A DNA stretch of 63,806 nt, filler included, from Reclinomonas americana ATCC 50394 (GCA_048213135.1; 6 parts of 5 records of this genome joined end to end with filler, not necessarily neighbours in it), one strand, 5' to 3'. Positions 1 through 63,806 are shown, numbered from the whole stretch's first letter. Made by a program: numbers and translations. The notes: generated by a model from the sequence alone, not told the origin.

Positions 1-1687
1 AGGCACCTTCAGCACTGGGTCGACGGTTGTTGCCGGCGGCTTGATCACCGGCGGCAGCGTGACGACGGCTGGTTACCTCCAGTCTGGTACTGTGAGTTCG
101 TTCGGTTTGGTCAGTGCCGGAAGCTTCACCACCACGGGAAGCATGCAAGCCGGTACCGTCAGCACCGGCTCGACTGTGACGGCCAGCGGTTTGATTACTG
201 GCGGCAGCGTGACGACGGCTGGCAGCGTGCAGTCGGGCACTGTGAGCTCGTTCGGTTTGGTGAGTGCCGGTAGCTTCACCACCACGGGAAGCATGCAAGC
301 AGGGACGATCAGCACTGGCTCGACTGTGATTGCCGGTGGTTTGATCACCGGCGGCAGTGTGACGACGGCTGGTTATCTGCAGTCGGGTACTGTGAGCTCA
401 TTTGGGTTGGTGAGCGCTGGAAGTTTCACCACCACGGGAAGCATGCAAGCTGGCACTGTCAGCACCGGCTCGACTGTGATTGCTGGCGGACTGATCACTG
501 GCGGCAGTGTGACGACCGCCGGCAGCATGCAAGCAGGCACCATTAGCACCGGTTCGACGGTGATTGCTAGCGGCCTAATCACTGGCGGTAGCGTGACGAC
601 GATTGGATCAGTCAAATCTGGTACCGTGAGCTCGTTCGGCCTTGTGAGCGCCGGCAGCTTCACAACAATGGGCAGCATCGAAGGCGAGACAGTTCTCGCC
701 AATGGAGGCATGTCGACCACCGCGCTCTATCTGAAGGCCACGGCGGCAGCAGATGTCGACGATCCGGCCATGAATGATGCCGCGCTATTCTTTGACAGTG
801 GCCATGTTGCGTGCTCGTCGCATTGCACTTTAACAATTTTCTGTGTCTACTTGTCTGTGAACTAAGTCATCTGTCGTTGTCGCGTGTACGCAGTTGGTGT
901 TCAAGACCGGAGATTCGAATGTGCACACGGTGGCGCTCGACAACGCAATGTCCGACGTACGATTGAAGGCCAACATTCGTCCGATTGAGAATGCATTGGG
1001 CCTGACTCTGCGTCTCAGTGGCCACCGATACGAGTGGAATGAGGTGCGGTGTACGTGGAAGTGCCACGCCCGAGATGATTCGAGCACTCACTTTTTGTGG
1101 TCTGCGGGCAGGTGTCTCGTCTCTTTGGCAAGCCTGTTGGATCGCCATCTGTTGGCTTTATCGCACAGGAGCTCGAGGAGCACTTCCCAGAACTGGTGTC
1201 GGAGCTGCAAGTTGTGCGCGGTGAAAGGTTCAAGAAGGTCGAGTACGGCCCGGTGGTGGCGCTGCTCGTGGAGGCCGTCCGCGAACAGCAGGCGCTCATT
1301 GAGAGAAATCGAGCGGTGTTTGAGGAGCGGTTGGCGGAGGAGAGGCGACAGGCTGCTGCGGAAGTTGAGGAGCGGCTTGCGGAGGAGAGGCGGCGGACTG
1401 AAGAGCAGCTGGCTGAGGAAAGAAGACAAGCTGAAGAGCGGCTTGCAGAGGAGAGGCGACGGACTGAGGAACAGCTTGCGGAGGAAAGAAGACGAGCTTC
1501 TGTGGAAGTTGAAGAGCGGCTTGCGGAGGAGAGGAGACGAGCTGCTGCGGCAGTTGCGGAACAGCTGGCGGAGGAACGCCGACGCATCGCTGAGCAACTG
1601 GAGACCGAAGTTCAGCGGCGCGTCGAGAAAGAGTTGCTGGCCGTGCGGGAGCAGATGGAGCGACTTCGGCAGCTCATGGAGGCATAA
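1..1687 (+). CDS. 3' part of a Gly/Ser/Thr-rich repeat (tail-fibre-like) protein with peptidase S74 intramolecular chaperone domain and C-terminal coiled coil; exons <1-805, 894-1043, 1112-1687
   Basis: GT-AG introns 806-893 and 1044-1111 join three ORFs in phase. The product reads ...DSGH|LVFKTGD...MSDVRLKANIRPIENAL...YEWNE|VSRLF...VGFIAQELEEHFPELV...VEYGPVVALLVEAVREQQALI. It has the S74 signatures S-D-x-R-L-K, GFIAQE and the terminal helix. Upstream is a 50-aa repeat. The gene is 5'-truncated by the window. Confidence 0.85.
41..690 (+). repeat. Coding tandem repeat, 150-nt (50-aa) unit ITGGSVTTAGxxQSGTVSSFGLVSAGSFTTTGSMQAGTVSTGSTVxAxGL
   Basis: Unit starts at 41, 191, 341, 491 (shortened to 84 nt) and 575, with mostly synonymous differences. 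Confidence 0.9.
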
Positions 1688-1774
1688 TGGCACATTGTAA
1701 AACACATATACCTTTGCTGTGTACGTCCGCCGCCAGGCGCGCAGCCTCCATTTTTGCATCACACTTGGCACGAA

Positions 1775-4435
1775 ATGGAGTGCGCCGTGTGCAGAGAGTC
1801 GTACGACGCACAGAGGAGACCAATGGCTCTTGGATGTGGGCACTCACTGTTTCGTCTCGTGGACGCGTTGAAGCACACACGACCACTTCTCGAGACACGA
1901 AGTTTTCACCCTCGCTTCACCGCAGATGCTCCATGTGCGTGGACTTGCTGCGCCACAGAGCGGTGGCTCAGCAATTGTGCCCGGTGTGCCGCGCGCCCAT
2001 GGGCGACACGGTGCGGAAAGAGACTCTCTCACACGCACACTCACACACACACACTTCTCTCTCGTTCTCTCCCTGTGTCTGTGTGTGCGCGCGTGTGTGC
2101 GCTTGCCACCGTGTGATTACTAGTGCATAGCATGGTACCCGAGCATGACAAGCTTGCGTGGAATGCATGAGCGAGAGAGAGCAAGGCAGAGTGCGAAAAT
2201 ATCTGCATTTCACCTCCTTGCTCTTGCTCCCCTCCCATGGCCTCACACGTGCGTGCATGTGCGCAGGTTGTCGTCAACTTTGCCATGGAAGAGTTGATCG
2301 CAGAAGTTGCACGAGCTGTGGCTGTGGCCGCGGCTGCGGCACACCCACCCCCCGCTGCTCCGCCTGTCGCGCCCCCGCCTGCTGCAGTCGATGAGCAGCC
2401 GGCGAGACCTCCTGCTTCTCCTCCTCCTCCCCCTCCCCCTCCCCCTCCCCCACCGCCGCCACCACTGCCACCGCTGGCGGAAGAAGACGCAGTCCCACTA
2501 CCGTTTGGCATTGCAGATGTGGTCATGGAGTCGTCGGGAGTGCGTTCGTTTGAGAGCAGCGATCCGCTCGGGTCGGTGAGCTGGGTGGTGGTCGGGATGG
2601 TTGATTCGCTTCGTGTTTGTCATGCTGACGGCGCAAACGATGACACAGTTCTCCCTCGTGTCGGTGCCGCTTGCGGACTCGTCGCTCGTTTATCGCGTGG
2701 ACTTTACGGTCAAGTCTCGCGTCTCTTGAGTCTGTGTGTCGGTGCGGAAGCTGACCGCGTGGCTTGTCTCATCTCAGGTGGTTCCGCTGGCTGCCGAATG
2801 GAACGCTGGCATTGGAGTGTGCTGCAGTGCACAGTTCAGGCAACGGCCTGCTCGCCGCGCAGAGCCCGACTTTCGGTCTCTGTCATTCTACCGAGGTGCG
2901 ACGACACTGAGGTATCAGTGTGCATTTTTCTCGCTCCACTTTCTGAACGATTGTGTCAACACCAGATCGGCTGAAGCGGGCGTCGAGCGACTTTGAAGTC
3001 GGCAGTCAATTTGTTGGTGAAGACGGTATCATCTCACTCGCGTGTTTGGTTCTCGACGACGGCCTGCACGTCAAGGTGCGTTCTTGCCACCCGCAGATCC
3101 ATTTCACGGAGGCGATCTTATCGTGCGCGGCAGGTGTTGCACAATTATATCAGCGTCGGCGAAGAGGAGAGTTACCCGTTTGCGTGCAACCCCCTGGACG
3201 AAATCACTCTGCCTTTTGTATACTGCTGCAACGCCCGATTGGAGTTGCTCGAGGCCGAAGCCGTTGCAGTTGCGTGTTGTGCATGTGACTGCAGCTGGTC
3301 GCGTGGGTGCGCAACTCACGTGGGTGCCTGGCTGCAGGATATCGGCAGCTTTTTCAGCATTGAGCACCAGCCAGCACCCCGAATCGAGCCGATCGAGGCT
3401 CCGCATGTCGAGGAAGAGGAAGCGCTTCTGGTGCGTGCACACCTCTCTATTACTCTCATGCGTCTGTGACTCACTCGCTCTGCGCGCCCCAGCGTGCCGT
3501 CGACAGCGAAAAATAGTTGCGTCGACTCGCACAACATTTTGTACCGCATTTTTGCCGATTTCTCTGACAGCTTTTTGTCGGTGCACAGCGCGGACGAAGT
3601 CGTTCCGGAAGCTGGGCGTGTCCGTGTGGGTCAGCGAGTGGTGGTGGAACCGTCGGCGTTCGACTGCATCGGCAACCCGATTTCGTCGTTCACCGGCAGT
3701 GCGTTTGTACACTCTCTCGGCGCACGCTGACAGGTTTCGCTGACTGCCGCGCGCTCGTCTCCCAGCCGTGAGGCACATTTGTGAGCCGGGCGATAGTCCG
3801 CTGGCCGGACAGATTGGCGTGGAGATGGATGAGGTGAACAAACAGGGGAAAGAGGTGGTTGAATCGTGTTGGTGCTTGTCATGGCTTATTGTGTGTGTGT
3901 GTGTGTGCAGCCTGGCGCCGGATTGCACACATTGCATGGGTGTGCGGCGTGCCGGCCGAGCTGCGGATGGTTTGTTGCACCAGATCAACTCTGCCCGATC
4001 GACGACGACGATGCGAGAGGAGGCGAAGGCGAGGTGGCGGCGGCAGAGCTCGAGGCACCTGCTGCACCGCCAGTCGTGGCCGCCGATCGTGAGGAGCCTG
4101 CGCCGGCCGGAGCTGGTGAGTTTGTTTGCGTGCCTTGGCGCGTATGTTGCTTCAGTGGCTCACCGCGCTGTGCACCAGACAATATTGGCGTCGGCTGTCC
4201 CGCCACCGACGACGGCTTCGGTCCGCACGCGTTCGAGGTGGACCAATGTCGCGTGTGCCTCTTTTGTGGTCAGTGCACTGGGTACGGTGAAGCATGCGTC
4301 GTGGCGCGCGATGCAGGAGCGGCAGAACGCGCGCCAGGCAGTGCGTGTGGCTGCGGCGATGGCGACGCCGGCTGTGTGGAATGCTGCATGTGTCGCGCGT
4401 GCGCTGGACTGCCGCTGATCGGATCGGGGGTGTGA
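1775..4435 (+). CDS. Multi-exon RING-HC E3 ligase-like protein with Pro-rich linker and C-terminal Cys-rich module
   Basis: ATG at 1775. Intron 1849-1925 completes CAVC...CGHSLCSMC...CPVC (RING-HC). Intron 2011-2266 leads into VVVNFAMEELI and poly-Pro. The last exon (4179-4435) encodes CRVCLFCGQCTGYGEAC...CGCGDGDAGCVECCMCRAC. Internal exons are not fully resolved, so this could be two genes. Confidence 0.7.
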
Positions 4436-5036
4436 GGGGGGAAGGATGATAGGGGGAAAGGGGAAGGGGGAAAAAGGGGAGTTGGACTGTTATTATGCTT
4501 GAAATAAGGTGCTGCTGCTTTTCATTATCAATTCATGCCCCTTTCATCCTGACCGGATCGGGGTATGAGGGGGCAGAGGAGCAGATGGTTTTGTTATCAC
4601 TGCTGCGACAACAATGACAACATCAACCACCTGAGCCTCACACACAACAACACGACAAGCTCTCTTGCTTCAACCTCACCATCGCCTTGGATGCTGCACG
4701 AATCCGGACCCGGCTTTGCTTTGTTTGCCTGGCTCTGGCCTTTTCCCGAATTCGAGGTGCCGTGTATAATCGCAGAAAACGCTATGCGTCTATGCAAGTG
4801 CATTGAAGTTCGCAGTTTTCGACTTGTTCGGGGCACGCAAGGAACCTGCTGCTGCCTCAAGATTGGTGGTTGTGTTGATGTTTAGGGTACGGTTGGACTT
4901 GGTCATCAAGACAGCTGTTGTGTTGGTGAATGATATTCTTGAATCAAGGTGCGCCAGTTTCATCATGAATTCATGCCCTTTTCATGCCTTTTCCGTGCCC
5001 ATTTTCATTATCCATCAAGCATATTTGACCTTTGGC

Positions 5037-8000
5037 ATGGATGCCTCGAAGCCATGCCTCCTGACGACCTTTGTGTGGCTCACTCTGGCTGTGGCCATTG
5101 TTGCCGTGAGCTCCGCCGCCGCCGCACTGCGCGTGCTGGCCGATGACTACCTCCCGCACTCTCCGGTGCTGCGTGCGGGGTGGCGTCAGTCGGCGCACGC
5201 CATGCTGCTGTTGCCTTTGTTTGTGTGGCAGGCGATTCATCGTGCACGCTCACGACCTGCAGCAACAACACCAACAATAACAGCTACAACGAGGAGGAGG
5301 AGGAGTGACACTGTTGGTGATTCTGCTGCAAACAATGATGATGATGATGATGACGGGGAGGAGTTGATTGCGCGTGACGATGGTCTGCGCTCGACCTCTG
5401 ACAGTGAGAGGAGCGCGGAGAGAGCTGTTGGTGATGTGGTGGCGGTGTGGACGGTGCGGAATGTGTGTGTGATGGTGACGTGCGGAGTGGCGCTGGGTGT
5501 GCATTTTGCGACGTGGATTTGGAGTTTGGATTTGACGAGTATGGCGCATTCGTTGTTGTTTGTTGCGTGGGGGGTGAGAAGGGGGAAGGGAGGGGAAAAG
5601 GGTAACAAGGAGAGCAGAGCAAGAGAAGGGAGCAGTGGGAAAAGGGGGCAGAGAAATGAAGGAAGCGAGTGGGAAAGTGATGACGGAGAGAGTGACGAGG
5701 GCAACGAGGCAAGAAGAATGGTGAGGAATGAGGAACGAGGGAAGCTAGCATGGAGAGGGAGCACGGTCAGGAGAGTGGGCAAGGAGGAGAGAGATAAGGG
5801 AGCAAGGAAGCGAGAGAAGAGGAATGAGAGAATGGCGAGGACGGAGGGAGTACGAGAGAAGTGCAACGATACAAGAAGAGTGGTGAGGAATGAGGAGGGA
5901 GGGAAGCGAGCATGGTGAGGGAGCACGGTCAGGAGAGTGGGAAAGGAGGAGAGAGATAAGGGAGCAAGGAAGCAAGAGGAGGAATGAGAGAATGGCGAGG
6001 ACGGAGGGAGAACGAGAGAAGTGCAACGATCGTACTAGTGGTGAGGAGAGCAGAGAAGAAGCATGGTGATGGAGGGAATGATGAGAGCAGTGGGAAGGGA
6101 GAAGATAAGGAAGCAAGGAAGCAAGAGAGGAGGAATGAGGGAATGGCGAGGACGGAGGGAGAACGAGAGGTGCAACGATACAAAAAGAACGGCGAGGAGA
6201 GCAGAGCAAGAGAAGAAGCATGGTGATGGAGGGAATGATTAGAGCAGTGGGAAGGGAGAGGGACGGCAAGAGAGTGACAAGGGCAAGAATGGCGAGGAAT
6301 GAGGAGGGTGGGAAACGAGCATGGTGAGGGCAGTGGTTGCGAGGAGAGAGATGGACGAGGAAGAGGGAGCAAGGAGGTAAGCGAAGGAATGGTGATGTCG
6401 GAAGGGGAGAATGACAAAAGCAACGATGCGAGAAGAATGGAGGGCAACTGAGGCAGGAAGGAGAGCAGAGCAAGGCAAGGGAACATAGAGATGCTCGAGG
6501 AACAAGGAGCGTGGAGGAAGAGTGGTAACACGGAGGCAATCGAATGATGAGAAATGATGGAGATGGGAGCAGAGCAAGGGAGGGAGCATGGTGTGGAGAG
6601 TGGGAGAAAGGGGAAGTGACAGTGAGGACTAAGGGAGAATGACAAAAACAATGATGCATGAAGAATGGAGGGCAGCGAGGCATGAAGGACAACGGAGCAA
6701 GAGAAGGGAGCGGAGACTGGGAGAGAATGAGACAGATGGAGGAACGAATGGTGAGAGAGCAAAGAGACGGGCGATGACGAGGGAGTAGAGAAGAAACGAG
6801 TCAATGGGGACTATTGAATGGTGAAAGGAAGGAGGGAAGAAAAGCAGAGCAAGGGAGGGAGCATGGTGTGGAGAGTGGGAAAGGATTGGATGGATAGAGA
6901 GAAGAGGAATATTGAGGTCAATAGAATGGTGAGAAATGAGGTATGCATGCGACAGAGAGAGGTCAGAACAGAAGCTTGTGAGAGAGCGATATGAGAGGCA
7001 TGAGAAAATGTAGTTGTCTGTGTCTCCGTGAAGTCGCTCGCTCACCTGCAGCAGGTCAGCACGACGCCGCTGTTTGCCGTGGTGTGGTCCTTTGTCAAGT
7101 GTCAGCCGGTGTCCAAGGGCGAGGTGATTGGAGCGCTCGTCGGTGAGGGAGCGAGACAGCAGAAGGGAGTCGCTCCCGGCGTTTACTCATCACGCGAACC
7201 AGGCTTTGGTGGTATTGCTGTGCTCGTTGCGGAGCCGTTTTTCTCTCCCTCGGGCTCTGGTGACGCTGGCGATCAAGTTGCGTGTGTGCATCCCGAGATT
7301 GCACGGTGCTGTTCATTGTCTCACACGAGCCGCGCTGCGTGCAGGTCTCTGCGGTCGGCGATCTGGTGAGTTTGCGTGTGTATCGGTGCGGTGAGACAGC
7401 AGCTCACTAGTCGGTGGACAGGTTGCTGTCGTTGGCGCCTTGGCGTTTCTCGGTGCGTGTCGTTCGAAAGCACCGAAAGTATGTGGTATGCTCATGCGTA
7501 CGCGGCGCAGTATATCTTGAGCTTGGTCGGTCGCTGAGGGCATTCACGCCGGTGTACATTTTCTCCTTCCCGGTGGTGTTGTCGTCCGCGGTGTTCCTGT
7601 GAGTAGGCGGGGGTGGAAGGGAAGGGAGAGAGGGGATGGAGAAGAGTGGTAACGGTGAGAAAAGGAAAAGGTGATTGAAAGGGAGGGGGAAGGGCGCAAG
7701 AGGGAGCGTAAGTTGGAAAATGCGTCAGGAGATTGAGCACAGGGGGAGGGGAGGGGATCGGAGAGGTCGTAGGTTCGAGACAGGTGTTGGGAGAAGGAGT
7801 GGGGGAAGAGAGGGAGAGATGGGGGCACAGGTTGATGGAATGCGGCAGGAGGAAATGGGAAGGGAATGGAAGAAGTTGAGAGCGTAAGTTAGAAAAATGC
7901 GTCAGGAGAATGGGTAGAGGGGGAAGGGAGGAGGAGGGAAGCGGAGAAGTCGTAGGTTGGAGACAGGTATTGGGAGAAGGAGTGGGGGTAGAGAGAGAGA

Positions 8001-9439
8001 TGGGGGCAGAGGTTGGAGAAAGGCGGCTGGAGGAAATGGGAAGAAGATGGGAACAGCGAGACCGAAAGTTGGAAAATGCGTCAGGAGATTGAGCACAGGG
8101 GGAGGGGAGGGGATCGGAGAGGTTGTAGGTTGGAGGCAGGAATTCTGTGGCAGAGACAGGGGAAAGGAAAGAGAGAAAGAGAAAGTGCGGAGGACAAGAG
8201 GTGCCGAATCGCATGGAAAGAAAGAGCGAGTGGAAAATGGAGCTGACCGCTGGAGAATGTTGTTTTCGCTTGGTCTGACTCGCGGNNNNNNNNNNNNNNN
8301 NNNNNNNNNNNNNNNNNNNNNNNNNNNNNNNNNNNNNNNNNNNNNNNNNNNNNNNNNNNNNNNNNNNNNNNNNNNNNNNNNNNNNNNNNNNNNNNNNNNN
8401 NNNNNNNNNNNNNNNNNNNNNNNNNNNNNNNNNNNNNNNNNNNNNNNNNNNNNNNNNNNNNNNNNNNNNNNNNNNNNNNNNNNNNNNNNNNNNNNNNNNN
8501 NNNNNNNNNNNNNNNNNNNNNNNNNNNNNNNNNNNNNNNNNNNNNNNNNNNNNNNNNNNNNNNNNNNNNNNNNNNNNNNNNNNNNNNNNNNNNNNNNNNN
8601 NNNNNNNNNNNNNNNNNNNNNNNNNNNNNNNNNNNNNNNNNNNNNNNNNNNNNNNNNNNNNNNNNNNNNNNNNNNNNNNNNNNNNNNNNNNNNNNNNNNN
8701 NNNNNNNNNNNNNNNNNNNNNNNNNNNNNNNNNNNNNNNNNNNNNNNNNNNNNNNNNNNNNNNNNNNNNNNNNNNNNNNNNNNNNNNNNNNNNNNNNNNN
8801 NNNNNNNNNNNNNNNNNNNNNNNNNNNNNNNNNNNNNNNNNNNNNNNNNNNNNNNNNNNNNNNNNNNNNNNNNNNNNNNNNNNNNNNNNNNNNNNNNNNN
8901 NNNNNNNNNNNNNNNNNNNNNNNNNNNNNNNNNNNNNNNNNNNNNNNNNNNNNNNNNNNNNNNNNNNNNNNNNNNNNNNNNNNNNNNNNNNNNNNNNNNN
9001 NNNNNNNNNNNNNNNNNNNNNNNNNNNNNNNNNNNNNNNNNNNNNNNNNNNNNNNNNNNNNNNNNNNNNNNNNNNNNNNNNNNNNNNNNNNNNNNNNNNN
9101 NNNNNNNNNNNNNNNNNNNNNNNNNNNNNNNNNNNNNNNNNNNNNNNNNNNNNNNNNNNNNNNNNNNNNNNNNNNNNNNNNNNNNNNNNNNNNNNNNNNN
9201 NNNNNNNNNNNNNNNNNNNNNNNNNNNNNNNNNNNNNNNNNNNNNNNNNNNNNNNTTGATGTCTTTCGTTTAAAATTCTGACGGACGCGTTGATTGGGCA
9301 GGTTCTCGCTGGCTGTGTGGTGACCACGGTGGCTGCTGCTAAGGCGACACCACCTGCTGCTAAAACTCCGTCACCCACCGACGTCGAGCTGTCGGAGCGG
9401 GTGTCATCGACGGAGGAATCGGTGAGCAATGAATCCTGA
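5037..9439 (+). CDS. EamA/DMT-family (drug/metabolite) transporter, multi-exon, interrupted by a gap
   Basis: Hydrophobic helices with DMT-like motifs: LAVAIVAVSSAA, AGWRQ, GVALGVHFATWIWSLDLTSMAHSLLFV | STTPLFAVVW...KGEVIGALVG, YLELGRSLR. Probable last exon 9302-9439. Confidence 0.75.
5570..7000 (+). repeat. Purine-rich intron built from degenerate tandem repeats
   Basis: Recurrent blocks such as gagaatggcgaggacggagggag-acgagagaagtgcaacgat and gagcagagcaag-gagggagcatggtg. Confidence 0.75.
7605..8150 (+). repeat. Purine-rich intronic degenerate repeat
   Basis: aagtt-gaaaatgcgtcaggaga recurs near 7710, 7886 and 8066. ggagaaggagtggggg is repeated. Confidence 0.75.
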
Positions 9440-10791
9440 AATTCTCGAGAAGCGTGAAAGGAAAGAAGGGGGGGCAAGAGGGGAGAAGGAGGGAAGCAAG
9501 AAGGAAGAGAGGGAGGGAAGAAAGAGGAGAGGAAGGGAAGACGGAGGAGAGGGAGGCAAGAAGGAAGAGAGGGAGGCCAGAAAGTCGAGAGAGAGGCAAG
9601 AAAGAAGAGAGGGAGGGTAGAAGGAAGAGAGAGAGAGAGGCAAGAAGGAAGAGAGGGAGGGAAGAAGGAGGAGAGGGAGGGAAGAAGGAGGAGAGGGAGG
9701 CAAGAGGGAAGAGAGATGCAAGAGAGATGCACGCGTGCACACATCTTTATTGCTAGAGATAGATCACGAAGAACAAGTCCACACACCTGCTGTGTGCACG
9801 GTGGGATGCGAGTGGGGAGCCGAGTGAGTGAGGTGACAGCCGGCAACGGGCGATGCATAGCACGTCTGCAATCGTCACGGAACAACAACGAGGAGCACGT
9901 GTTTCCAAGGTGTCTGCATGTCGCACTGTGAGCAAAGGAAAAGAGGAAGGAGAGAGATATCTGCTCCGTCTCAATGACGAACACACCGCTCAGCACCTGA
10001 TACCAACTCGTGTTCGGTCAGGGCAAGCCGAATGATGATTCTACATCCAGACGTCCAGCAAAGAGAGAGAGAAGAATCAGAATGTAGTCAACCACCCCAC
10101 ACACTTCGATGTCGGGATGCTCACCATGATGGACTGTCGAACGCGATGGCAGGACAGCAGTCGGTGCATCTCGAGCAGACCAGCATGCTCGGACTCAGCG
10201 CGTGTAGGAAGGATGGGGCACATGACTGGAGAATCAGATGAGCGCACAAAGGAGGGAGATGGTGGAGAAAGAGAGAGAGAGACTCTACAACGGACAGGGA
10301 AGGAGGGCTCGAGATCGGAATGACATGCATCCTGCAGAGCCAGAAGGAGAACATCACCGGCGCACATGCACAATGGGAAGCAGAGCAGTGGCGCCAACGT
10401 AGTATGCAAAATAATACGCGAGAAAACAATCACCGGCACTCTCTCTCCTGAGACACATACATGCACGATGAAAGATACGCACAACAGACATCACAACGAG
10501 ACAAAAAGACACAACAGCCTCCCAAGTGATTCATCGCACTTGCACACAAAATGGAGGTGAGAATGAGACACGCATCCAGAGAGAGAGAGAGATATCCTTC
10601 ACGCCCGCACTCACATTCACATGACAGCGGTGAGCAATTCATCATCATCAACAACGATCTCTCTGCTTTTCCTCTGTCTTCTCTCTTCCGCCATCCAGCA
10701 CTCGCATAACCACCCGCAACCCCGCACAAGACACGAAAACAACGCACAATCACCAGCAGCCACTCCCCCCCCCCCCCTCCGACTCACCAAC

Positions 10792-11895
10792 TCAGCACCG
10801 GAAAAGGACGACCTCGGCATCCTCGACAATGAAGCAGCGCAGAACCAGCTCGGCAAGACATCGTGAATCTGCTTCCTACTCGACTGCCCTCCTCTCCTCC
10901 AGCATTTCCTGCACAGCCTGCATGGCCGAGCGCGCAGCGTCGAGTTCGAGACAAGCAAGGCCACGCGGTGTGGACCACATTCGCACGCTATTGTCTTGGC
11001 CACCTGCACTCGCAATGTGGAGACCATCGGGAGAGACGGCCACAGACGACACCCACCCAGTGTGCCCCGCCAGCCGTCGCACTTCCTCTCCACTCTCCAG
11101 CGACCATACTCGCAAGGTGCTGTCTCCACTCCCACTCACGATATGCTGACAATCCNNNNNNNNNNNNNNNNNNNNTGTGTTGTCTCCACCCCCACTTACA
11201 ATGTACTGACTATCAGGGGTGACAGCGACTGACCAAACATATCCAGTGTGTCCTTCCAGCCGTCGCACCTCCTCCCCACTCGCCAGTGACCACACTCGTA
11301 CTGTGCAGTCCCAGCTCCCACTCACGATGTGATGACCATCTGGAGTAACAGCGACAAACCACACCTTAACATCGTGTCCCTCTAACCGTTGCACCTCCTC
11401 GCCACTCTCCAGCGACCACACACGCATGGTACAGTCTCCACCGCCACTCACAATGCGCTTTCCATCTGGGGTGACGGCGACACAATACACCCATCTAGTG
11501 TCTCTCTCTAGTCGTCGCACTTCTTCTCCGCTCGCCAGAGACCACAGTCGAACAGTGCTGTCCATGCACCCACCAACAATGTGCTGGCAATCGGGAGTGA
11601 CGGCGACGGACCTCACTGCAGCGGGACTCTGAATGATCTGTGTTGATCGCTTGAGGTGAGACGCACACGCACAGCAACGTTGGAAGACATGAACACACAA
11701 GCACACAAACAACAACCGCACGAATGCACAAACACAAGCACAAGAATGCACGCACAGACACCAACCACGCAAAAGTGCGCACACACTCACACCTTTGTTG
11801 TCATTCTCCGTGTGTGTGTGTGTGCGACTTGCTCGCTCGGGATTCTCACCGTTTCCCGCCTTTCTTCTCCCGCCTTGCTCTGAGACGTCGTCCAT
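10792..11895 (-). pseudogene. Array WD40 copy A with premature stop in the C-terminal tail (truncated allele or pseudogene)
   Basis: WD exon starts at 11637. An in-frame TAG at 10876-10878 precedes the otherwise intact DSRCLAELVLRCFIVEDAEVVLFRC. Repeat 2 has RD in place of GH. Small internal gap. Confidence 0.65.
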
Positions 11896-13861
11896 CGCTC
11901 GCCAGGCTGCAGCCAGCACCCCACCCACACAGCATTCGATGGCGTGAGCGACGAGGCTCCGACGGTGTGTGGGGTCCAAGACCGACATGGGACTCGTCGA
12001 TGAGAAATCGGCAATGGACAAGCAGGGTGGTGGTGGCACACGGTGGCGCACCACTCCGCTGCCCCATGCTGCTGTCCAGCAACACTCCCTTTCGACTGAC
12101 CAGCATTCTCTCTCAATGAGGACTGGAGCGCTGGGCTGCTTGGATACGCAGCTGTGGTCCTGTTGTGCTGCTGCCACGGCACACCCGAGAATTATCCAAT
12201 GAGCACCGAGTCATAGATACCTCACACCTCATTGGATCGGCCCACAGCGAGGCTGATTAGGGGCACACGAGGATGGAACAATGAAGAAGGAGAGTCAAAA
12301 GGAACAGGAGAGGAACGACCAGCACCGCCGCTCAGCGATGGAAGTGGCAGCTGTGTTGTGAGACTCGCCTCCTCACAAGCAATGCCTCCCGCCTTCAATC
12401 ACACTCACAGTCGGTCGGTACATTGACTCACGCAGGTACTAGTACTGTGAGGCACGGAACCACGTGTCTTCGCATATCAGTCACTTGCCAGCACGCCTGC
12501 GTTCAGATCACACACAGAATTGAGTCAGTCAATCTCCAAGTGTGGCCACCTTGTTCCTCAACACTGGTGTAGAACACGCACACACCATGTGTTGCTTGCC
12601 GAGCACGTCTCTGCAGTTTTCCATGACCACCACCATTGTCACTCGGCAGAGACGGCGGCAACCAAAGTGTGCACATCATCGATCTGCTCCGACATGCCAG
12701 CCGGGATTGAAACAAGCCACCAACCAGGCCACCATGTCGCACATCACGGCACACATGTGTACACCCACCCAGCCACGCTCTCCATAGCATGCACGGCCTG
12801 CACGAACGAGGTGAGCGGGAGGGAAGGAGGAAAAGAGAGATCAAGACGAGCAAGGCCACACACCTGCTTCGTGCAGGGAGGGATGCGAGTGTGGAGCCGA
12901 CTGAGTGAGGTGACAGCCGGTAACGGGCGATGCACAGCACGCCTGCAATCATTACGGAACAACGAGGGGGACCTGCCCCTAAGGTGCCTGCATGTCGGTG
13001 CGATGTGAGCAAAGGCATGGGAGATGAAGATATCTGCTCTGTCTCAACGACGAACACACCGATCAGCATCTGATACCAACACGCGGGATTGGTCAAGAGG
13101 CAAGGCGAGGGATGCTTCTGTACACACATCCATCCTGCAAAGGAGTGGGAGAGAAGAATCAGCATGTAGTCATGCCACCTCACACACTTCGGAGTCGGGA
13201 TGCTCACCATGATGGACTGCCCAAACGCGATGGCTGAATCGCAGCCGGCGCATCTTGGGCAGATACTCGGATCGACCTCGTGCGGGAAGGATGGGGTGGA
13301 TGACTGGGGAATCAGATGAGCGCACAAAGGCAGGGAGATGGCGGGGAAAGAGATAGACTCTGCAATAGGCAGGAAAAAGAGAGCGGAATGACATGCATCC
13401 TGCAGAGTCGGAGGAGAATGTCCGCGGCGCACAGGCACAATGGGAAGCAGAGCAGTGATGCCAAAGTGGTGTGCAAAAGAAGACGCGAGGAAATAGACAA
13501 CGGCGACTTGCTCTCCCGAGGCACACACATGCACGAATAAGATGCACGCACAACAGACATCACAACGAGGGGAAAAAGACGCAATAGACTCCCAAGTGCT
13601 TCATCTCGCTCGCACACACAAACTTGAGGTGAGAAAGAGACACGCATGCAGAGGGAAACGTGCTTCACGACCTCTCACTCACATTCACAAGACAAGGCAA
13701 CAAACACGAAGAGCAATTCTGCACCGTCAACAACGAGTTCTCTTACTGGCATTCTATTCCCCCACCTGCATCCCGCATGATCACCCGCACTCCCTCGCAC
13801 GACACGAAAACAACACACAATCACCAGCAGCCACCGCTCTCCCTCCCTTCGACTTACCGAC

Positions 13862-14877
13862 TCAGCACCGGAAAGAGACGACCTCGGCATCCTCGACGAT
13901 GAAACATCGCAGAACCAGCTCGGGAAGGCATCGTGAATCTTGTTCCTCCTCGTCCTCCTGCATCTCCTGCACAGCCTGCATGGCCAAGCGTGCGGCATCG
14001 AGTTCGAAGCCAGCAAGGCCACGCAGAGACGACCACACTCGCACCNNNNNNNNNNNNNNNNNNNNNNNNNNNNNNNNNNNNNNNNNNNNNNNNNNNNNNN
14101 NNNNNNNNNNNNNNNNNNNNNNNNNNNNNNNNNNNNNNNNNNNNNNNNNNNNNNNNNNNNNNNNNNNNNNNNNNNNNNNNNNNNNNNNNNNNNNNNNNNN
14201 NNNNNNNNNNNNNNNNNNNNNNNNNNNNNNNNNNNNNNNNNNNNNNNNNNNNNNNNNNNNNNNNNNNNNNNNNNNNNNNNNNNNNNNNNNNNNNNNNNNN
14301 NNNNNNNNNNNNNNNNNNNNNNNNNNNNNNNNNNNNNNNNNNNNNNNNNNNNNNNNNNNNNNNNNNNNNNNNNNNNNNNNNNNNNNNNNNNNNNNNNNNN
14401 NNNNNNNNNNNNNNNNNNNNNNNNNNNNNNNNNNNNNNNNNNNNNNNNNNNNNNNNNNNNNNNNNNNNNNNNNNNNNNNNNNNNNNNNNNNNNNNNNNNN
14501 NNNNNNNNNNNNNNNNNNNNNNNNNNNNNNNNNNNNNNNNNNNNNNNNNNNNNNNNNNNNNNNNNNNNNNNNNNNNNNNNNNNNNNNNNNNNNNNNNNNN
14601 NNNNNNNNNNNNNNNNNNNNNNNNNNNNNNNNNNNNNNNNNNNNNNNNNNNNNNNNNNNNNNNNNNNNNNNNNNNNNNNNNNNNNNNNNNNNNNNNNNNN
14701 NNNNNNNNNNNNNNNNNNNNNNNNNNNNNNNNNNNNNNNNNNNNNNNCGTGTGTGTGTGTGTGTGTGTGTGTGCGAGCAGTGCGTGCGCGTGCTATGCGT
14801 TGTGTGTAATTTGCTCGCTCGGGATTTGTCACCGTTTCCCGCGTTCTTCTCCCGCCTTGCTCCGAGACGTCGTCCAT
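13862..14877 (-). CDS. Array WD40 copy B (body in gap)
   Basis: Tail VRVWSSLRGLAGFELDAARLAM...CLPELVLRCFIVEDAEVVSFRC* and the MDDVSEQGGRR leader flank an N gap. Confidence 0.7.
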
Positions 14878-17588
14878 CCCTCGCCAGGCTACAGCCAGTA
14901 CCCCACACAGCATGCGGTAGTGTGGGCGTGACTCCGATGATGCGTGTGGGCTTTCGATGACCGACATGGGACTCGTCGATGAGAAATCGGCAGAATGGAC
15001 AAGCAGGGTGGTGGCTCGAGGTGGCGCTCCACTGCACCGTGCATGTCCAGCGACACTCTCTTTCTACTGCCCTGCATTCTCTCTCAACAAGGACTGGCAT
15101 GTCCGGCTGCTTGGATGCGCAGCTGTGGCCCTGGTGTGCTGATGCCACGGCACACCCGATCGCGAGAATCCAATGAGCACCGAGTCAGCGACACCTCACC
15201 TCCTTGGATCGGCCCACAGCGAGGTTGAGGTGAGACAATGATGGAAGAGAGCCACTCGAAATAGGAGAGAAGCGACCAGTACAGCAGCACAGCGATGGTT
15301 GAGGCAGCTGCGTCGTGAGACTTGCCTCCCCTCACCCAAGTCACAATCAATGTTTCGTGCCTTCAATCACACTCACATTCGGTCGGTGAATCGTCTCATG
15401 CATGCACTATGAAGCACGGAACCACGTGTCATCGCATGACAGTCACTTGCCAGCACGCCTGTGTTCAGATCACGCACAGAATCGAGTCAGTCAAATCTCC
15501 AAGTCTCGCCAACTTGCTCCTCAACGCACGTGTAGAACACACACGCACCGTATGTTGCTGGCCTCGCACGTGCCTGCAGTCTCCTGTGGCCACCACCATT
15601 GTCACTCGGCAGTGACAGCAGCAACCAAGGAGCGCGCATAATCGATTCGCTCCGACTTGCCAGCCGGGATCGAAAACGATTCACCAACCAAGCTACCATT
15701 GTACCACCTCGTCACACACTCCGTGTCGTGCACGGCCTGCATGGATGAAGTGAGAGAGAGGGAAGGAGGAGAGATAGATCACGCCGAACAAGGCCACACA
15801 CCTNNNNNNNNNNNNNNNNNNNNNNNNNNNNNNNNNNNNNNNNNNNNNNNNNNNNNNNNNNNNNNNNNNNNNNNNNNNNNNNNNNNNNNNNNNNNNNNNN
15901 NNNNNNNNNNNNNNNNNNNNNNNNNNNNNNNNNNNNNNNNNNNNNNNNNNNNNNNNNNNNNNNNNNNNNNNNNNNNNNNNNNNNNNNNNNNNNNNNNNNN
16001 NNNNNNNNNNNNNNNNNNNNNNNNNNNNNNNNNNNNNNNNNNNNNNNNNNNNNNNNNNNNNNNNNNNNNNNNNNNNNNNNNNNNNNNNNNNNNNNNNNNN
16101 NNNNNNNNNNNNNNNNNNNNNNNNNNNNNNNNNNNNNNNNNNNACGTGCGCCGTGGGCAGTCTCCTTTCGTCTCTGCAGGATGCCTGTCTTTCAGCTCTC
16201 TTTTTCCTGCCTCCTGCAGAGTCTATCTCTTTCTCCGCCATCTCCCTGCCTTTGTGCGCTCATCTGCTTCCCCAGTAATCCACCCCTCCTTGCCGCACAC
16301 GCTCGAGGCCGAACATGCTGGTCCGCTCACCGTGTTACGATTGCCATCCTGCCAGTTCATCATGGTGAGCTTCCCGATGCCGAAGTGGCATGACTGCATG
16401 CTGACTCTGCTCTCTCTCTCTCTCTCGTAGGATGGATGTGTGAGCGTCCCTCGGCTTGCCTCTGTCCAAACACGAGTTGGTATCAGGTGCTTATCTGTGT
16501 GATTGTCATCGAGACAGAGCAGATTTCTCTCTCCTTCCTCCATTCTTCGCTCACAGTGTACCGACATGCAGGCACCTTGGAAACACGTGCTTGTCGGTGG
16601 TTGCGTCGATGAAAATGATCGGCGTACTGTGCATCGCCTGTTCCCGGCTGACACCTCACTCACTCAGCTCCCATCCACATCCCACCAATGCACGAAGCNN
16701 NNNNNNNNNNNNNNNNNNNNNNNNNNNNNNNNNNNNNNNNNNNNNNNNNNNNNNNNNNNNNNNNNNNNNNNNNNNNNNNNNNNNNNNNNNNNNNNNNNNN
16801 NNNNNNNNNNNNNNNNNNNNNNNNNNNNNNNNNNNNNNNNNNNNNNNNNNNNNNNNNNNNNNNNNNNNNNNNNNNNNNNNNNNNNNNNNNNNNNNNNNNN
16901 NNNNNNNNNNNNNNNNNNNNNNNNNNNNNNNNNNNNNNNNNNNNNNNNNNNNNNNNNNNNNNNNNNNNNNNNNNNNNNNNNNNNNNNNNNNNNNNNNNNN
17001 NNNNNNNNNNNNNNNNNNNNNNNNNNNNNNNNNNNNNNNNNNNNNNNNNNNNNNNNNNNNNNNNNNNNNNNNNNNNNNNNNNNNNNNNNNNNNNNNNNNN
17101 NNNNNNNNNNNNNNNNNNNNNNNNNNNNNNNNNNNNNNNNNNNNNNNNNNNNNNNNNNNNNNNNNNNNNNNNNNNNNNNNNNNNNNNNNNNNNNNNNNNN
17201 NNNNNNNNNNNNNNNNNNNNNNNNNNNNNNNNNNNNNNNNNNNNNNNNNNNNNNNNNNNNNNNNNNNNNNNNNNNNNNNNNNNNNNNNNNNNNNNNNNNN
17301 NNNNNNNNNNNNNNNNNNNNNNNNNNNNNNNNNNNNNNNNNNNNNNNNNNNNNNNNNNNNNNNNNNNNNNNNNNNNNNNNNNNNNNNNNNNNNNNNNNNN
17401 NNNNNNNNNNNNNNNNNNNNNNNNNNNNNNNNNNNNNNNNNNNNNNNNNNNNNNNNNNNNNNNNNNNNNNNNNNNNNNNNNNNNNNNNNNNNNNNNNNNN
17501 NNNNNNNNNNNNNNNNNNNNNNNNNNNNNNNNNNNNNNNNNNNNNNNNNNNNNNNNNNNNNNNNNNNNNNNNNNNNNNNNNNNNNNNN

Positions 17589-17602
17589 TTTTCCGGTGCT
17601 GA
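17589..17602 (+). CDS. Last codons (FRC*) of an array WD40 copy on an oppositely oriented contig
   Basis: ttccggtgctga followed by the conserved downstream spacer on the + strand. Confidence 0.55.
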
Positions 17603-18127
17603 GAAGGTGAGCCGAAGGGAGAAGGTGGCTGCTGGAGAATGTGAGTTGTTTTCTTGTTGTGCGAGGGAGAATGGGTGGTTGTTCATGGTGCAGGTGGGGA
17701 AAGAGGACGACAGGGGAAAGAGAAGTCGACGTGGATAATGCAGAATTGTTCTCTGTGCTTGTTGTCCTATCATGTGAGTGAGAGAGAGGTAGTGAAGCAC
17801 GTCTCCCTCTGCATGCTTGCCTCTTTCTCACCTCCATTTGTGTATGCGAGCGAGATGAATCACTTGGGAGTCTGTTGTGTTTTTTCGTCTCTTTGTGATG
17901 TCTGTTGTGCGTGCATCATTCGTCGCTGATATACGTGCCTCATGAGAGCGAGTCACCGTTGTCTGTTTCCCTCGCGTCTTGTTTTTCGCACCACCTTGGC
18001 ACCGCCATACTCTGCTTCCCGGTGTGCNNNNNNNNNNNNNNNNNNNNNNNNNNNNNNNNNNNNNNNNNNNNTTAATTAATTAANNNNNNNNNNNNNNNNN
18101 NNNNNNNNNNNNNNNNNNNNNNNNNNN

Positions 18128-18390
18128 AACGGCGACGGACCTCACCACAGAAGTGAGACTCAGAATGATCTGCGTCGATCATTCGCGATGAGGCACACAA
18201 ACACACAAACGACAACCGCACACATGCAGAAGCACACGAATGCATGTACAGACACCAACCACGCAAAAGTGCGCACACATACACACCTTTGTTGTCATTC
18301 TCCGTGTGTGTGTGTGTGTGTGATTGCTCGCTCGGGATTGTCACCGTCTCCCGCCTTTCTTCTCCCGCCTTGCTCTGAGACGTCGTCCAT
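18128..18390 (-). CDS. Array WD40 copy C, 5' fragment only
   Basis: MDDVSEQGGRRKAG leader, intron and first codons of the WD exon, cut by a contig linker. Confidence 0.6.
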
Positions 18391-20441
18391 CCCTCACCAG
18401 GCTGCAACCAGCACTCCGCACACCATACAGCAGTATGAGAGCAATGTGGCTTCTTTGATGCGTGTGGGCTTTTGAAGACCGACATGGGACTCGTCGATGA
18501 GAAATAGGCAGAATGGACATGGTGGTGGTGGCTCGAGGTGGCGCTCCACTGCATCGCGCTGCTGTCCAGCAACACTCTCTTTCGACTGACCTGCATTATC
18601 TCTCAACGAGGACTGGCATGTCGGGCTGCTTGAATGTGCAGCTCTGGCCCAGCTGAGTTGCTGCCACGGCACACCCGAGAATCCAATGAGCACCGAGTCA
18701 TCGACTCCTTGGATCGGTCCACCGCGAGGTTGAGGTGATACAATAAAGAAAGAGAGCCACAAGGAACAAGAGAGGAACGACCAACACAGCAGCACAGCAG
18801 CACAGCGGTGGAAGAGGCAGCTGTGTTGTGAGACTCGCCTCCTGTCACCCAAGTCACAGTCAATGCCTCGCGCCTTCAATCATACTCACAGTCGGTCGGT
18901 GAATCGTCTCATGCGTGTACCGCGATGCACGAAACCACGTGTCTTCACATGCCAGTCACTTGCCAGCACGCCTGTGTTCAGATCACACACAGCACTGAGT
19001 CAGTCAATCTCCAAGTCCCGCCAACTTGTTCCTCAATGCAAGCGCAGAACACGCACTCACCAGGCCACGCGCGCATCTGCAGTCTCCCATGGCCATCACC
19101 ATCATTACTTGGCGGCGACAGCAGCAACCAAGAAGCGCACATCATCGATCCGCTCTGACTTGCCAACCGGGATCGAGAACATCCACCGACCAGGCCACCC
19201 ATCGGGAAACACGACACGCATGTGCACGCACCATGAGTAGATTGCCGACCACGCGTCTGCAGTCTTCCATGGCCACCAGCATCATCACTCGACAGAGACG
19301 GCGGCAGCCAAGGTGCGCACATCATCGATCCGCTCCGACTTGCCAGCCGGGATTGAAAACGATCCACCGACCAGGCCATCACGACACACATGTGTACACC
19401 CACTAATCCACGCTCTCCATGACGTGCACGGCCTGCATAATTGAGGTGAGTGGGAGAGAAAGAGGAGAGAGAGATAACGAAGAACAGGGCCACGCAACTG
19501 CTGAGTGCATGGTGGGATGCGAGTGGGGAGCCGAGTGAGTGAGGTGACGGTCGACAACGGGCAATGCACAGCACGCCTGTCATTACCACGACATGCTTTC
19601 CATGGTCTCTGCATGCCGGTGTGCTGTGAGCAAAGAATGGAGAACGTGGAGAGAAATCTGCTCTGTCTCACTGACAAACACACCGATCAGCATCTGATAC
19701 CAACATGCGTTTGTCAAGATGCAAGCCAAGGGACGCTCACACAACCATCCTGCAAGGGAGAGAAAGAGAGGAGAGTCAGTATGCAGGTATGCCACCTCAC
19801 ACACTTCGGCATCGGGAAGCTAACCATGGCCATGATGGACTGGCAGGATGGCAATCGGAACACGGTGAGCGGACCAGCATGTTCGACCTCGAGTGTGTGC
19901 AAGGAGGGGTGGATGACTGGGGAAGCAGATGAGCGCACAAAGGCAGGGAGATGGCGGAGAAAGAGATAGACTCTGCAGGAGGCAGGAAAAAGAGAGCTGA
20001 AAGACAGGCATTCTTCGCAGTCGCACGTGCACAATGGGAAGCAGAGTATAGAGGTGCCAAGGAGGTGCGCAAAACAAGACGCGAGGGAAACAGACAGCGG
20101 TGACTCGCTCTCATGAGGTACGTATATCAGCGACGAAAGATGCACGCACAACAGACATCACAACGAGGGGAAAAGAAATCACAGACTCCGCATACACAAA
20201 TGGAGGTGAGAAAGAGACACGTAAACAGAGGGAGACGTGCTTCACTACCTCTCTCTCACTCACATGATAGGGCAACAAGCACAGAGAACAATTCTGCATC
20301 ATCCACGTCGACTTCTCTTTCCCCTGTCGTCCTCTCTTTCCCCACCTGCAGCATGCACAACCACCCATTCTCCCTCGCACAACAAGAAAAACAACTCACG
20401 ATCACCAGCAGCCACCTTCTCCCTCTCTTCTACTCACCGAC

Positions 20442-21714
20442 TCAGCACCGGAAAAGGACGACCTCGGCATCCTCAACGATGAAACAGCGCAGAACCATCT
20501 CGGGAAGGCATCGAGAATCTACTTCATACTCCTGCATCTCTTGCACAGCTCGCATGGCCGAGCGCGCAGCGTCGAGCTCGAGGCGAGCGAGGCCACGCGG
20601 CGTGGACCACACTCTCACGGTCTCGTCGTAGCCACCCGCGCTCACAATGTGGAGACCATCGGGAGAGACGGCCACAGACGATACCCATCCAATGTGTCCC
20701 TCTAACCGTCGCACTTCCTCGCCACTTGCCAGAGACCACATCCGCACGGTGCTGTCCTCGCTCCCACTCACAATATGCTGACCGCTGGGAGTAACAGCGA
20801 CGGCGCACACCCTTCCAGTGTGTCCCTCCAACCGGCGAACTTCCATCCCACTTGCCAGTGACAACATTCGCACTGTCTCGTCCACACCGCCACTCACAAT
20901 GCGTCGACCATCGGGAGTGACAGAGAGCACCAAGCCAAAGTGCCCCTCCAACCGCAGCCTCTCCTCCCCACTCGCCAGCAACCACACCCGCATTGTGTTG
21001 TCTTCACCGCCGCTAACAATGTGGTGACCATCGGGGGTGACTGCCACAGACTTCACCCTTGCAGTGTGTCCCTGCAGCCGTCGCACATCCTTTTCATTCG
21101 CCAGCGACCACACCCGGATGGTGCTGTCTCCACCGCCACTCACGATGTGGTGACCATTGGGGGTTACGACGACACAATGCACCCATCCAGTGTGTCCCAC
21201 CAGCCGTCGCACCTCCATCCCGCTCTCCAGCAACCACACACGTAGGGTGTTGTCTCCACCTCCACTCACGATGTGCTGATTATCAGGGGTGACGGCGACA
21301 GACTGCAACCATGCAGTGTGTCCCACCAGCCGTCGCACCTCCTTGCCACTTGCCAGAGACCACACTCGAACGGTGCTGTCCATGCATCCACCAACAATGT
21401 GATTGCCGTCGGGAGTGATGGTGACGGATCCCACTACGACGAGACTCTGAATGATCTGTGCCGATCATTCGCGGTGAGACGCACGCACACAGCATCAACT
21501 TTCGAAGACATGCACAAGCACACCAATGCATGCACAGACACCAACCGCGCAAAAGTGCGCACACATTCACACCTTTGTTGCCATTCTCCTTGGTTGTGTG
21601 TGTGAGAGAGGGTGGTGCGTGTGTGAGAGAGGGTGTGTGTGTGTGATTTGCTCGCTCGGGATTGTCACCGTTTCCCGCCTTTCTTCTCCCGCCTTGCTCC
21701 GAGACGTCGTCCAT
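20442..21714 (-). CDS. Array WD40 copy D, complete: short leader, 7 WD40 repeats and conserved tail
   Basis: Open exon 20442-21455 with seven ~42-aa repeats after acceptor cag|ATCATTCAG. Putative start MDDV at 21714 (leader exon inferred). Confidence 0.88.
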
Positions 21715-23675
21715 CCCTCGCCAGGCTGCAGCCAGCACCTCACACAGCATACAGCAGTACTAGTATGAGAGCAATGTGGCTTCGTGTGCACGTGAGCTTT
21801 CGAAGACCGATTTGGGACTTGCCGATGAGAAATAGGCAGAATTGACATGCAAAGTGGTGGTGACACAAGGTGGCGCTCCACTGCATCGCGCTGCTGACCA
21901 GCGACACTCTCTTTCGACTAACCTGCATACTCTGCCAACGAGGACTGGCATGTCGACCTGCTTGGATACGGTTGTGGCCCTGGTGTGCTGATGCCACGGC
22001 ACACCCGAGAATCCATGGAGCACCGAGTCATCGACACCTCGAGCTCACCTCCTTGGATCGGCCCACAGCGAGGTTGACGAGGGCACGACGAAGAAAGAGA
22101 GCCACGCGGAACAGGAGAGCAGCGACCAGTACAGCAGCTGCGTCGTGAGGCTCGCCTCCTCTCACCCACCTCACAATCAATGCCTCGCGCCTTCATGATC
22201 AATCACACTCACAGTCGGTCGGTGCATTATCTCATGCATGCACTGTGTGGCACGGAACCACGTGTCTTCGCATGCCAGTGACGAGTCACTTACCAGCACG
22301 CCTGTCACACAGAATTGAGACAGTCAATCTCCAAGTCTCTCCAGCTGCAGCTTGTTCCTCAACACGAGTGTAGAACACGCACTCACCAGGCCACGCGCGC
22401 GTCTGCAGTCTCCCATGGCCATCACCATCATTACCTGGCGGCGACAGCAGCAACCAAGAAGCGCACATCATCGATCCGCTCTGACTTGCCAGCCGGGATT
22501 GAAAACGATCAACCGACCAGGCCACCATCGCACATCACGAAACGCATGTGTACACCCACCCAACCACGCACTCCATGACGTGCACGGCCTGCATAATTGA
22601 GGTGAGTGGGAGGGAAGGAGGAGAGAGAGATCACGAAGAACAGGGCCACACAACTGCTGAGTGCATGGTGGGATGCGAGTGGGGAGCCGAGTGAGTGAGG
22701 TGACGGTCGACAACGGGCAATGCACATCACGCCTGTCATCGTCACGGAACAACAACGACGAAGAACACGTGTATACAAGGTGTCTGCATGCCAGTGTGCT
22801 GTGAGCAAAGAATGGAGGAAGGAGAGAGATATCTACTCTGTCTCACTGACGAACACACCGATCAGCATCTGATACCAATTGCAACACGCGGTTTTGTCAA
22901 CAGGCAAGGCGAGGGACGGTTCTGCACACACATCCATCCTACGAGAGAGAGAGAGAGAAAGAGAGAGAGCAGAGTCAGCATGCAGTCATGCCACTTCGGC
23001 ATCGACATGCTCACCATGATGGACTGGCAATCGATGGCAATCGGAACACGGTGAGCGGACCAGCATGTTCGGCCTCGAGCGTGAGCGGCAAGGTGGGGTG
23101 GATGACTGGGGAAGCAGATAAGCGCACAAAGGAGGGAGACGGTGGAGAAAGAGAGAGACTCTGTAAGGGACAGAGAGAGAGAGAGAGAGAGCGGGATGAC
23201 ATGCATTCTTCAGAACCGGAAAGAGAATATCCGCGGCGCACAGGCACAATGGGAAGCAGGGCAGTGATGCCAAAGTGGTGCGCAAAAGAAGACGCGAGGA
23301 AACAGACAATGGCGACTCGCCCTCCTGAAGCGCATACACGAACAACGGAAGAAGCACGCACAACAGACATCACAACAAGACAAAAAACGCAAGAGACTCC
23401 CAGGTGATTCATCGAGCTTGCACAGAAAATGGAGGTGAAAAAGAGACACGCACACAGAGGAGACATGCTTCACACCCGCACACTCCCATTCACATGAAAG
23501 GGCAGCAAGCACGGGGGAACAATTCTTCATGATCAACAACGACCTCTCTCTCCTCCTCTGTCATCCTCTCTTCCCCACCTGCATCCCGCGTGATCACCCA
23601 CTCTCCCTCGCACGACACGAAAAAGAACTCACAATCACCAGCAGCCACCACTCTCCCTCTCTCCGACTCACCGAC

Positions 23676-24945
23676 TCAGCATCGGAAAAGGACGACCTCG
23701 GCATCCTCCGCGATGAAACAGCGCAGAACCAGCTCGGGAAGGCATCGATCCTCCTCGTCCTCCTGCATCTCCTGCACAGCCAGCATGGCCGAGCGCGCGG
23801 CATCGAGCTCGAGACGAGCAAGGCCACGCGGCGTAGACCACACTCGCACGGGCTTGTCGTAGCCACCCGCACTCACAATGTGGAGACCATTGGGAGAGAC
23901 GGCCACAGACAACACATATCCAATGTGTCCCTCCAACCGTCGCACTTCCTCGCCACTCTCCAGAGACCACACCCGAATGGTGTAGTCCTCACTTCCACTC
24001 ACAATATGCTGACCGTCGGGAGAGACGGCGATCGATAGTACAAATTCAGCGTGTCCCTCCAACCGTCTCAACTCCTCCCCACTTGCCAGAGACCACACTC
24101 TCACCGTGTTGTCCCTACTGCCACTCACGACGTGCTGACCATCGGGGGTGACTGCCACAGACTCCACCCTTGCAGTGTGTCCCTGCAGCCGTCGCACCTC
24201 CTCCCCGCTCGCCAGCAACCATACCCGCACTGTGTTGTCTTCACCCCCACTCACGATGCGTTGACCATTGGGAGTGACTGCAACAGACAACACCCATCCA
24301 GTGTGTCCCGCCAACCGTCGCACCTCCTCCCCACTCGCCAGAGACCACACCCGCACTGTGTCATCAAAGCCGCCGCTGACAACGTGCTGGCCATCAGGGG
24401 TGAAGGTGACAGACATCACAGCATTGGTGTGGCCTTCCAGCCGCAGCACCTCTTCTCCACTCTCCATCGACCACACACGCACGGTACAGTCTCCGCCCCC
24501 GCTGACAATAAGCTGACCATCAGGAGTGACGGCGACAGATTGCACCCAATCAGTGTGTCCCTCCAGCCGTCGCACCTCCTTGCCACTCGCCAGAGACCAC
24601 ACTCGAATCGTGTTGTCCATGCACCCACCAACAATGTGCTGGCAATCGGGAGTGACGGCGACGGACCGCACTGCAGCGGGACTCTGAATGATCTGCGTCG
24701 ATCATTCGCGGTGAGGCGCACATGCACAAACACAAAGAACAACAACCGCACACAAGCACGAGCACACGAATGCACGCACAGACACCAAACACGCAAAAGC
24801 GCGCACACACATTCACACCTTTGTTGTCATTCTCCGTGTGTGTGTGTGTGTGTGTGTGCGTGCGTGCGTGTGTGTGATTTGCTCGCTCGGGATTGTCACT
24901 GGTTCCCGCCTTTCTTCTCCCGCCTTGCTCTGAGACGTCGTTCAT
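23676..24945 (-). CDS. Array WD40 copy E, complete: 7 WD40 repeats and tail
   Basis: Open exon 23676-24692. Putative start MNDV at 24945. Confidence 0.88.
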
Positions 24946-27063
24946 CCCTCGCCAGGCTACAGCCAGCACCCCACACAGCATGCGATAGTATGGCTTTGTT
25001 GATGCCTGTGGGCTTTCAAAGACCGACATGGGACAGGTCGATGAGAAATCGTCAGAATTCGAATGGACATGCTGGCGACACAAGGTGGCGCTCCACTGCA
25101 TCGCGCTGCTGTCCAGCGACACTCTCTTTCTACTGCCCTGCATTCTCTCTCAACGAGGACTGGCATGTCGGGCTGCTTGGATATGCGGCTGTGGTCCAGC
25201 TGTGCTGATGCCACGGCACAGCACACTCGAGAATCCATGGGTCTTCGAAACCTCAAGCCTCCTAGGATCGGCCCACAGCGAAGCTGACGAGGCGCAAGTC
25301 ATGACTGCACGACGAAGAAGGAGAGTCACAGGGAACAGGAAAGCACAGCGATGGAAGAGACAGCTGTATCGCGAGACTCGCCTCCTCTCACCCAAGTCAC
25401 AGTCAACGCCTCGTGCCTTCAATCACACTCACAGTCGGTCGGTGCATTGTCTCATGCATGCACTGTGTGGCACGGAACCACGTGTTTTCGCATGCCAGTG
25501 ACGAGTCACTTGCCAGCACGCCTGTCACACAGAATTGAGACAGTCAATCTCCAAGTCTCTCCAGCTGCAGCTTGTTCCTCAACACGAGTGTAGAACACGC
25601 ACTCACCAGGCCACGCGCGCATCTGCAGTCTCCCATGGCCATCACCATCATTACTTGGCGGCGACAGCAGCAACCAAGAAGCGCACATCATCGATCCGCT
25701 CTGACTTGCCAACCGGGATCGAGAACCATCCACCGACCAGGCCACCCATCGGGACACACGACACGCATGTGTCCACCCATGAGTAGATTGCCGAGCACGT
25801 GCACGCGTCTGCAGTCTCCCACGGCCACCAGCATCATTACTCGACAGAGACGGCGGCAGCCAAGGTGCGCACATCATCGATCCGCTCCGACTTGCCAGCC
25901 GGGATTGAAAACGATCCACCGACCAGGCCACCAAGTCGCACATGTGTACACCCACTAATCCACGCTCTCCATGACGTGCACGGCCTGCATAATTGAGGTG
26001 AGTGGGAGGGAAGAAGGAAAGCGAGATCACGAAGAACAGGGCCACACAACTGCTGAGTGCACGGTGGGATGCGAGTGGGGAGCCGTGTGAGTGAGGTGAC
26101 AGCCGGGAATGGGCGATGCACATCGCGCCTGCCATCATCGCGGCCACCGAAAAGTACGTGCCTCCAAGTGTCTGCATGCCGGTGCACCATGAGAAAAAGG
26201 AATAGAGGAAGGAGAGAGACAAATCTGCTCTGTCTCAATGACGAACACACCGATCAGCACCTGAAACCAACACACGTTTGGGCAAGAGGCAAGCCAAGGG
26301 ACGGTTCTGTACACACATCCATCCTTCAAGGGAAAGAAAGGGTGAAAAGGAGCAGAGTCAGTATGTAGGTATGCCACCTCACACACTTCGGCATCGGGAA
26401 GCTCACCATGATGAACTGCCCAACACGATGGCTGAATCGCAGCCGGCGCATCATGAGCAGGCCAGCATCCTCGGCATCGAACGTGTGTGGGAAGGATGGG
26501 GTGGATGACTGGAGAGGCAAATGAGCGCACAAAGGAGGGAGACGGTGGAGAAAGAGAGACTCTACAAGGGACATGAAAGAGGGAGAGCGGATTGACATGC
26601 ATTCTTCAGGGCGGAAGGAGAATGTCCACGGCGCACATGCACGATGAGAGGAAGAAAAATGGCACCAAGAAGGTGAATCAAGACGCGAGAAAACAATCAT
26701 CGTATCTCGCTCACTGAGGCACTCACATGGGCGACGAAAGATGCACGCACAACAGACATCAAAAAAGACGAAAAAGACGCAAGAGATACCCAAGTGATTC
26801 ATCGCGCTGGCACACACAAACTGAGGTGAGAAGGAAACAAGCACACACACACACAGAGACATGCTTCACGACCTCTCACTCACATTTACGTGACAGGAAA
26901 AAACCGACGGGAGAGCTCCTCGTAAACAACAATCTCTGCCTTCCTCTGTCATCCTCTCTTCCCCCACCCGCACCCGCATAATCACCCACTCTCCCTCGCA
27001 AGACACGAAAAACAACTCACAATCACCAGTAGCCACCGCTCTCCCTCCCTCCGACTCACCAAC

Positions 27064-27514
27064 TCAGCACTGGAAAAAGACGACCTCGGCATCCTCGACG
27101 ATGAAACAGCGCAGAACCAGCTCGGGAAGGCATCGTGAATCTTCTTCTTCCTCCTGCATCTCCTGCACAGCTCGCATGGCCGAGTGCGCGGCGTCGAGCT
27201 CGAGACGAGCAAGGCCACGCGGCGTGGACCACACTCGCACCGTCTTGTCGTCGCCACCCGCACTCACAATGTGCTGACCATTGGGAGAGACGGCCACAGA
27301 CGACACCCATCCAGTGTGTCCCTCCAACCGTCGCACTTCCTCGCCACTTGCCAGAGACCATACCCGAATGGAGCTGTCTCCGCTCCCACTCACGACATGC
27401 TGGCCATCGGAGGTGACGGTGACAGACGATACCCAGTCAGTGTGTCCCTCCAGTCGGCGAATCTCTTCCCCACTTGCCAGTGACCACATCCGCACGGTGT
27501 TGTCCCAGCCCCCG
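27064..27514 (-). CDS. Array WD40 copy F, 3' part
   Basis: Last ~2.5 repeats plus tail ...VVFFQC*, cut by a contig linker. Confidence 0.8.
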
Positions 27515-27614
27515 NNNNNNNNNNNNNNNNNNNNNNNNNNNNNNNNNNNNNNNNNNNNTTAATTAATTAANNNNNNNNNNNNNNNNNNNNNNNNNNNNNN
27601 NNNNNNNNNNNNNN

Positions 27615-28818
27615 CTCGGGAAGGCATCGTGAATCTACTTCTTCCTCCTGCATCTCCTGCACGGCCCGCATGGCCGAGCGCGCGGCGTCGAGTTCGAGAC
27701 GAGCAAGGCCGCGTGGCGTGGACCACACTCGCACGGTCTTGTCGTAGCCACCCGCACTCACAATGTGCTGACCATCAGGAGAGACGGCGACAAAATACAC
27801 CCATCCAGTGTGTCCCTCCAGTCGTCGTATTTCCTCGCCACTTGCCAGAGACCATACCCGCACTGTCTTGTCCTCGCTCCCACTCACGACATGATGGCCG
27901 TCGGGAGTGATGGCGACAGACCACACCGCACCAGTGTGTCCCTCTAACCGTCGCACTTCCTCGCCACTCGCCAGAGACCACACCCGCACGGTGTTGTCCC
28001 GACTCCCACTAAAAATATGCCGACAATCTGGAGTGACAGTAACAGAGTACACCCATCCAGTGTGTCCCGCCAACCGTCGCACCTCCTCCCCACTCGCCAT
28101 CAACCACACTCGCACTATGTTATCGTGGCTACCACTCACTATATGCTGACTATCGGGGGTGACGGCGACAGACCGCACCGTGTCGGTGTGTCCTTCCATC
28201 CGTCGCACCTCCTCTCCACTCGCCAACGACCACACCCGCACGGTGTCGTCTCCACCCCCACTCACCACATGTTGACCATCAGGGGTAAGGGCGACAGACG
28301 TCACAGTGTCGGCGTGTCCAACCAGCCGTCGCACCTCCTTGCCACTCGCCAGCAACCACACACGCACGGTACATTCTCCACTTCCACTGACGATGTGCTG
28401 ACCATCGGGGGTGACGGCGACACAATACACCCATTCGAATTCAGTGTGTCCCACCAGCCGTCGCACCTCCTTGCCACTCGCCAGTGACCACACTCGAACG
28501 GTACTGTTCAAGCATCCACCGACAATGTGCTTGCCATCGGGAGTGATGGTAACAGACCGCACTCTAGCGGGACTCTGAATGATCTGTGCCGATCATTCGC
28601 GGTGAGACGCACATGCACAAACACAAAGAACAACAACCGCACGTGCACACGATGCACAAGCACACGAATGCACGCACAGACACCAACCACGCAATAGTGC
28701 GCATACATTCACACCTTGGTTGCCATTCCCCGTGTATGTGTGTGATTGATTGTGCTCGCTCCGGATTGTCACTGTTTCCCGCCTTTCTTCTCCCGCCTTG
28801 CTCTGAGACGTCGTCCAT
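27615..28818 (-). CDS. Array WD40 copy G, 7 repeats, end of tail in gap
   Basis: Open exon from 28583 to the gap at ...DSRCLPE. Putative start at 28818. Confidence 0.87.
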
Positions 28819-31083
28819 CCCTCGACAGGCTGCAGCCAGCAAGCCACACAACATACAGCAGCATGCGATAGTGTGGCTTTGTTGATGCTTGTGGGCTTTT
28901 GAAGACCGACATGGGACTTGTCGATGGGAAATCGGCAGAATGGACAAGCAGGGTGGTGGCTCGAGGTGGCGCTCCACTGCACCGTGCTGCTGTTCAGCGA
29001 CACTCTCTTTCGACTGACCTGCATTATCTCTGAACAAGGACTGGAATGTCGGGCTGCTTGGATACGCAGCTGTGGCCCTGGTGTGCTGATGCCAAGGCAC
29101 ACCCGAGAATCCATGGAGCACAAACGAGTCATGGATACCTCACACCTCCTTGGATCGGCCCACAGCGAAGCTGACGAGGTGCACGTCATGATGGTACGAC
29201 GAAGAAGGAGAGTCACAGGGGACAGGAGAGGAGCGACCAGTACAGTAGCACGTGCACAGCGATGGAGCGTCGTGAGGCTCGCCTCCTCTCACCCACCTCA
29301 CAATCAATGCCTCGTGCCTTCAATCACACTCACAGTCAGTCGGTGAATCGTCTCATGCATGTACTGTGTGGCACGGAACCACGTGTCTTCGCATGCCAGT
29401 GACGAGTCACTTGCCAGCACGCCTGTCCCACAGAATTGAGTCAGTCAATCTCCAAGTCTCACCAACTTGCTCCTCAACGCAGATGCAGAACACGTACGCA
29501 CCAGGCCACGCGCGCGTCTGCAGTCTCCCATGGCCATCACCATCATTACTTGGCGGCGACAGCAGCAACCAAGAAGCGCACATCATCGATCCGCTCTGAC
29601 TTGCCAACCGGGATTGAAAACGATCCACCGACCAGGCCACCCATCGGGNNNNNNNNNNNNNNNNNNNNGACAGAGACGGCGGCAGCCAAGGTGCGCACAT
29701 CATCGATCCGCTCCGACTTGCCAGCCGGGATCGAAAACGATTCACCAACCAAGCTACCATTGTACCACCTCGTCACACACTCCATGACGTGCACGGCCTG
29801 CATAATTGAGGTGAGTGGGAGGGAAGGAGGAGAGAGAGATCACGAAGTCGAAGAACAGGGCCACACAACTGCTGAGTGCATTGGTGGGATGCGAGTGGGG
29901 AGCCGAGTGAGTGAGGTGACGGTCGACAACGGGCGATGCACATCACGCCTGTCATCGCCACGACATGCTTTCCATGGTCTCTGCATGCCGGTGTGCTGTG
30001 AGCAAAGAATGGAGGACGGGGAGAGAAATCTGCTCTGTCTTACTGACAAGCACACCGATCAGCACCTGATACCAACACGCGTTTGTCAAGAAGCAAGCCA
30101 AGGGACGCTCACACAACCATCCTGCAAGGGAGAGAAGGAGCAGAGTCAGTATGCAGGTATGCCACCTCACACATTTCGGCATCGGGAAGCTCACCATGAT
30201 GGACTGGCAGGATGGCAATCGAAACACGGTGAGCGGACCAGCATGTTCGGCCTCGAGCGTGTGCGGAAAAGAGGGGTGGATGGCTGGGGAAGCAGATAAG
30301 CGCACAAAGGCAGGGAGACGGTGGAGAAAGAGATAGACTCTGCAGGAGGCAGGAAAAAGAGAGCTGAAAGACAGGCATCCTGCAGAGACGGAAAGAGAAT
30401 GTCCGCGGCTCACAGGCACAATAGGAAGCAGAGTATAGCGGAGCCAAGGAGGTGCGAAAAACAAGACGCGAGGGAAACAGACAACGGTGACTCGCTCTNN
30501 NNNNNNNNNNNNNNNNNNNNNNNNNNNNNNNNNNNNNNNNNNNNNNNNNNNNNNNNNNNNNNNNNNNNNNNNNNNNNNNNNNNNNNNNNNNNNNNNNNNN
30601 NNNNNNNNNNNNNNNNNNNNNNNNNNNNNNNNNNNNNNNNNNNNNNNNNNNNNNNNNNNNNNNNNNNNNNNNNNNNNNNNNNNNNNNNNNNNNNNNNNNN
30701 NNNNNNNNNNNNNNNNNNNNNNNNNNNNNNNNNNNNNNNNNNNNNNNNNNNNNNNNNNNNNNNNNNNNNNNNNNNNNNNNNNNNNNNNNNNNNNNNNNNN
30801 NNNNNNNNNNNNNNNNNNNNNNNNNNNNNNNNNNNNNNNNNNNNNNNNNNNNNNNNNNNNNNNNNNNNNNNNNNNNNNNNNNNNNNNNNNNNNNNNNNNN
30901 NNNNNNNNNNNNNNNNNNNNNNNNNNNNNNNNNNNNNNNNNNNNNNNNNNNNNNNNNNNNNNNNNNNNNNNNNNNNNNNNNNNNNNNNNNNNNNNNNNNN
31001 NNNNNNNNNNNNNNNNNNNNNNNNNNNNNNNNNNNNNNNNNNNNNNNNNNNNNNNNNNNNNNNNNNNNNNNNNNNNNNNNNNN

Positions 31084-31401
31084 GGAGACCGCGCCGTGCG
31101 GGTATGGTCTCTGGCGAGTGGAGAGGAGGTGCGACGGTTGGAGGGACACACCGACACGGTGCGGTCTGTCGCCGTCTCTCCCGATGGTCTCCACATTGTA
31201 AGCGCGGGTGGCTACGACGAGACCGTGCGAGTGTGGTCCACACCGCGTGGCCTTGCTCGTTTCGAACTCGACGCCGCGCGCTCGGCCATGCTGGCTATGC
31301 AGGAGATGCAGGAGGAAGAAGTAGATTCACGATGCCTTCCCGAGCTGGTTCTGCGCTGTTTCATCGTCGAAGATGCCGAGGTCGTCCTTTTCCGGTGCTG
31401 A
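31084..31401 (+). CDS. Array WD40 copy H, 3' part (opposite orientation)
   Basis: GDRAVRVWSLASGEEVRRLEGHTDTVRSV...VVLFRC*. Confidence 0.8.
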   Translation, partial: GDRAVRVWSLASGEEVRRLEGHTDTVRSVAVSPDGLHIVSAGGYDETVRVWSTPRGLARFELDAARSAMLAMQEMQEEEVDSRCLPELVLRCFIVEDAEVVLFRC

Positions 31402-32331
31402 GGTGGTGAGTCGGAGGAAGGGAAGGTGGCTACTGGTGATCGTGAGTTGTTTTTTCGTGTCTTGCGAGGGAGAGTGGGTGCCTATGCGGGTGCTGGAGGG
31501 AGAAGAGAGGACGACAGAGGAAGGGAGAGAAGTCGACGTGGATGATGCAGAATTGTTCTCTGTGCTTGTTGCCCTATCATGTGAGTGAGAGAGAGGTAGT
31601 GAAGCACGTCTCCCTCTGCATGCTTGCCTCTTTCTCACCTCAATTGTGTATGCGAGCGAGATGAATCAATTGGAGCCTGTGATTTCTTTTCCCCTCGTTG
31701 TGATGTCTGTTGTGCGTGCATCTTTCGTCGCTGATATACGTGCCTCATGNNNNNNNNNNNNNNNNNNNNNNNNNNNNNNNNNNNNNNNNNNNNNNNNNNN
31801 NNNNNNNNNNNNNNNNNNNNNNNNNNNNNNNNNNNNNNNNNNNNNNNNNNNNNNNNNNNNNNNNNNNNNNNNNNNNNNNNNNNNNNNNNNNNNNNNNNNN
31901 NNNNNNNNNNNNNNNNNNNNNNNNNNNNNNNNNNNNNNNNNNNNNNNNNNNNNNNNNNNNNNNNNNNNNNNNNNNNNNNNNNNNNNNNNNNNNNNNNNNN
32001 NNNNNNNNNNNNNNNNNNNNNNNNNNNNNNNNNNNNNNNNNNNNNNNNNNNNNNNNNNNNNNNNNNNNNNNNNNNNNNNNNNNNNNNNNNNNNNNNNNNN
32101 NNNNNNNNNNNNNNNNNNNNNNNNNNNNNNNNNNNNNNNNNNNNNNNNNNNNNNNNNNNNNNNNNNNNNNNNNNNNNNNNNNNNNNNNNNNNNNNNNNNN
32201 NNNNNNNNNNNNNNNNNNNNNNNNNNNNNNNNNNNNNNNNNNNNNNNNNNNNNNNNNNNNNNNNNNNNNNNNNNNNNNNNNNNNNNNNNNNNNNNNNNNN
32301 NNNNNNNNNNNNNNNNNNNNNNNNNNNNNNN

Positions 32332-32532
32332 GCACCCGCCAACGATGTGCTGGCCATCGGGAGTGACGGTGACCGACGACACCCAGTCAGATTGTCCATC
32401 CAGCCGTCGCACTTCCTCGCCACTCGCCAGAGACCACACCCGCACTGTGTTGTCCCAGCCCCCGCTAACAATGTGTCGACAATCTGGAGTGACAGTAACA
32501 GAGTACACCCATCCAGTGTGTCCCGCCAACCG
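32332..32532 (-). CDS. Isolated array WD40 fragment
   Basis: RLAGHTGWVYSVTVTPDCRHIVSGGWDNTVRVWSL... between gaps. Confidence 0.75.
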
Positions 32533-33577
32533 NNNNNNNNNNNNNNNNNNNNNNNNNNNNNNNNNNNNNNNNNNNNNNNNNNNNNNNNNNNNNNNNNNNN
32601 NNNNNNNNNNNNNNNNNNNNNNNNNNNNNNNNNNNNNNNNNNNNNNNNNNNNNNNNNNNNNNNNNNNNNNNNNNNNNNNNNNNNNNNNNNNNNNNNNNNN
32701 NNNNNNNNNNNNNNNNNNNNNNNNNNNNNNNNNNNNNNNNNNNNNNNNNNNNNNNNNNNNNNNNNNNNNNNNNNNNNNNNNNNNNNNNNNNNNNNNNNNN
32801 NNNNNNNNNNNNNNNNNNNNNNNNNNNNNNNNNNNNNNNNNNNNNNNNNNNNNNNNNNNNNNNNNNNNNNNNNNNNNNNNNNNNNNNNNNNNNNNNNNNN
32901 NNNNNNNNNNNNNNNNNNNNNNNNNNNNNNNNNNNNNNNNNNNNNNNNNNNNNNNNNNNNNNNNNNNNNNNNNNNNNNNNNNNNNNNNNNNNNNNNNNNN
33001 NNNNNNNNNNNNNNNNNNNNNNNNNNNNNNNNNNNNNNNNNNNNNNNNNNNNNNNNNNNNNNNNNNNNNNNNNNNNNNNNNNNNNNNNNNNNNNNNNNNN
33101 NNNNNNNNNNNNNNNNNNNNNNNNNNNNNNNNNNNNNNNNNNNNNNNNNNNNNNNNNNNNNNNNNNNNNNNNNNNNNNNNNNNNNNNNNNNNNNNNNNNN
33201 NNNNNNNNNNNNNNNNNNNNNNNTTCTTCGTCGTACCATCATCAACCTCGCTGTGGGCCGATCCAATGAGGCTTGAGGTTTCGCAGACTCGCCGCTCAAT
33301 GGGTTCTCGGGAAAATGCCGTGGCATCAGCTGCACATCCAAGCAGCATGGCATGCCAGTCCTCGTCGGCAGAGAATGCAGGTCAGTCAAAAGAGAGTGTC
33401 GCTGGTCAGCAGCACGGTGCAGTGGAGCGCCACCTTGTGTCGCCAGCATGTCCATTCTGCCGACTTCGCATCGACCTGTCCCATGTCGGTCTTCAAAAGC
33501 CCACACGCATCAAAGAAGCCACATTGCTCTCATACTGTTGTATGGTGTGCGGGGTGCTGGTTGCAGCCTGGTGAGGG

Positions 33578-34312
33578 ATGGACGACGTCTCAGAGCAAGG
33601 CGGGAGAAGAAAGGCGGGAAACAGTGACAATCCCGAGCGAGCAAATCACACACGCACGTTACGTGCACACAGAGAATGTCAACAAAGGTGAATGTGTGCG
33701 CACTTTTGCGTGGTTGGTGTCTGTGTGTTCATTGGTGTGCGTGTGTATGTGTGCGGTTGTCGTTTGTGTGTTTGTGTATGTGCGTCTCACCGCGAATGAT
33801 CGACGCAGATCATTCAGAGTCTCACTTCTGTGGTGAGGTCCATTGCCGTCACTCCCGATGGCAAACACATTGTCGGTGGATGTATGGACAAGACGATTCG
33901 AGTGTGGTCTCTGGCGAGTGGCAAGGAGGTGCGACGGCTAGATGGACACACTGGTTCGGTGTGGTCTGTCGCCGTCACTCTTGATAGTCAGCTTATTGTC
34001 AGTGGCGGTGGAGACTGTACCGTGCGTGTGTGGTCGCTGGAGAGTGGCGAGGAGGTGCGACGGTTGACGGGTCACTCGCGGGAGGTGTGGTCTGTCGCTG
34101 TTACCTCTGATGGCCAGCACATTGTTAGCGGGAGCTGGGACTACACAGTGAGAGTGTGGTCTCTGGCAAGTGGGGAAGAGCTGCGACGGCTGGAGGGACA
34201 CACCGACATGGTGCGGTCTGTCGCCGTCACTTCTGATGGTCACCACATTGTCAGTGGCGGTGAAGACAACACAGTGCGGGTATGGTTGCTGGCGAGCGGG
34301 GAGGAGGTGCGA
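33578..34312 (+). CDS. Array WD40 copy I, 5' part (opposite orientation)
   Basis: Leader ATG at 33578, acceptor at 33808 and four repeats before a gap. Confidence 0.82.
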
Positions 34313-36565
34313 NNNNNNNNNNNNNNNNNNNNNNNNNNNNNNNNNNNNNNNNNNNNNNNNNNNNNNNNNNNNNNNNNNNNNNNNNNNNNNNNNNNNNNNN
34401 NNNNNNNNNNNNNNNNNNNNNNNNNNNNNNNNNNNNNNNNNNNNNNNNNNNNNNNNNNNNNNNNNNNNNNNNNNNNNNNNNNNNNNNNNNNNNNNNNNNN
34501 NNNNNNNNNNNNNNNNNNNNNNNNNNNNNNNNNNNNNNNNNNNNNNNNNNNNNNNNNNNNNNNNNNNNNNNNNNNNNNNNNNNNNNNNNNNNNNNNNNNN
34601 NNNNNNNNNNNNNNNNNNNNNNNNNNNNNNNNNNNNNNNNNNNNNNNNNNNNNNNNNNNNNNNNNNNNNNNNNNNNNNNNNNNNNNNNNNNNNNNNNNNN
34701 NNNNNNNNNNNNNNNNNNNNNNNNNNNNNNNNNNNNNNNNNNNNNNNNNNNNNNNNNNNNNNNNNNNNNNNNNNNNNNNNNNNNNNNNNNNNNNNNNNNN
34801 NNNNNNNNNNNNNNNNNNNNNNNNNNNNNNNNNNNNNNNNNNNNNNNNNNNNNNNNNNNNNNNNNNNNNNNNNNNNNGGGGAGTCACAGGGGACAGAAGA
34901 GGAGCGACCAGTACAGTAGCACGTGCACAGCGATGGAAGAGGCAGTTGTGTCGCGAGACTCGCCTCCTCTCACCCAAGTCACAATCAGTGCTTCGCGCCT
35001 TCAATCATACTCACAGTCGGTCGGTGCATTGTCTCATGCATGCACTGTGTGGTACGGAACCACGTGTCTTCGCATGCCAGTCACTTGCCAGCACGCCTGC
35101 CGCACAGAATTGAGTTAGTCAATCTCCAAGTCTCACCAACTTACTCCTCAACGCAGATGCAGAACACGTACGCACCAGGCCACGCACGCGTCTGCAGTCT
35201 TCCATGGCCATCACCATCATTACTTGGCGGCGACAGCAGCAACCAAGAAGCGCACATCATCGATCCGCTCTGACTTGCCAACCGGGATTGAAAACGATCC
35301 ACCGACCAGGCCACCCATCGGGAAACACGACACGCATGAGTCCACCCATGAGTAGATTGCCGAGCACGCGTCTGCAGTCTTCCATGGCCACCACCATCGT
35401 CACTCGGCAGAGACGGCGGCAGCCAAGGTGCGCACATCATCGATCCGCTCCGACTCGCCAGCCGGGATTGAAAACGATCCACCGACCAGGCCACCAAGTC
35501 GCACAGCACGGCACGCATGTGTACATCCACCCAGCCACGTTCTCCATGACGTGCACGACCTGCATGGATGAGGTGAGTGGGAGGGAAGGAGGAGAGAGAG
35601 ATCACGAAGAACAGGGCCACACAACTGCTGAGTGCATGGTGGGATGCGAGTGGGGAGCCGAGTGAGTGAGGTGACGGTCGACAACGGGCAATGCACAGCA
35701 CGCCTGTCATCGCCACGACATGCTTTCCATGGTCTCTGCATGCCGGTGTGCTGTGAGCAAAGAATGGAGGACGGGGAGAGAAATCTTCTCCGACTCACTG
35801 ACAAACACACCAATCAGCACCTGATACCGACACGCGTTTGTCAAGAAGCAAGCCAAGGGACGCTCACACAACCATCCTGCAAGGGAGAGAAGGAGCAGAG
35901 TCAGTATGCAGGTATGCCACCTCACACACTTCGGCATCGGGAAGCTCACCATGATGGACTGGCAATCGATCGCAATCGGAACACGGTGAGCAGACCAGCA
36001 GCTCGACCTCGAGCGTGTGCGGCAAGGAGGGGTGGATTACTGGGGAATCAGATGAGCGCACAAAGGCAGGGAGATGGCGGAGAAAGAGATAGACTCTGCA
36101 GGAGGCAGGAAAGAGAGAGCTGAAAGACAGGCATCCTGCAGAGACGGAAGGAGAATGTCCGCGGCTCACAGGCACAATGGGAAGCAGAGTATGGCGGTGC
36201 CAAGGAGGTGCGAAAAACAAGACGCGAGGAAACAGACAACGGTGACTCGCTCTCCTGAGGCACGTATATCAGCGACGAAAGATGCACGCACAACAGACAT
36301 CACAACGAGGGGAAAAAATCACAGACTCCGCATACACAAATGGAGGTGAGAAAGAGACACGTAAACAGAGGGAGACGTGCTTCACTACCTCTCTCTCACT
36401 CACATGATAGGGCAACAAGCACAGAGAACAATTCTGCATCATCCACGTCGACTTCTCTTTCCCCTGTCGTCCTCTCTTTCCCCACGTGCACCTGCACCAT
36501 GCACAACCACCCATTCTCCCTCGCACAACAAGAAAAACAACTCACATTCTCCAGCAGCCGCCTTC

Positions 36566-37293
36566 TCAGCACCGAAAAAGGACGACCTCGGCATCTTCGA
36601 CGATAAAACAGCGCAGAACCAGCTCGGAAAGGCATCGTGAATCTACTTCATCCTCCAGCATCTCCTGCACAGCCCGCGTGGCCGACCGCGTGGCGTCGAG
36701 TTCAAGGCGAGCAAGGCCACGCGGCGTGGACCACACTCGCACAGTCTCGTCGTAGCTACTCGCACTCACAATGTGCTGACCATCGGAAGAGACGGCCACA
36801 CACGATACCCATCCGTCATGACCCTCCAACCGTCGCACCTCCTCGCCACTCTCCAGAGACCATACCCGCACTGTGTTGTCTCCACTCCCACTCACGATGT
36901 GCTGACCATCGGGAGTGACGGTGACACAACACACCCATCCAGTGTGTCCTTCTAGTCGTCGCACTTCTTCTCCACTCGTCAGTGACCACACTCTCACCGT
37001 TTTGTCCCTACAGCCACTCACGATGTGCTGACCATCGGGGGTGACAGCGACAGACTGCACCCAGGAAGTGTGTCCTTCCAACCGTCGCACTTCTTCGCCG
37101 CTCGCCAGCAACCATACCCGCACTGTGTTGTCTCCACCCCCACTCACAACGTGCTTACCATCGGGGGTGACTGCCACAGACCACACCGAAATAGCGTGTC
37201 CCTCTAACCGTCGCACCTCCTCGCCACTCTCCAGCGACCACAGACATACTGTCTTGTCGCTGCTGCCGCTCACAATGTGTTGACCATTGGGGG
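36566..37293 (-). CDS. Array WD40 copy J, 3' part
   Basis: About 4.5 repeats plus tail (CLSELVLRCF variant). Confidence 0.85.
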
Positions 37294-38048
37294 NNNNNNN
37301 NNNNNNNNNNNNNNNNNNNNNNNNNNNNNNNNNNNNNNNNNNNNNNNNNNNNNNNNNNNNNNNNNNNNNNNNNNNNNNNNNNNNNNNNNNNNNNNNNNNN
37401 NNNNNNNNNNNNNNNNNNNNNNNNNNNNNNNNNNNNNNNNNNNNNNNNNNNNNNNNNNNNNNNNNNNNNNNNNNNNNNNNNNNNNNNNNNNNNNNNNNNN
37501 NNNNNNNNNNNNNNNNNNNNNNNNNNNNNNNNNNNNNNNNNNNNNNNNNNNNNNNNNNNNNNNNNNNNNNNNNNNNNNNNNNNNNNNNNNNNNNNNNNNN
37601 NNNNNNNNNNNNNNNNNNNNNNNNNNNNNNNNNNNNNNNNNNNNNNNNNNNNNNNNNNNNNNNNNNNNNNNNNNNNNNNNNNNNNNNNNNNNNNNNNNNN
37701 NNNNNNNNNNNNNNNNNNNNNNNNNNNNNNNNNNNNNNNNNNNNNNNNNNNNNNNNNNNNNNNNNNNNNNNNNNNNNNNNNNNNNNNNNNNNNNNNNNNN
37801 NNNNNNNNNNNNNNNNNNNNNNNNNNNNNNNNNNNNNNNNNNNNNNNNNNNNNNNNNNNNNNNNNNNNNNNNNNNNNNNNNNNNNNNNNNNNNNNNNNNN
37901 NNNNNNNNNNNNNNNNNNNNNNNNNNNNNNNNNNNNNNNNNNNNNNNNNNNNNNNNNNNNNNNNNNNNNNNNNNNNNNNNNNNNNNNNNNNNNNNNNNNN
38001 NNNNNNNNNNNNNNNNNNNNNNNNNNNNNNNNNNNNNNNNNNNNNNNC

Positions 38049-38175
38049 TTTTGGCAAGTGGGGAAGAAGTGCGACGACTGGATGGACACACTGGTTCGGT
38101 GTGGTCTGTCGCCGTCACTCCCAATGGCCAGCAGATAGTGAGTGGGTGTGGAGACTGTACCGTACGTGTGTGGTC
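38049..38175 (+). CDS. Isolated array WD40 repeat fragment
   Basis: LASGEEVRRLDGHTGSVWSVAVTPNGQQIVSGCGDCTVRVW between gaps. Confidence 0.7.
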
Positions 38176-38724
38176 NNNNNNNNNNNNNNNNNNNNNNNNN
38201 NNNNNNNNNNNNNNNNNNNNNNNNNNNNNNNNNNNNNNNNNNNNNNNNNNNNNNNNNNNNNNNNNNNNNNNNNNNNNNNNNNNNNNNNNNNNNNNNNNNN
38301 NNNNNNNNNNNNNNNNNNNNNNNNNNNNNNNNNNNNNNNNNNNNNNNNNNNNNNNNNNNNNNNNNNNNNNNNNNNNNNNNNNNNNNNNNNNNNNNNNNNN
38401 NNNNNNNNNNNNNNNNNNNNNNNNNNNNNNNNNNNNNNNNNNNNNNNNNNNNNNNNNNNNNNNNNNNNNNNNNNNNNNNNNNNNNNNNNNNNNNNNNNNN
38501 NNNNNNNNNNNNNNNNNNNNNNNNNNNNNNNNNNNNNNNNNNNNNNNNNNNNNNNNNNNNNNNNNNNNNNNNNNNNNNNNNNNNNNNNNNNNNNNNNNNN
38601 NNNNNNNNNNNNNNNNNNNNNNNNNNNNNNNNNNNNNNNNNNNNNNNNNNNNNNNNNNNNNNNNNNNNNNNNNNNNNNNNNNNNNNNNNNNNNNNNNNNN
38701 NNNNNNNNNNNNNNNNNNNNNNNN

Positions 38725-39043
38725 ACCACACTCGGACGGTACTGTCCATACATCCACCGACAATGTGTTTGCCGTCGGGAGTGACGGTGACTGACCGCAC
38801 CGAAGAAGCGAGACTCTGAATGATCTGTGCCGACCGTTCGCGGTGAGACGCACATGCACAAACACAAAGAACAACACCCGCACACAAACGAATGCATGTA
38901 CAGACACCAACCACGCAAAAGTGCGCATACATTCACACCTTTGTTGCCATTCTCCGTGCGTGTGTGTGTGTGTGATTTGCTCGCTCAGGGTTGTCACTGG
39001 TTCCCGCCTTTCTTCTCCCGCCTTGCTCTGAGACGTCGTTCAT
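38725..39043 (-). CDS. Array WD40 5' fragment (probably the start of copy J)
   Basis: Leader plus IIQSLASSVRSVTVTPDGKHIVGGCMDSTVRVW. Confidence 0.75.
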
Positions 39044-40247
39044 CCCTCGCCAGGCTACAGCCAGCACCTCACACAGCATACAGCAGTACTAGTATGAGAG
39101 CAATGTGGCTTCTTTGTGCGTGTGGGCTTTTGAAGACCGACATGGGACTCGTCGATGAGAAATCGACAGAATGGACACGCAGGCGGTACGGTGGTGACAC
39201 AAGGTGGCGCTCCACTGCACCGTGCATGTCCAGCGATCCTTCATTTCGACTGACCATCATTCTCTCTCAACGAGGACTGGAGCGCTGGGCTGCTTGGATG
39301 TGCAGTTGTGCACGTGCTGATGCCACAGCACAGCCGAGAAACATGGAGCACCGAGTCATCGAAACCTCACGCCTCCTTGGGTCGGCCCACAGCGAGGTTG
39401 ATGAGGGCACGATGATGGCACAAGGAACAGGAGAGGAGAGACCAGCACAGCAGCACACCAATGGACGAGGCAGCTGTGTTGTGAGACTCGCCTCCCTCTC
39501 ACCCAAGTCACAATCAACGTCTCGTGCCTTCAATCACACTCACATTCGGTCGGTGAATCGTCTCATGCATGAACTGTGAGGCACAGAACCACGTGTCTTC
39601 GCATGCCAGTGACGAGTCACTTGCCAGCACGCCTGTCACACAGAATTGAGTCAGTTAATCTCAAGTCTCGCCGACTTGCTCCTCAACGCACGTGTAGAAC
39701 ACACACGCACCGTATGTTGCTGGCCTCGCACGTGTCTGCAGTCTCCTGTGGCCACCACCATCATTACTTGGCGGCGACAGCAGCAACCAAGAAGTGCACA
39801 TCATCGATCCGCGCAGACCTGCCAGCCGGATTGAAAACGATCCACCGACCAGGCCATCCATCGCACATCACGGCACACATGTGTACACCCACCCAGCCAC
39901 ACACCTCATGGCGTGCACGGCCTGTACGAACGAATTGAGTGGGAGAGAAAGAGGAAAGAAAGATCACGCCGAACAGGGTCACACACCTGCTTCGTGCATT
40001 GGTGGGATTCAGCTGTGGAGCCGAGTGAGTGAGGTGACAGCCGGCAGCGGGCGATGCACAGCACGCCTGCAATCATTACGGAACAACGAGGGGGACCTGC
40101 CCCTAAGGTGCCTGCATGTCGGTACACTGTGAGCAAAAGAAATGAGGAAGGAGAGAGAAATCTGCTCTGTCTCATCTGATACCAACTCGTGTTTGGACAG
40201 AGGCAAGCCGAGGGATGCTTCTATACACAGAAACCATCTCGGCAAGG

Positions 40248-40358
<111 letters not shown>

Positions 40359-40995
40359 GAGACGTAGACGNNNNNNNNNNNNNNNNNNNNNNNNNNNNNN
40401 NNNNNNNNNNNNNNTTAATTAATTAANNNNNNNNNNNNNNNNNNNNNNNNNNNNNNNNNNNNNNNNNNNNGTTGCTACGTATGCCGAGTTTTTCTTTCTT
40501 TGTCCTGAGAGCAAAAAGACAGACGGACGGAGTAAAAAATTAAATTACCCGGACAAGGGCACAACGCGCCTCGTGGCAATCGGCATCAAGCAGCTGGCGG
40601 TGACTGACTTGCAGTGCGTGTTTTGCATCGACACTCTCGACGCGCGATCGACTCGTACGCGTCGACGTCGCGATCGACTGCACTGCAGCTCGAGAACTGC
40701 GTGGCATGAGAGAGACGAACAGTGAGCCGACTGTATGAGTGCCGCGATGCTGGAGTTCCACCGATCGGAGACGTGTTGGCAGTGGTCAACGTCGATCGCG
40801 ACCACATCTACATCGATATCGATATCGGAATTCGCGAATGCGTCATTGCTGCACTGACACCAGCGCAGCGCTGCACTCACTGACCAGTCTCTTCCCGTAT
40901 GCATCGTGCACCACTGGCAGCGATTGGCAGCGCGAGGGGGACACAGCGGGTATCGTGTCGTGGACATGCCAGCGCGTTTCAATCTGGAGATCTAG

Positions 40996-42211
40996 ATGCG
41001 CCACGAGCTGACACGTGTGTCGCTGTTGGTGGCATGCTTGGTCATCGCTGCATACGCGTGCCTTGGAGTGCATGGCGAGGGCTTGAACAGCGCATTAGAA
41101 AGGCACGTGTCGTGCATTGTGTGTTTGCGTGTGAGTATCGCAGCCTCACGACGCGTTGTGCAGAGTGTTTCGCGGACACGATCGATGGGTGCTGGGGGTG
41201 GCAATGACACCCGACGGCCAGCACGTTGTCACTGCCGACAGGGAGGGGAGAGTGATTGTGTGGTCGACTGCGACTGGTGAGCAAGTCTGGCAACTAGTCG
41301 ATGACCCTGATGCTCTCTGGCCAGTGCACTCGGTGAGCGTTTCCCCTGACGGCCGGCACATTCTGACTGGGTGTGCCGACGGAACGGTGCGAATGTGGTC
41401 CATGGCAAGCGGCGAAATCGTGTGGCGACACAAATTGGCGGAGCGCACGAGCACTGTGCATTCCGTGGTCACGTCGTCCGACGGCAGGCACGTTGTGGCC
41501 GGCGTTGACGACGGCTCCATACGGGTGTTGTCTGCATTGAACGGCAAGGAGGTGCGCATGGTGGAGGCACACGCTGGAATCGTGTACTCAGTGGCAGTGA
41601 CTCCCGACGGCCAACGCATTGTGAGTGGTGGTCGAGATGGAATAATTCGGGTGTGGTCGCTGGCGAGTGGTGAGGAGCAATGGCAGCTTCAGGGTCACAA
41701 ATCATCGGTGCTCTCCGTGGCAGTGACTCGCGACGGTCGGTTCATTGTGAGTGGCGGCCGCGACATGACGGTTCGGGTGTGGTCGATGGCCAGTGGTGAG
41801 GTAGTGCGCCGATTCGTGGGGCACACGAACGAGGTGAGATCAGTGGCGGTGACCCCTGACAGCCGATACATTGTGAGCGGCAGCTCGGACTCGACCGTGC
41901 GAGTATGGTCGTTGTCCACTGGGTATATGGTGGGGTGGCTGGGAGGACACGAGGGTACGGTGATGTGTGTCGCTGTCGCGCCGGATGGTCGGCGGGTTGT
42001 GAGCGGCGGTGGCGATAATGCGGTGCGCATGTGGCGGATGTCGTCCGTGGTGCCTCCGGGCAGCGGTGGCAATCCTGCAGACCTGCAATCTTCGGGTCTC
42101 AACTCCCCAGTGCTGTGGAGTGTGGCGGAGTATTTGTGCACGGCCATGCTTCTTACGGTCACCTCTCTGCTGCTCATCGTCGTTCTCGCGCACTACACGC
42201 GAGTTCAGTGA
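40996..42211 (+). CDS. WD40 protein (7 repeats) with putative signal peptide and C-terminal transmembrane helix; exons 40996-41102, 41164-42211
   Basis: Exon 1 is MRHELTRVSLLVACLVIAAYACLGVHG-EGLNSALER. A GC-AG intron (41103-41163) joins it in phase to VFRGHDRWVLGV. The protein ends ...YLCTAMLLTVTSLLLIVVLAHYTRVQ*. Confidence 0.8.
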
Positions 42212-42553
42212 ATGGGTTGGTTGGCCATGGGATGGTTGTCGAAACCACAATGGCTCTGTTACGGGGCTGGAGACTTGGCAAAGAGGAAGGTTGTTTTTCT
42301 GAATTGCTGTGCACTTGCTGCAACCAGTTGTCTTTGTAATGGAGCAACAGATCCAGAGAAAGAGGAGAACGAATGCGTCGTGTCACCAGTGAAGTGCTGC
42401 ATGCTGGCGACTTTGTTTCGAGTTTCTTGTGTTGCTAAGTGTACTATAAGCAAGGCCCTTGTTACATCCCTCAGTGATGTGCCTCGAGCACGTCTGTGTG
42501 CCCTGCTGTCCGCCTTCGTCCGTGATTGTCAGTCTTCTCTGTGTGGAGCGTCC

Positions 42554-44309
42554 ATGTCCGCCGATCCTCTCCTCACCCTCGGCGATGAGGTGATTGTGGT
42601 GGGCGACCCGTCACACGAGGAGCGCTTCGTGTTCCGTGTGGTGCAGTCGGCGCAGCGACCGCCAGCGCAGAATGCAAGGGCGCCCGTGTGCCTCGAACAC
42701 GTGGTGGAGAAGTATCGCGTGACTGCGCAGGACTACGAGTGCCCCGTGTGCAGAGTGAGTGAGCGGAAGTAATTAGGAGAGAGAGTGTGTGTGTGCTGAC
42801 AGTGGGATGCGCAGGAGCTGTGTAATCCGGATTTTGTGTTGTGTTCCAATGAGGTTCACCACTTGTGTCGGTGAGTGAGTGAGTGTGAGAGAGAGAGAAA
42901 GCAGGTGTGAGAGGCAGGCAAGCAGACACACACGCACACACATGCCAAGGAGAGAGAGTCAAATCGCTGCAATTCTTCCGATGTTCATGATTGTGTTTGT
43001 CTCTTCAGTGAGCACCTCAGCGAGGCACCACAAGGCACCAACTGGTGTGGATGCGGGGTGACGTCGACGGCGAATGCAGTGGAGCCTCTGCGGCGCATGA
43101 AACTCACGTTTGAGAATATGGAGGTGATTTTGCAGTGCACTGCTGAGACTCTTATCCTCCGCTTGGGCTCATGTGGACTGTTGCAGATCTTGTGCCCGAC
43201 GTGCCAGCAACGAATGGTTTCGTGTTGGTGCATTGTGCATCTGCCCACTCGATCTTCTCACTCTACACCAGACCATTGGCGACTACGATCGCACACACGC
43301 ACTGGCGGCGTGTCGGTACGCGTGCGTCACGTGTGGGGCGACCATGCCACTCAACCACACCGAGGTACATGCGTGGAGTGAATGCCTGCATGCGTGCCCA
43401 CACGGATGTGGTGCGCGTTTGCCGCTGAGCGAGATGGTGGAGCACAGTCGCCGTGTGTGCGTGCGACCGTGTCCGCGGTGTGGTGTCGGCTGTGTGCTGC
43501 CGAACATGCGACACCATCTGGGTGAGTTCCGCCGACTGGAAAGGGAAATATTGTCGTTTGTCAACTCACTCAGTTGCTAGAGAGCGCATGTGCGATAATG
43601 ACCGCGACGTGCCGGGCGGCAGATCTCGGCTGCCAGACGCGTGGATCGAGGCGTGAGGTGGAGGCGCATGAGCAAGTGTGCGAACTGGTGCGAGCAGAGA
43701 GACCGCTGCGAGAGGTGTGCAATCTGCAAGATGCCTTCCTTTGCGACCATCACTGACAGGAGCACCGAACAGATGCACGCACATGTGAGAGACTTGGAGG
43801 GTGAAGTGCGTTTGTTGCGAGAACGACTGGAAGCAGAAACTCACGAAAAGGGACAACTGATGCGGCGACAGGCGGAGATGGAGAGGGAGCTGCAGGAGCG
43901 GAACCGTCGACTGGAGGAGCAACAGCAGCGGCTCGAGGAGCAGCGAGCTGCGGCGGAGAGGCAGCGTGAGGAGCTTGCTGGTCGACTGGCTGCTGAAACG
44001 CGCGAGAAGGAAAAGGCACAGCAGAATCTGGAAGAAACGGAGCAGCAGCTTCAGTACCTGCAGCAACTGCTGGAGGAGCAATTTGCGATGGCAGAGCATG
44101 CTCAGCCTGCACCACAGCCTCCACCACGGCCCGCACTACCGCCCCCAGTAAATATGCCACCCGCAGCTCCGGCGCCTCCGCCGGTGAATACTGATCGTCT
44201 CGCTGGCAGCGGTCAGGCTGCACGTGGTCTGCTGAACTTGATATACCATCTTCCTCCTGTTCCCCTATTCGCTGACAGGAGGTGGTTTGTGCGCAGGAAA
44301 CGTGGGTAA
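42554..44309 (+). CDS. RING plus TRAF-type zinc finger plus coiled-coil protein (TRAF-like E3, no visible MATH domain)
   Basis: YECPVCR at the end of exon 1, then CPTCQQRM, CVTCGATMPLNHTEVHAWSEC, CPHGCGARLPLSEMVEHSRRVC and CRAADLGCQTRGSRREVEAHEQVC. These are followed by an E/Q/R coiled coil and a Pro-rich tail. The 3' end is approximate. Confidence 0.78.
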
Positions 44310-45063
44310 TGCGGGATCGGCAGCAACCGACCCAAAACTGAGTCAGTTGATGAACAGAACTGTGCGATGGGACGGCATTTCTGTTGGCATGCTACTTCCT
44401 CCGAGCAAAGACATTAACGAAATGCTCGCTTCGGCACCGGTGATGGTGCGTTGACGGGCTATATTTTATGATTCTTGTGAACTGCAGTGTGGCTGACTTA
44501 CTTTGGTGCTCTCAGGCAATCGGGAATCGAGATATTCCCATGTACCGCGCTTGCCCTCACTGCTCGATCATTCACGGTGCGCTGCTGCTGTGCCCTCGAT
44601 CACAGTTCGGTTGTGTCCTTACTGTTCTCTTTCTGACGTACTGTTGTCATGAGCAGACTTGCGTGACCAGCCCAATCCTCCATTCTGTGACTGTGTGTGC
44701 GACCACACATTCTGCTTTGCGTGCCTGGAGATGGACATTGGTATAACACAGACTGGCTTTTGGCACGCGCGTCGTGGCAAGTGCCGCGTTGCAGACCGGC
44801 AGCGTGTGTGATGGTCGTTTGCGTTGCGGTTGACGATCACAAGCAGCTTCTCGTTTCCACCGGTGCTTCTTGTGTTGCAGTTGGTGAGGAATGTATTCAC
44901 AATGCCAATAGCACCACATCCGCGTATAGGCGGTTGCAGTATGCAGCCCAAGCATTCGCGGTCGGTCAGTGCGGCCGCCGGTCATGCGCAACGTAAATTA
45001 ACAATTTGTTGATGAATTCAGGTACTTATTTACGTATACCCTCCTCTCCTCTCCCTTCCTCTC

Positions 45064-45798
45064 TCACCTCCTCCTAATCCCCGGCAAGTCGACATTGCTG
45101 TACAGGCAATAGTTGCGCCACTTGTTCGGCTTGACCGTGGCGTACTCCAGCACGAAATTGGTCGGTCGCAGCTGGAAGGGTGCAAAGTAGCGCAGCAGTT
45201 CCTGCTCCTCGCGCTTGAGGAAGCCGATGAGGATCTTGGTGGTGTAATCGTAGTCGACAATGACGCTGACGGCCTCGAAGAGCTGCGCCATGGGGATGTA
45301 GAAGAAGGGCGGGTCGAAGACCACGACGCGGAAGCGGTCGCCGGTCGCCGCCGGCCGCGTCAAGTCAAAGTAGCGGTACCGCGGCAAGTAATCGAAGCGC
45401 CGATCAATGTCGTAGAGAGCCTCTTCGCGGCCCTGCAGGTGCCAGGCGTGTGCCAGACTCGGCGTGGACAGGCAGCAGCAATCGAGCGAGACGACGTCAA
45501 CGTCTTCGTCGCTGGCCGCAGCTTCTTCTTCTTCTGCTGCTGCTCCCTCTGCTGCCGCTGTAGTGGTGGTGGTGGTGGTGGTTGTGGTGTCGAGTTCACA
45601 TGTGTCGTCGTCGTCGTCGTCGTCGTCGTGCTGTGCGTGGAGGGACTCGACGGCGTGCATGAGGCGCACGACAGTGTTCTCGGTCCAAAAGTACTGCTCC
45701 AAGTCGTGGCGCTCGACAAAGCCCTGCGCGAACATGGAACGGCTGCTGCTGCCGCTGGCGGTGGCCATGTTGGTGGTACGGGTAGCGGTGGCGGCCAT
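45064..45798 (-). CDS. EEF1AKMT1/Efm5 (N6AMT2)-like methyltransferase
   Basis: Intronless ORF with LEQYFW, CLSTPSL, YDIDRRF and VVVFDPPFF motifs of this family. It carries a poly-D/T/A/E insertion. Confidence 0.75.
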   Translation of the reverse strand: MAATATRTTNMATASGSSSRSMFAQGFVERHDLEQYFWTENTVVRLMHAVESLHAQHDDDDDDDDTCELDTTTTTTTTTTAAAEGAAAEEEEAAASDEDVDVVSLDCCCLSTPSLAHAWHLQGREEALYDIDRRFDYLPRYRYFDLTRPAATGDRFRVVVFDPPFFYIPMAQLFEAVSVIVDYDYTTKILIGFLKREEQELLRYFAPFQLRPTNFVLEYATVKPNKWRNYCLYSNVDLPGIRRR

Positions 45799-46437
45799 AC
45801 TTTCTTTTCTCTCTCAAGTACACTCGAAAACAAACAGAAAAAAACACGAACACGACAAGGGCTAAATATGGCGTCTCCGTCCCCGCTCGTCCATGCGGCC
45901 TATTTCTGGACCTGGCACAAGTGCTGCTTGTGGCTCGATGGTGGCGGAGGCGCCAGACAGCTTATCGGCGGCGTCTCTTCAGCTGGTCATGAGATCGATA
46001 GGCAAATCCGACAAAAGATTGAACTCATGATCAATCTCGCAGCGATGCCTCTCGCTTTGCAACTCTCTGCCATCGCCCTTGAGTCGCGTCTCCTTCCTTC
46101 CACAGTGCACCACGCCATGCATCCGTCGCTGGTGCTTGCGTTCGTGCAACGGAAGAAGTTGTCGTCGGACTTGTCGGACTTCTGGTGTTCTTCCGAGTTC
46201 AGTTCTTTATTCATTTCTCTCTCTTGTCGCGCANNNNNNNNNNNNNNNNNNNNNNNNNNNNNNNNNNNNNNNNNNNNNNNNNNNNNNNNNNNNNNNNNNN
46301 NNNNNNNNNNNNNNNNNNNNNNNNNNNNNNNNNNNNNNNNNNNNNNNNNNNNNNNNNNNNNNNNNNNNNNNNNNNNNNNNNNNNNNNNNNNNNNNNNNNN
46401 NNNNNNNNNNNNNNNNNNNNNNNNNNNNNNNNNNNNN

Positions 46438-47167
46438 CCCGCAGTTCGGCCACACGGCGAAAGCCGAGTCGCTCGTACACGGCGAGTCCGTCGGGCGACG
46501 CCTGCAGCGTGGCCGTTCGCAACTGACGTCGCTTGCCGTCGGCGAGCATCGCGCGCAGCAGGCGTGTGGCGAGGCCGCGGCGTCGGTGGGTGGCCTCGGT
46601 GGCCACACAACAGACGCCCAGATCGTCGCCTACGGTCACACCCACCGCCACGCACACGAACGGTGCGCCCTCGCGATCGTCGTCGCGCAGACCAAAAGTC
46701 TGCAAGCGGATGTGTTCGTCGTCGCGCAGCGCGCAAGCCAGCTTGGTGAACACGCCAATGAGCTCGCCGTACGCTCGCTCGTTGATGTCGGCCATCACCT
46801 CCAGTGGCACGTTGGTCTCCACTGCGGCATCCACCTCCGCCTCGTCGACATCCACCACCTCCGACAAGGCGACGCCGAGACAAGGCAACACGCCAAGATC
46901 CGCCGCATGCACTCGTCCCGGCACGCTGTCGGCCACGGTCCACACGCAGCCCGGCAGCTTCTCATCGTCGTGCTCGGGGGGTGTGGCACCGAGTGGCACC
47001 ACCACCGCGTCGAAGAAGGGATTCACCACCGCAATGTCGATGCGCGCCCCGAGGGCATTGCTGCGACGCACCTCTACTTCCGGACTCACACCCCAGCGGC
47101 CCAGTGCGGCGGTCCACTCGCCGAAGCTGAGAAGCGAGCGGCGAGCCAACTCGGTGTCGTCGAGCAT
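46438..47167 (-). CDS. GNAT-family N-acetyltransferase (3' end in gap)
   Basis: Acetyl-CoA motif A VATEATHRRRGLATRLL and motif B TATLQASPDGLAVYERLGF. Confidence 0.85.
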
Positions 47168-47840
47168 GCCAGNNNNNNNNNNNNNNNNNNNNCGTTCATG
47201 CGCCAAAAGGTGGACGAGTGACAACTGCGGAAGCAAGGGTGAGAGCGCGCTGGCGAGGAAGCGGCGCCGGCTTTGTCGTCGTTCATGATTGCAGTGTGAC
47301 CGGCGTGATTCAACAACAACGGCAGCAGCGCGCGCGCGGGGAGTCACAGCACAGCAGTAAACTGGCGTGTCAGCGTTTGGGTCGTTTCTCCACCGCGCCT
47401 GCGCGCTCTCGGAACGCTGCGGTGCTGAAGGATGCCACGAATATCGCACAGTGGCAGCTTAGATCAACCTGCTTCAACGATGCAACGGAAACGCCATCGT
47501 TACTGTTCTGCGATATCGATGTCTCCGTCCCTGGTGCTCACTCAAGAGGGCGATCATCATGCAGCTGCGTTGCTGGTTGGATTCGCAAAGTTGCAACTTG
47601 CAAGGGTCAAGAGGATCCTTGTATGTTGCGCTCCTGCGACCGCGGCGGACACGTTTCGATTACAAAGTACACAGCAATCGCGACACGCACCGCAAACACA
47701 CCAACGCCAACCTCCTCCCCAACGCCACCACTCAACGCCTACGCACTCACGTGAAGTCGACTTGGGAGACAAGAAAGAAAGGCGCGAGCGGAAAATTACA
47801 CTCTTTCACTTGTTTGCTTCTCTCTCTGTGTGTGTTCCGC

Positions 47841-48217
47841 ATGGGCAGTGTGGCCTCCAGCGGCGGCAGCTCCAGCGGAGGAGGAGGCGGAGTCGGCACA
47901 GGCAGTGCCAGCAGCGCAGCCACGACCACCACACTCTCCACCACTCGCCGCTCGCACACTCGCCTCGTCAACCCTCTGCCTGTCTCCTCTCTCGCGCCTC
48001 CTCCTCCTCCACTCACCGACTCCAGTGATGACGAGGAGGAGACTGAGTGGGGCGAGTGTGAGGAGACGAGCAGTGACGGAGGTGGAGTGATGGTGAAGAG
48101 AGTGGAGGAGAGTGAGAGTGGAAGTGGAGGAGGAGGTGTGCCGAGAGTGGTGGCGTTGCCTGTGTCGTCGCGACCGCGATCGTTGTCGAATGGGTCGCCC
48201 ATAAGTGTGGCATCGCG
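47841..48217 (+). CDS. First exon of a low-complexity protein, possibly the N-terminus of the WDR41-like gene
   Basis: MGSVASSGG..., Ser/Gly/Pro/acidic-rich, ending at CG|GTGAGT. The phase does not match the 50300 exon directly, so other exons may lie in gaps. Confidence 0.5.
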
Positions 48218-48260
48218 GTGAGTGTGAAAGAGGAGAGAGAGAGAGAGGAGAGAGAGAGAG

Positions 48261-48297
<37 letters not shown>

Positions 48298-48323
48298 GGA
48301 GGGGAGGGGAGGAGAGAGAGGAG

Positions 48324-48388
<65 letters not shown>

Positions 48389-48751
48389 NNNNNNNNNNNN
48401 NNNNNNNNNNNNNNNNNNNNNNNNNNNNNNNNNNNNNNNNNNNNNNNNNNNNNNNNNNNNNNNNNNNNNNNNNNNNNNNNNNNNNNNNNNNNNNNNNNNN
48501 NNNNNNNNNNNNNNNNNNNNNNNNNNNNNNNNNNNNNNNNNNNNNNNNNNNNNNNNNNNNNNNNNNNNNNNNNNNNNNNNNNNNNNNNNNNNNNNNNNNN
48601 NNNNNNNNNNNNNNNNNNNNNNNNNNNNNNNNNNNNNNNNNNNNNNNNNNNNNNNNNNNNNNNNNNNNNNNNNNNNNNNNNNNNNNNNNNNNNNNNNNNN
48701 NNNNNNNNNNNNNNNNNNNNNNNNNNNNNNNNNNNNNNNNNNNNNNNNNNN

Positions 48752-48802
<51 letters not shown>

Positions 48803-49149
48803 CGGAGAAAGTGTGTGAGAGATGAGGAAAGCGTGCAAAGAGTGTGTGTTTGTGTGTGTAATGAGAGAGTAGTGTGTGTGTGTTATGGGAGAGAGAGCAG
48901 AGTGTGTGAGTGTGAGTGTGTGTGAGTGTTAGCGCACAAAACATTGTCTGTTTATTGACTGTGCTTGTTCTCTCACTCACTCTTGCGCATTGTGCTCGCA
49001 CACAGGCGCGCTCACTCTCTGTCTCTCTGTCTCGCTTTCTCTGTGTGTGTATGAGAGACTTGTGCAATCGAACACTGCTTGTTGGTGATGGAGCACGCGT
49101 GTTTGAGTATGAGTATGTGTGTGTGTGTGAGAGAGAGTATTGGTCACTC

Positions 49150-49900
49150 AGGCGCTGTCTTCCTTGCATGTCTGTTGCTCTTTCGCGGCATTTTGTCGGG
49201 TGTGTTTACTGCCTCCTTGCATATCGCTCTTGGTTTCGCGACTTGCTGTCACATTGTCTCTATCCTCTCGTCTTCACTTGCATGTCTCTTTTCCCTCTTA
49301 TCAGTGTTGTGTACTTTACGATCGAAGCCTCCCGTTGCCTCTTCCCTCTCGGTGTCGCTTGCACTCAACGCGGAGCATTCCGGCTTACTGTTTCTCTCCT
49401 TCACACTGCGTCTTTCCTCTCGTCTTCACTTGCATGGCTTTCCCTCTTATCAGTGTTGTGCATTCACTCGCCTGGCGCTCTTCCTTTACGATGAACGCCT
49501 CCCGTTGCCTCTCGGTGTCTCTTGCACTCGACGCCGAGCATTTTGGCTTACTGTTTCTCTCCTTCACACTGCGTCTTTCCTCTCTTGCCATCCATGTTCT
49601 CCTTCCTTTGCTTTGCCTTCACCTTCCTTGCATCCATTCTCATCAAAGCCTCCCTTTGCCTCTTTGCTCGCCGTCTCTCTTGCATATCGCTCATTGGTTT
49701 CGCGACTTGTCTCCTCTTACTCCCTCCCTCTCGCCTTCTCTTCCATGTTGCGTTCTTTCTATCGCTTCCACCGAGCGCTCTTCCTCGTGTTTCCTTTCCG
49801 ATCGCATCCTTCCGTTGCCTCTTCCCTCTCGTCTTTTGCAGTCAACGCGGAGCATTCCGACTCAATGCTTCTTTCTCGTTCACCTTGCCTCTTTTTCCTT
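49150..49900 (+). repeat. Pyrimidine-rich degenerate repeats (intronic or intergenic)
   Basis: cttactgtttctctccttcacactgcgtctttcctctc and gcctcccgttgcctct recur. Confidence 0.7.
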
Positions 49901-50210
49901 TTGGTTTCTCTTGCTCTCCCGAGTCAATTCCTGCCTCATCACGAGTTCTGCCTTCATCACCGCGGAGCATTCTTCCTCCATCGCCGCTCCCTATTGCCAC
50001 GTTTTCCCCTCTCGTCCTTCCATGTTGGTTGCCTCCTCTCACTCCTCTCTCTCTCTCTCTCTCCCTCCCTCCCCACACACGCACGCTCTCTCTCTCCTCC
50101 TCCTCCTCCTCCTCCTCCTCCTCCTCCTCCTCCNNNNNNNNNNNNNNNNNNNNNNNNNNNNNNNNNNNNNNNNNNNNNNNNNNNNNNNNNNNNNCGTCGT
50201 CGTCGTCGTC

Positions 50211-50281
<71 letters not shown>

Positions 50282-50299
50282 GCTCACTCCCTCACTCAG

Positions 50300-52970
50300 T
50301 GGACTCGTCGCTCGCCCTGCCACCGTCGTCTGGGATGGAGCAGCAGAGTACGGCTGGTGTCGCGTCGGCGGCCGGTGGTGCGGAGCAGTACACGACGCTG
50401 CCGCCCGTACCCACCGCCGCCGAATGCTGCTTCAAGGACAAGTTTGTCGGCAATCCGTTTGACGAGTTGCAGGCGCTGGACGGGCACACCGATCGTGTGC
50501 GCACGCTTGTGCGGCTCAGCAACGGCGACGGCTGCCGATTTGCGTCGGGCTGCGACGGTGGCGTGCTGTGTCTGTGGCGCTCCGATTCGGGTGAGCGGCT
50601 GGCCGCTGTGCACGCGCATTCGAGTTCGATTACCGCGCTGCTGGAGCTGGATCCGAAGCGCCTCGTGTCGGCCAGCTACGACCGCACGCTAAAAGTGTGG
50701 AACACGGACACGTTTGAGAACGAGATGACGCTGACGCAGCACGGCGGCAGTGTCAAGGTGCTGTCGTGGATCGACGGTTCGCGTTTCTGCTCGGGAGGCA
50801 CCGACGGGACCATTTTGGTGTGGGACATGGATTTGCGGCTGTACTGCACCATTGTGCGATCGGCGGACGACGAGCAATGTGCGTCGGCTCGTGTACTGTA
50901 CCGCAATGTCGCCCCTCTTGCTCACATTGTGTCTCGAGCGCAGCATTGTCTGGAATCGTGTCGCTGTCGCACGGCCGTCTTATCGCCAGCTCCTCATCAT
51001 CCGATCTCTGTTGCGTTCTCCCCGCTGTCTGTGCCTTTCAGTGGCGTGGTGCACTCACCGTGTCCTTTCTTTTCTATCACAGTTGTGTACGTGTGGCCGA
51101 CGAAAAAGACCGCGCCACCACCAGAACCGTGGTGTCTCGGTCGCTTGTCAGTTCATCGCGAGAGTGTGCAGTCTCTATGTTCGATTTCGTCATCGCGGTT
51201 TGCCTCAGGGTCCGCCGATGGCATGGTGGTGGTCTGGAATGCTTCCATGTGTTGCGTCCACGCACCCAGTCGGATGTGCTGTTTTTGTTCGTCTCGCCGC
51301 TCACTTTTTTTTCGTAGCATCTGCGGCGGCGCGCGACGTCACGGATGTGGAGGCTCGTCTCCCGGTGCCACTACGTGTGCTCAACTATTACGAAAACTAC
51401 TCGGTGGAACGGCGGGCACTGCCCTACGTGGTCAATGCGCTCGTCTTTATCGAGGTTTGCAGGAGTGGCTGGCTGGTTTCGTTCGTCACTTGTTTTCCCC
51501 TCGTCCTTACTTCTCCTTCCGTCAACACCGCTTCTCCTCTACCGCCGTCATCTCCCTNNNNNNNNNNNNNNNNNNNNNNNNNNNNNNNNNNNNNNNNNNN
51601 NNNNNNNNNNNNNNNNNNNNNNNNNNNNNNNNNNNNNNNNNNNNNNNNNNNNNNNNNNNNNNNNNNNNNNNNNNNNNNNNNNNNNNNNNNNNNNNNNNNN
51701 NNNNNNNNNNNNNNNNNNNNNNNNNNNNNNNNNNNNNNNNNNNNNNNNNNNNNNNNNNNNNNNNNNNNNNNNNNNNNNNNNNNNNNNNNNNNNNNNNNNN
51801 NNNNNNNNNNNNNNNNNNNNNNNNNNNNNNNNNNNNNNNNNNNNNNNNNNNNNNNNNNNNNNNNNNNNNNNNNNNNNNNNNNNNNNNNNNNNNNNNNNNN
51901 NNNNNNNNNNNNNNNNNNNNNNNNNNNNNNNNNNNNNNNNNNNNNNNNNNNNNNNNNNNNNNNNNNNNNNNNNNNNNCTCGTTCCCCCTTCCCTCTTCCC
52001 CCTTCCGGCTTCCCCCTTCCGTCTTCCCCCTTCCGTCTTCCACGCCTCATCCCTTCTCTCGCAGCAATCCAATCTGCTCGCCGTCGCCTCCGGCTGCGGC
52101 TTCGCCCTGTACAAGTACGAAAGCGGCGAGTGCGTGTGTTTTGTGCACGACGCACACCAGTCGCCGGTGAACGGTCTCGTGGCAGTCCACGAGGGTCGCC
52201 GACTGGTCACCTGCTCCGCCGACAGCATGTCGCACGTGTGGGATTTGTCGGTAAGGCGTTCCATTCGGAGCTCCTCTTCGCTGGTGCGCGGTGATATTGT
52301 TTTGTGTGTGTGCTTTGAGGTGCCTTCTTCTCATTTCTCATTTCCTACCCTCAGAAATTCCCACTATCTGGCACCGCTGACTTGGTCAAGAGCCGCCAAC
52401 AACGCTCACCAGCCGCGGCCAGTGGCGGCACACCACAGCGCCTGTTCAAGGCCTCGTCCTTGTCGGCTCCGACCCGCCTACCAACTGTGAGCATTGTCGG
52501 CGAGCTGGCCGTGCACACGGGATCGGTGGAGACCATCATGGGTCTCTCCGAAACCATGCTGGTCACCGGCGGTGCCGATGGTGTGCTGGCCATGTGGAAG
52601 GACGGACGTGTCGAGTCGTACAAGCGGCAATTGTGCACGCGTGCGATGCTGAAGCAGTGGATGGACATTGTCGGGAGCGAGGAGGAGGAGTCACCCGTGC
52701 ACGAGGTACGAGACCTTCATCGTGTGAGTGGGAGAATGGTTACTTACTGCGATTGTGTATGCAGGCCGACGCCACGAGTCACGATTCTGGCGTCAACACT
52801 GACGACTTTGGCCCGAATGACGCGACCGACATGAGCGAGCCATTCTCGCCCGCATTAGGAGTTTCGTGTGCATCTGCGACTCGCCACCACTCATCTCTCA
52901 CTCACATCCTCTCTCTCACACACAGCCCTCACTGGCGTCACTGGACCTGGCCGCCGTGACTGTACTCTAA
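50300..52970 (+). CDS. WDR41: WDR41-like WD40 protein, multi-exon
   Basis: NPFDELQALDGHTDRVRTLVRL...RFASGCDGG and IVGELAVHTGSVE...LVTGGADGVLAMWKDGRVES match the recalled N- and C-terminal motifs of WDR41. Confidence 0.7.
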
Positions 52971-53161
52971 TAACTTAATGTATCTCTGGAAAATGTATGT
53001 AGCTGCAACACAACTACTTGTCTTCATTTCGGCCGATTAGGAGGGACGGCGGAGAGGATTAAGCAAAACAAGTGCATGGGGAGACGAAGATAGAGAGAGA
53101 GAGTACGACACACACGGCGTTCCGATTATAGTGGAGGGGAAACGCGCGCACTGTGCGTCTT

Positions 53162-56100
53162 CTACAATTCGACGTCGGGGATGTCCTCGCGCTTGATGGT
53201 GAGGATCTCGTTGAAGGTGTCGACGATGATCTTCAGTGCCTCGCGCAGCTCCTTCTCCGAGATCACCAGCGGCGGCGCAAAGCGAATAATGTTGCCGTGC
53301 GTCGGTTTGGCCAGCACGCCGCGACTCTTCATGAGAACGCACAGATCGAACGCCGTCTTGTTGCCGCCAATCGGACCAATCACGCAGGCGTTCAGCAGGC
53401 CCTTGCCGCGCACTTTCTCCACCACCTTGCAATTGGCTGCCACAATGGTGTCGCGGAAGATGTTGCCGAGGTGCTGCGCCTGTGCAGAGGGAGAAAGAGA
53501 AGGAAGACATGATTCAGCGTGCGGCGATGCAGCGGCAAGAGGAGGGCACGGGCAGCAACGCACTCTCTCAGCGAGCTTCTCGTCGGCCACCACGTCCAGC
53601 GCCGCCATGGCCACGGCGGCGGCCAGTGGGTTGCCAGCAAAGGTGCTTCCGTGCGTGCCGGGCTCAATGGTGTGCAGGATCTCACGGTCGGCCAGCACGG
53701 CACTCACTGCAGACAAAAGAGAAGGGAGGTGAGAAGGGGGGCGTAAGGGGAAAGGCGGATGCGAGGAATGGACGACGGCGAGAAGGAGGAAATATGAGAG
53801 ATGAGGGGTGACACGAGAAAGTCGGATGCGAGGGATGCAAGATGGAGAAATAAAGGAAAGTGGAAGGGAGAGAGAGAGGGGGGGGCTGAGAGGGCTGAGA
53901 GGCAGAGAGGGTACGAGAAGGAGGAAGAGGGTGAGGGGCGACAACAGGAAGGCGAATGGATATCGAGGAGTGAGAAACAATGTCACAAGCAGAGGAGAGA
54001 ACGAAGAGAACAAGAGAACGTGAAAGAGGACAGAGGGAAACTGAGTGGGAAGTTGGCAAGAGGGTGAGACTAAGAGCTGGAAGAGAGAAAGCAAAGTGAG
54101 GAAAAGTAACGCATATGAAACTCGATAAAGTGACAAGCAGAAGAGAGAACGAAGAGAACAAGAAAACGTGAAAGAGGACAGACGGAAACTGAATGAGAAG
54201 ATGGGAAGAGAGAGACTAACTGAGATAGAGAGGAGGAAGCAAAGCGAGGAAAAGTAACGCATATGAAATTCGTGAAACTCGATCAAGTGACAAGCACAGG
54301 AGACAGAAAGAAGAAGAAAGGGTGAAGAGAGAAAATGAGTGGGATGGTGGGAGAAGGAGGGAGAGACTGAGAGATGGAGAGGAGAAAGCAAAGCGAGGAA
54401 AAGTAATGCACGTAGAAGGCACGAAACTCGAGAAGGGAGACAAATAGTGACAAGCACAGGAGAGACAGAAGGAAGAAGGAGAAACGGATGAGAGGGGAAG
54501 GAAAGGGGGAAGGTAAATGAGAGGGAACGAATATGTGGACAGAGACTGAGAGATGGAGCGAAGAAATGGAACGTGCATGAAAAGAAAGAACCAACGAGTT
54601 GAGGGAGACGGAATGAACCAGCATGCGGAGAGGGGAGGTGGAGAGAAAACAGAGGAGAGAACACGAGTAGGAGAAAGGGAGCAGCAGGGGGAGTGGAGAA
54701 GGGAGAAACGGAATCGGTGTAGGCGAGAGGACACGTCGAAGGCGAGATAAGGTGGAAAACTCTGACTTACCCCGTNNNNNNNNNNNNNNNNNNNNNNNNN
54801 NNNNNNNNNNNNNNNNNNNNNNNNNNNNNNNNNNNNNNNNNNNNNNNNNNNNNNNNNNNNNNNNNNNNNNNNNNNNNNNNNNNNNNNNNNNNNNNNNNNN
54901 NNNNNNNNNNNNNNNNNNNNNNNNNNNNNNNNNNNNNNNNNNNNNNNNNNNNNNNNNNNNNNNNNNNNNNNNNNNNNNNNNNNNNNNNNNNNNNNNNNNN
55001 NNNNNNNNNNNNNNNNNNNNNNNNNNNNNNNNNNNNNNNNNNNNNNNNNNNNNNNNNNNNNNNNNNNNNNNNNNNNNNNNNNNNNNNNNNNNNNNNNNNN
55101 NNNNNNNNNNNNNNNNNNNNNNNNNNNNNNNNNNNNNNNNNNNNNNNNNNNNNNNNNNNNNNNNNNNNNNNNNNNNNNNNNNNNNNNNNNNNNNNNNNNN
55201 NNNNNNNNNNNNNNNNNNNNNNNNNNNNNNNNNNNNNNNNNNNNNNNNNNNNNNNNNNNNNNNNNNNNNNNNNNNNNNNNNNNNNNNNNNNNNNNNNNNN
55301 NNNNNNNNNNNNNNNNNNNNNNNNNNNNNNNNNNNNNNNNNNNNNNNNNNNNNNNNNNNNNNNNNNNNNACGGTACGGTACGGTACGGACGGACGACGAC
55401 GACGACGACGACGAGAGTACGAGTAACGTACTCTACCGTACCCTTACCCCCTTCCCCCTTTCCCCCTTCCCCCTTCCCTTCTCTCTCTCTCTCTCTCCTC
55501 CCCCGCCCCCCCCCCCCTTCTCCCCCTTCCCCCTTCTCCACACACCTGGATACACGCCACCACTCAACGCCTTGCCGAGCACCAACACATCCGGCTTCAC
55601 ATTCTCCCAGTCGCACGCCAGCAACTTGCCGGTCCTTGCAATGCCCGTTTGCACCTCGTCGGCCATGAACAGCACATTGTGCTGCTTGCACAGGTCGTAG
55701 CAGCGCTTCAGGTAGCCTTCGTCGGGCACCACCACACTGCGAGACAACGAATGAGTGGCAGCACCCTCACAGGCAAGGAAACGGAGAGCCAGACACACCC
55801 GGCCTCTCCCTGAATCGGCTCGACCATGAAGCCGCACACATTCTTGCCGTGCTTCTCGAGCACCTCACGCAACGCCTCCACATTGTTGTAGGGAATCGAC
55901 ATGTGGCCACCGAGGAACGGACCCCAGTCGTTGCGCGAGGTCGGATCGGAGGACATGGACACGGGCGTCATGGTGCGACCGTGGAAGTTGCCGGCACAGT
56001 TGATCACAATGGTCTCGTTGCGCGTAATGCCCTTTTTCACCACGCCCCACTTGCGCGCCAGCTTCACCGAGCCCTCGACGGCCTCTGCATGCACGCAACG

Positions 56101-56328
56101 ACAGAAGACCGCAGTGAGACAATACACGAGCACGCACAAACTAGCGCACGAGGAAACACAAGAGCACGCACAACGACAAGGACAACAGCGAGGCAATCGC
56201 AGCACAGACACACAACGAGCACACGAAGATACAAGAGCACGCACACCGACAGAGACCACAATGAGGCAATCACCGCACACACGAGCACGCGCAAGCGCAC
56301 GAAGGCAAACAAGAGCACGGCACACACG

Positions 56329-56409
<81 letters not shown>

Positions 56410-56951
56410 CTACAACAACACGACGCGACACGACCACCGACCGACCGTACCGGTACGGTCCGGCCGACGACGTACACGTACGTACGTAACGTTAACCGTA
56501 AACCCGAAACTAACTAACTAACTTCTTCGTACGTACGTAACGAACGNNNNNNNNNNNNNNNNNNNNNNNNNNNNNNNNNNNNNNNNNNNNNNNNNNNNNN
56601 NNNNNNNNNNNNNNNNNNNNNNNNNNNNNNNNNNNNNNNNNNNNNNNNNNNNNNNNNNNNNNNNNNNNNNNNNNNNNNNNNNNNNNNNNNNNNNNNNNNN
56701 NNNNNNNNNNNNNNNNNNNNNNNNNNNNNNNNNNNNNNNNNNNNNNNNNNNNNNNNNNNNNNNNNNNNNNNNNNNNNNNNNNNNNNNNNNNNNNNNNNNN
56801 NNNNNNNNNNNNNNNNNNNNNNNNNNNNNNNNNNNNNNNNNNNNNNNNNNNNNNNNNNNNNNNNNGAACCTAAACGGTAAACGGACGAACGACGACCGAA
56901 CCCGACCGAACGAACGAACGACCAACACGAGGACGAACGACACCGACACAC

Positions 56952-56982
<31 letters not shown>

Positions 56983-57016
56983 ACGGACGAACGAACGAAC
57001 GACGACGACGACACAC

Positions 57017-57097
<81 letters not shown>

Positions 57098-58006
57098 TCA
57101 CAAACACAGGCGCACGCACCAGCACCCGAGTTGGCCGGCAGCATGCAGTTGTACCCGAAAAACTCACAAATCTTCTTCGTGTACAACGAGTACGCATCGC
57201 TGTGGAACGCACGACTGCCCAGAGTCACTCGATGCGCCTGCTGCACCAGCGCATCAATGATCTTCGGATGACAGTGACCTGTTCATAAAGCGTGAGAAGT
57301 CGCCGAAAAAACTGCGAAGATTCCGGCGGAGCAAAATGTGAACACGCCATCACTCCCTCACTCTCCGCGTCGCTCACATTCACACACGCACACTCACAGC
57401 AACGCAACACGCTGCACAATCAGCAGCAAGTCTATCTTGGCGCCATCTCAACTCGCAGTCAGTTACGCAACACAACAAACAGAGAGAGAGAGAGATGTCA
57501 AGAGAGAGCACATCCTGTTATCATCAATCGTGCTCTCTTCTCACTCTGCCTCACACACACAACAAAAAACACCAATGTATAACGATCGCATCTTTGCATC
57601 TTTTTCTCTCAGTCACACTTTCTCACTCACACAGACCTTGATTGACTGCCGAGTAGGCACTGAGAAAGTCGAAGTAGTGACGACCCTCAGGGTCCCACAC
57701 ATGCACGCCTTGAGCGCGCGCAAACACCATTGGCAAAATGTGATAATTGTGCGCGCCATAAGTGTGTTCCATCTTTCAAACAAGAGAATCGCCATCAGTG
57801 TCGCGTTGTTTTGCACATAGTGTGTAAGTCAGTGTGCTTACCTCAATGGCCTCGCGAGAGGAGAGTCCCCACGGGGTGTCCACTGAGGAGAATGAGCGAA
57901 TAGTGTGGTGCTTGTTAGCCATCAGTGGCAGTGGCCAAAGAGGCGCGGCCATCGCCAGTGACGATCGGGTGCATGCGCGGGAAAGAGAGGCACGAAGAAG
58001 CATCAT
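53162..58006 (-). CDS. OAT: Ornithine aminotransferase, mitochondrial precursor, multi-exon
   Basis: Motifs [54 protein letters not shown] (PLP lysine), [19 protein letters not shown] and IRFAPPL. The Arg/Ser-rich N-terminus resembles a mitochondrial presequence. Confidence 0.95.
53720..54770. repeat. Expanded OAT intron made of degenerate repeats
   Basis: agcaaag-gaggaaaagtaa-gca...gaaactcga...gtgacaagca recurs at about 54090, 54238 and 54388. Confidence 0.75.
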
Positions 58007-59785
58007 CTCCGCTCATTGATGTGAAACGAGAGTGAATGAGATAAGGGAGGACGCGGGACGAACTTGTGACAACGAATGAGAGCAAAGGAAAGGTGCATGC
58101 TGGCCAGCACAGGTGATTAGGTAGCCAGTGGCGTTGCTAGATCCAGATTCTCTGCTGTCTCGAGACAACTCGTGCGAACTGGTGAAGTGTCCATCTCCGA
58201 TTTCGCGATATCGAACGCGTACGTTGAAAGCCGATGCTGCACGTGAAACCTTGCTGGCCAGCTTCGTGGCGCAGCAGGTGGTTCTGGTAGGCAGTGACAT
58301 TGCCAGATCCAGATTCTCTGCAGCCTTGAGACAACTTGTGCGAACCGGCGAAGTGTCACTCCGATTTCGCCATCGAAATGCGGATCCGGAGCTTCTCTGG
58401 GGTTCACCAGGCCACTTCCACATTCTCTGCAGCCCCCAGCTGAGAGGTGCAAACTGGCGAATCGTATCTCAGATTTCGCCGAGCTTGTGCACATCTGCAT
58501 CTGCGTGCTGCAAGGAAACATGTGCTCAAAGATTGGAGAATGCAGAGGCTTTCGGGTCGCGACAACGGTCTGTTTCATTAGTGTACACTCTCCATCGACG
58601 CTTGTGTATGCATGTGCGTGTTTACACACGATCTGGGCAGACAAGAGCATTCGGTGCGCTGTTGAACGCGAAAAGAAACTGGCAGCGCATGCGTACCATC
58701 TCACGGCAAGTCGGCGTCGAAGAAATCCACATCTGAATACGAGGGCTCGAGCGCCATGGCGCGCCGAAGATCCTCCACTTCGGTGTCATGCTGCGCAGCA
58801 GGGAAGCGAGAGAGAGAGAGAGATTAGACAAGAGAAGCACGTGCCACACAACGTGATGCTCACCTCCGAGCCTCGATGTGCCTGCTGGAGCTGCAGAGCA
58901 AGAGCCAAACAATCAGAGGTATCTGCAGAAGACACGGTGGCGAGCGATGCACAGTGTGGTGGTGTACGAGGAAGAAAAGACGGTGGCGTTACCGGTGCAG
59001 CAGCGCTCGCTGAGAGGCAATCTGACTCCATCTCCTCGGTGGGCGTCGGGAACATGGCGGCGGCCAAGGAGCCGTTGTCAGCCATGTGAGACGGTGAGTA
59101 TTCGTCGTCGCATGCAGGCTCCAGACGAATGTCCTCGATCGAGGACACTGACCAGTTGCAGCCATTCGCCCATGCACACTCATGATCACATTCGGGGACC
59201 ACTTCGTCAATGTCCACCGCCTTCAAACATGCACACGGCAAGGTGAGACGCGGTTTGATATCCACACCGTGTTGGGGCAGCAACGCACCATGTGACTCCT
59301 CTCTTCATCGGCGTCGTCTTGAGGAGGAGCGCTTGGTCGTGCGTACGATGGCTGAGTATCAATCTGTGTGCCAAGACTTTGTGAGAAGGGGCGCATGGTT
59401 GGTGCTCCACAAAGGAAGGAAAGTGACTCACGCGGTACCACACGCCCGGCGACGGTGTCAGCGTCGCGGCCGACGAGGCCCACGGTGCCACAGCAACCGA
59501 ATGGTGCTGCTTCCGAGGAGCAAGGTCAGCCAAAGCAGCCAAAGCAGCAGAGACAACGCATGATTCTAACCAGTGGAGAGGCAGCGGGCAGCATGTGCAT
59601 GGGGAACGACACTGGTGCGCCGCACGGCCAAGCGTAGCTCGAGGAGACCGGCGGCGCTGGCGGCAGCGACGGCGGCGACAGACGAACATCAAAGTGCGGA
59701 CATGGGTGGTGGGAACCGAGCGGCATGGCAGGCGGCATGAGAGTTCCCCCAGCTGCAGACAACGCCCCCCCGACAAGAGTGCGAA

Positions 59786-60910
59786 CTAGTCACACCTGCA
59801 GTCGGCGAGGACTGCAAGTGGACTCGGTTCGCCAACAACAAAGGGGGGCGCTGTCATTGGCTGGCCCACATGCCGTGCACCAGCTGCCGCTCGGTGCGCC
59901 ACCACCAGTGTCTCATCAACGTCATTGTCGCTGTCGCCGTCGTCATCGTCGTTGTGCGCAGTCGATCCCTCGAGCAGCTCAGTCGCGCGCGGCACTGGCC
60001 CATCGTCGCGCAGGAAGAAGAGTCGGTTGCGCAGGTCATGCATCTCCACAAAGGCTGTCCAGGCGGAGGCGCGCTGGCTGTTGAACAGGTCGATGCCACT
60101 CTGCAAGTGGGGCGAGGGTGAAGGGGTGGACGGGGAAGGGAGGAGGAGGAGAATAAGGAGGAGGAGGTGATCATGAGGGGGAAGGAGAAGGGGAAGAGTA
60201 TGCAGAAAAGGAGAAAAAGTTTGAAGAAGAAGAATAGCAAGGAGGAGGAGGAGGAGGAGGAGGAGGAGGAGGAGGAGGAGGAGGAGGAGGAGGAGGAGGA
60301 GGAGGAGGAGAACAAGAAGAAGAACAAGAACAAGAGGAAGAAGAATAACAAGGAGAAGGAGAAGAGGAGGGAGAAGAAGAAGAAGACAAAGAAGAATCAC
60401 AGTCCTCTCTCTCTCGCACATACCATGCTTCTGAGCAAGCGTGATAGGTACATGCGACACTCCTTGCGTTGCAGCTTGTGTCCAGAGTATGACGCGCCCA
60501 AATATACACTCTCGGCGTTTTGCCTATCACTGGTAGTGGGGTTTACAGGCCACACCACAAAGAGAAGCAACCGAATGGCTTGCGCCAACCAGCGGTCCAC
60601 GACGTGTGCGGGGTAGTTACGAGGTGGCATGTGTGTGTGTGCGCGCGCGAGAGAGTGGAAAAAGGTTAAAGAAACCCGACAGCAAGCCAGACAGTCTTTG
60701 GCGTGTTGTCTGATCCGGTTGCATTGTCGGAATTCTCGCAGCAAACGCGCTGGACTGGACATGAACGGCTTGGTTGTCGCCATGCGGAGCCACTCTCCGC
60801 TGCTTGGCGTTGGTGGAGACGCAAGTGTGCTTGGTGGATTTGAAGAGGCGATAATATTAATTACATTGGCGATATCACACTTGTCGTGATCGAGATCATT
60901 CATCGGAGAA
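59786..60910 (-). CDS. 3' exons of a hypothetical protein
   Basis: Exon-like segments NDLDHDKCDIANVINIIASS..., YPAHVVDRWLAQAIRLLLFVVWP...LLRSM|gtatg and cag|SGIDLFNSQRASAWTAFVEMHDLRNRLFFL, separated by pyrimidine-rich introns. No family recognised. Confidence 0.45.
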
Positions 60911-61010
60911 NNNNNNNNNNNNNNNNNNNNNNNNNNNNNNNNNNNNNNNNNNNNTTAATTAATTAANNNNNNNNNNNNNNNNNNNNNNNNNNNNNNNNNN
61001 NNNNNNNNNN

Positions 61011-61070
<60 letters not shown>

Positions 61071-61289
61071 CCCAAGCTTGTGCGAGGAGACAACACAGCA
61101 GAGACGGAGGGAGGAACGAGCAGAGCCAAGTTAACAACGTGTGAGCGCGAGGAGACAACACAGCTCCACTGCTACACGAGAGAAACACCGCGAGCAGCGG
61201 GGAAGGAGCGACGGATAATCGGATCTCACGAAAGAGAAACACAACCGCGAAGACGACCACACAAACACTCCATGCAACCACCACGCGCC

Positions 61290-62057
61290 TTCCTGATAAC
61301 ATCATCCCTATACACATCGTCCTTGTCGGCAAACTCATCGTACTTGGTCCCAATGAGGAATGGGAACGCCGTCTACAACACAAATTGAGCACTCAAATCA
61401 CTCACTCTGCGCTCTCTGCTCACACACACACACAACACCTTGTTCTCTTTCCGCGACGTCTTGAACCAGTCCTTGACATTCTCCAGTGACCCCGGTCGTG
61501 TCAAGTCAAACATGAACAGAATGGCCACAGCGTCGTTGCACGCAATAGGCACCATTCCGCGAAACTCCTTTTGGCCTACAACAGACACACACACACTAAG
61601 CACACACACAAACGCGCGTGTGTGTCAAAAGGACGCACCTCCCACATCCCAAATGACAAAAGTGATGTCAGTGTTCTTCACACTAATGGTCTTCTCGAGA
61701 AAGTTGACGCCCAGTGTCTGAATGTAGTCCTCGTCAAAGCACCCGTCGACGTACTTGACCATCAAACTCGTTTTGCTGCGCGCGTGCGTGCGTGTGAGCA
61801 AAAAAAAAAACGCGACATGTCACGCGCGTGATCACACGCAAACTCACGCACCCTACTTGCGCGTCGCCGAGCATGCCGATCTTGAGCACGACAGAGTTCC
61901 TTGACTCGCCGCCTGCTGCTGCACTGCTGCTGCTGCTGCCTGCAGGAGGAGCAACCGCCGACGAAGCGGCGCTGCCATTGCTCGCGGATGACAGCGACGA
62001 CGCGGAGGAGGAGGGTGCGAGTGCTGATGCGGAGCCACCGCCACCTCGCTCTGACAT
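61290..62057 (-). CDS. spg1: Spg1/Tem1-family small GTPase (3' end lost in gap)
   Basis: [23 protein letters not shown]...[17 protein letters not shown]...[32 protein letters not shown]...|[12 protein letters not shown]. Confidence 0.9.
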
Positions 62058-62136
62058 TGAGTGCGTGTGTGTGTGTGTGTGTGTGGACAATCGCTCGTCC
62101 GCCGTGACGTCATTGTCCAGTGCGACGTTATCATCC
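62058..62136. promoter_or_regulatory. Very short divergent intergenic region containing a TGACGTCA palindrome
   Basis: 79 bp between head-to-head ATGs, with TGACGTCA at 62105-62112. Confidence 0.45.
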
Positions 62137-62277
62137 ATGTATTTTGAGGAGAAAACACCGTGTGTGGTCGACAATGGGAGTGGAGTGATGAAGGCGGGGT
62201 TCGCGGGAGAGGAGAGCCCGCGATGGGTGTTTCCTAGTGTAGTGGGAACGCCGGAGAACGTGGCTGCGCTGGAGGAG
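62137..62277 (+). CDS. First exon of an actin or actin-related protein
   Basis: [37 protein letters not shown] (actin phosphate-1 motif), then donor GAG|GTGCGT. Confidence 0.85.
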
Positions 62278-62569
62278 GTGCGTTTTGCAAACTGACACAA
62301 AGAAAGGAGGGGTGACTCAAAGTGGCGAGTAGGTGGCGCGTCTGAGACCATGGTACNNNNNNNNNNNNNNNNNNNNNNNNNNNNNNNNNNNNNNNNNNNN
62401 TTAATTAATTAANNNNNNNNNNNNNNNNNNNNNNNNNNNNNNNNNNNNNNNNNNNNGAGAGAACGAGTAGTACCGTAACCAACCACTACGACGACTACTA
62501 CAACAACACACTCCTCCTCGTCGTCACAACACACACCTCTCCTCCTCTCTCTCACACACTCTCTCTCTC

Positions 62570-62633
<64 letters not shown>

Positions 62634-62665
62634 ACTGGTTGTCTCATTTTCGCATCTGCACTCAC

Positions 62666-62803
62666 CGACTTCTCCTGTTGTTGTTGCTGCTCACGCTGCG
62701 CACTGCTCTCCACACTCCCCAACACAACAACACCAACAACAACAGCCACCACAAGGAATATAACAACAACAAGTCGTCGACTACAAGCCCTTAATCTTGT
62801 CAT
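62666..62803 (-). CDS. First exon of a secreted or signal-anchored protein
   Basis: MTRLRACSRRLVVVIFLVVAVVVGVVVLGSVESS..., followed by TCG|GTGAGT. Confidence 0.55.
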
Positions 62804-63047
62804 TTTCTGTGAAAGAGAGAGAGAGAGAGAGTAGCCGTTGCAAGCGTGAAATGTCGCACACGGGACACACGCTGGCCCTCTCTCACACACACACGCAGGC
62901 AAGCACACAGAGAGTGCGTGTGCGAGTGTCTGTCTGTCTGTGTTGAGAGGGGCTCTGTTTGGAGTCTGACTCTTTGCGAAACAATGAGAAAACCAAACAA
63001 AATTTCAGCGTTACTGTAGATTGTATTTTGCGATTGGTTGTAGAAGG

Positions 63048-63308
63048 CAACAACAACTTTTCGGATTCAAACAGCGCCACAACTGCATGATAATCGCCAT
63101 CTTGAGTGAGCACGAGATAAACTGAGAGAACACGGCAACACGCACGAGAGAAAATCGAAATAATTATAATGCTGGCCACGGCAACGTTAACGTTTCTGCA
63201 ACAACAACAACAACTTTGCGAATTCAAACAGCGCCACAACTGCATGATAATCGCCATCTTGAGTGAGCACCAGATAAACTGAGACAACACAGGCACGAGA
63301 GAAAATCA
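63048..63308. repeat. Two ~110-bp direct repeats (period ~157 bp) in a divergent intergenic region
   Basis: ttcaaacagcgccacaactgcatgataatcgccatcttgagtgagcac-agataaactgaga at 63066 and 63223. Confidence 0.9.
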
Positions 63309-63487
63309 AAAAAGTCTAATTATAATTCCTGGTGTTCTCTCCAAGAGAATCCGCAGCTAGCGCTCTTACCACTCGTGGTGCGCTGTCCAGCTCCCGGTCC
63401 GGATCCTTCTTTGCTGGACGCTCTCGCCGGAAACGCTGTGCACTGTAAACGTGCTCGCGAAATCTGCGCACAACAAAACTTCGAAGA

Positions 63488-63616
63488 ATGGTACGCACTC
63501 ACGCACTCTCTCACTCTCTCACAGTTGTCTTGCACACTGACACTCCCCTTTTGTCGCCACAGGGTTTGCTTGATCGTCTGCAGAAGATTGGTGAAACGCT
63601 GGATCGCACAGTGCAA
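63488..63616 (+). CDS. Start of a hypothetical gene with an intron directly after the ATG
   Basis: ATG|GTACGC...CACAG|GGTTTG gives M-GLLDRLQKIGETLDRTVQ. Confidence 0.45.
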
Positions 63617-63806
63617 GTTGAGTTCCACTCACATTGCGCTCTCTTGTCTCCTCTCTCTCTCTCTTTCTCCATTGTGTGAATGTGAGTGTGAGTGTGTGAG
63701 TGAGAGACGTTCGCACGCACTTGTTTGTGACTCGGAGGAAAGATGCGAAGAGTGTGTCTCTGTTTGTCACATTCGACGCAAATGATGTGAGTGTGTTGTG
63801 TGTGTG

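What the first reader, a model, noticed from the sequence alone, without database searches (positions are those of the whole stretch)
20990..38175. Individual WD repeats appear shuffled between paralogues and positions
Seen: RRLQGHTARV[K/E]SVAVTPDG is repeat 4 in copy D but repeat 5 in copy E. RLAGHTGWVYSVTVTPDCRHI is identical in copy G and the 32332 fragment, but with different downstream halves (FSGSRDN vs VSGGWDN). LDGHTGSVWSVAVT occurs in copy I and at 38049. GHTDTVRSV is repeat 4 of G and the last repeat of H. First (IVGGCMD-type) and last (SAGGYD-type) repeats largely stay position-specific. Inference: unequal crossover or gene conversion among internal repeats builds new binding surfaces while the 7-blade count is kept.
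Basis: partly seen in the sequence, partly recalled or inferred. Interest (0 to 1): 0.7.

Follow-up and report, generated by a model that had tools for sequence, protein, structure and literature searches.

The report
WD40 blades mostly fixed, rarely swapped
A family of small seven-bladed WD40 propeller genes in a protist-like draft genome keeps each blade largely in its own position, and only a few short stretches look copied between blades, a rare exchange of a kind already known from fungal WD40 receptors.

Summary
Each pair also concentrates nucleotide identity in the 5' half of the 126-nt repeat, e.g. D4/E5 61 of 62 nt against 44 of 64 outside.

Whole repeats are not freely shuffled. Repeat 1 (5 of 5) and repeat 7 (7 of 7) are clades, and repeats 2, 4 and 5 largely cluster by position. 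Mean repeat identity is 73%, and all 3 complete genes have 7 blades.

What moves is a 30-62 nt "d-a loop" cassette in a few repeats (D4, H7), plus one whole repeat (D3). Support is good pair by pair but weak after all-pairs correction (best global p 0.14; excess-of-tracts p 0.015-0.025).

Central blades are about twice as diverged as the non-coding DNA of the same units, in 10 of 10 gene pairs, so ancestry along the unit is mosaic.

Caveats:
- The window is a concatenate of scaffolds.
- Two of the four examples are 128- and 201-nt islands between gaps.
- No reads could test the assembly.

This scan already found the same gene family on other pieces of this genome.

Verdict: rare short-tract gene conversion on an old, position-specific scaffold.

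The parts
20445..21434 (-). Copy D, WD40 exon: 7 repeats plus a 50-aa tail. D3 (21096-21221) is repeat-2-like. D4 (20970-21095) is a chimera. D5 (20850-20969) lacks 2 codons and has W changed to L.
21025..21086 (-). D4 5' tract (repeat nt 10-71), 61/62 identical to E5; covers the strand d end, the d-a loop and strand a
23679..24671 (-). Copy E, WD40 exon: 7 repeats plus tail (protein P0001)
24136..24197 (-). E5 5' tract, the likely donor type for D4. J3 at position 5 is the next closest, 86% in the 5' half.
27067..27513 (-). Copy F, last 2.3 repeats plus tail, cut by the scaffold end (linker 27515-27614)
27615..28562 (-). Copy G, 7 repeats, tail cut by the scaffold start. G4 is 28092-28217 and G5 is 27966-28091.
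28161..28193 (-). G4 tract (repeat nt 25-57), identical over 33 nt to the last repeat of H
31087..31398 (+). Copy H: only the last repeat plus tail, starting 3 nt after a 585-N gap. The tract 31144-31176 is position-4-like; the 3' half is last-repeat type.
32332..32532 (-). 201-nt island between two gaps. Its first unit is 92.8% identical to G5 (0/54 mismatches in nt 18-71, 8/57 outside). Its position in a gene is unknown.
33833..34312 (+). Copy I, repeats 1-4, then a gap
36569..37291 (-). Copy J, last 4.5 repeats plus tail. Positions are counted from the C-terminus.
38048..38175 (+). 128-nt island between two gaps holding one repeat-2-like unit. It is preceded by LLAS, not the SLAS that ends 5 of 5 first repeats. 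It has 0/40 mismatches to I2 in nt 22-61.
10795..11622 (-). Copy A, on another scaffold of the concatenate. It holds a 20-N gap and an in-frame stop in the tail at 10876-10878.
21570..21584 (-). Inferred mini-exon 1 of D (ATG GCA ACA AAG, then a GTG donor), followed by an intron of about 125 nt ending in CAG before ATCATTCAG. The same motif occurs at 11790, 18284, 24816, 28712 and 38936 (-) and at 33676 (+).
   Evidence: no RNA evidence
27515..27614 (.). N44-TTAATTAATTAA-N44 linker, an artificial joint between scaffolds. Identical linkers sit at 18028, 40371, 60911 and 62357.

Best explanation
The region holds members of an old family of two-exon genes. Each encodes a stand-alone seven-blade WD40 propeller with an orphan tail of about 50 aa, arranged in units of about 3.2 kb.

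The seven blades are position-specific and predate the gene duplications. Diversity sits at six codons per blade (8, 12, 13, 15, 31, 33), which lie at the strand-d end, in the d-a loop and at the strand-a start, and in the b-c turn.

On this stable scaffold, short non-reciprocal transfers (gene conversion of roughly 30-62 nt, once a whole 126-nt unit) occasionally copy the 5' cassette of one blade into a blade at another position, in the same or a neighbouring paralogue. This re-pairs it with the resident 3' cassette and gives a new blade surface without changing the blade number.

Shown: the mosaic patterns, the positional clustering, and central blades more diverged than the flanks.
Inferred: conversion as the mechanism, the direction E5-type into D4, and any effect on binding.
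For: - Positional scaffold: repeat 1 clade 5/5 (99/99), repeat 7 clade 7/7 (100/99), a repeat 2 clade holding 5/5 repeat-2 units, and repeat 4 and 5 groups. Position labels change 9 times (3' halves) and 15 times (5' halves) against shuffled means of 25.5 and 20.4.
- Mosaics: D4/E5 1/62 mismatches inside the tract against 20/64 outside, p=0.0001. The half-trees disagree for D4, H-last and A2 with support of 85-99.
- AU tests reject D4 with I4 alone (p=0.037) and with all position-4 units (p=0.017) on the 5' half, and H-last with G4 and I4 (p=0.0135) on the 3' half.
- Single-triplet p values are 1.1e-5 for D4 and 2.1e-5 for H-last.
- Tract-bearing pairs are in excess, p=0.015 and 0.025.
- The D4 tract (1.6% mismatch) is younger than the D/E units (14.3% non-coding mismatch).
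- The assembly resolved a 108-nt exact repeat between units D and E. The exact runs shared by D4 and E5 are only 33 and 28 nt.
- 3' cassettes identical at sites 30, 31 and 33 are in register in 9 of 10 pairs. Of the 6 identical 5' cassette pairs, 1 is out of register and 2 are of unknown position.
- Central repeats 3-6 differ by 21-33% against 10-20% for upstream non-coding DNA, in 10 of 10 gene pairs. For D against E, Fisher p=6e-10, and dS is 0.57 against 0.16 in repeat 7.
- The variable sites fall at the strand-d end, in the d-a loop and at the strand-a start, and in the b-c turn of a confident model (pLDDT 89.5).
- The same kind of event (an 88-bp conversion tract, chimeric units, re-pairing of codon pairs 7/9 and 25/27) was observed directly in Podospora (PMC2873952, section 10, read).
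Against: - No single tract survives correction over all pairs: best global p=0.14, run test 0.10, 3SEQ-like corrected 0.11-0.39 over 24,100 triplets.
- PHI is only p=0.019 and 0.037 at small windows, and 0.28 at window 20.
- 7 of 10 AU tests do not reject the alternative placement, so each mosaic is rejected from one side only.
- An in-register test on D, E and G gave a best p of 0.02 in 6 tests.
- Column permutation assumes exchangeable sites. Position-specific constraint on one half of a blade could mimic tracts.
- H-last begins 36 nt from a gap, and two examples are unplaced islands.
- dN/dS at the variable codons is about 1.1-1.5 at 3 of 7 positions and below 1 or saturated at the rest, so adaptive value is not shown.
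- No reads were available to confirm the assembly.
Confidence: 0.6

Rival explanations
1. Pure birth-and-death evolution with strict positional orthology. The genes duplicated as whole units and blades never exchanged. The shared motifs are retained ancestral or common states (GHTGWV is the commonest cassette), or chance coincidences at a handful of variable sites on an invariant scaffold.
For: - Strong positional clades.
- In-register matches are best for 27 of 36 repeats, and 8 of the 9 exceptions are within 3 points.
- No tract is significant after all-pairs correction.
- The E4/G5 tract (42 nt) lies in the most conserved part of the repeat.
- An earlier follow-up on another piece of this genome called the family old, stable paralogues (e1-7451766).
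Against: - D4/E5 share rare states (Q8, A12, R13, found in no other of the 30 full repeats) and 61/62 nt including all synonymous sites. The same repeats differ at 20/64 nt outside the tract, and D4's 3' half is 90% identical to I4.
- D3 is 85% identical to G2 against 76% in register.
- Central blades are more diverged than non-coding flanks in 10 of 10 pairs. Simple unit duplication followed by purifying selection does not predict this.
Confidence: 0.2
2. Podospora-type rampant concerted evolution. Blades are continually exchanged within and between all family members by unequal crossover and conversion, and this is the main, ongoing generator of new binding faces.
For: - The variable codon pairs 13/15 and 31/33 flank conserved V14 and D32 and are 18 codons apart, the same spacing as HNWD codons 7/9 and 25/27 (PMC1805685 passages).
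- Chimeric blades exist.
- In-register identity of the central blades (67-79%) is close to the 73% background between any two blades, which scrambling would produce.
- Donors could lie in other arrays of this genome, which I could not search.
Against: - Mean inter-repeat nucleotide identity is 73% with a maximum of 93%, against up to 100% in HNWD (PMC1805685 passages).
- Repeats group by position, not by gene: the best same-gene match never beats both the in-register and the out-of-register match.
- The blade count is 7 in 3 of 3 complete genes.
- ts:tv in the central blades is 81:74 against 168:104 in non-coding DNA, as expected of old, saturated divergence.
Confidence: 0.1
3. Assembly artefact. 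The mosaics come from mis-joined short-read contigs in a repeated gene family, and some 'paralogues' are misplaced or misoriented fragments.
For: - 29 N runs, and the window is a concatenate of scaffolds.
- In 27615-40370 the strand alternates between small contigs.
- The 32332 and 38048 pieces are 201- and 128-nt islands, and H-last starts 36 nt from a gap.
Against: - D and E lie in one gap-free 9.4-kb scaffold (18128-27514).
- The assembler resolved a 108-nt exact repeat between their units, whereas D4 and E5 share exact runs of only 33 and 28 nt.
- The tract exists in two different contexts on both sides, which a path switch cannot create.
- Repeats differ by about 27%, which is easy to assemble.
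Confidence: 0.08

Closest known systems
WD-repeat arrays of the Podospora anserina HNWD/NWD family (het-d, het-e, het-r): PMC1805685 (passages read), PMC2873952 (abstract and section 10 read)
   Same: - 42-residue WD units with two variable codon pairs flanking conserved residues, 18 codons apart, in the top-face loops.
- Chimeric units that join the 5' pair of one unit to the 3' pair of another. Podospora showed an 88-bp conversion tract; here the tracts are 33-62 nt.
- Exchange both within a gene and between paralogues.
   Different: - Here the units are 73% identical on average, not up to 100%.
- They cluster by position rather than evolving in concert.
- The blade number is fixed at 7 in 3 of 3 genes, against 5-12 and polymorphic in Podospora.
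- There is no HET or NACHT part: the inferred gene has a 4-codon exon 1, the propeller, and an orphan tail.
- Positive selection is not shown.
- There is no RIP-like transition bias.
Reclinomonas americana (jakobid) EST-derived protein P0124 (EukProt EP00694)
   Same: It is the only hit to the tail among 1.84 billion cluster representatives: 73% identity, E=6.9e-10. It has the same junction ...VWSTP.GLAR... and the same CLPEMVLRCFIVE motif, and it is transcribed.
   Different: It is a 116-aa fragment with one and a fraction repeats. Its last repeat has an internal-type SGSWD turn instead of SAGGYD. Nothing can be said about blade order.
Exon shuffling in LRR/TPR candidate receptors of the brown alga Ectocarpus (PMC3341825; search listing and start of abstract only)
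   Same: A non-animal, non-plant eukaryote in which repeat modules of candidate binding proteins are proposed to be reshuffled.
   Different: In Ectocarpus the repeat modules are reported as exons and the proteins carry NB-ARC or similar domains, according to the start of the abstract. Here all seven blades lie in one exon, and the exchange is of sub-repeat tracts.

Membership tests
WD40 seven-blade beta-propeller (Pfam PF00400) | Multiple WD40 repeats above Pfam's threshold | tested here: met
   7, 6 and 6 matched stretches with E-values of 1e-79, 1e-67 and 4e-77 for copies E, D and G
WD40 seven-blade beta-propeller (Pfam PF00400) | Seven four-stranded blades in the fold | tested here: met
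   AlphaFold2 model of copy E: 27 strands in groups of four, propeller pLDDT about 97, mean 89.5, pTM 0.84. This is a prediction, not a solved structure.
Podospora HNWD-type concertedly evolving WD arrays | Units extremely similar within and between genes (up to 100% identity) | tested here: not met
   Mean 73%, median 72%, maximum 93% nucleotide identity among 40 units
Podospora HNWD-type concertedly evolving WD arrays | Units do not cluster as positional orthologues (concerted evolution) | tested here: not met
   Clades for positions 1, 2, 4, 5 and 7. Label changes are 9 and 15 against shuffled means of 25.5 and 20.4.
Podospora HNWD-type concertedly evolving WD arrays | Variable repeat number | tested here: not met
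   3 of 3 complete copies have 7 units. Variation within a population is not testable here.
Podospora HNWD-type concertedly evolving WD arrays | Two pairs of top-face codons under positive selection | tested here: inconclusive
   The same geometry of variable sites is present (13/15 and 31/33). dN/dS is 1.15, 1.12 and 1.55 at positions 2, 4 and 7, and below 1 or saturated at the other four. Scaffold codons give 0.14-0.31.
Podospora HNWD-type concertedly evolving WD arrays | STAND architecture (HET plus NACHT N-terminal to the repeats) | tested here: not met
   An in-frame stop lies 10 codons upstream of the propeller. A conserved ATG mini-exon with a GT...AG intron lies roughly 125-185 nt upstream in 7 of 7 copies with an intact 5' end. 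No long ORF or Pfam domain was found in the 2 kb between genes. There is no RNA evidence.
Podospora HNWD-type concertedly evolving WD arrays | Chimeric units made by sub-repeat conversion or fusion | tested here: met
   D4 (E5 5' tract 61/62 nt with a position-4 3' half) and H-last (G4/I4 5' tract with a last-type 3' half). Global significance is weak.

The most novel reading that the evidence does not exclude
The 5' half of each blade (strand d end, d-a loop, strand a; about 60 nt) may be a mobile cassette. It would be exchanged by short-tract conversion among the many arrays of this family across the genome, while the 3' half stays anchored to its blade position. The result would be a germline, combinatorial way of building new propeller faces in a stand-alone binder family of a jakobid-like protist. 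The donors of the strongly diverged central blades would then lie in arrays I could not search.
Probability: 0.15. Interest if true: 0.65.

Novelty: new member of a known kind. Interest (0 to 1): 0.33.

Why it matters
If the rare cassette transfers are real, they show that the Podospora way of making new WD40 binding faces also operates far outside fungi. That mechanism re-pairs the two top-face loop cassettes by sub-repeat gene conversion. Here it would work at a low rate, and in a protein with no NLR part.

Just as useful is the negative result. This family is an old, position-specific seven-blade scaffold, not a rapidly shuffling repertoire. That tempers the "protist immune repertoire" readings attached to the same family on other pieces of this genome.

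The contrast between homogenised flanks and diverged central blades makes one question testable with a better assembly: is diversity in the central blades actively retained?

Tried and rejected
- Whole-genome search: no genome is held for this window, so donors in other arrays could not be sought.
- Sequencing runs: one listed holder with a 0.05 share of words; no RNA holder listed. Laying it gave 12 low-depth contigs (8 listed, 119-245 nt) at 90-99% likeness, none spanning D4 or E5. Uninformative.
- The search for homologous proteins with copy E: 2,055 generic WD40 hits, best 56% identity, none with the tail.
- The search for related loci in genome contigs: 80 prokaryotic WD40 loci at 61% identity or less, no family member.
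- Tail-only word search among longer proteins: 62 candidates, none scored.
- Tail against Pfam: 0 families.
- Zero-mismatch run test, scored tract test, and 3SEQ-like scan of 24,100 triplets: no result significant after global correction.
- In-register three-gene mosaic test: best p=0.02 of 6 tests.
- RIP-like hypermutation as the cause of central-blade divergence: rejected, ts:tv 81:74 in the centre against 168:104 in non-coding DNA.
- The 38048 island as the missing repeat 2 of copy J or of the 38725 fragment: the fragment ends TGG+T while the island starts with C, and the strands differ, so no join could be made.
- The IVGG ending of the 32332 island as a first-repeat-type half: it differs from the internal type by a single codon (AGC/GGC), so it carries no weight.
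- Rfam scan of 18128-27514: only a sub-threshold miRNA-family match on a GT repeat.
- ATG ORFs in the D/E spacer: none conserved or convincing.


Full report
WHAT THE WINDOW IS

The 63,806-nt window contains 29 runs of N, 9,089 N in total. Five of them have the exact form N44-TTAATTAATTAA-N44, at 18028, 27515, 40371, 60911 and 62357. From my own knowledge, this is the six-frame-stop spacer used to string separate scaffolds into one record.

The evidence in the sequence agrees. WD40 genes are cut exactly at these joints: copy F ends at 27514, and copy G's tail starts at 27615. So the "array" is at least three independent scaffolds:
- 1-18027, with copy A.
- 18128-27514, with copies D, E and F, gap-free.
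- 27615-40370, with G, H, I and J and two small islands, and many gaps.

No whole genome is held, and no usable reads exist.

THE GENES

One 126-nt repeat finds 48 blastn matches in the window. Copies D, E and G are complete, each with 7 WD40 units followed by a tail of about 50 aa. Pfam sees 6-7 WD40 stretches at E-values of 1e-67 to 1e-79. A model of copy E is a confident seven-blade propeller (mean pLDDT 89.5, propeller about 97) with a lower-confidence helix at residues 284-305.

The propeller ORF has no ATG, and an in-frame stop lies 10 codons upstream. A motif ATG-nCA-ACn-AAG|GTG lies roughly 125-185 nt upstream, followed by a CAG acceptor directly before ATCATTCAG. It is conserved in 7 of 7 copies whose 5' end is present. 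I infer a two-exon gene (MxTK + IIQS...), but there is no RNA evidence.

The tail has no Pfam family. Its only hit among 1.84 billion cluster representatives is a 116-aa EST-derived fragment of the jakobid Reclinomonas americana (73% identity, E=6.9e-10). Earlier notes of this scan describe the same family on several other pieces of this genome.

CHECKING THE OBSERVATION

All four motif statements are literally true. At nucleotide level each pair has its identity packed into the 5' half of the unit:
- D4/E5: 1/62 mismatches (nt 10-71) against 20/64 outside, p=0.0001.
- G5/32332 island: 0/54 against 8/57, p=0.012.
- I2/38048 island: 0/40 against 18/74, p=0.00035.
- G4/H-last: 0/33 against 24/93, p=0.0023.

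- The best tract (D4/E5) has global p=0.14.
- A zero-mismatch run test gives a best global p of about 0.10.
- A 3SEQ-like scan of 24,100 triplets gives uncorrected p=1.1e-5 for D4 (E5|I4) and 2.1e-5 for H-last (G4|D7), but 0.23 and 0.39 after correction.
- PHI gives p=0.019, 0.037 and 0.28 for windows of 5, 10 and 20 sites.
- The number of tract-bearing pairs is in excess: 46 against 17.9 (p=0.015) and 13 against 3.7 (p=0.025).

The signal is real but modest. Units of 126 nt give little power.

DO REPEATS CLUSTER BY POSITION?

Largely yes. In the whole-unit tree (38 rows):
- Position 1 is a clade of 5/5 (99/99) and position 7 a clade of 7/7 (100/99).
- A clade at 89/94 holds all 5 position-2 units plus D3 and the 38048 island.
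- {I4, E4, J2} are position 4 (92/82).
- {J3, E5, D4} group at 94/82.

In-register matches are best for 27 of 36 units. Of the 9 exceptions, only D3 is clear (85% to G2 against 76% in register); the other 8 differ by 3 points or less.

Splitting the unit at nt 75 is revealing. The 3' halves need 9 changes of position label (minimum 6, shuffled mean 25.5, p<=0.001). The 5' halves need 15 (minimum 5, shuffled mean 20.4, p=0.004).

Three units change partners between the halves with good support:

| Unit | 5' half | 3' half |
|---|---|---|
| D4 | with E5, 99/96 | with I4, 85/91 |
| H-last | with I4/G4/E3/G3, 95/93 | inside position 7, 98/94 |
| A2 | with J4, 98/89 | inside position 2, 96/87 |

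AU tests reject three placements: D4 with I4 alone on the 5' half (p=0.037), D4 with the position-4 units on the 5' half (p=0.017), and H-last with G4/I4 on the 3' half (p=0.0135). The other 7 of 10 tests are not significant. The split point was chosen after seeing the data.

At protein level, units identical at the three 3' variable sites are in register in 9 of 10 pairs. Of the 6 pairs identical at the four 5' variable sites, 3 are in-register last repeats, 1 is out of register, and 2 involve islands.

WHERE THE VARIATION SITS

Among 23 internal units the most variable residues are 15, 12, 13, 33, 31 and 8. By the model's strands these lie at the end of strand d, in the d-a loop and at the start of strand a, and on either side of the conserved Asp of the b-c turn.

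Pairs 13/15 and 31/33 flank conserved V14 and D32 and are 18 codons apart. Positively selected codons 7/9 and 25/27 of the Podospora units have the same geometry, and those map to the top interaction face (PMC1805685 passages; PMC2873952 section 10).

dN/dS at these six codons is 1.15, 1.12 and 1.55 at positions 2, 4 and 7, and below 1 or saturated elsewhere. Scaffold codons give 0.14-0.31. The sites are fast or relaxed; positive selection is not demonstrated.

MOSAIC ANCESTRY ALONG THE UNIT

Between the adjacent units D and E:

| Segment | Mismatches |
|---|---|
| Non-coding DNA | 14.3% (272/1906) |
| Repeat 7 | 8.5% |
| Tail | 10.9% |
| Repeats 3-6 | 26.5% (132/498) |

The contrast between repeats 3-6 and non-coding DNA gives Fisher p=6e-10. 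Synonymous divergence is 0.57 in repeats 3-6 against 0.16 in repeat 7.

The same holds in 10 of 10 gene pairs: central blades 21-33%, upstream non-coding DNA 10-20%. Central in-register identity is thus about the 73% background between any two blades. ts:tv is 81:74 there against 168:104 in non-coding DNA, which speaks for old or imported divergence rather than a transition-biased hypermutation.

Either the flanks and edge blades have been homogenised while the central blades were kept apart, or the central blades were overwritten from diverged donors. I cannot tell which without the rest of the genome. An in-register test on D, E and G alone is weak (best p=0.02 of 6).

ASSEMBLY

D and E lie in one gap-free scaffold. 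The assembler resolved a 108-nt exact repeat between their units, whereas D4 and E5 share exact runs of only 33 and 28 nt. The tract also stands in two different contexts on both sides. A chimera is therefore unlikely for D4.

It is less easy to exclude for H-last, which starts 36 nt from a gap. The two islands cannot be placed at all. The 38048 island is preceded by LLAS, while 5 of 5 first repeats end SLAS, and it could not be joined to the neighbouring fragment.

READING

The best account is an old, position-specific seven-blade scaffold with rare, short, non-reciprocal transfers of the 5' cassette (and once a whole unit, D3) between positions and paralogues. The D4 tract (1.6% mismatch) is younger than the D/E duplication (14.3%).

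Conversion is preferred to unequal crossover because 3 of 3 complete genes keep 7 blades. This is the event type seen directly in Podospora mutants: an 88-bp tract, chimeric units, and re-pairing of the two codon pairs (PMC2873952 section 10).

However, the defining features of that system are tested here and not met: near-identical units, concerted evolution, variable number, and the NACHT architecture. So it works like HNWD in kind, at a much lower rate, and it is not a member.

Two full-text searches for hypervariable or shuffled WD40 arrays outside fungi returned only the Podospora and fungal-NLR papers and a brown-alga LRR/TPR paper. That is weak evidence that the protist family is undescribed.

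Noticed in passing
18028-18127, 27515-27614, 40371-40470, 60911-61010, 62357-62456: Five identical N44-TTAATTAATTAA-N44 spacers. The window is a concatenate of separate scaffolds, so the order, orientation and adjacency of genes across these joints are artificial (copies F and G are cut by one of them).
   Followed up: yes
21570-21584 (-); also 11790, 18284, 24816, 28712, 38936 (-) and 33676 (+): A conserved 4-codon mini-exon (ATG nCA ACn AAG) with a GTG donor and an intron of roughly 125-185 nt ending in CAG, just before the propeller exon. Without it the propeller ORF has no ATG. No RNA evidence.
   Followed up: partly
22293-22400 and 25513-25620: A 108-nt block is 100% identical between the D and E spacers, inside a region of about 300 nt that is 96-100% identical. 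It is also conserved upstream of copies A and G on other scaffolds. No Rfam match and no convincing ORF; it contains several GT-donor-like sites.
   Followed up: partly
10876-10878 (-) and 11404-11529 (-): Copy A has an in-frame stop inside its tail, and its second repeat has RD in place of the GH dipeptide. It may be a decaying copy.
   Followed up: no
20850-20969 (-): Blade 5 of copy D lacks two codons in strand a and has Leu in place of the signature Trp (RMLSLAS). It is the longest branch in every tree.
   Followed up: no
41189-42046 (+): Copy L, on a fourth scaffold, is a much more diverged seven-repeat WD40 gene (about 54% protein identity to E). It continues into a different, Pro/Gly/Ser-rich C-terminus instead of the family tail.
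   Followed up: no
P0124 (public protein, not in the window): The only public relative of the tail is an EST-derived fragment from the jakobid Reclinomonas americana. This suggests the window's organism is a jakobid-like flagellate and that the family is transcribed in a relative.
   Followed up: partly
49522-52170 (+) and 53162-54664 (-): An unrelated WD40 ORF (best Pfam match the WDR41 beta-propeller) and a class-III aminotransferase fragment lie on the fourth scaffold, both interrupted by N gaps.
   Followed up: no
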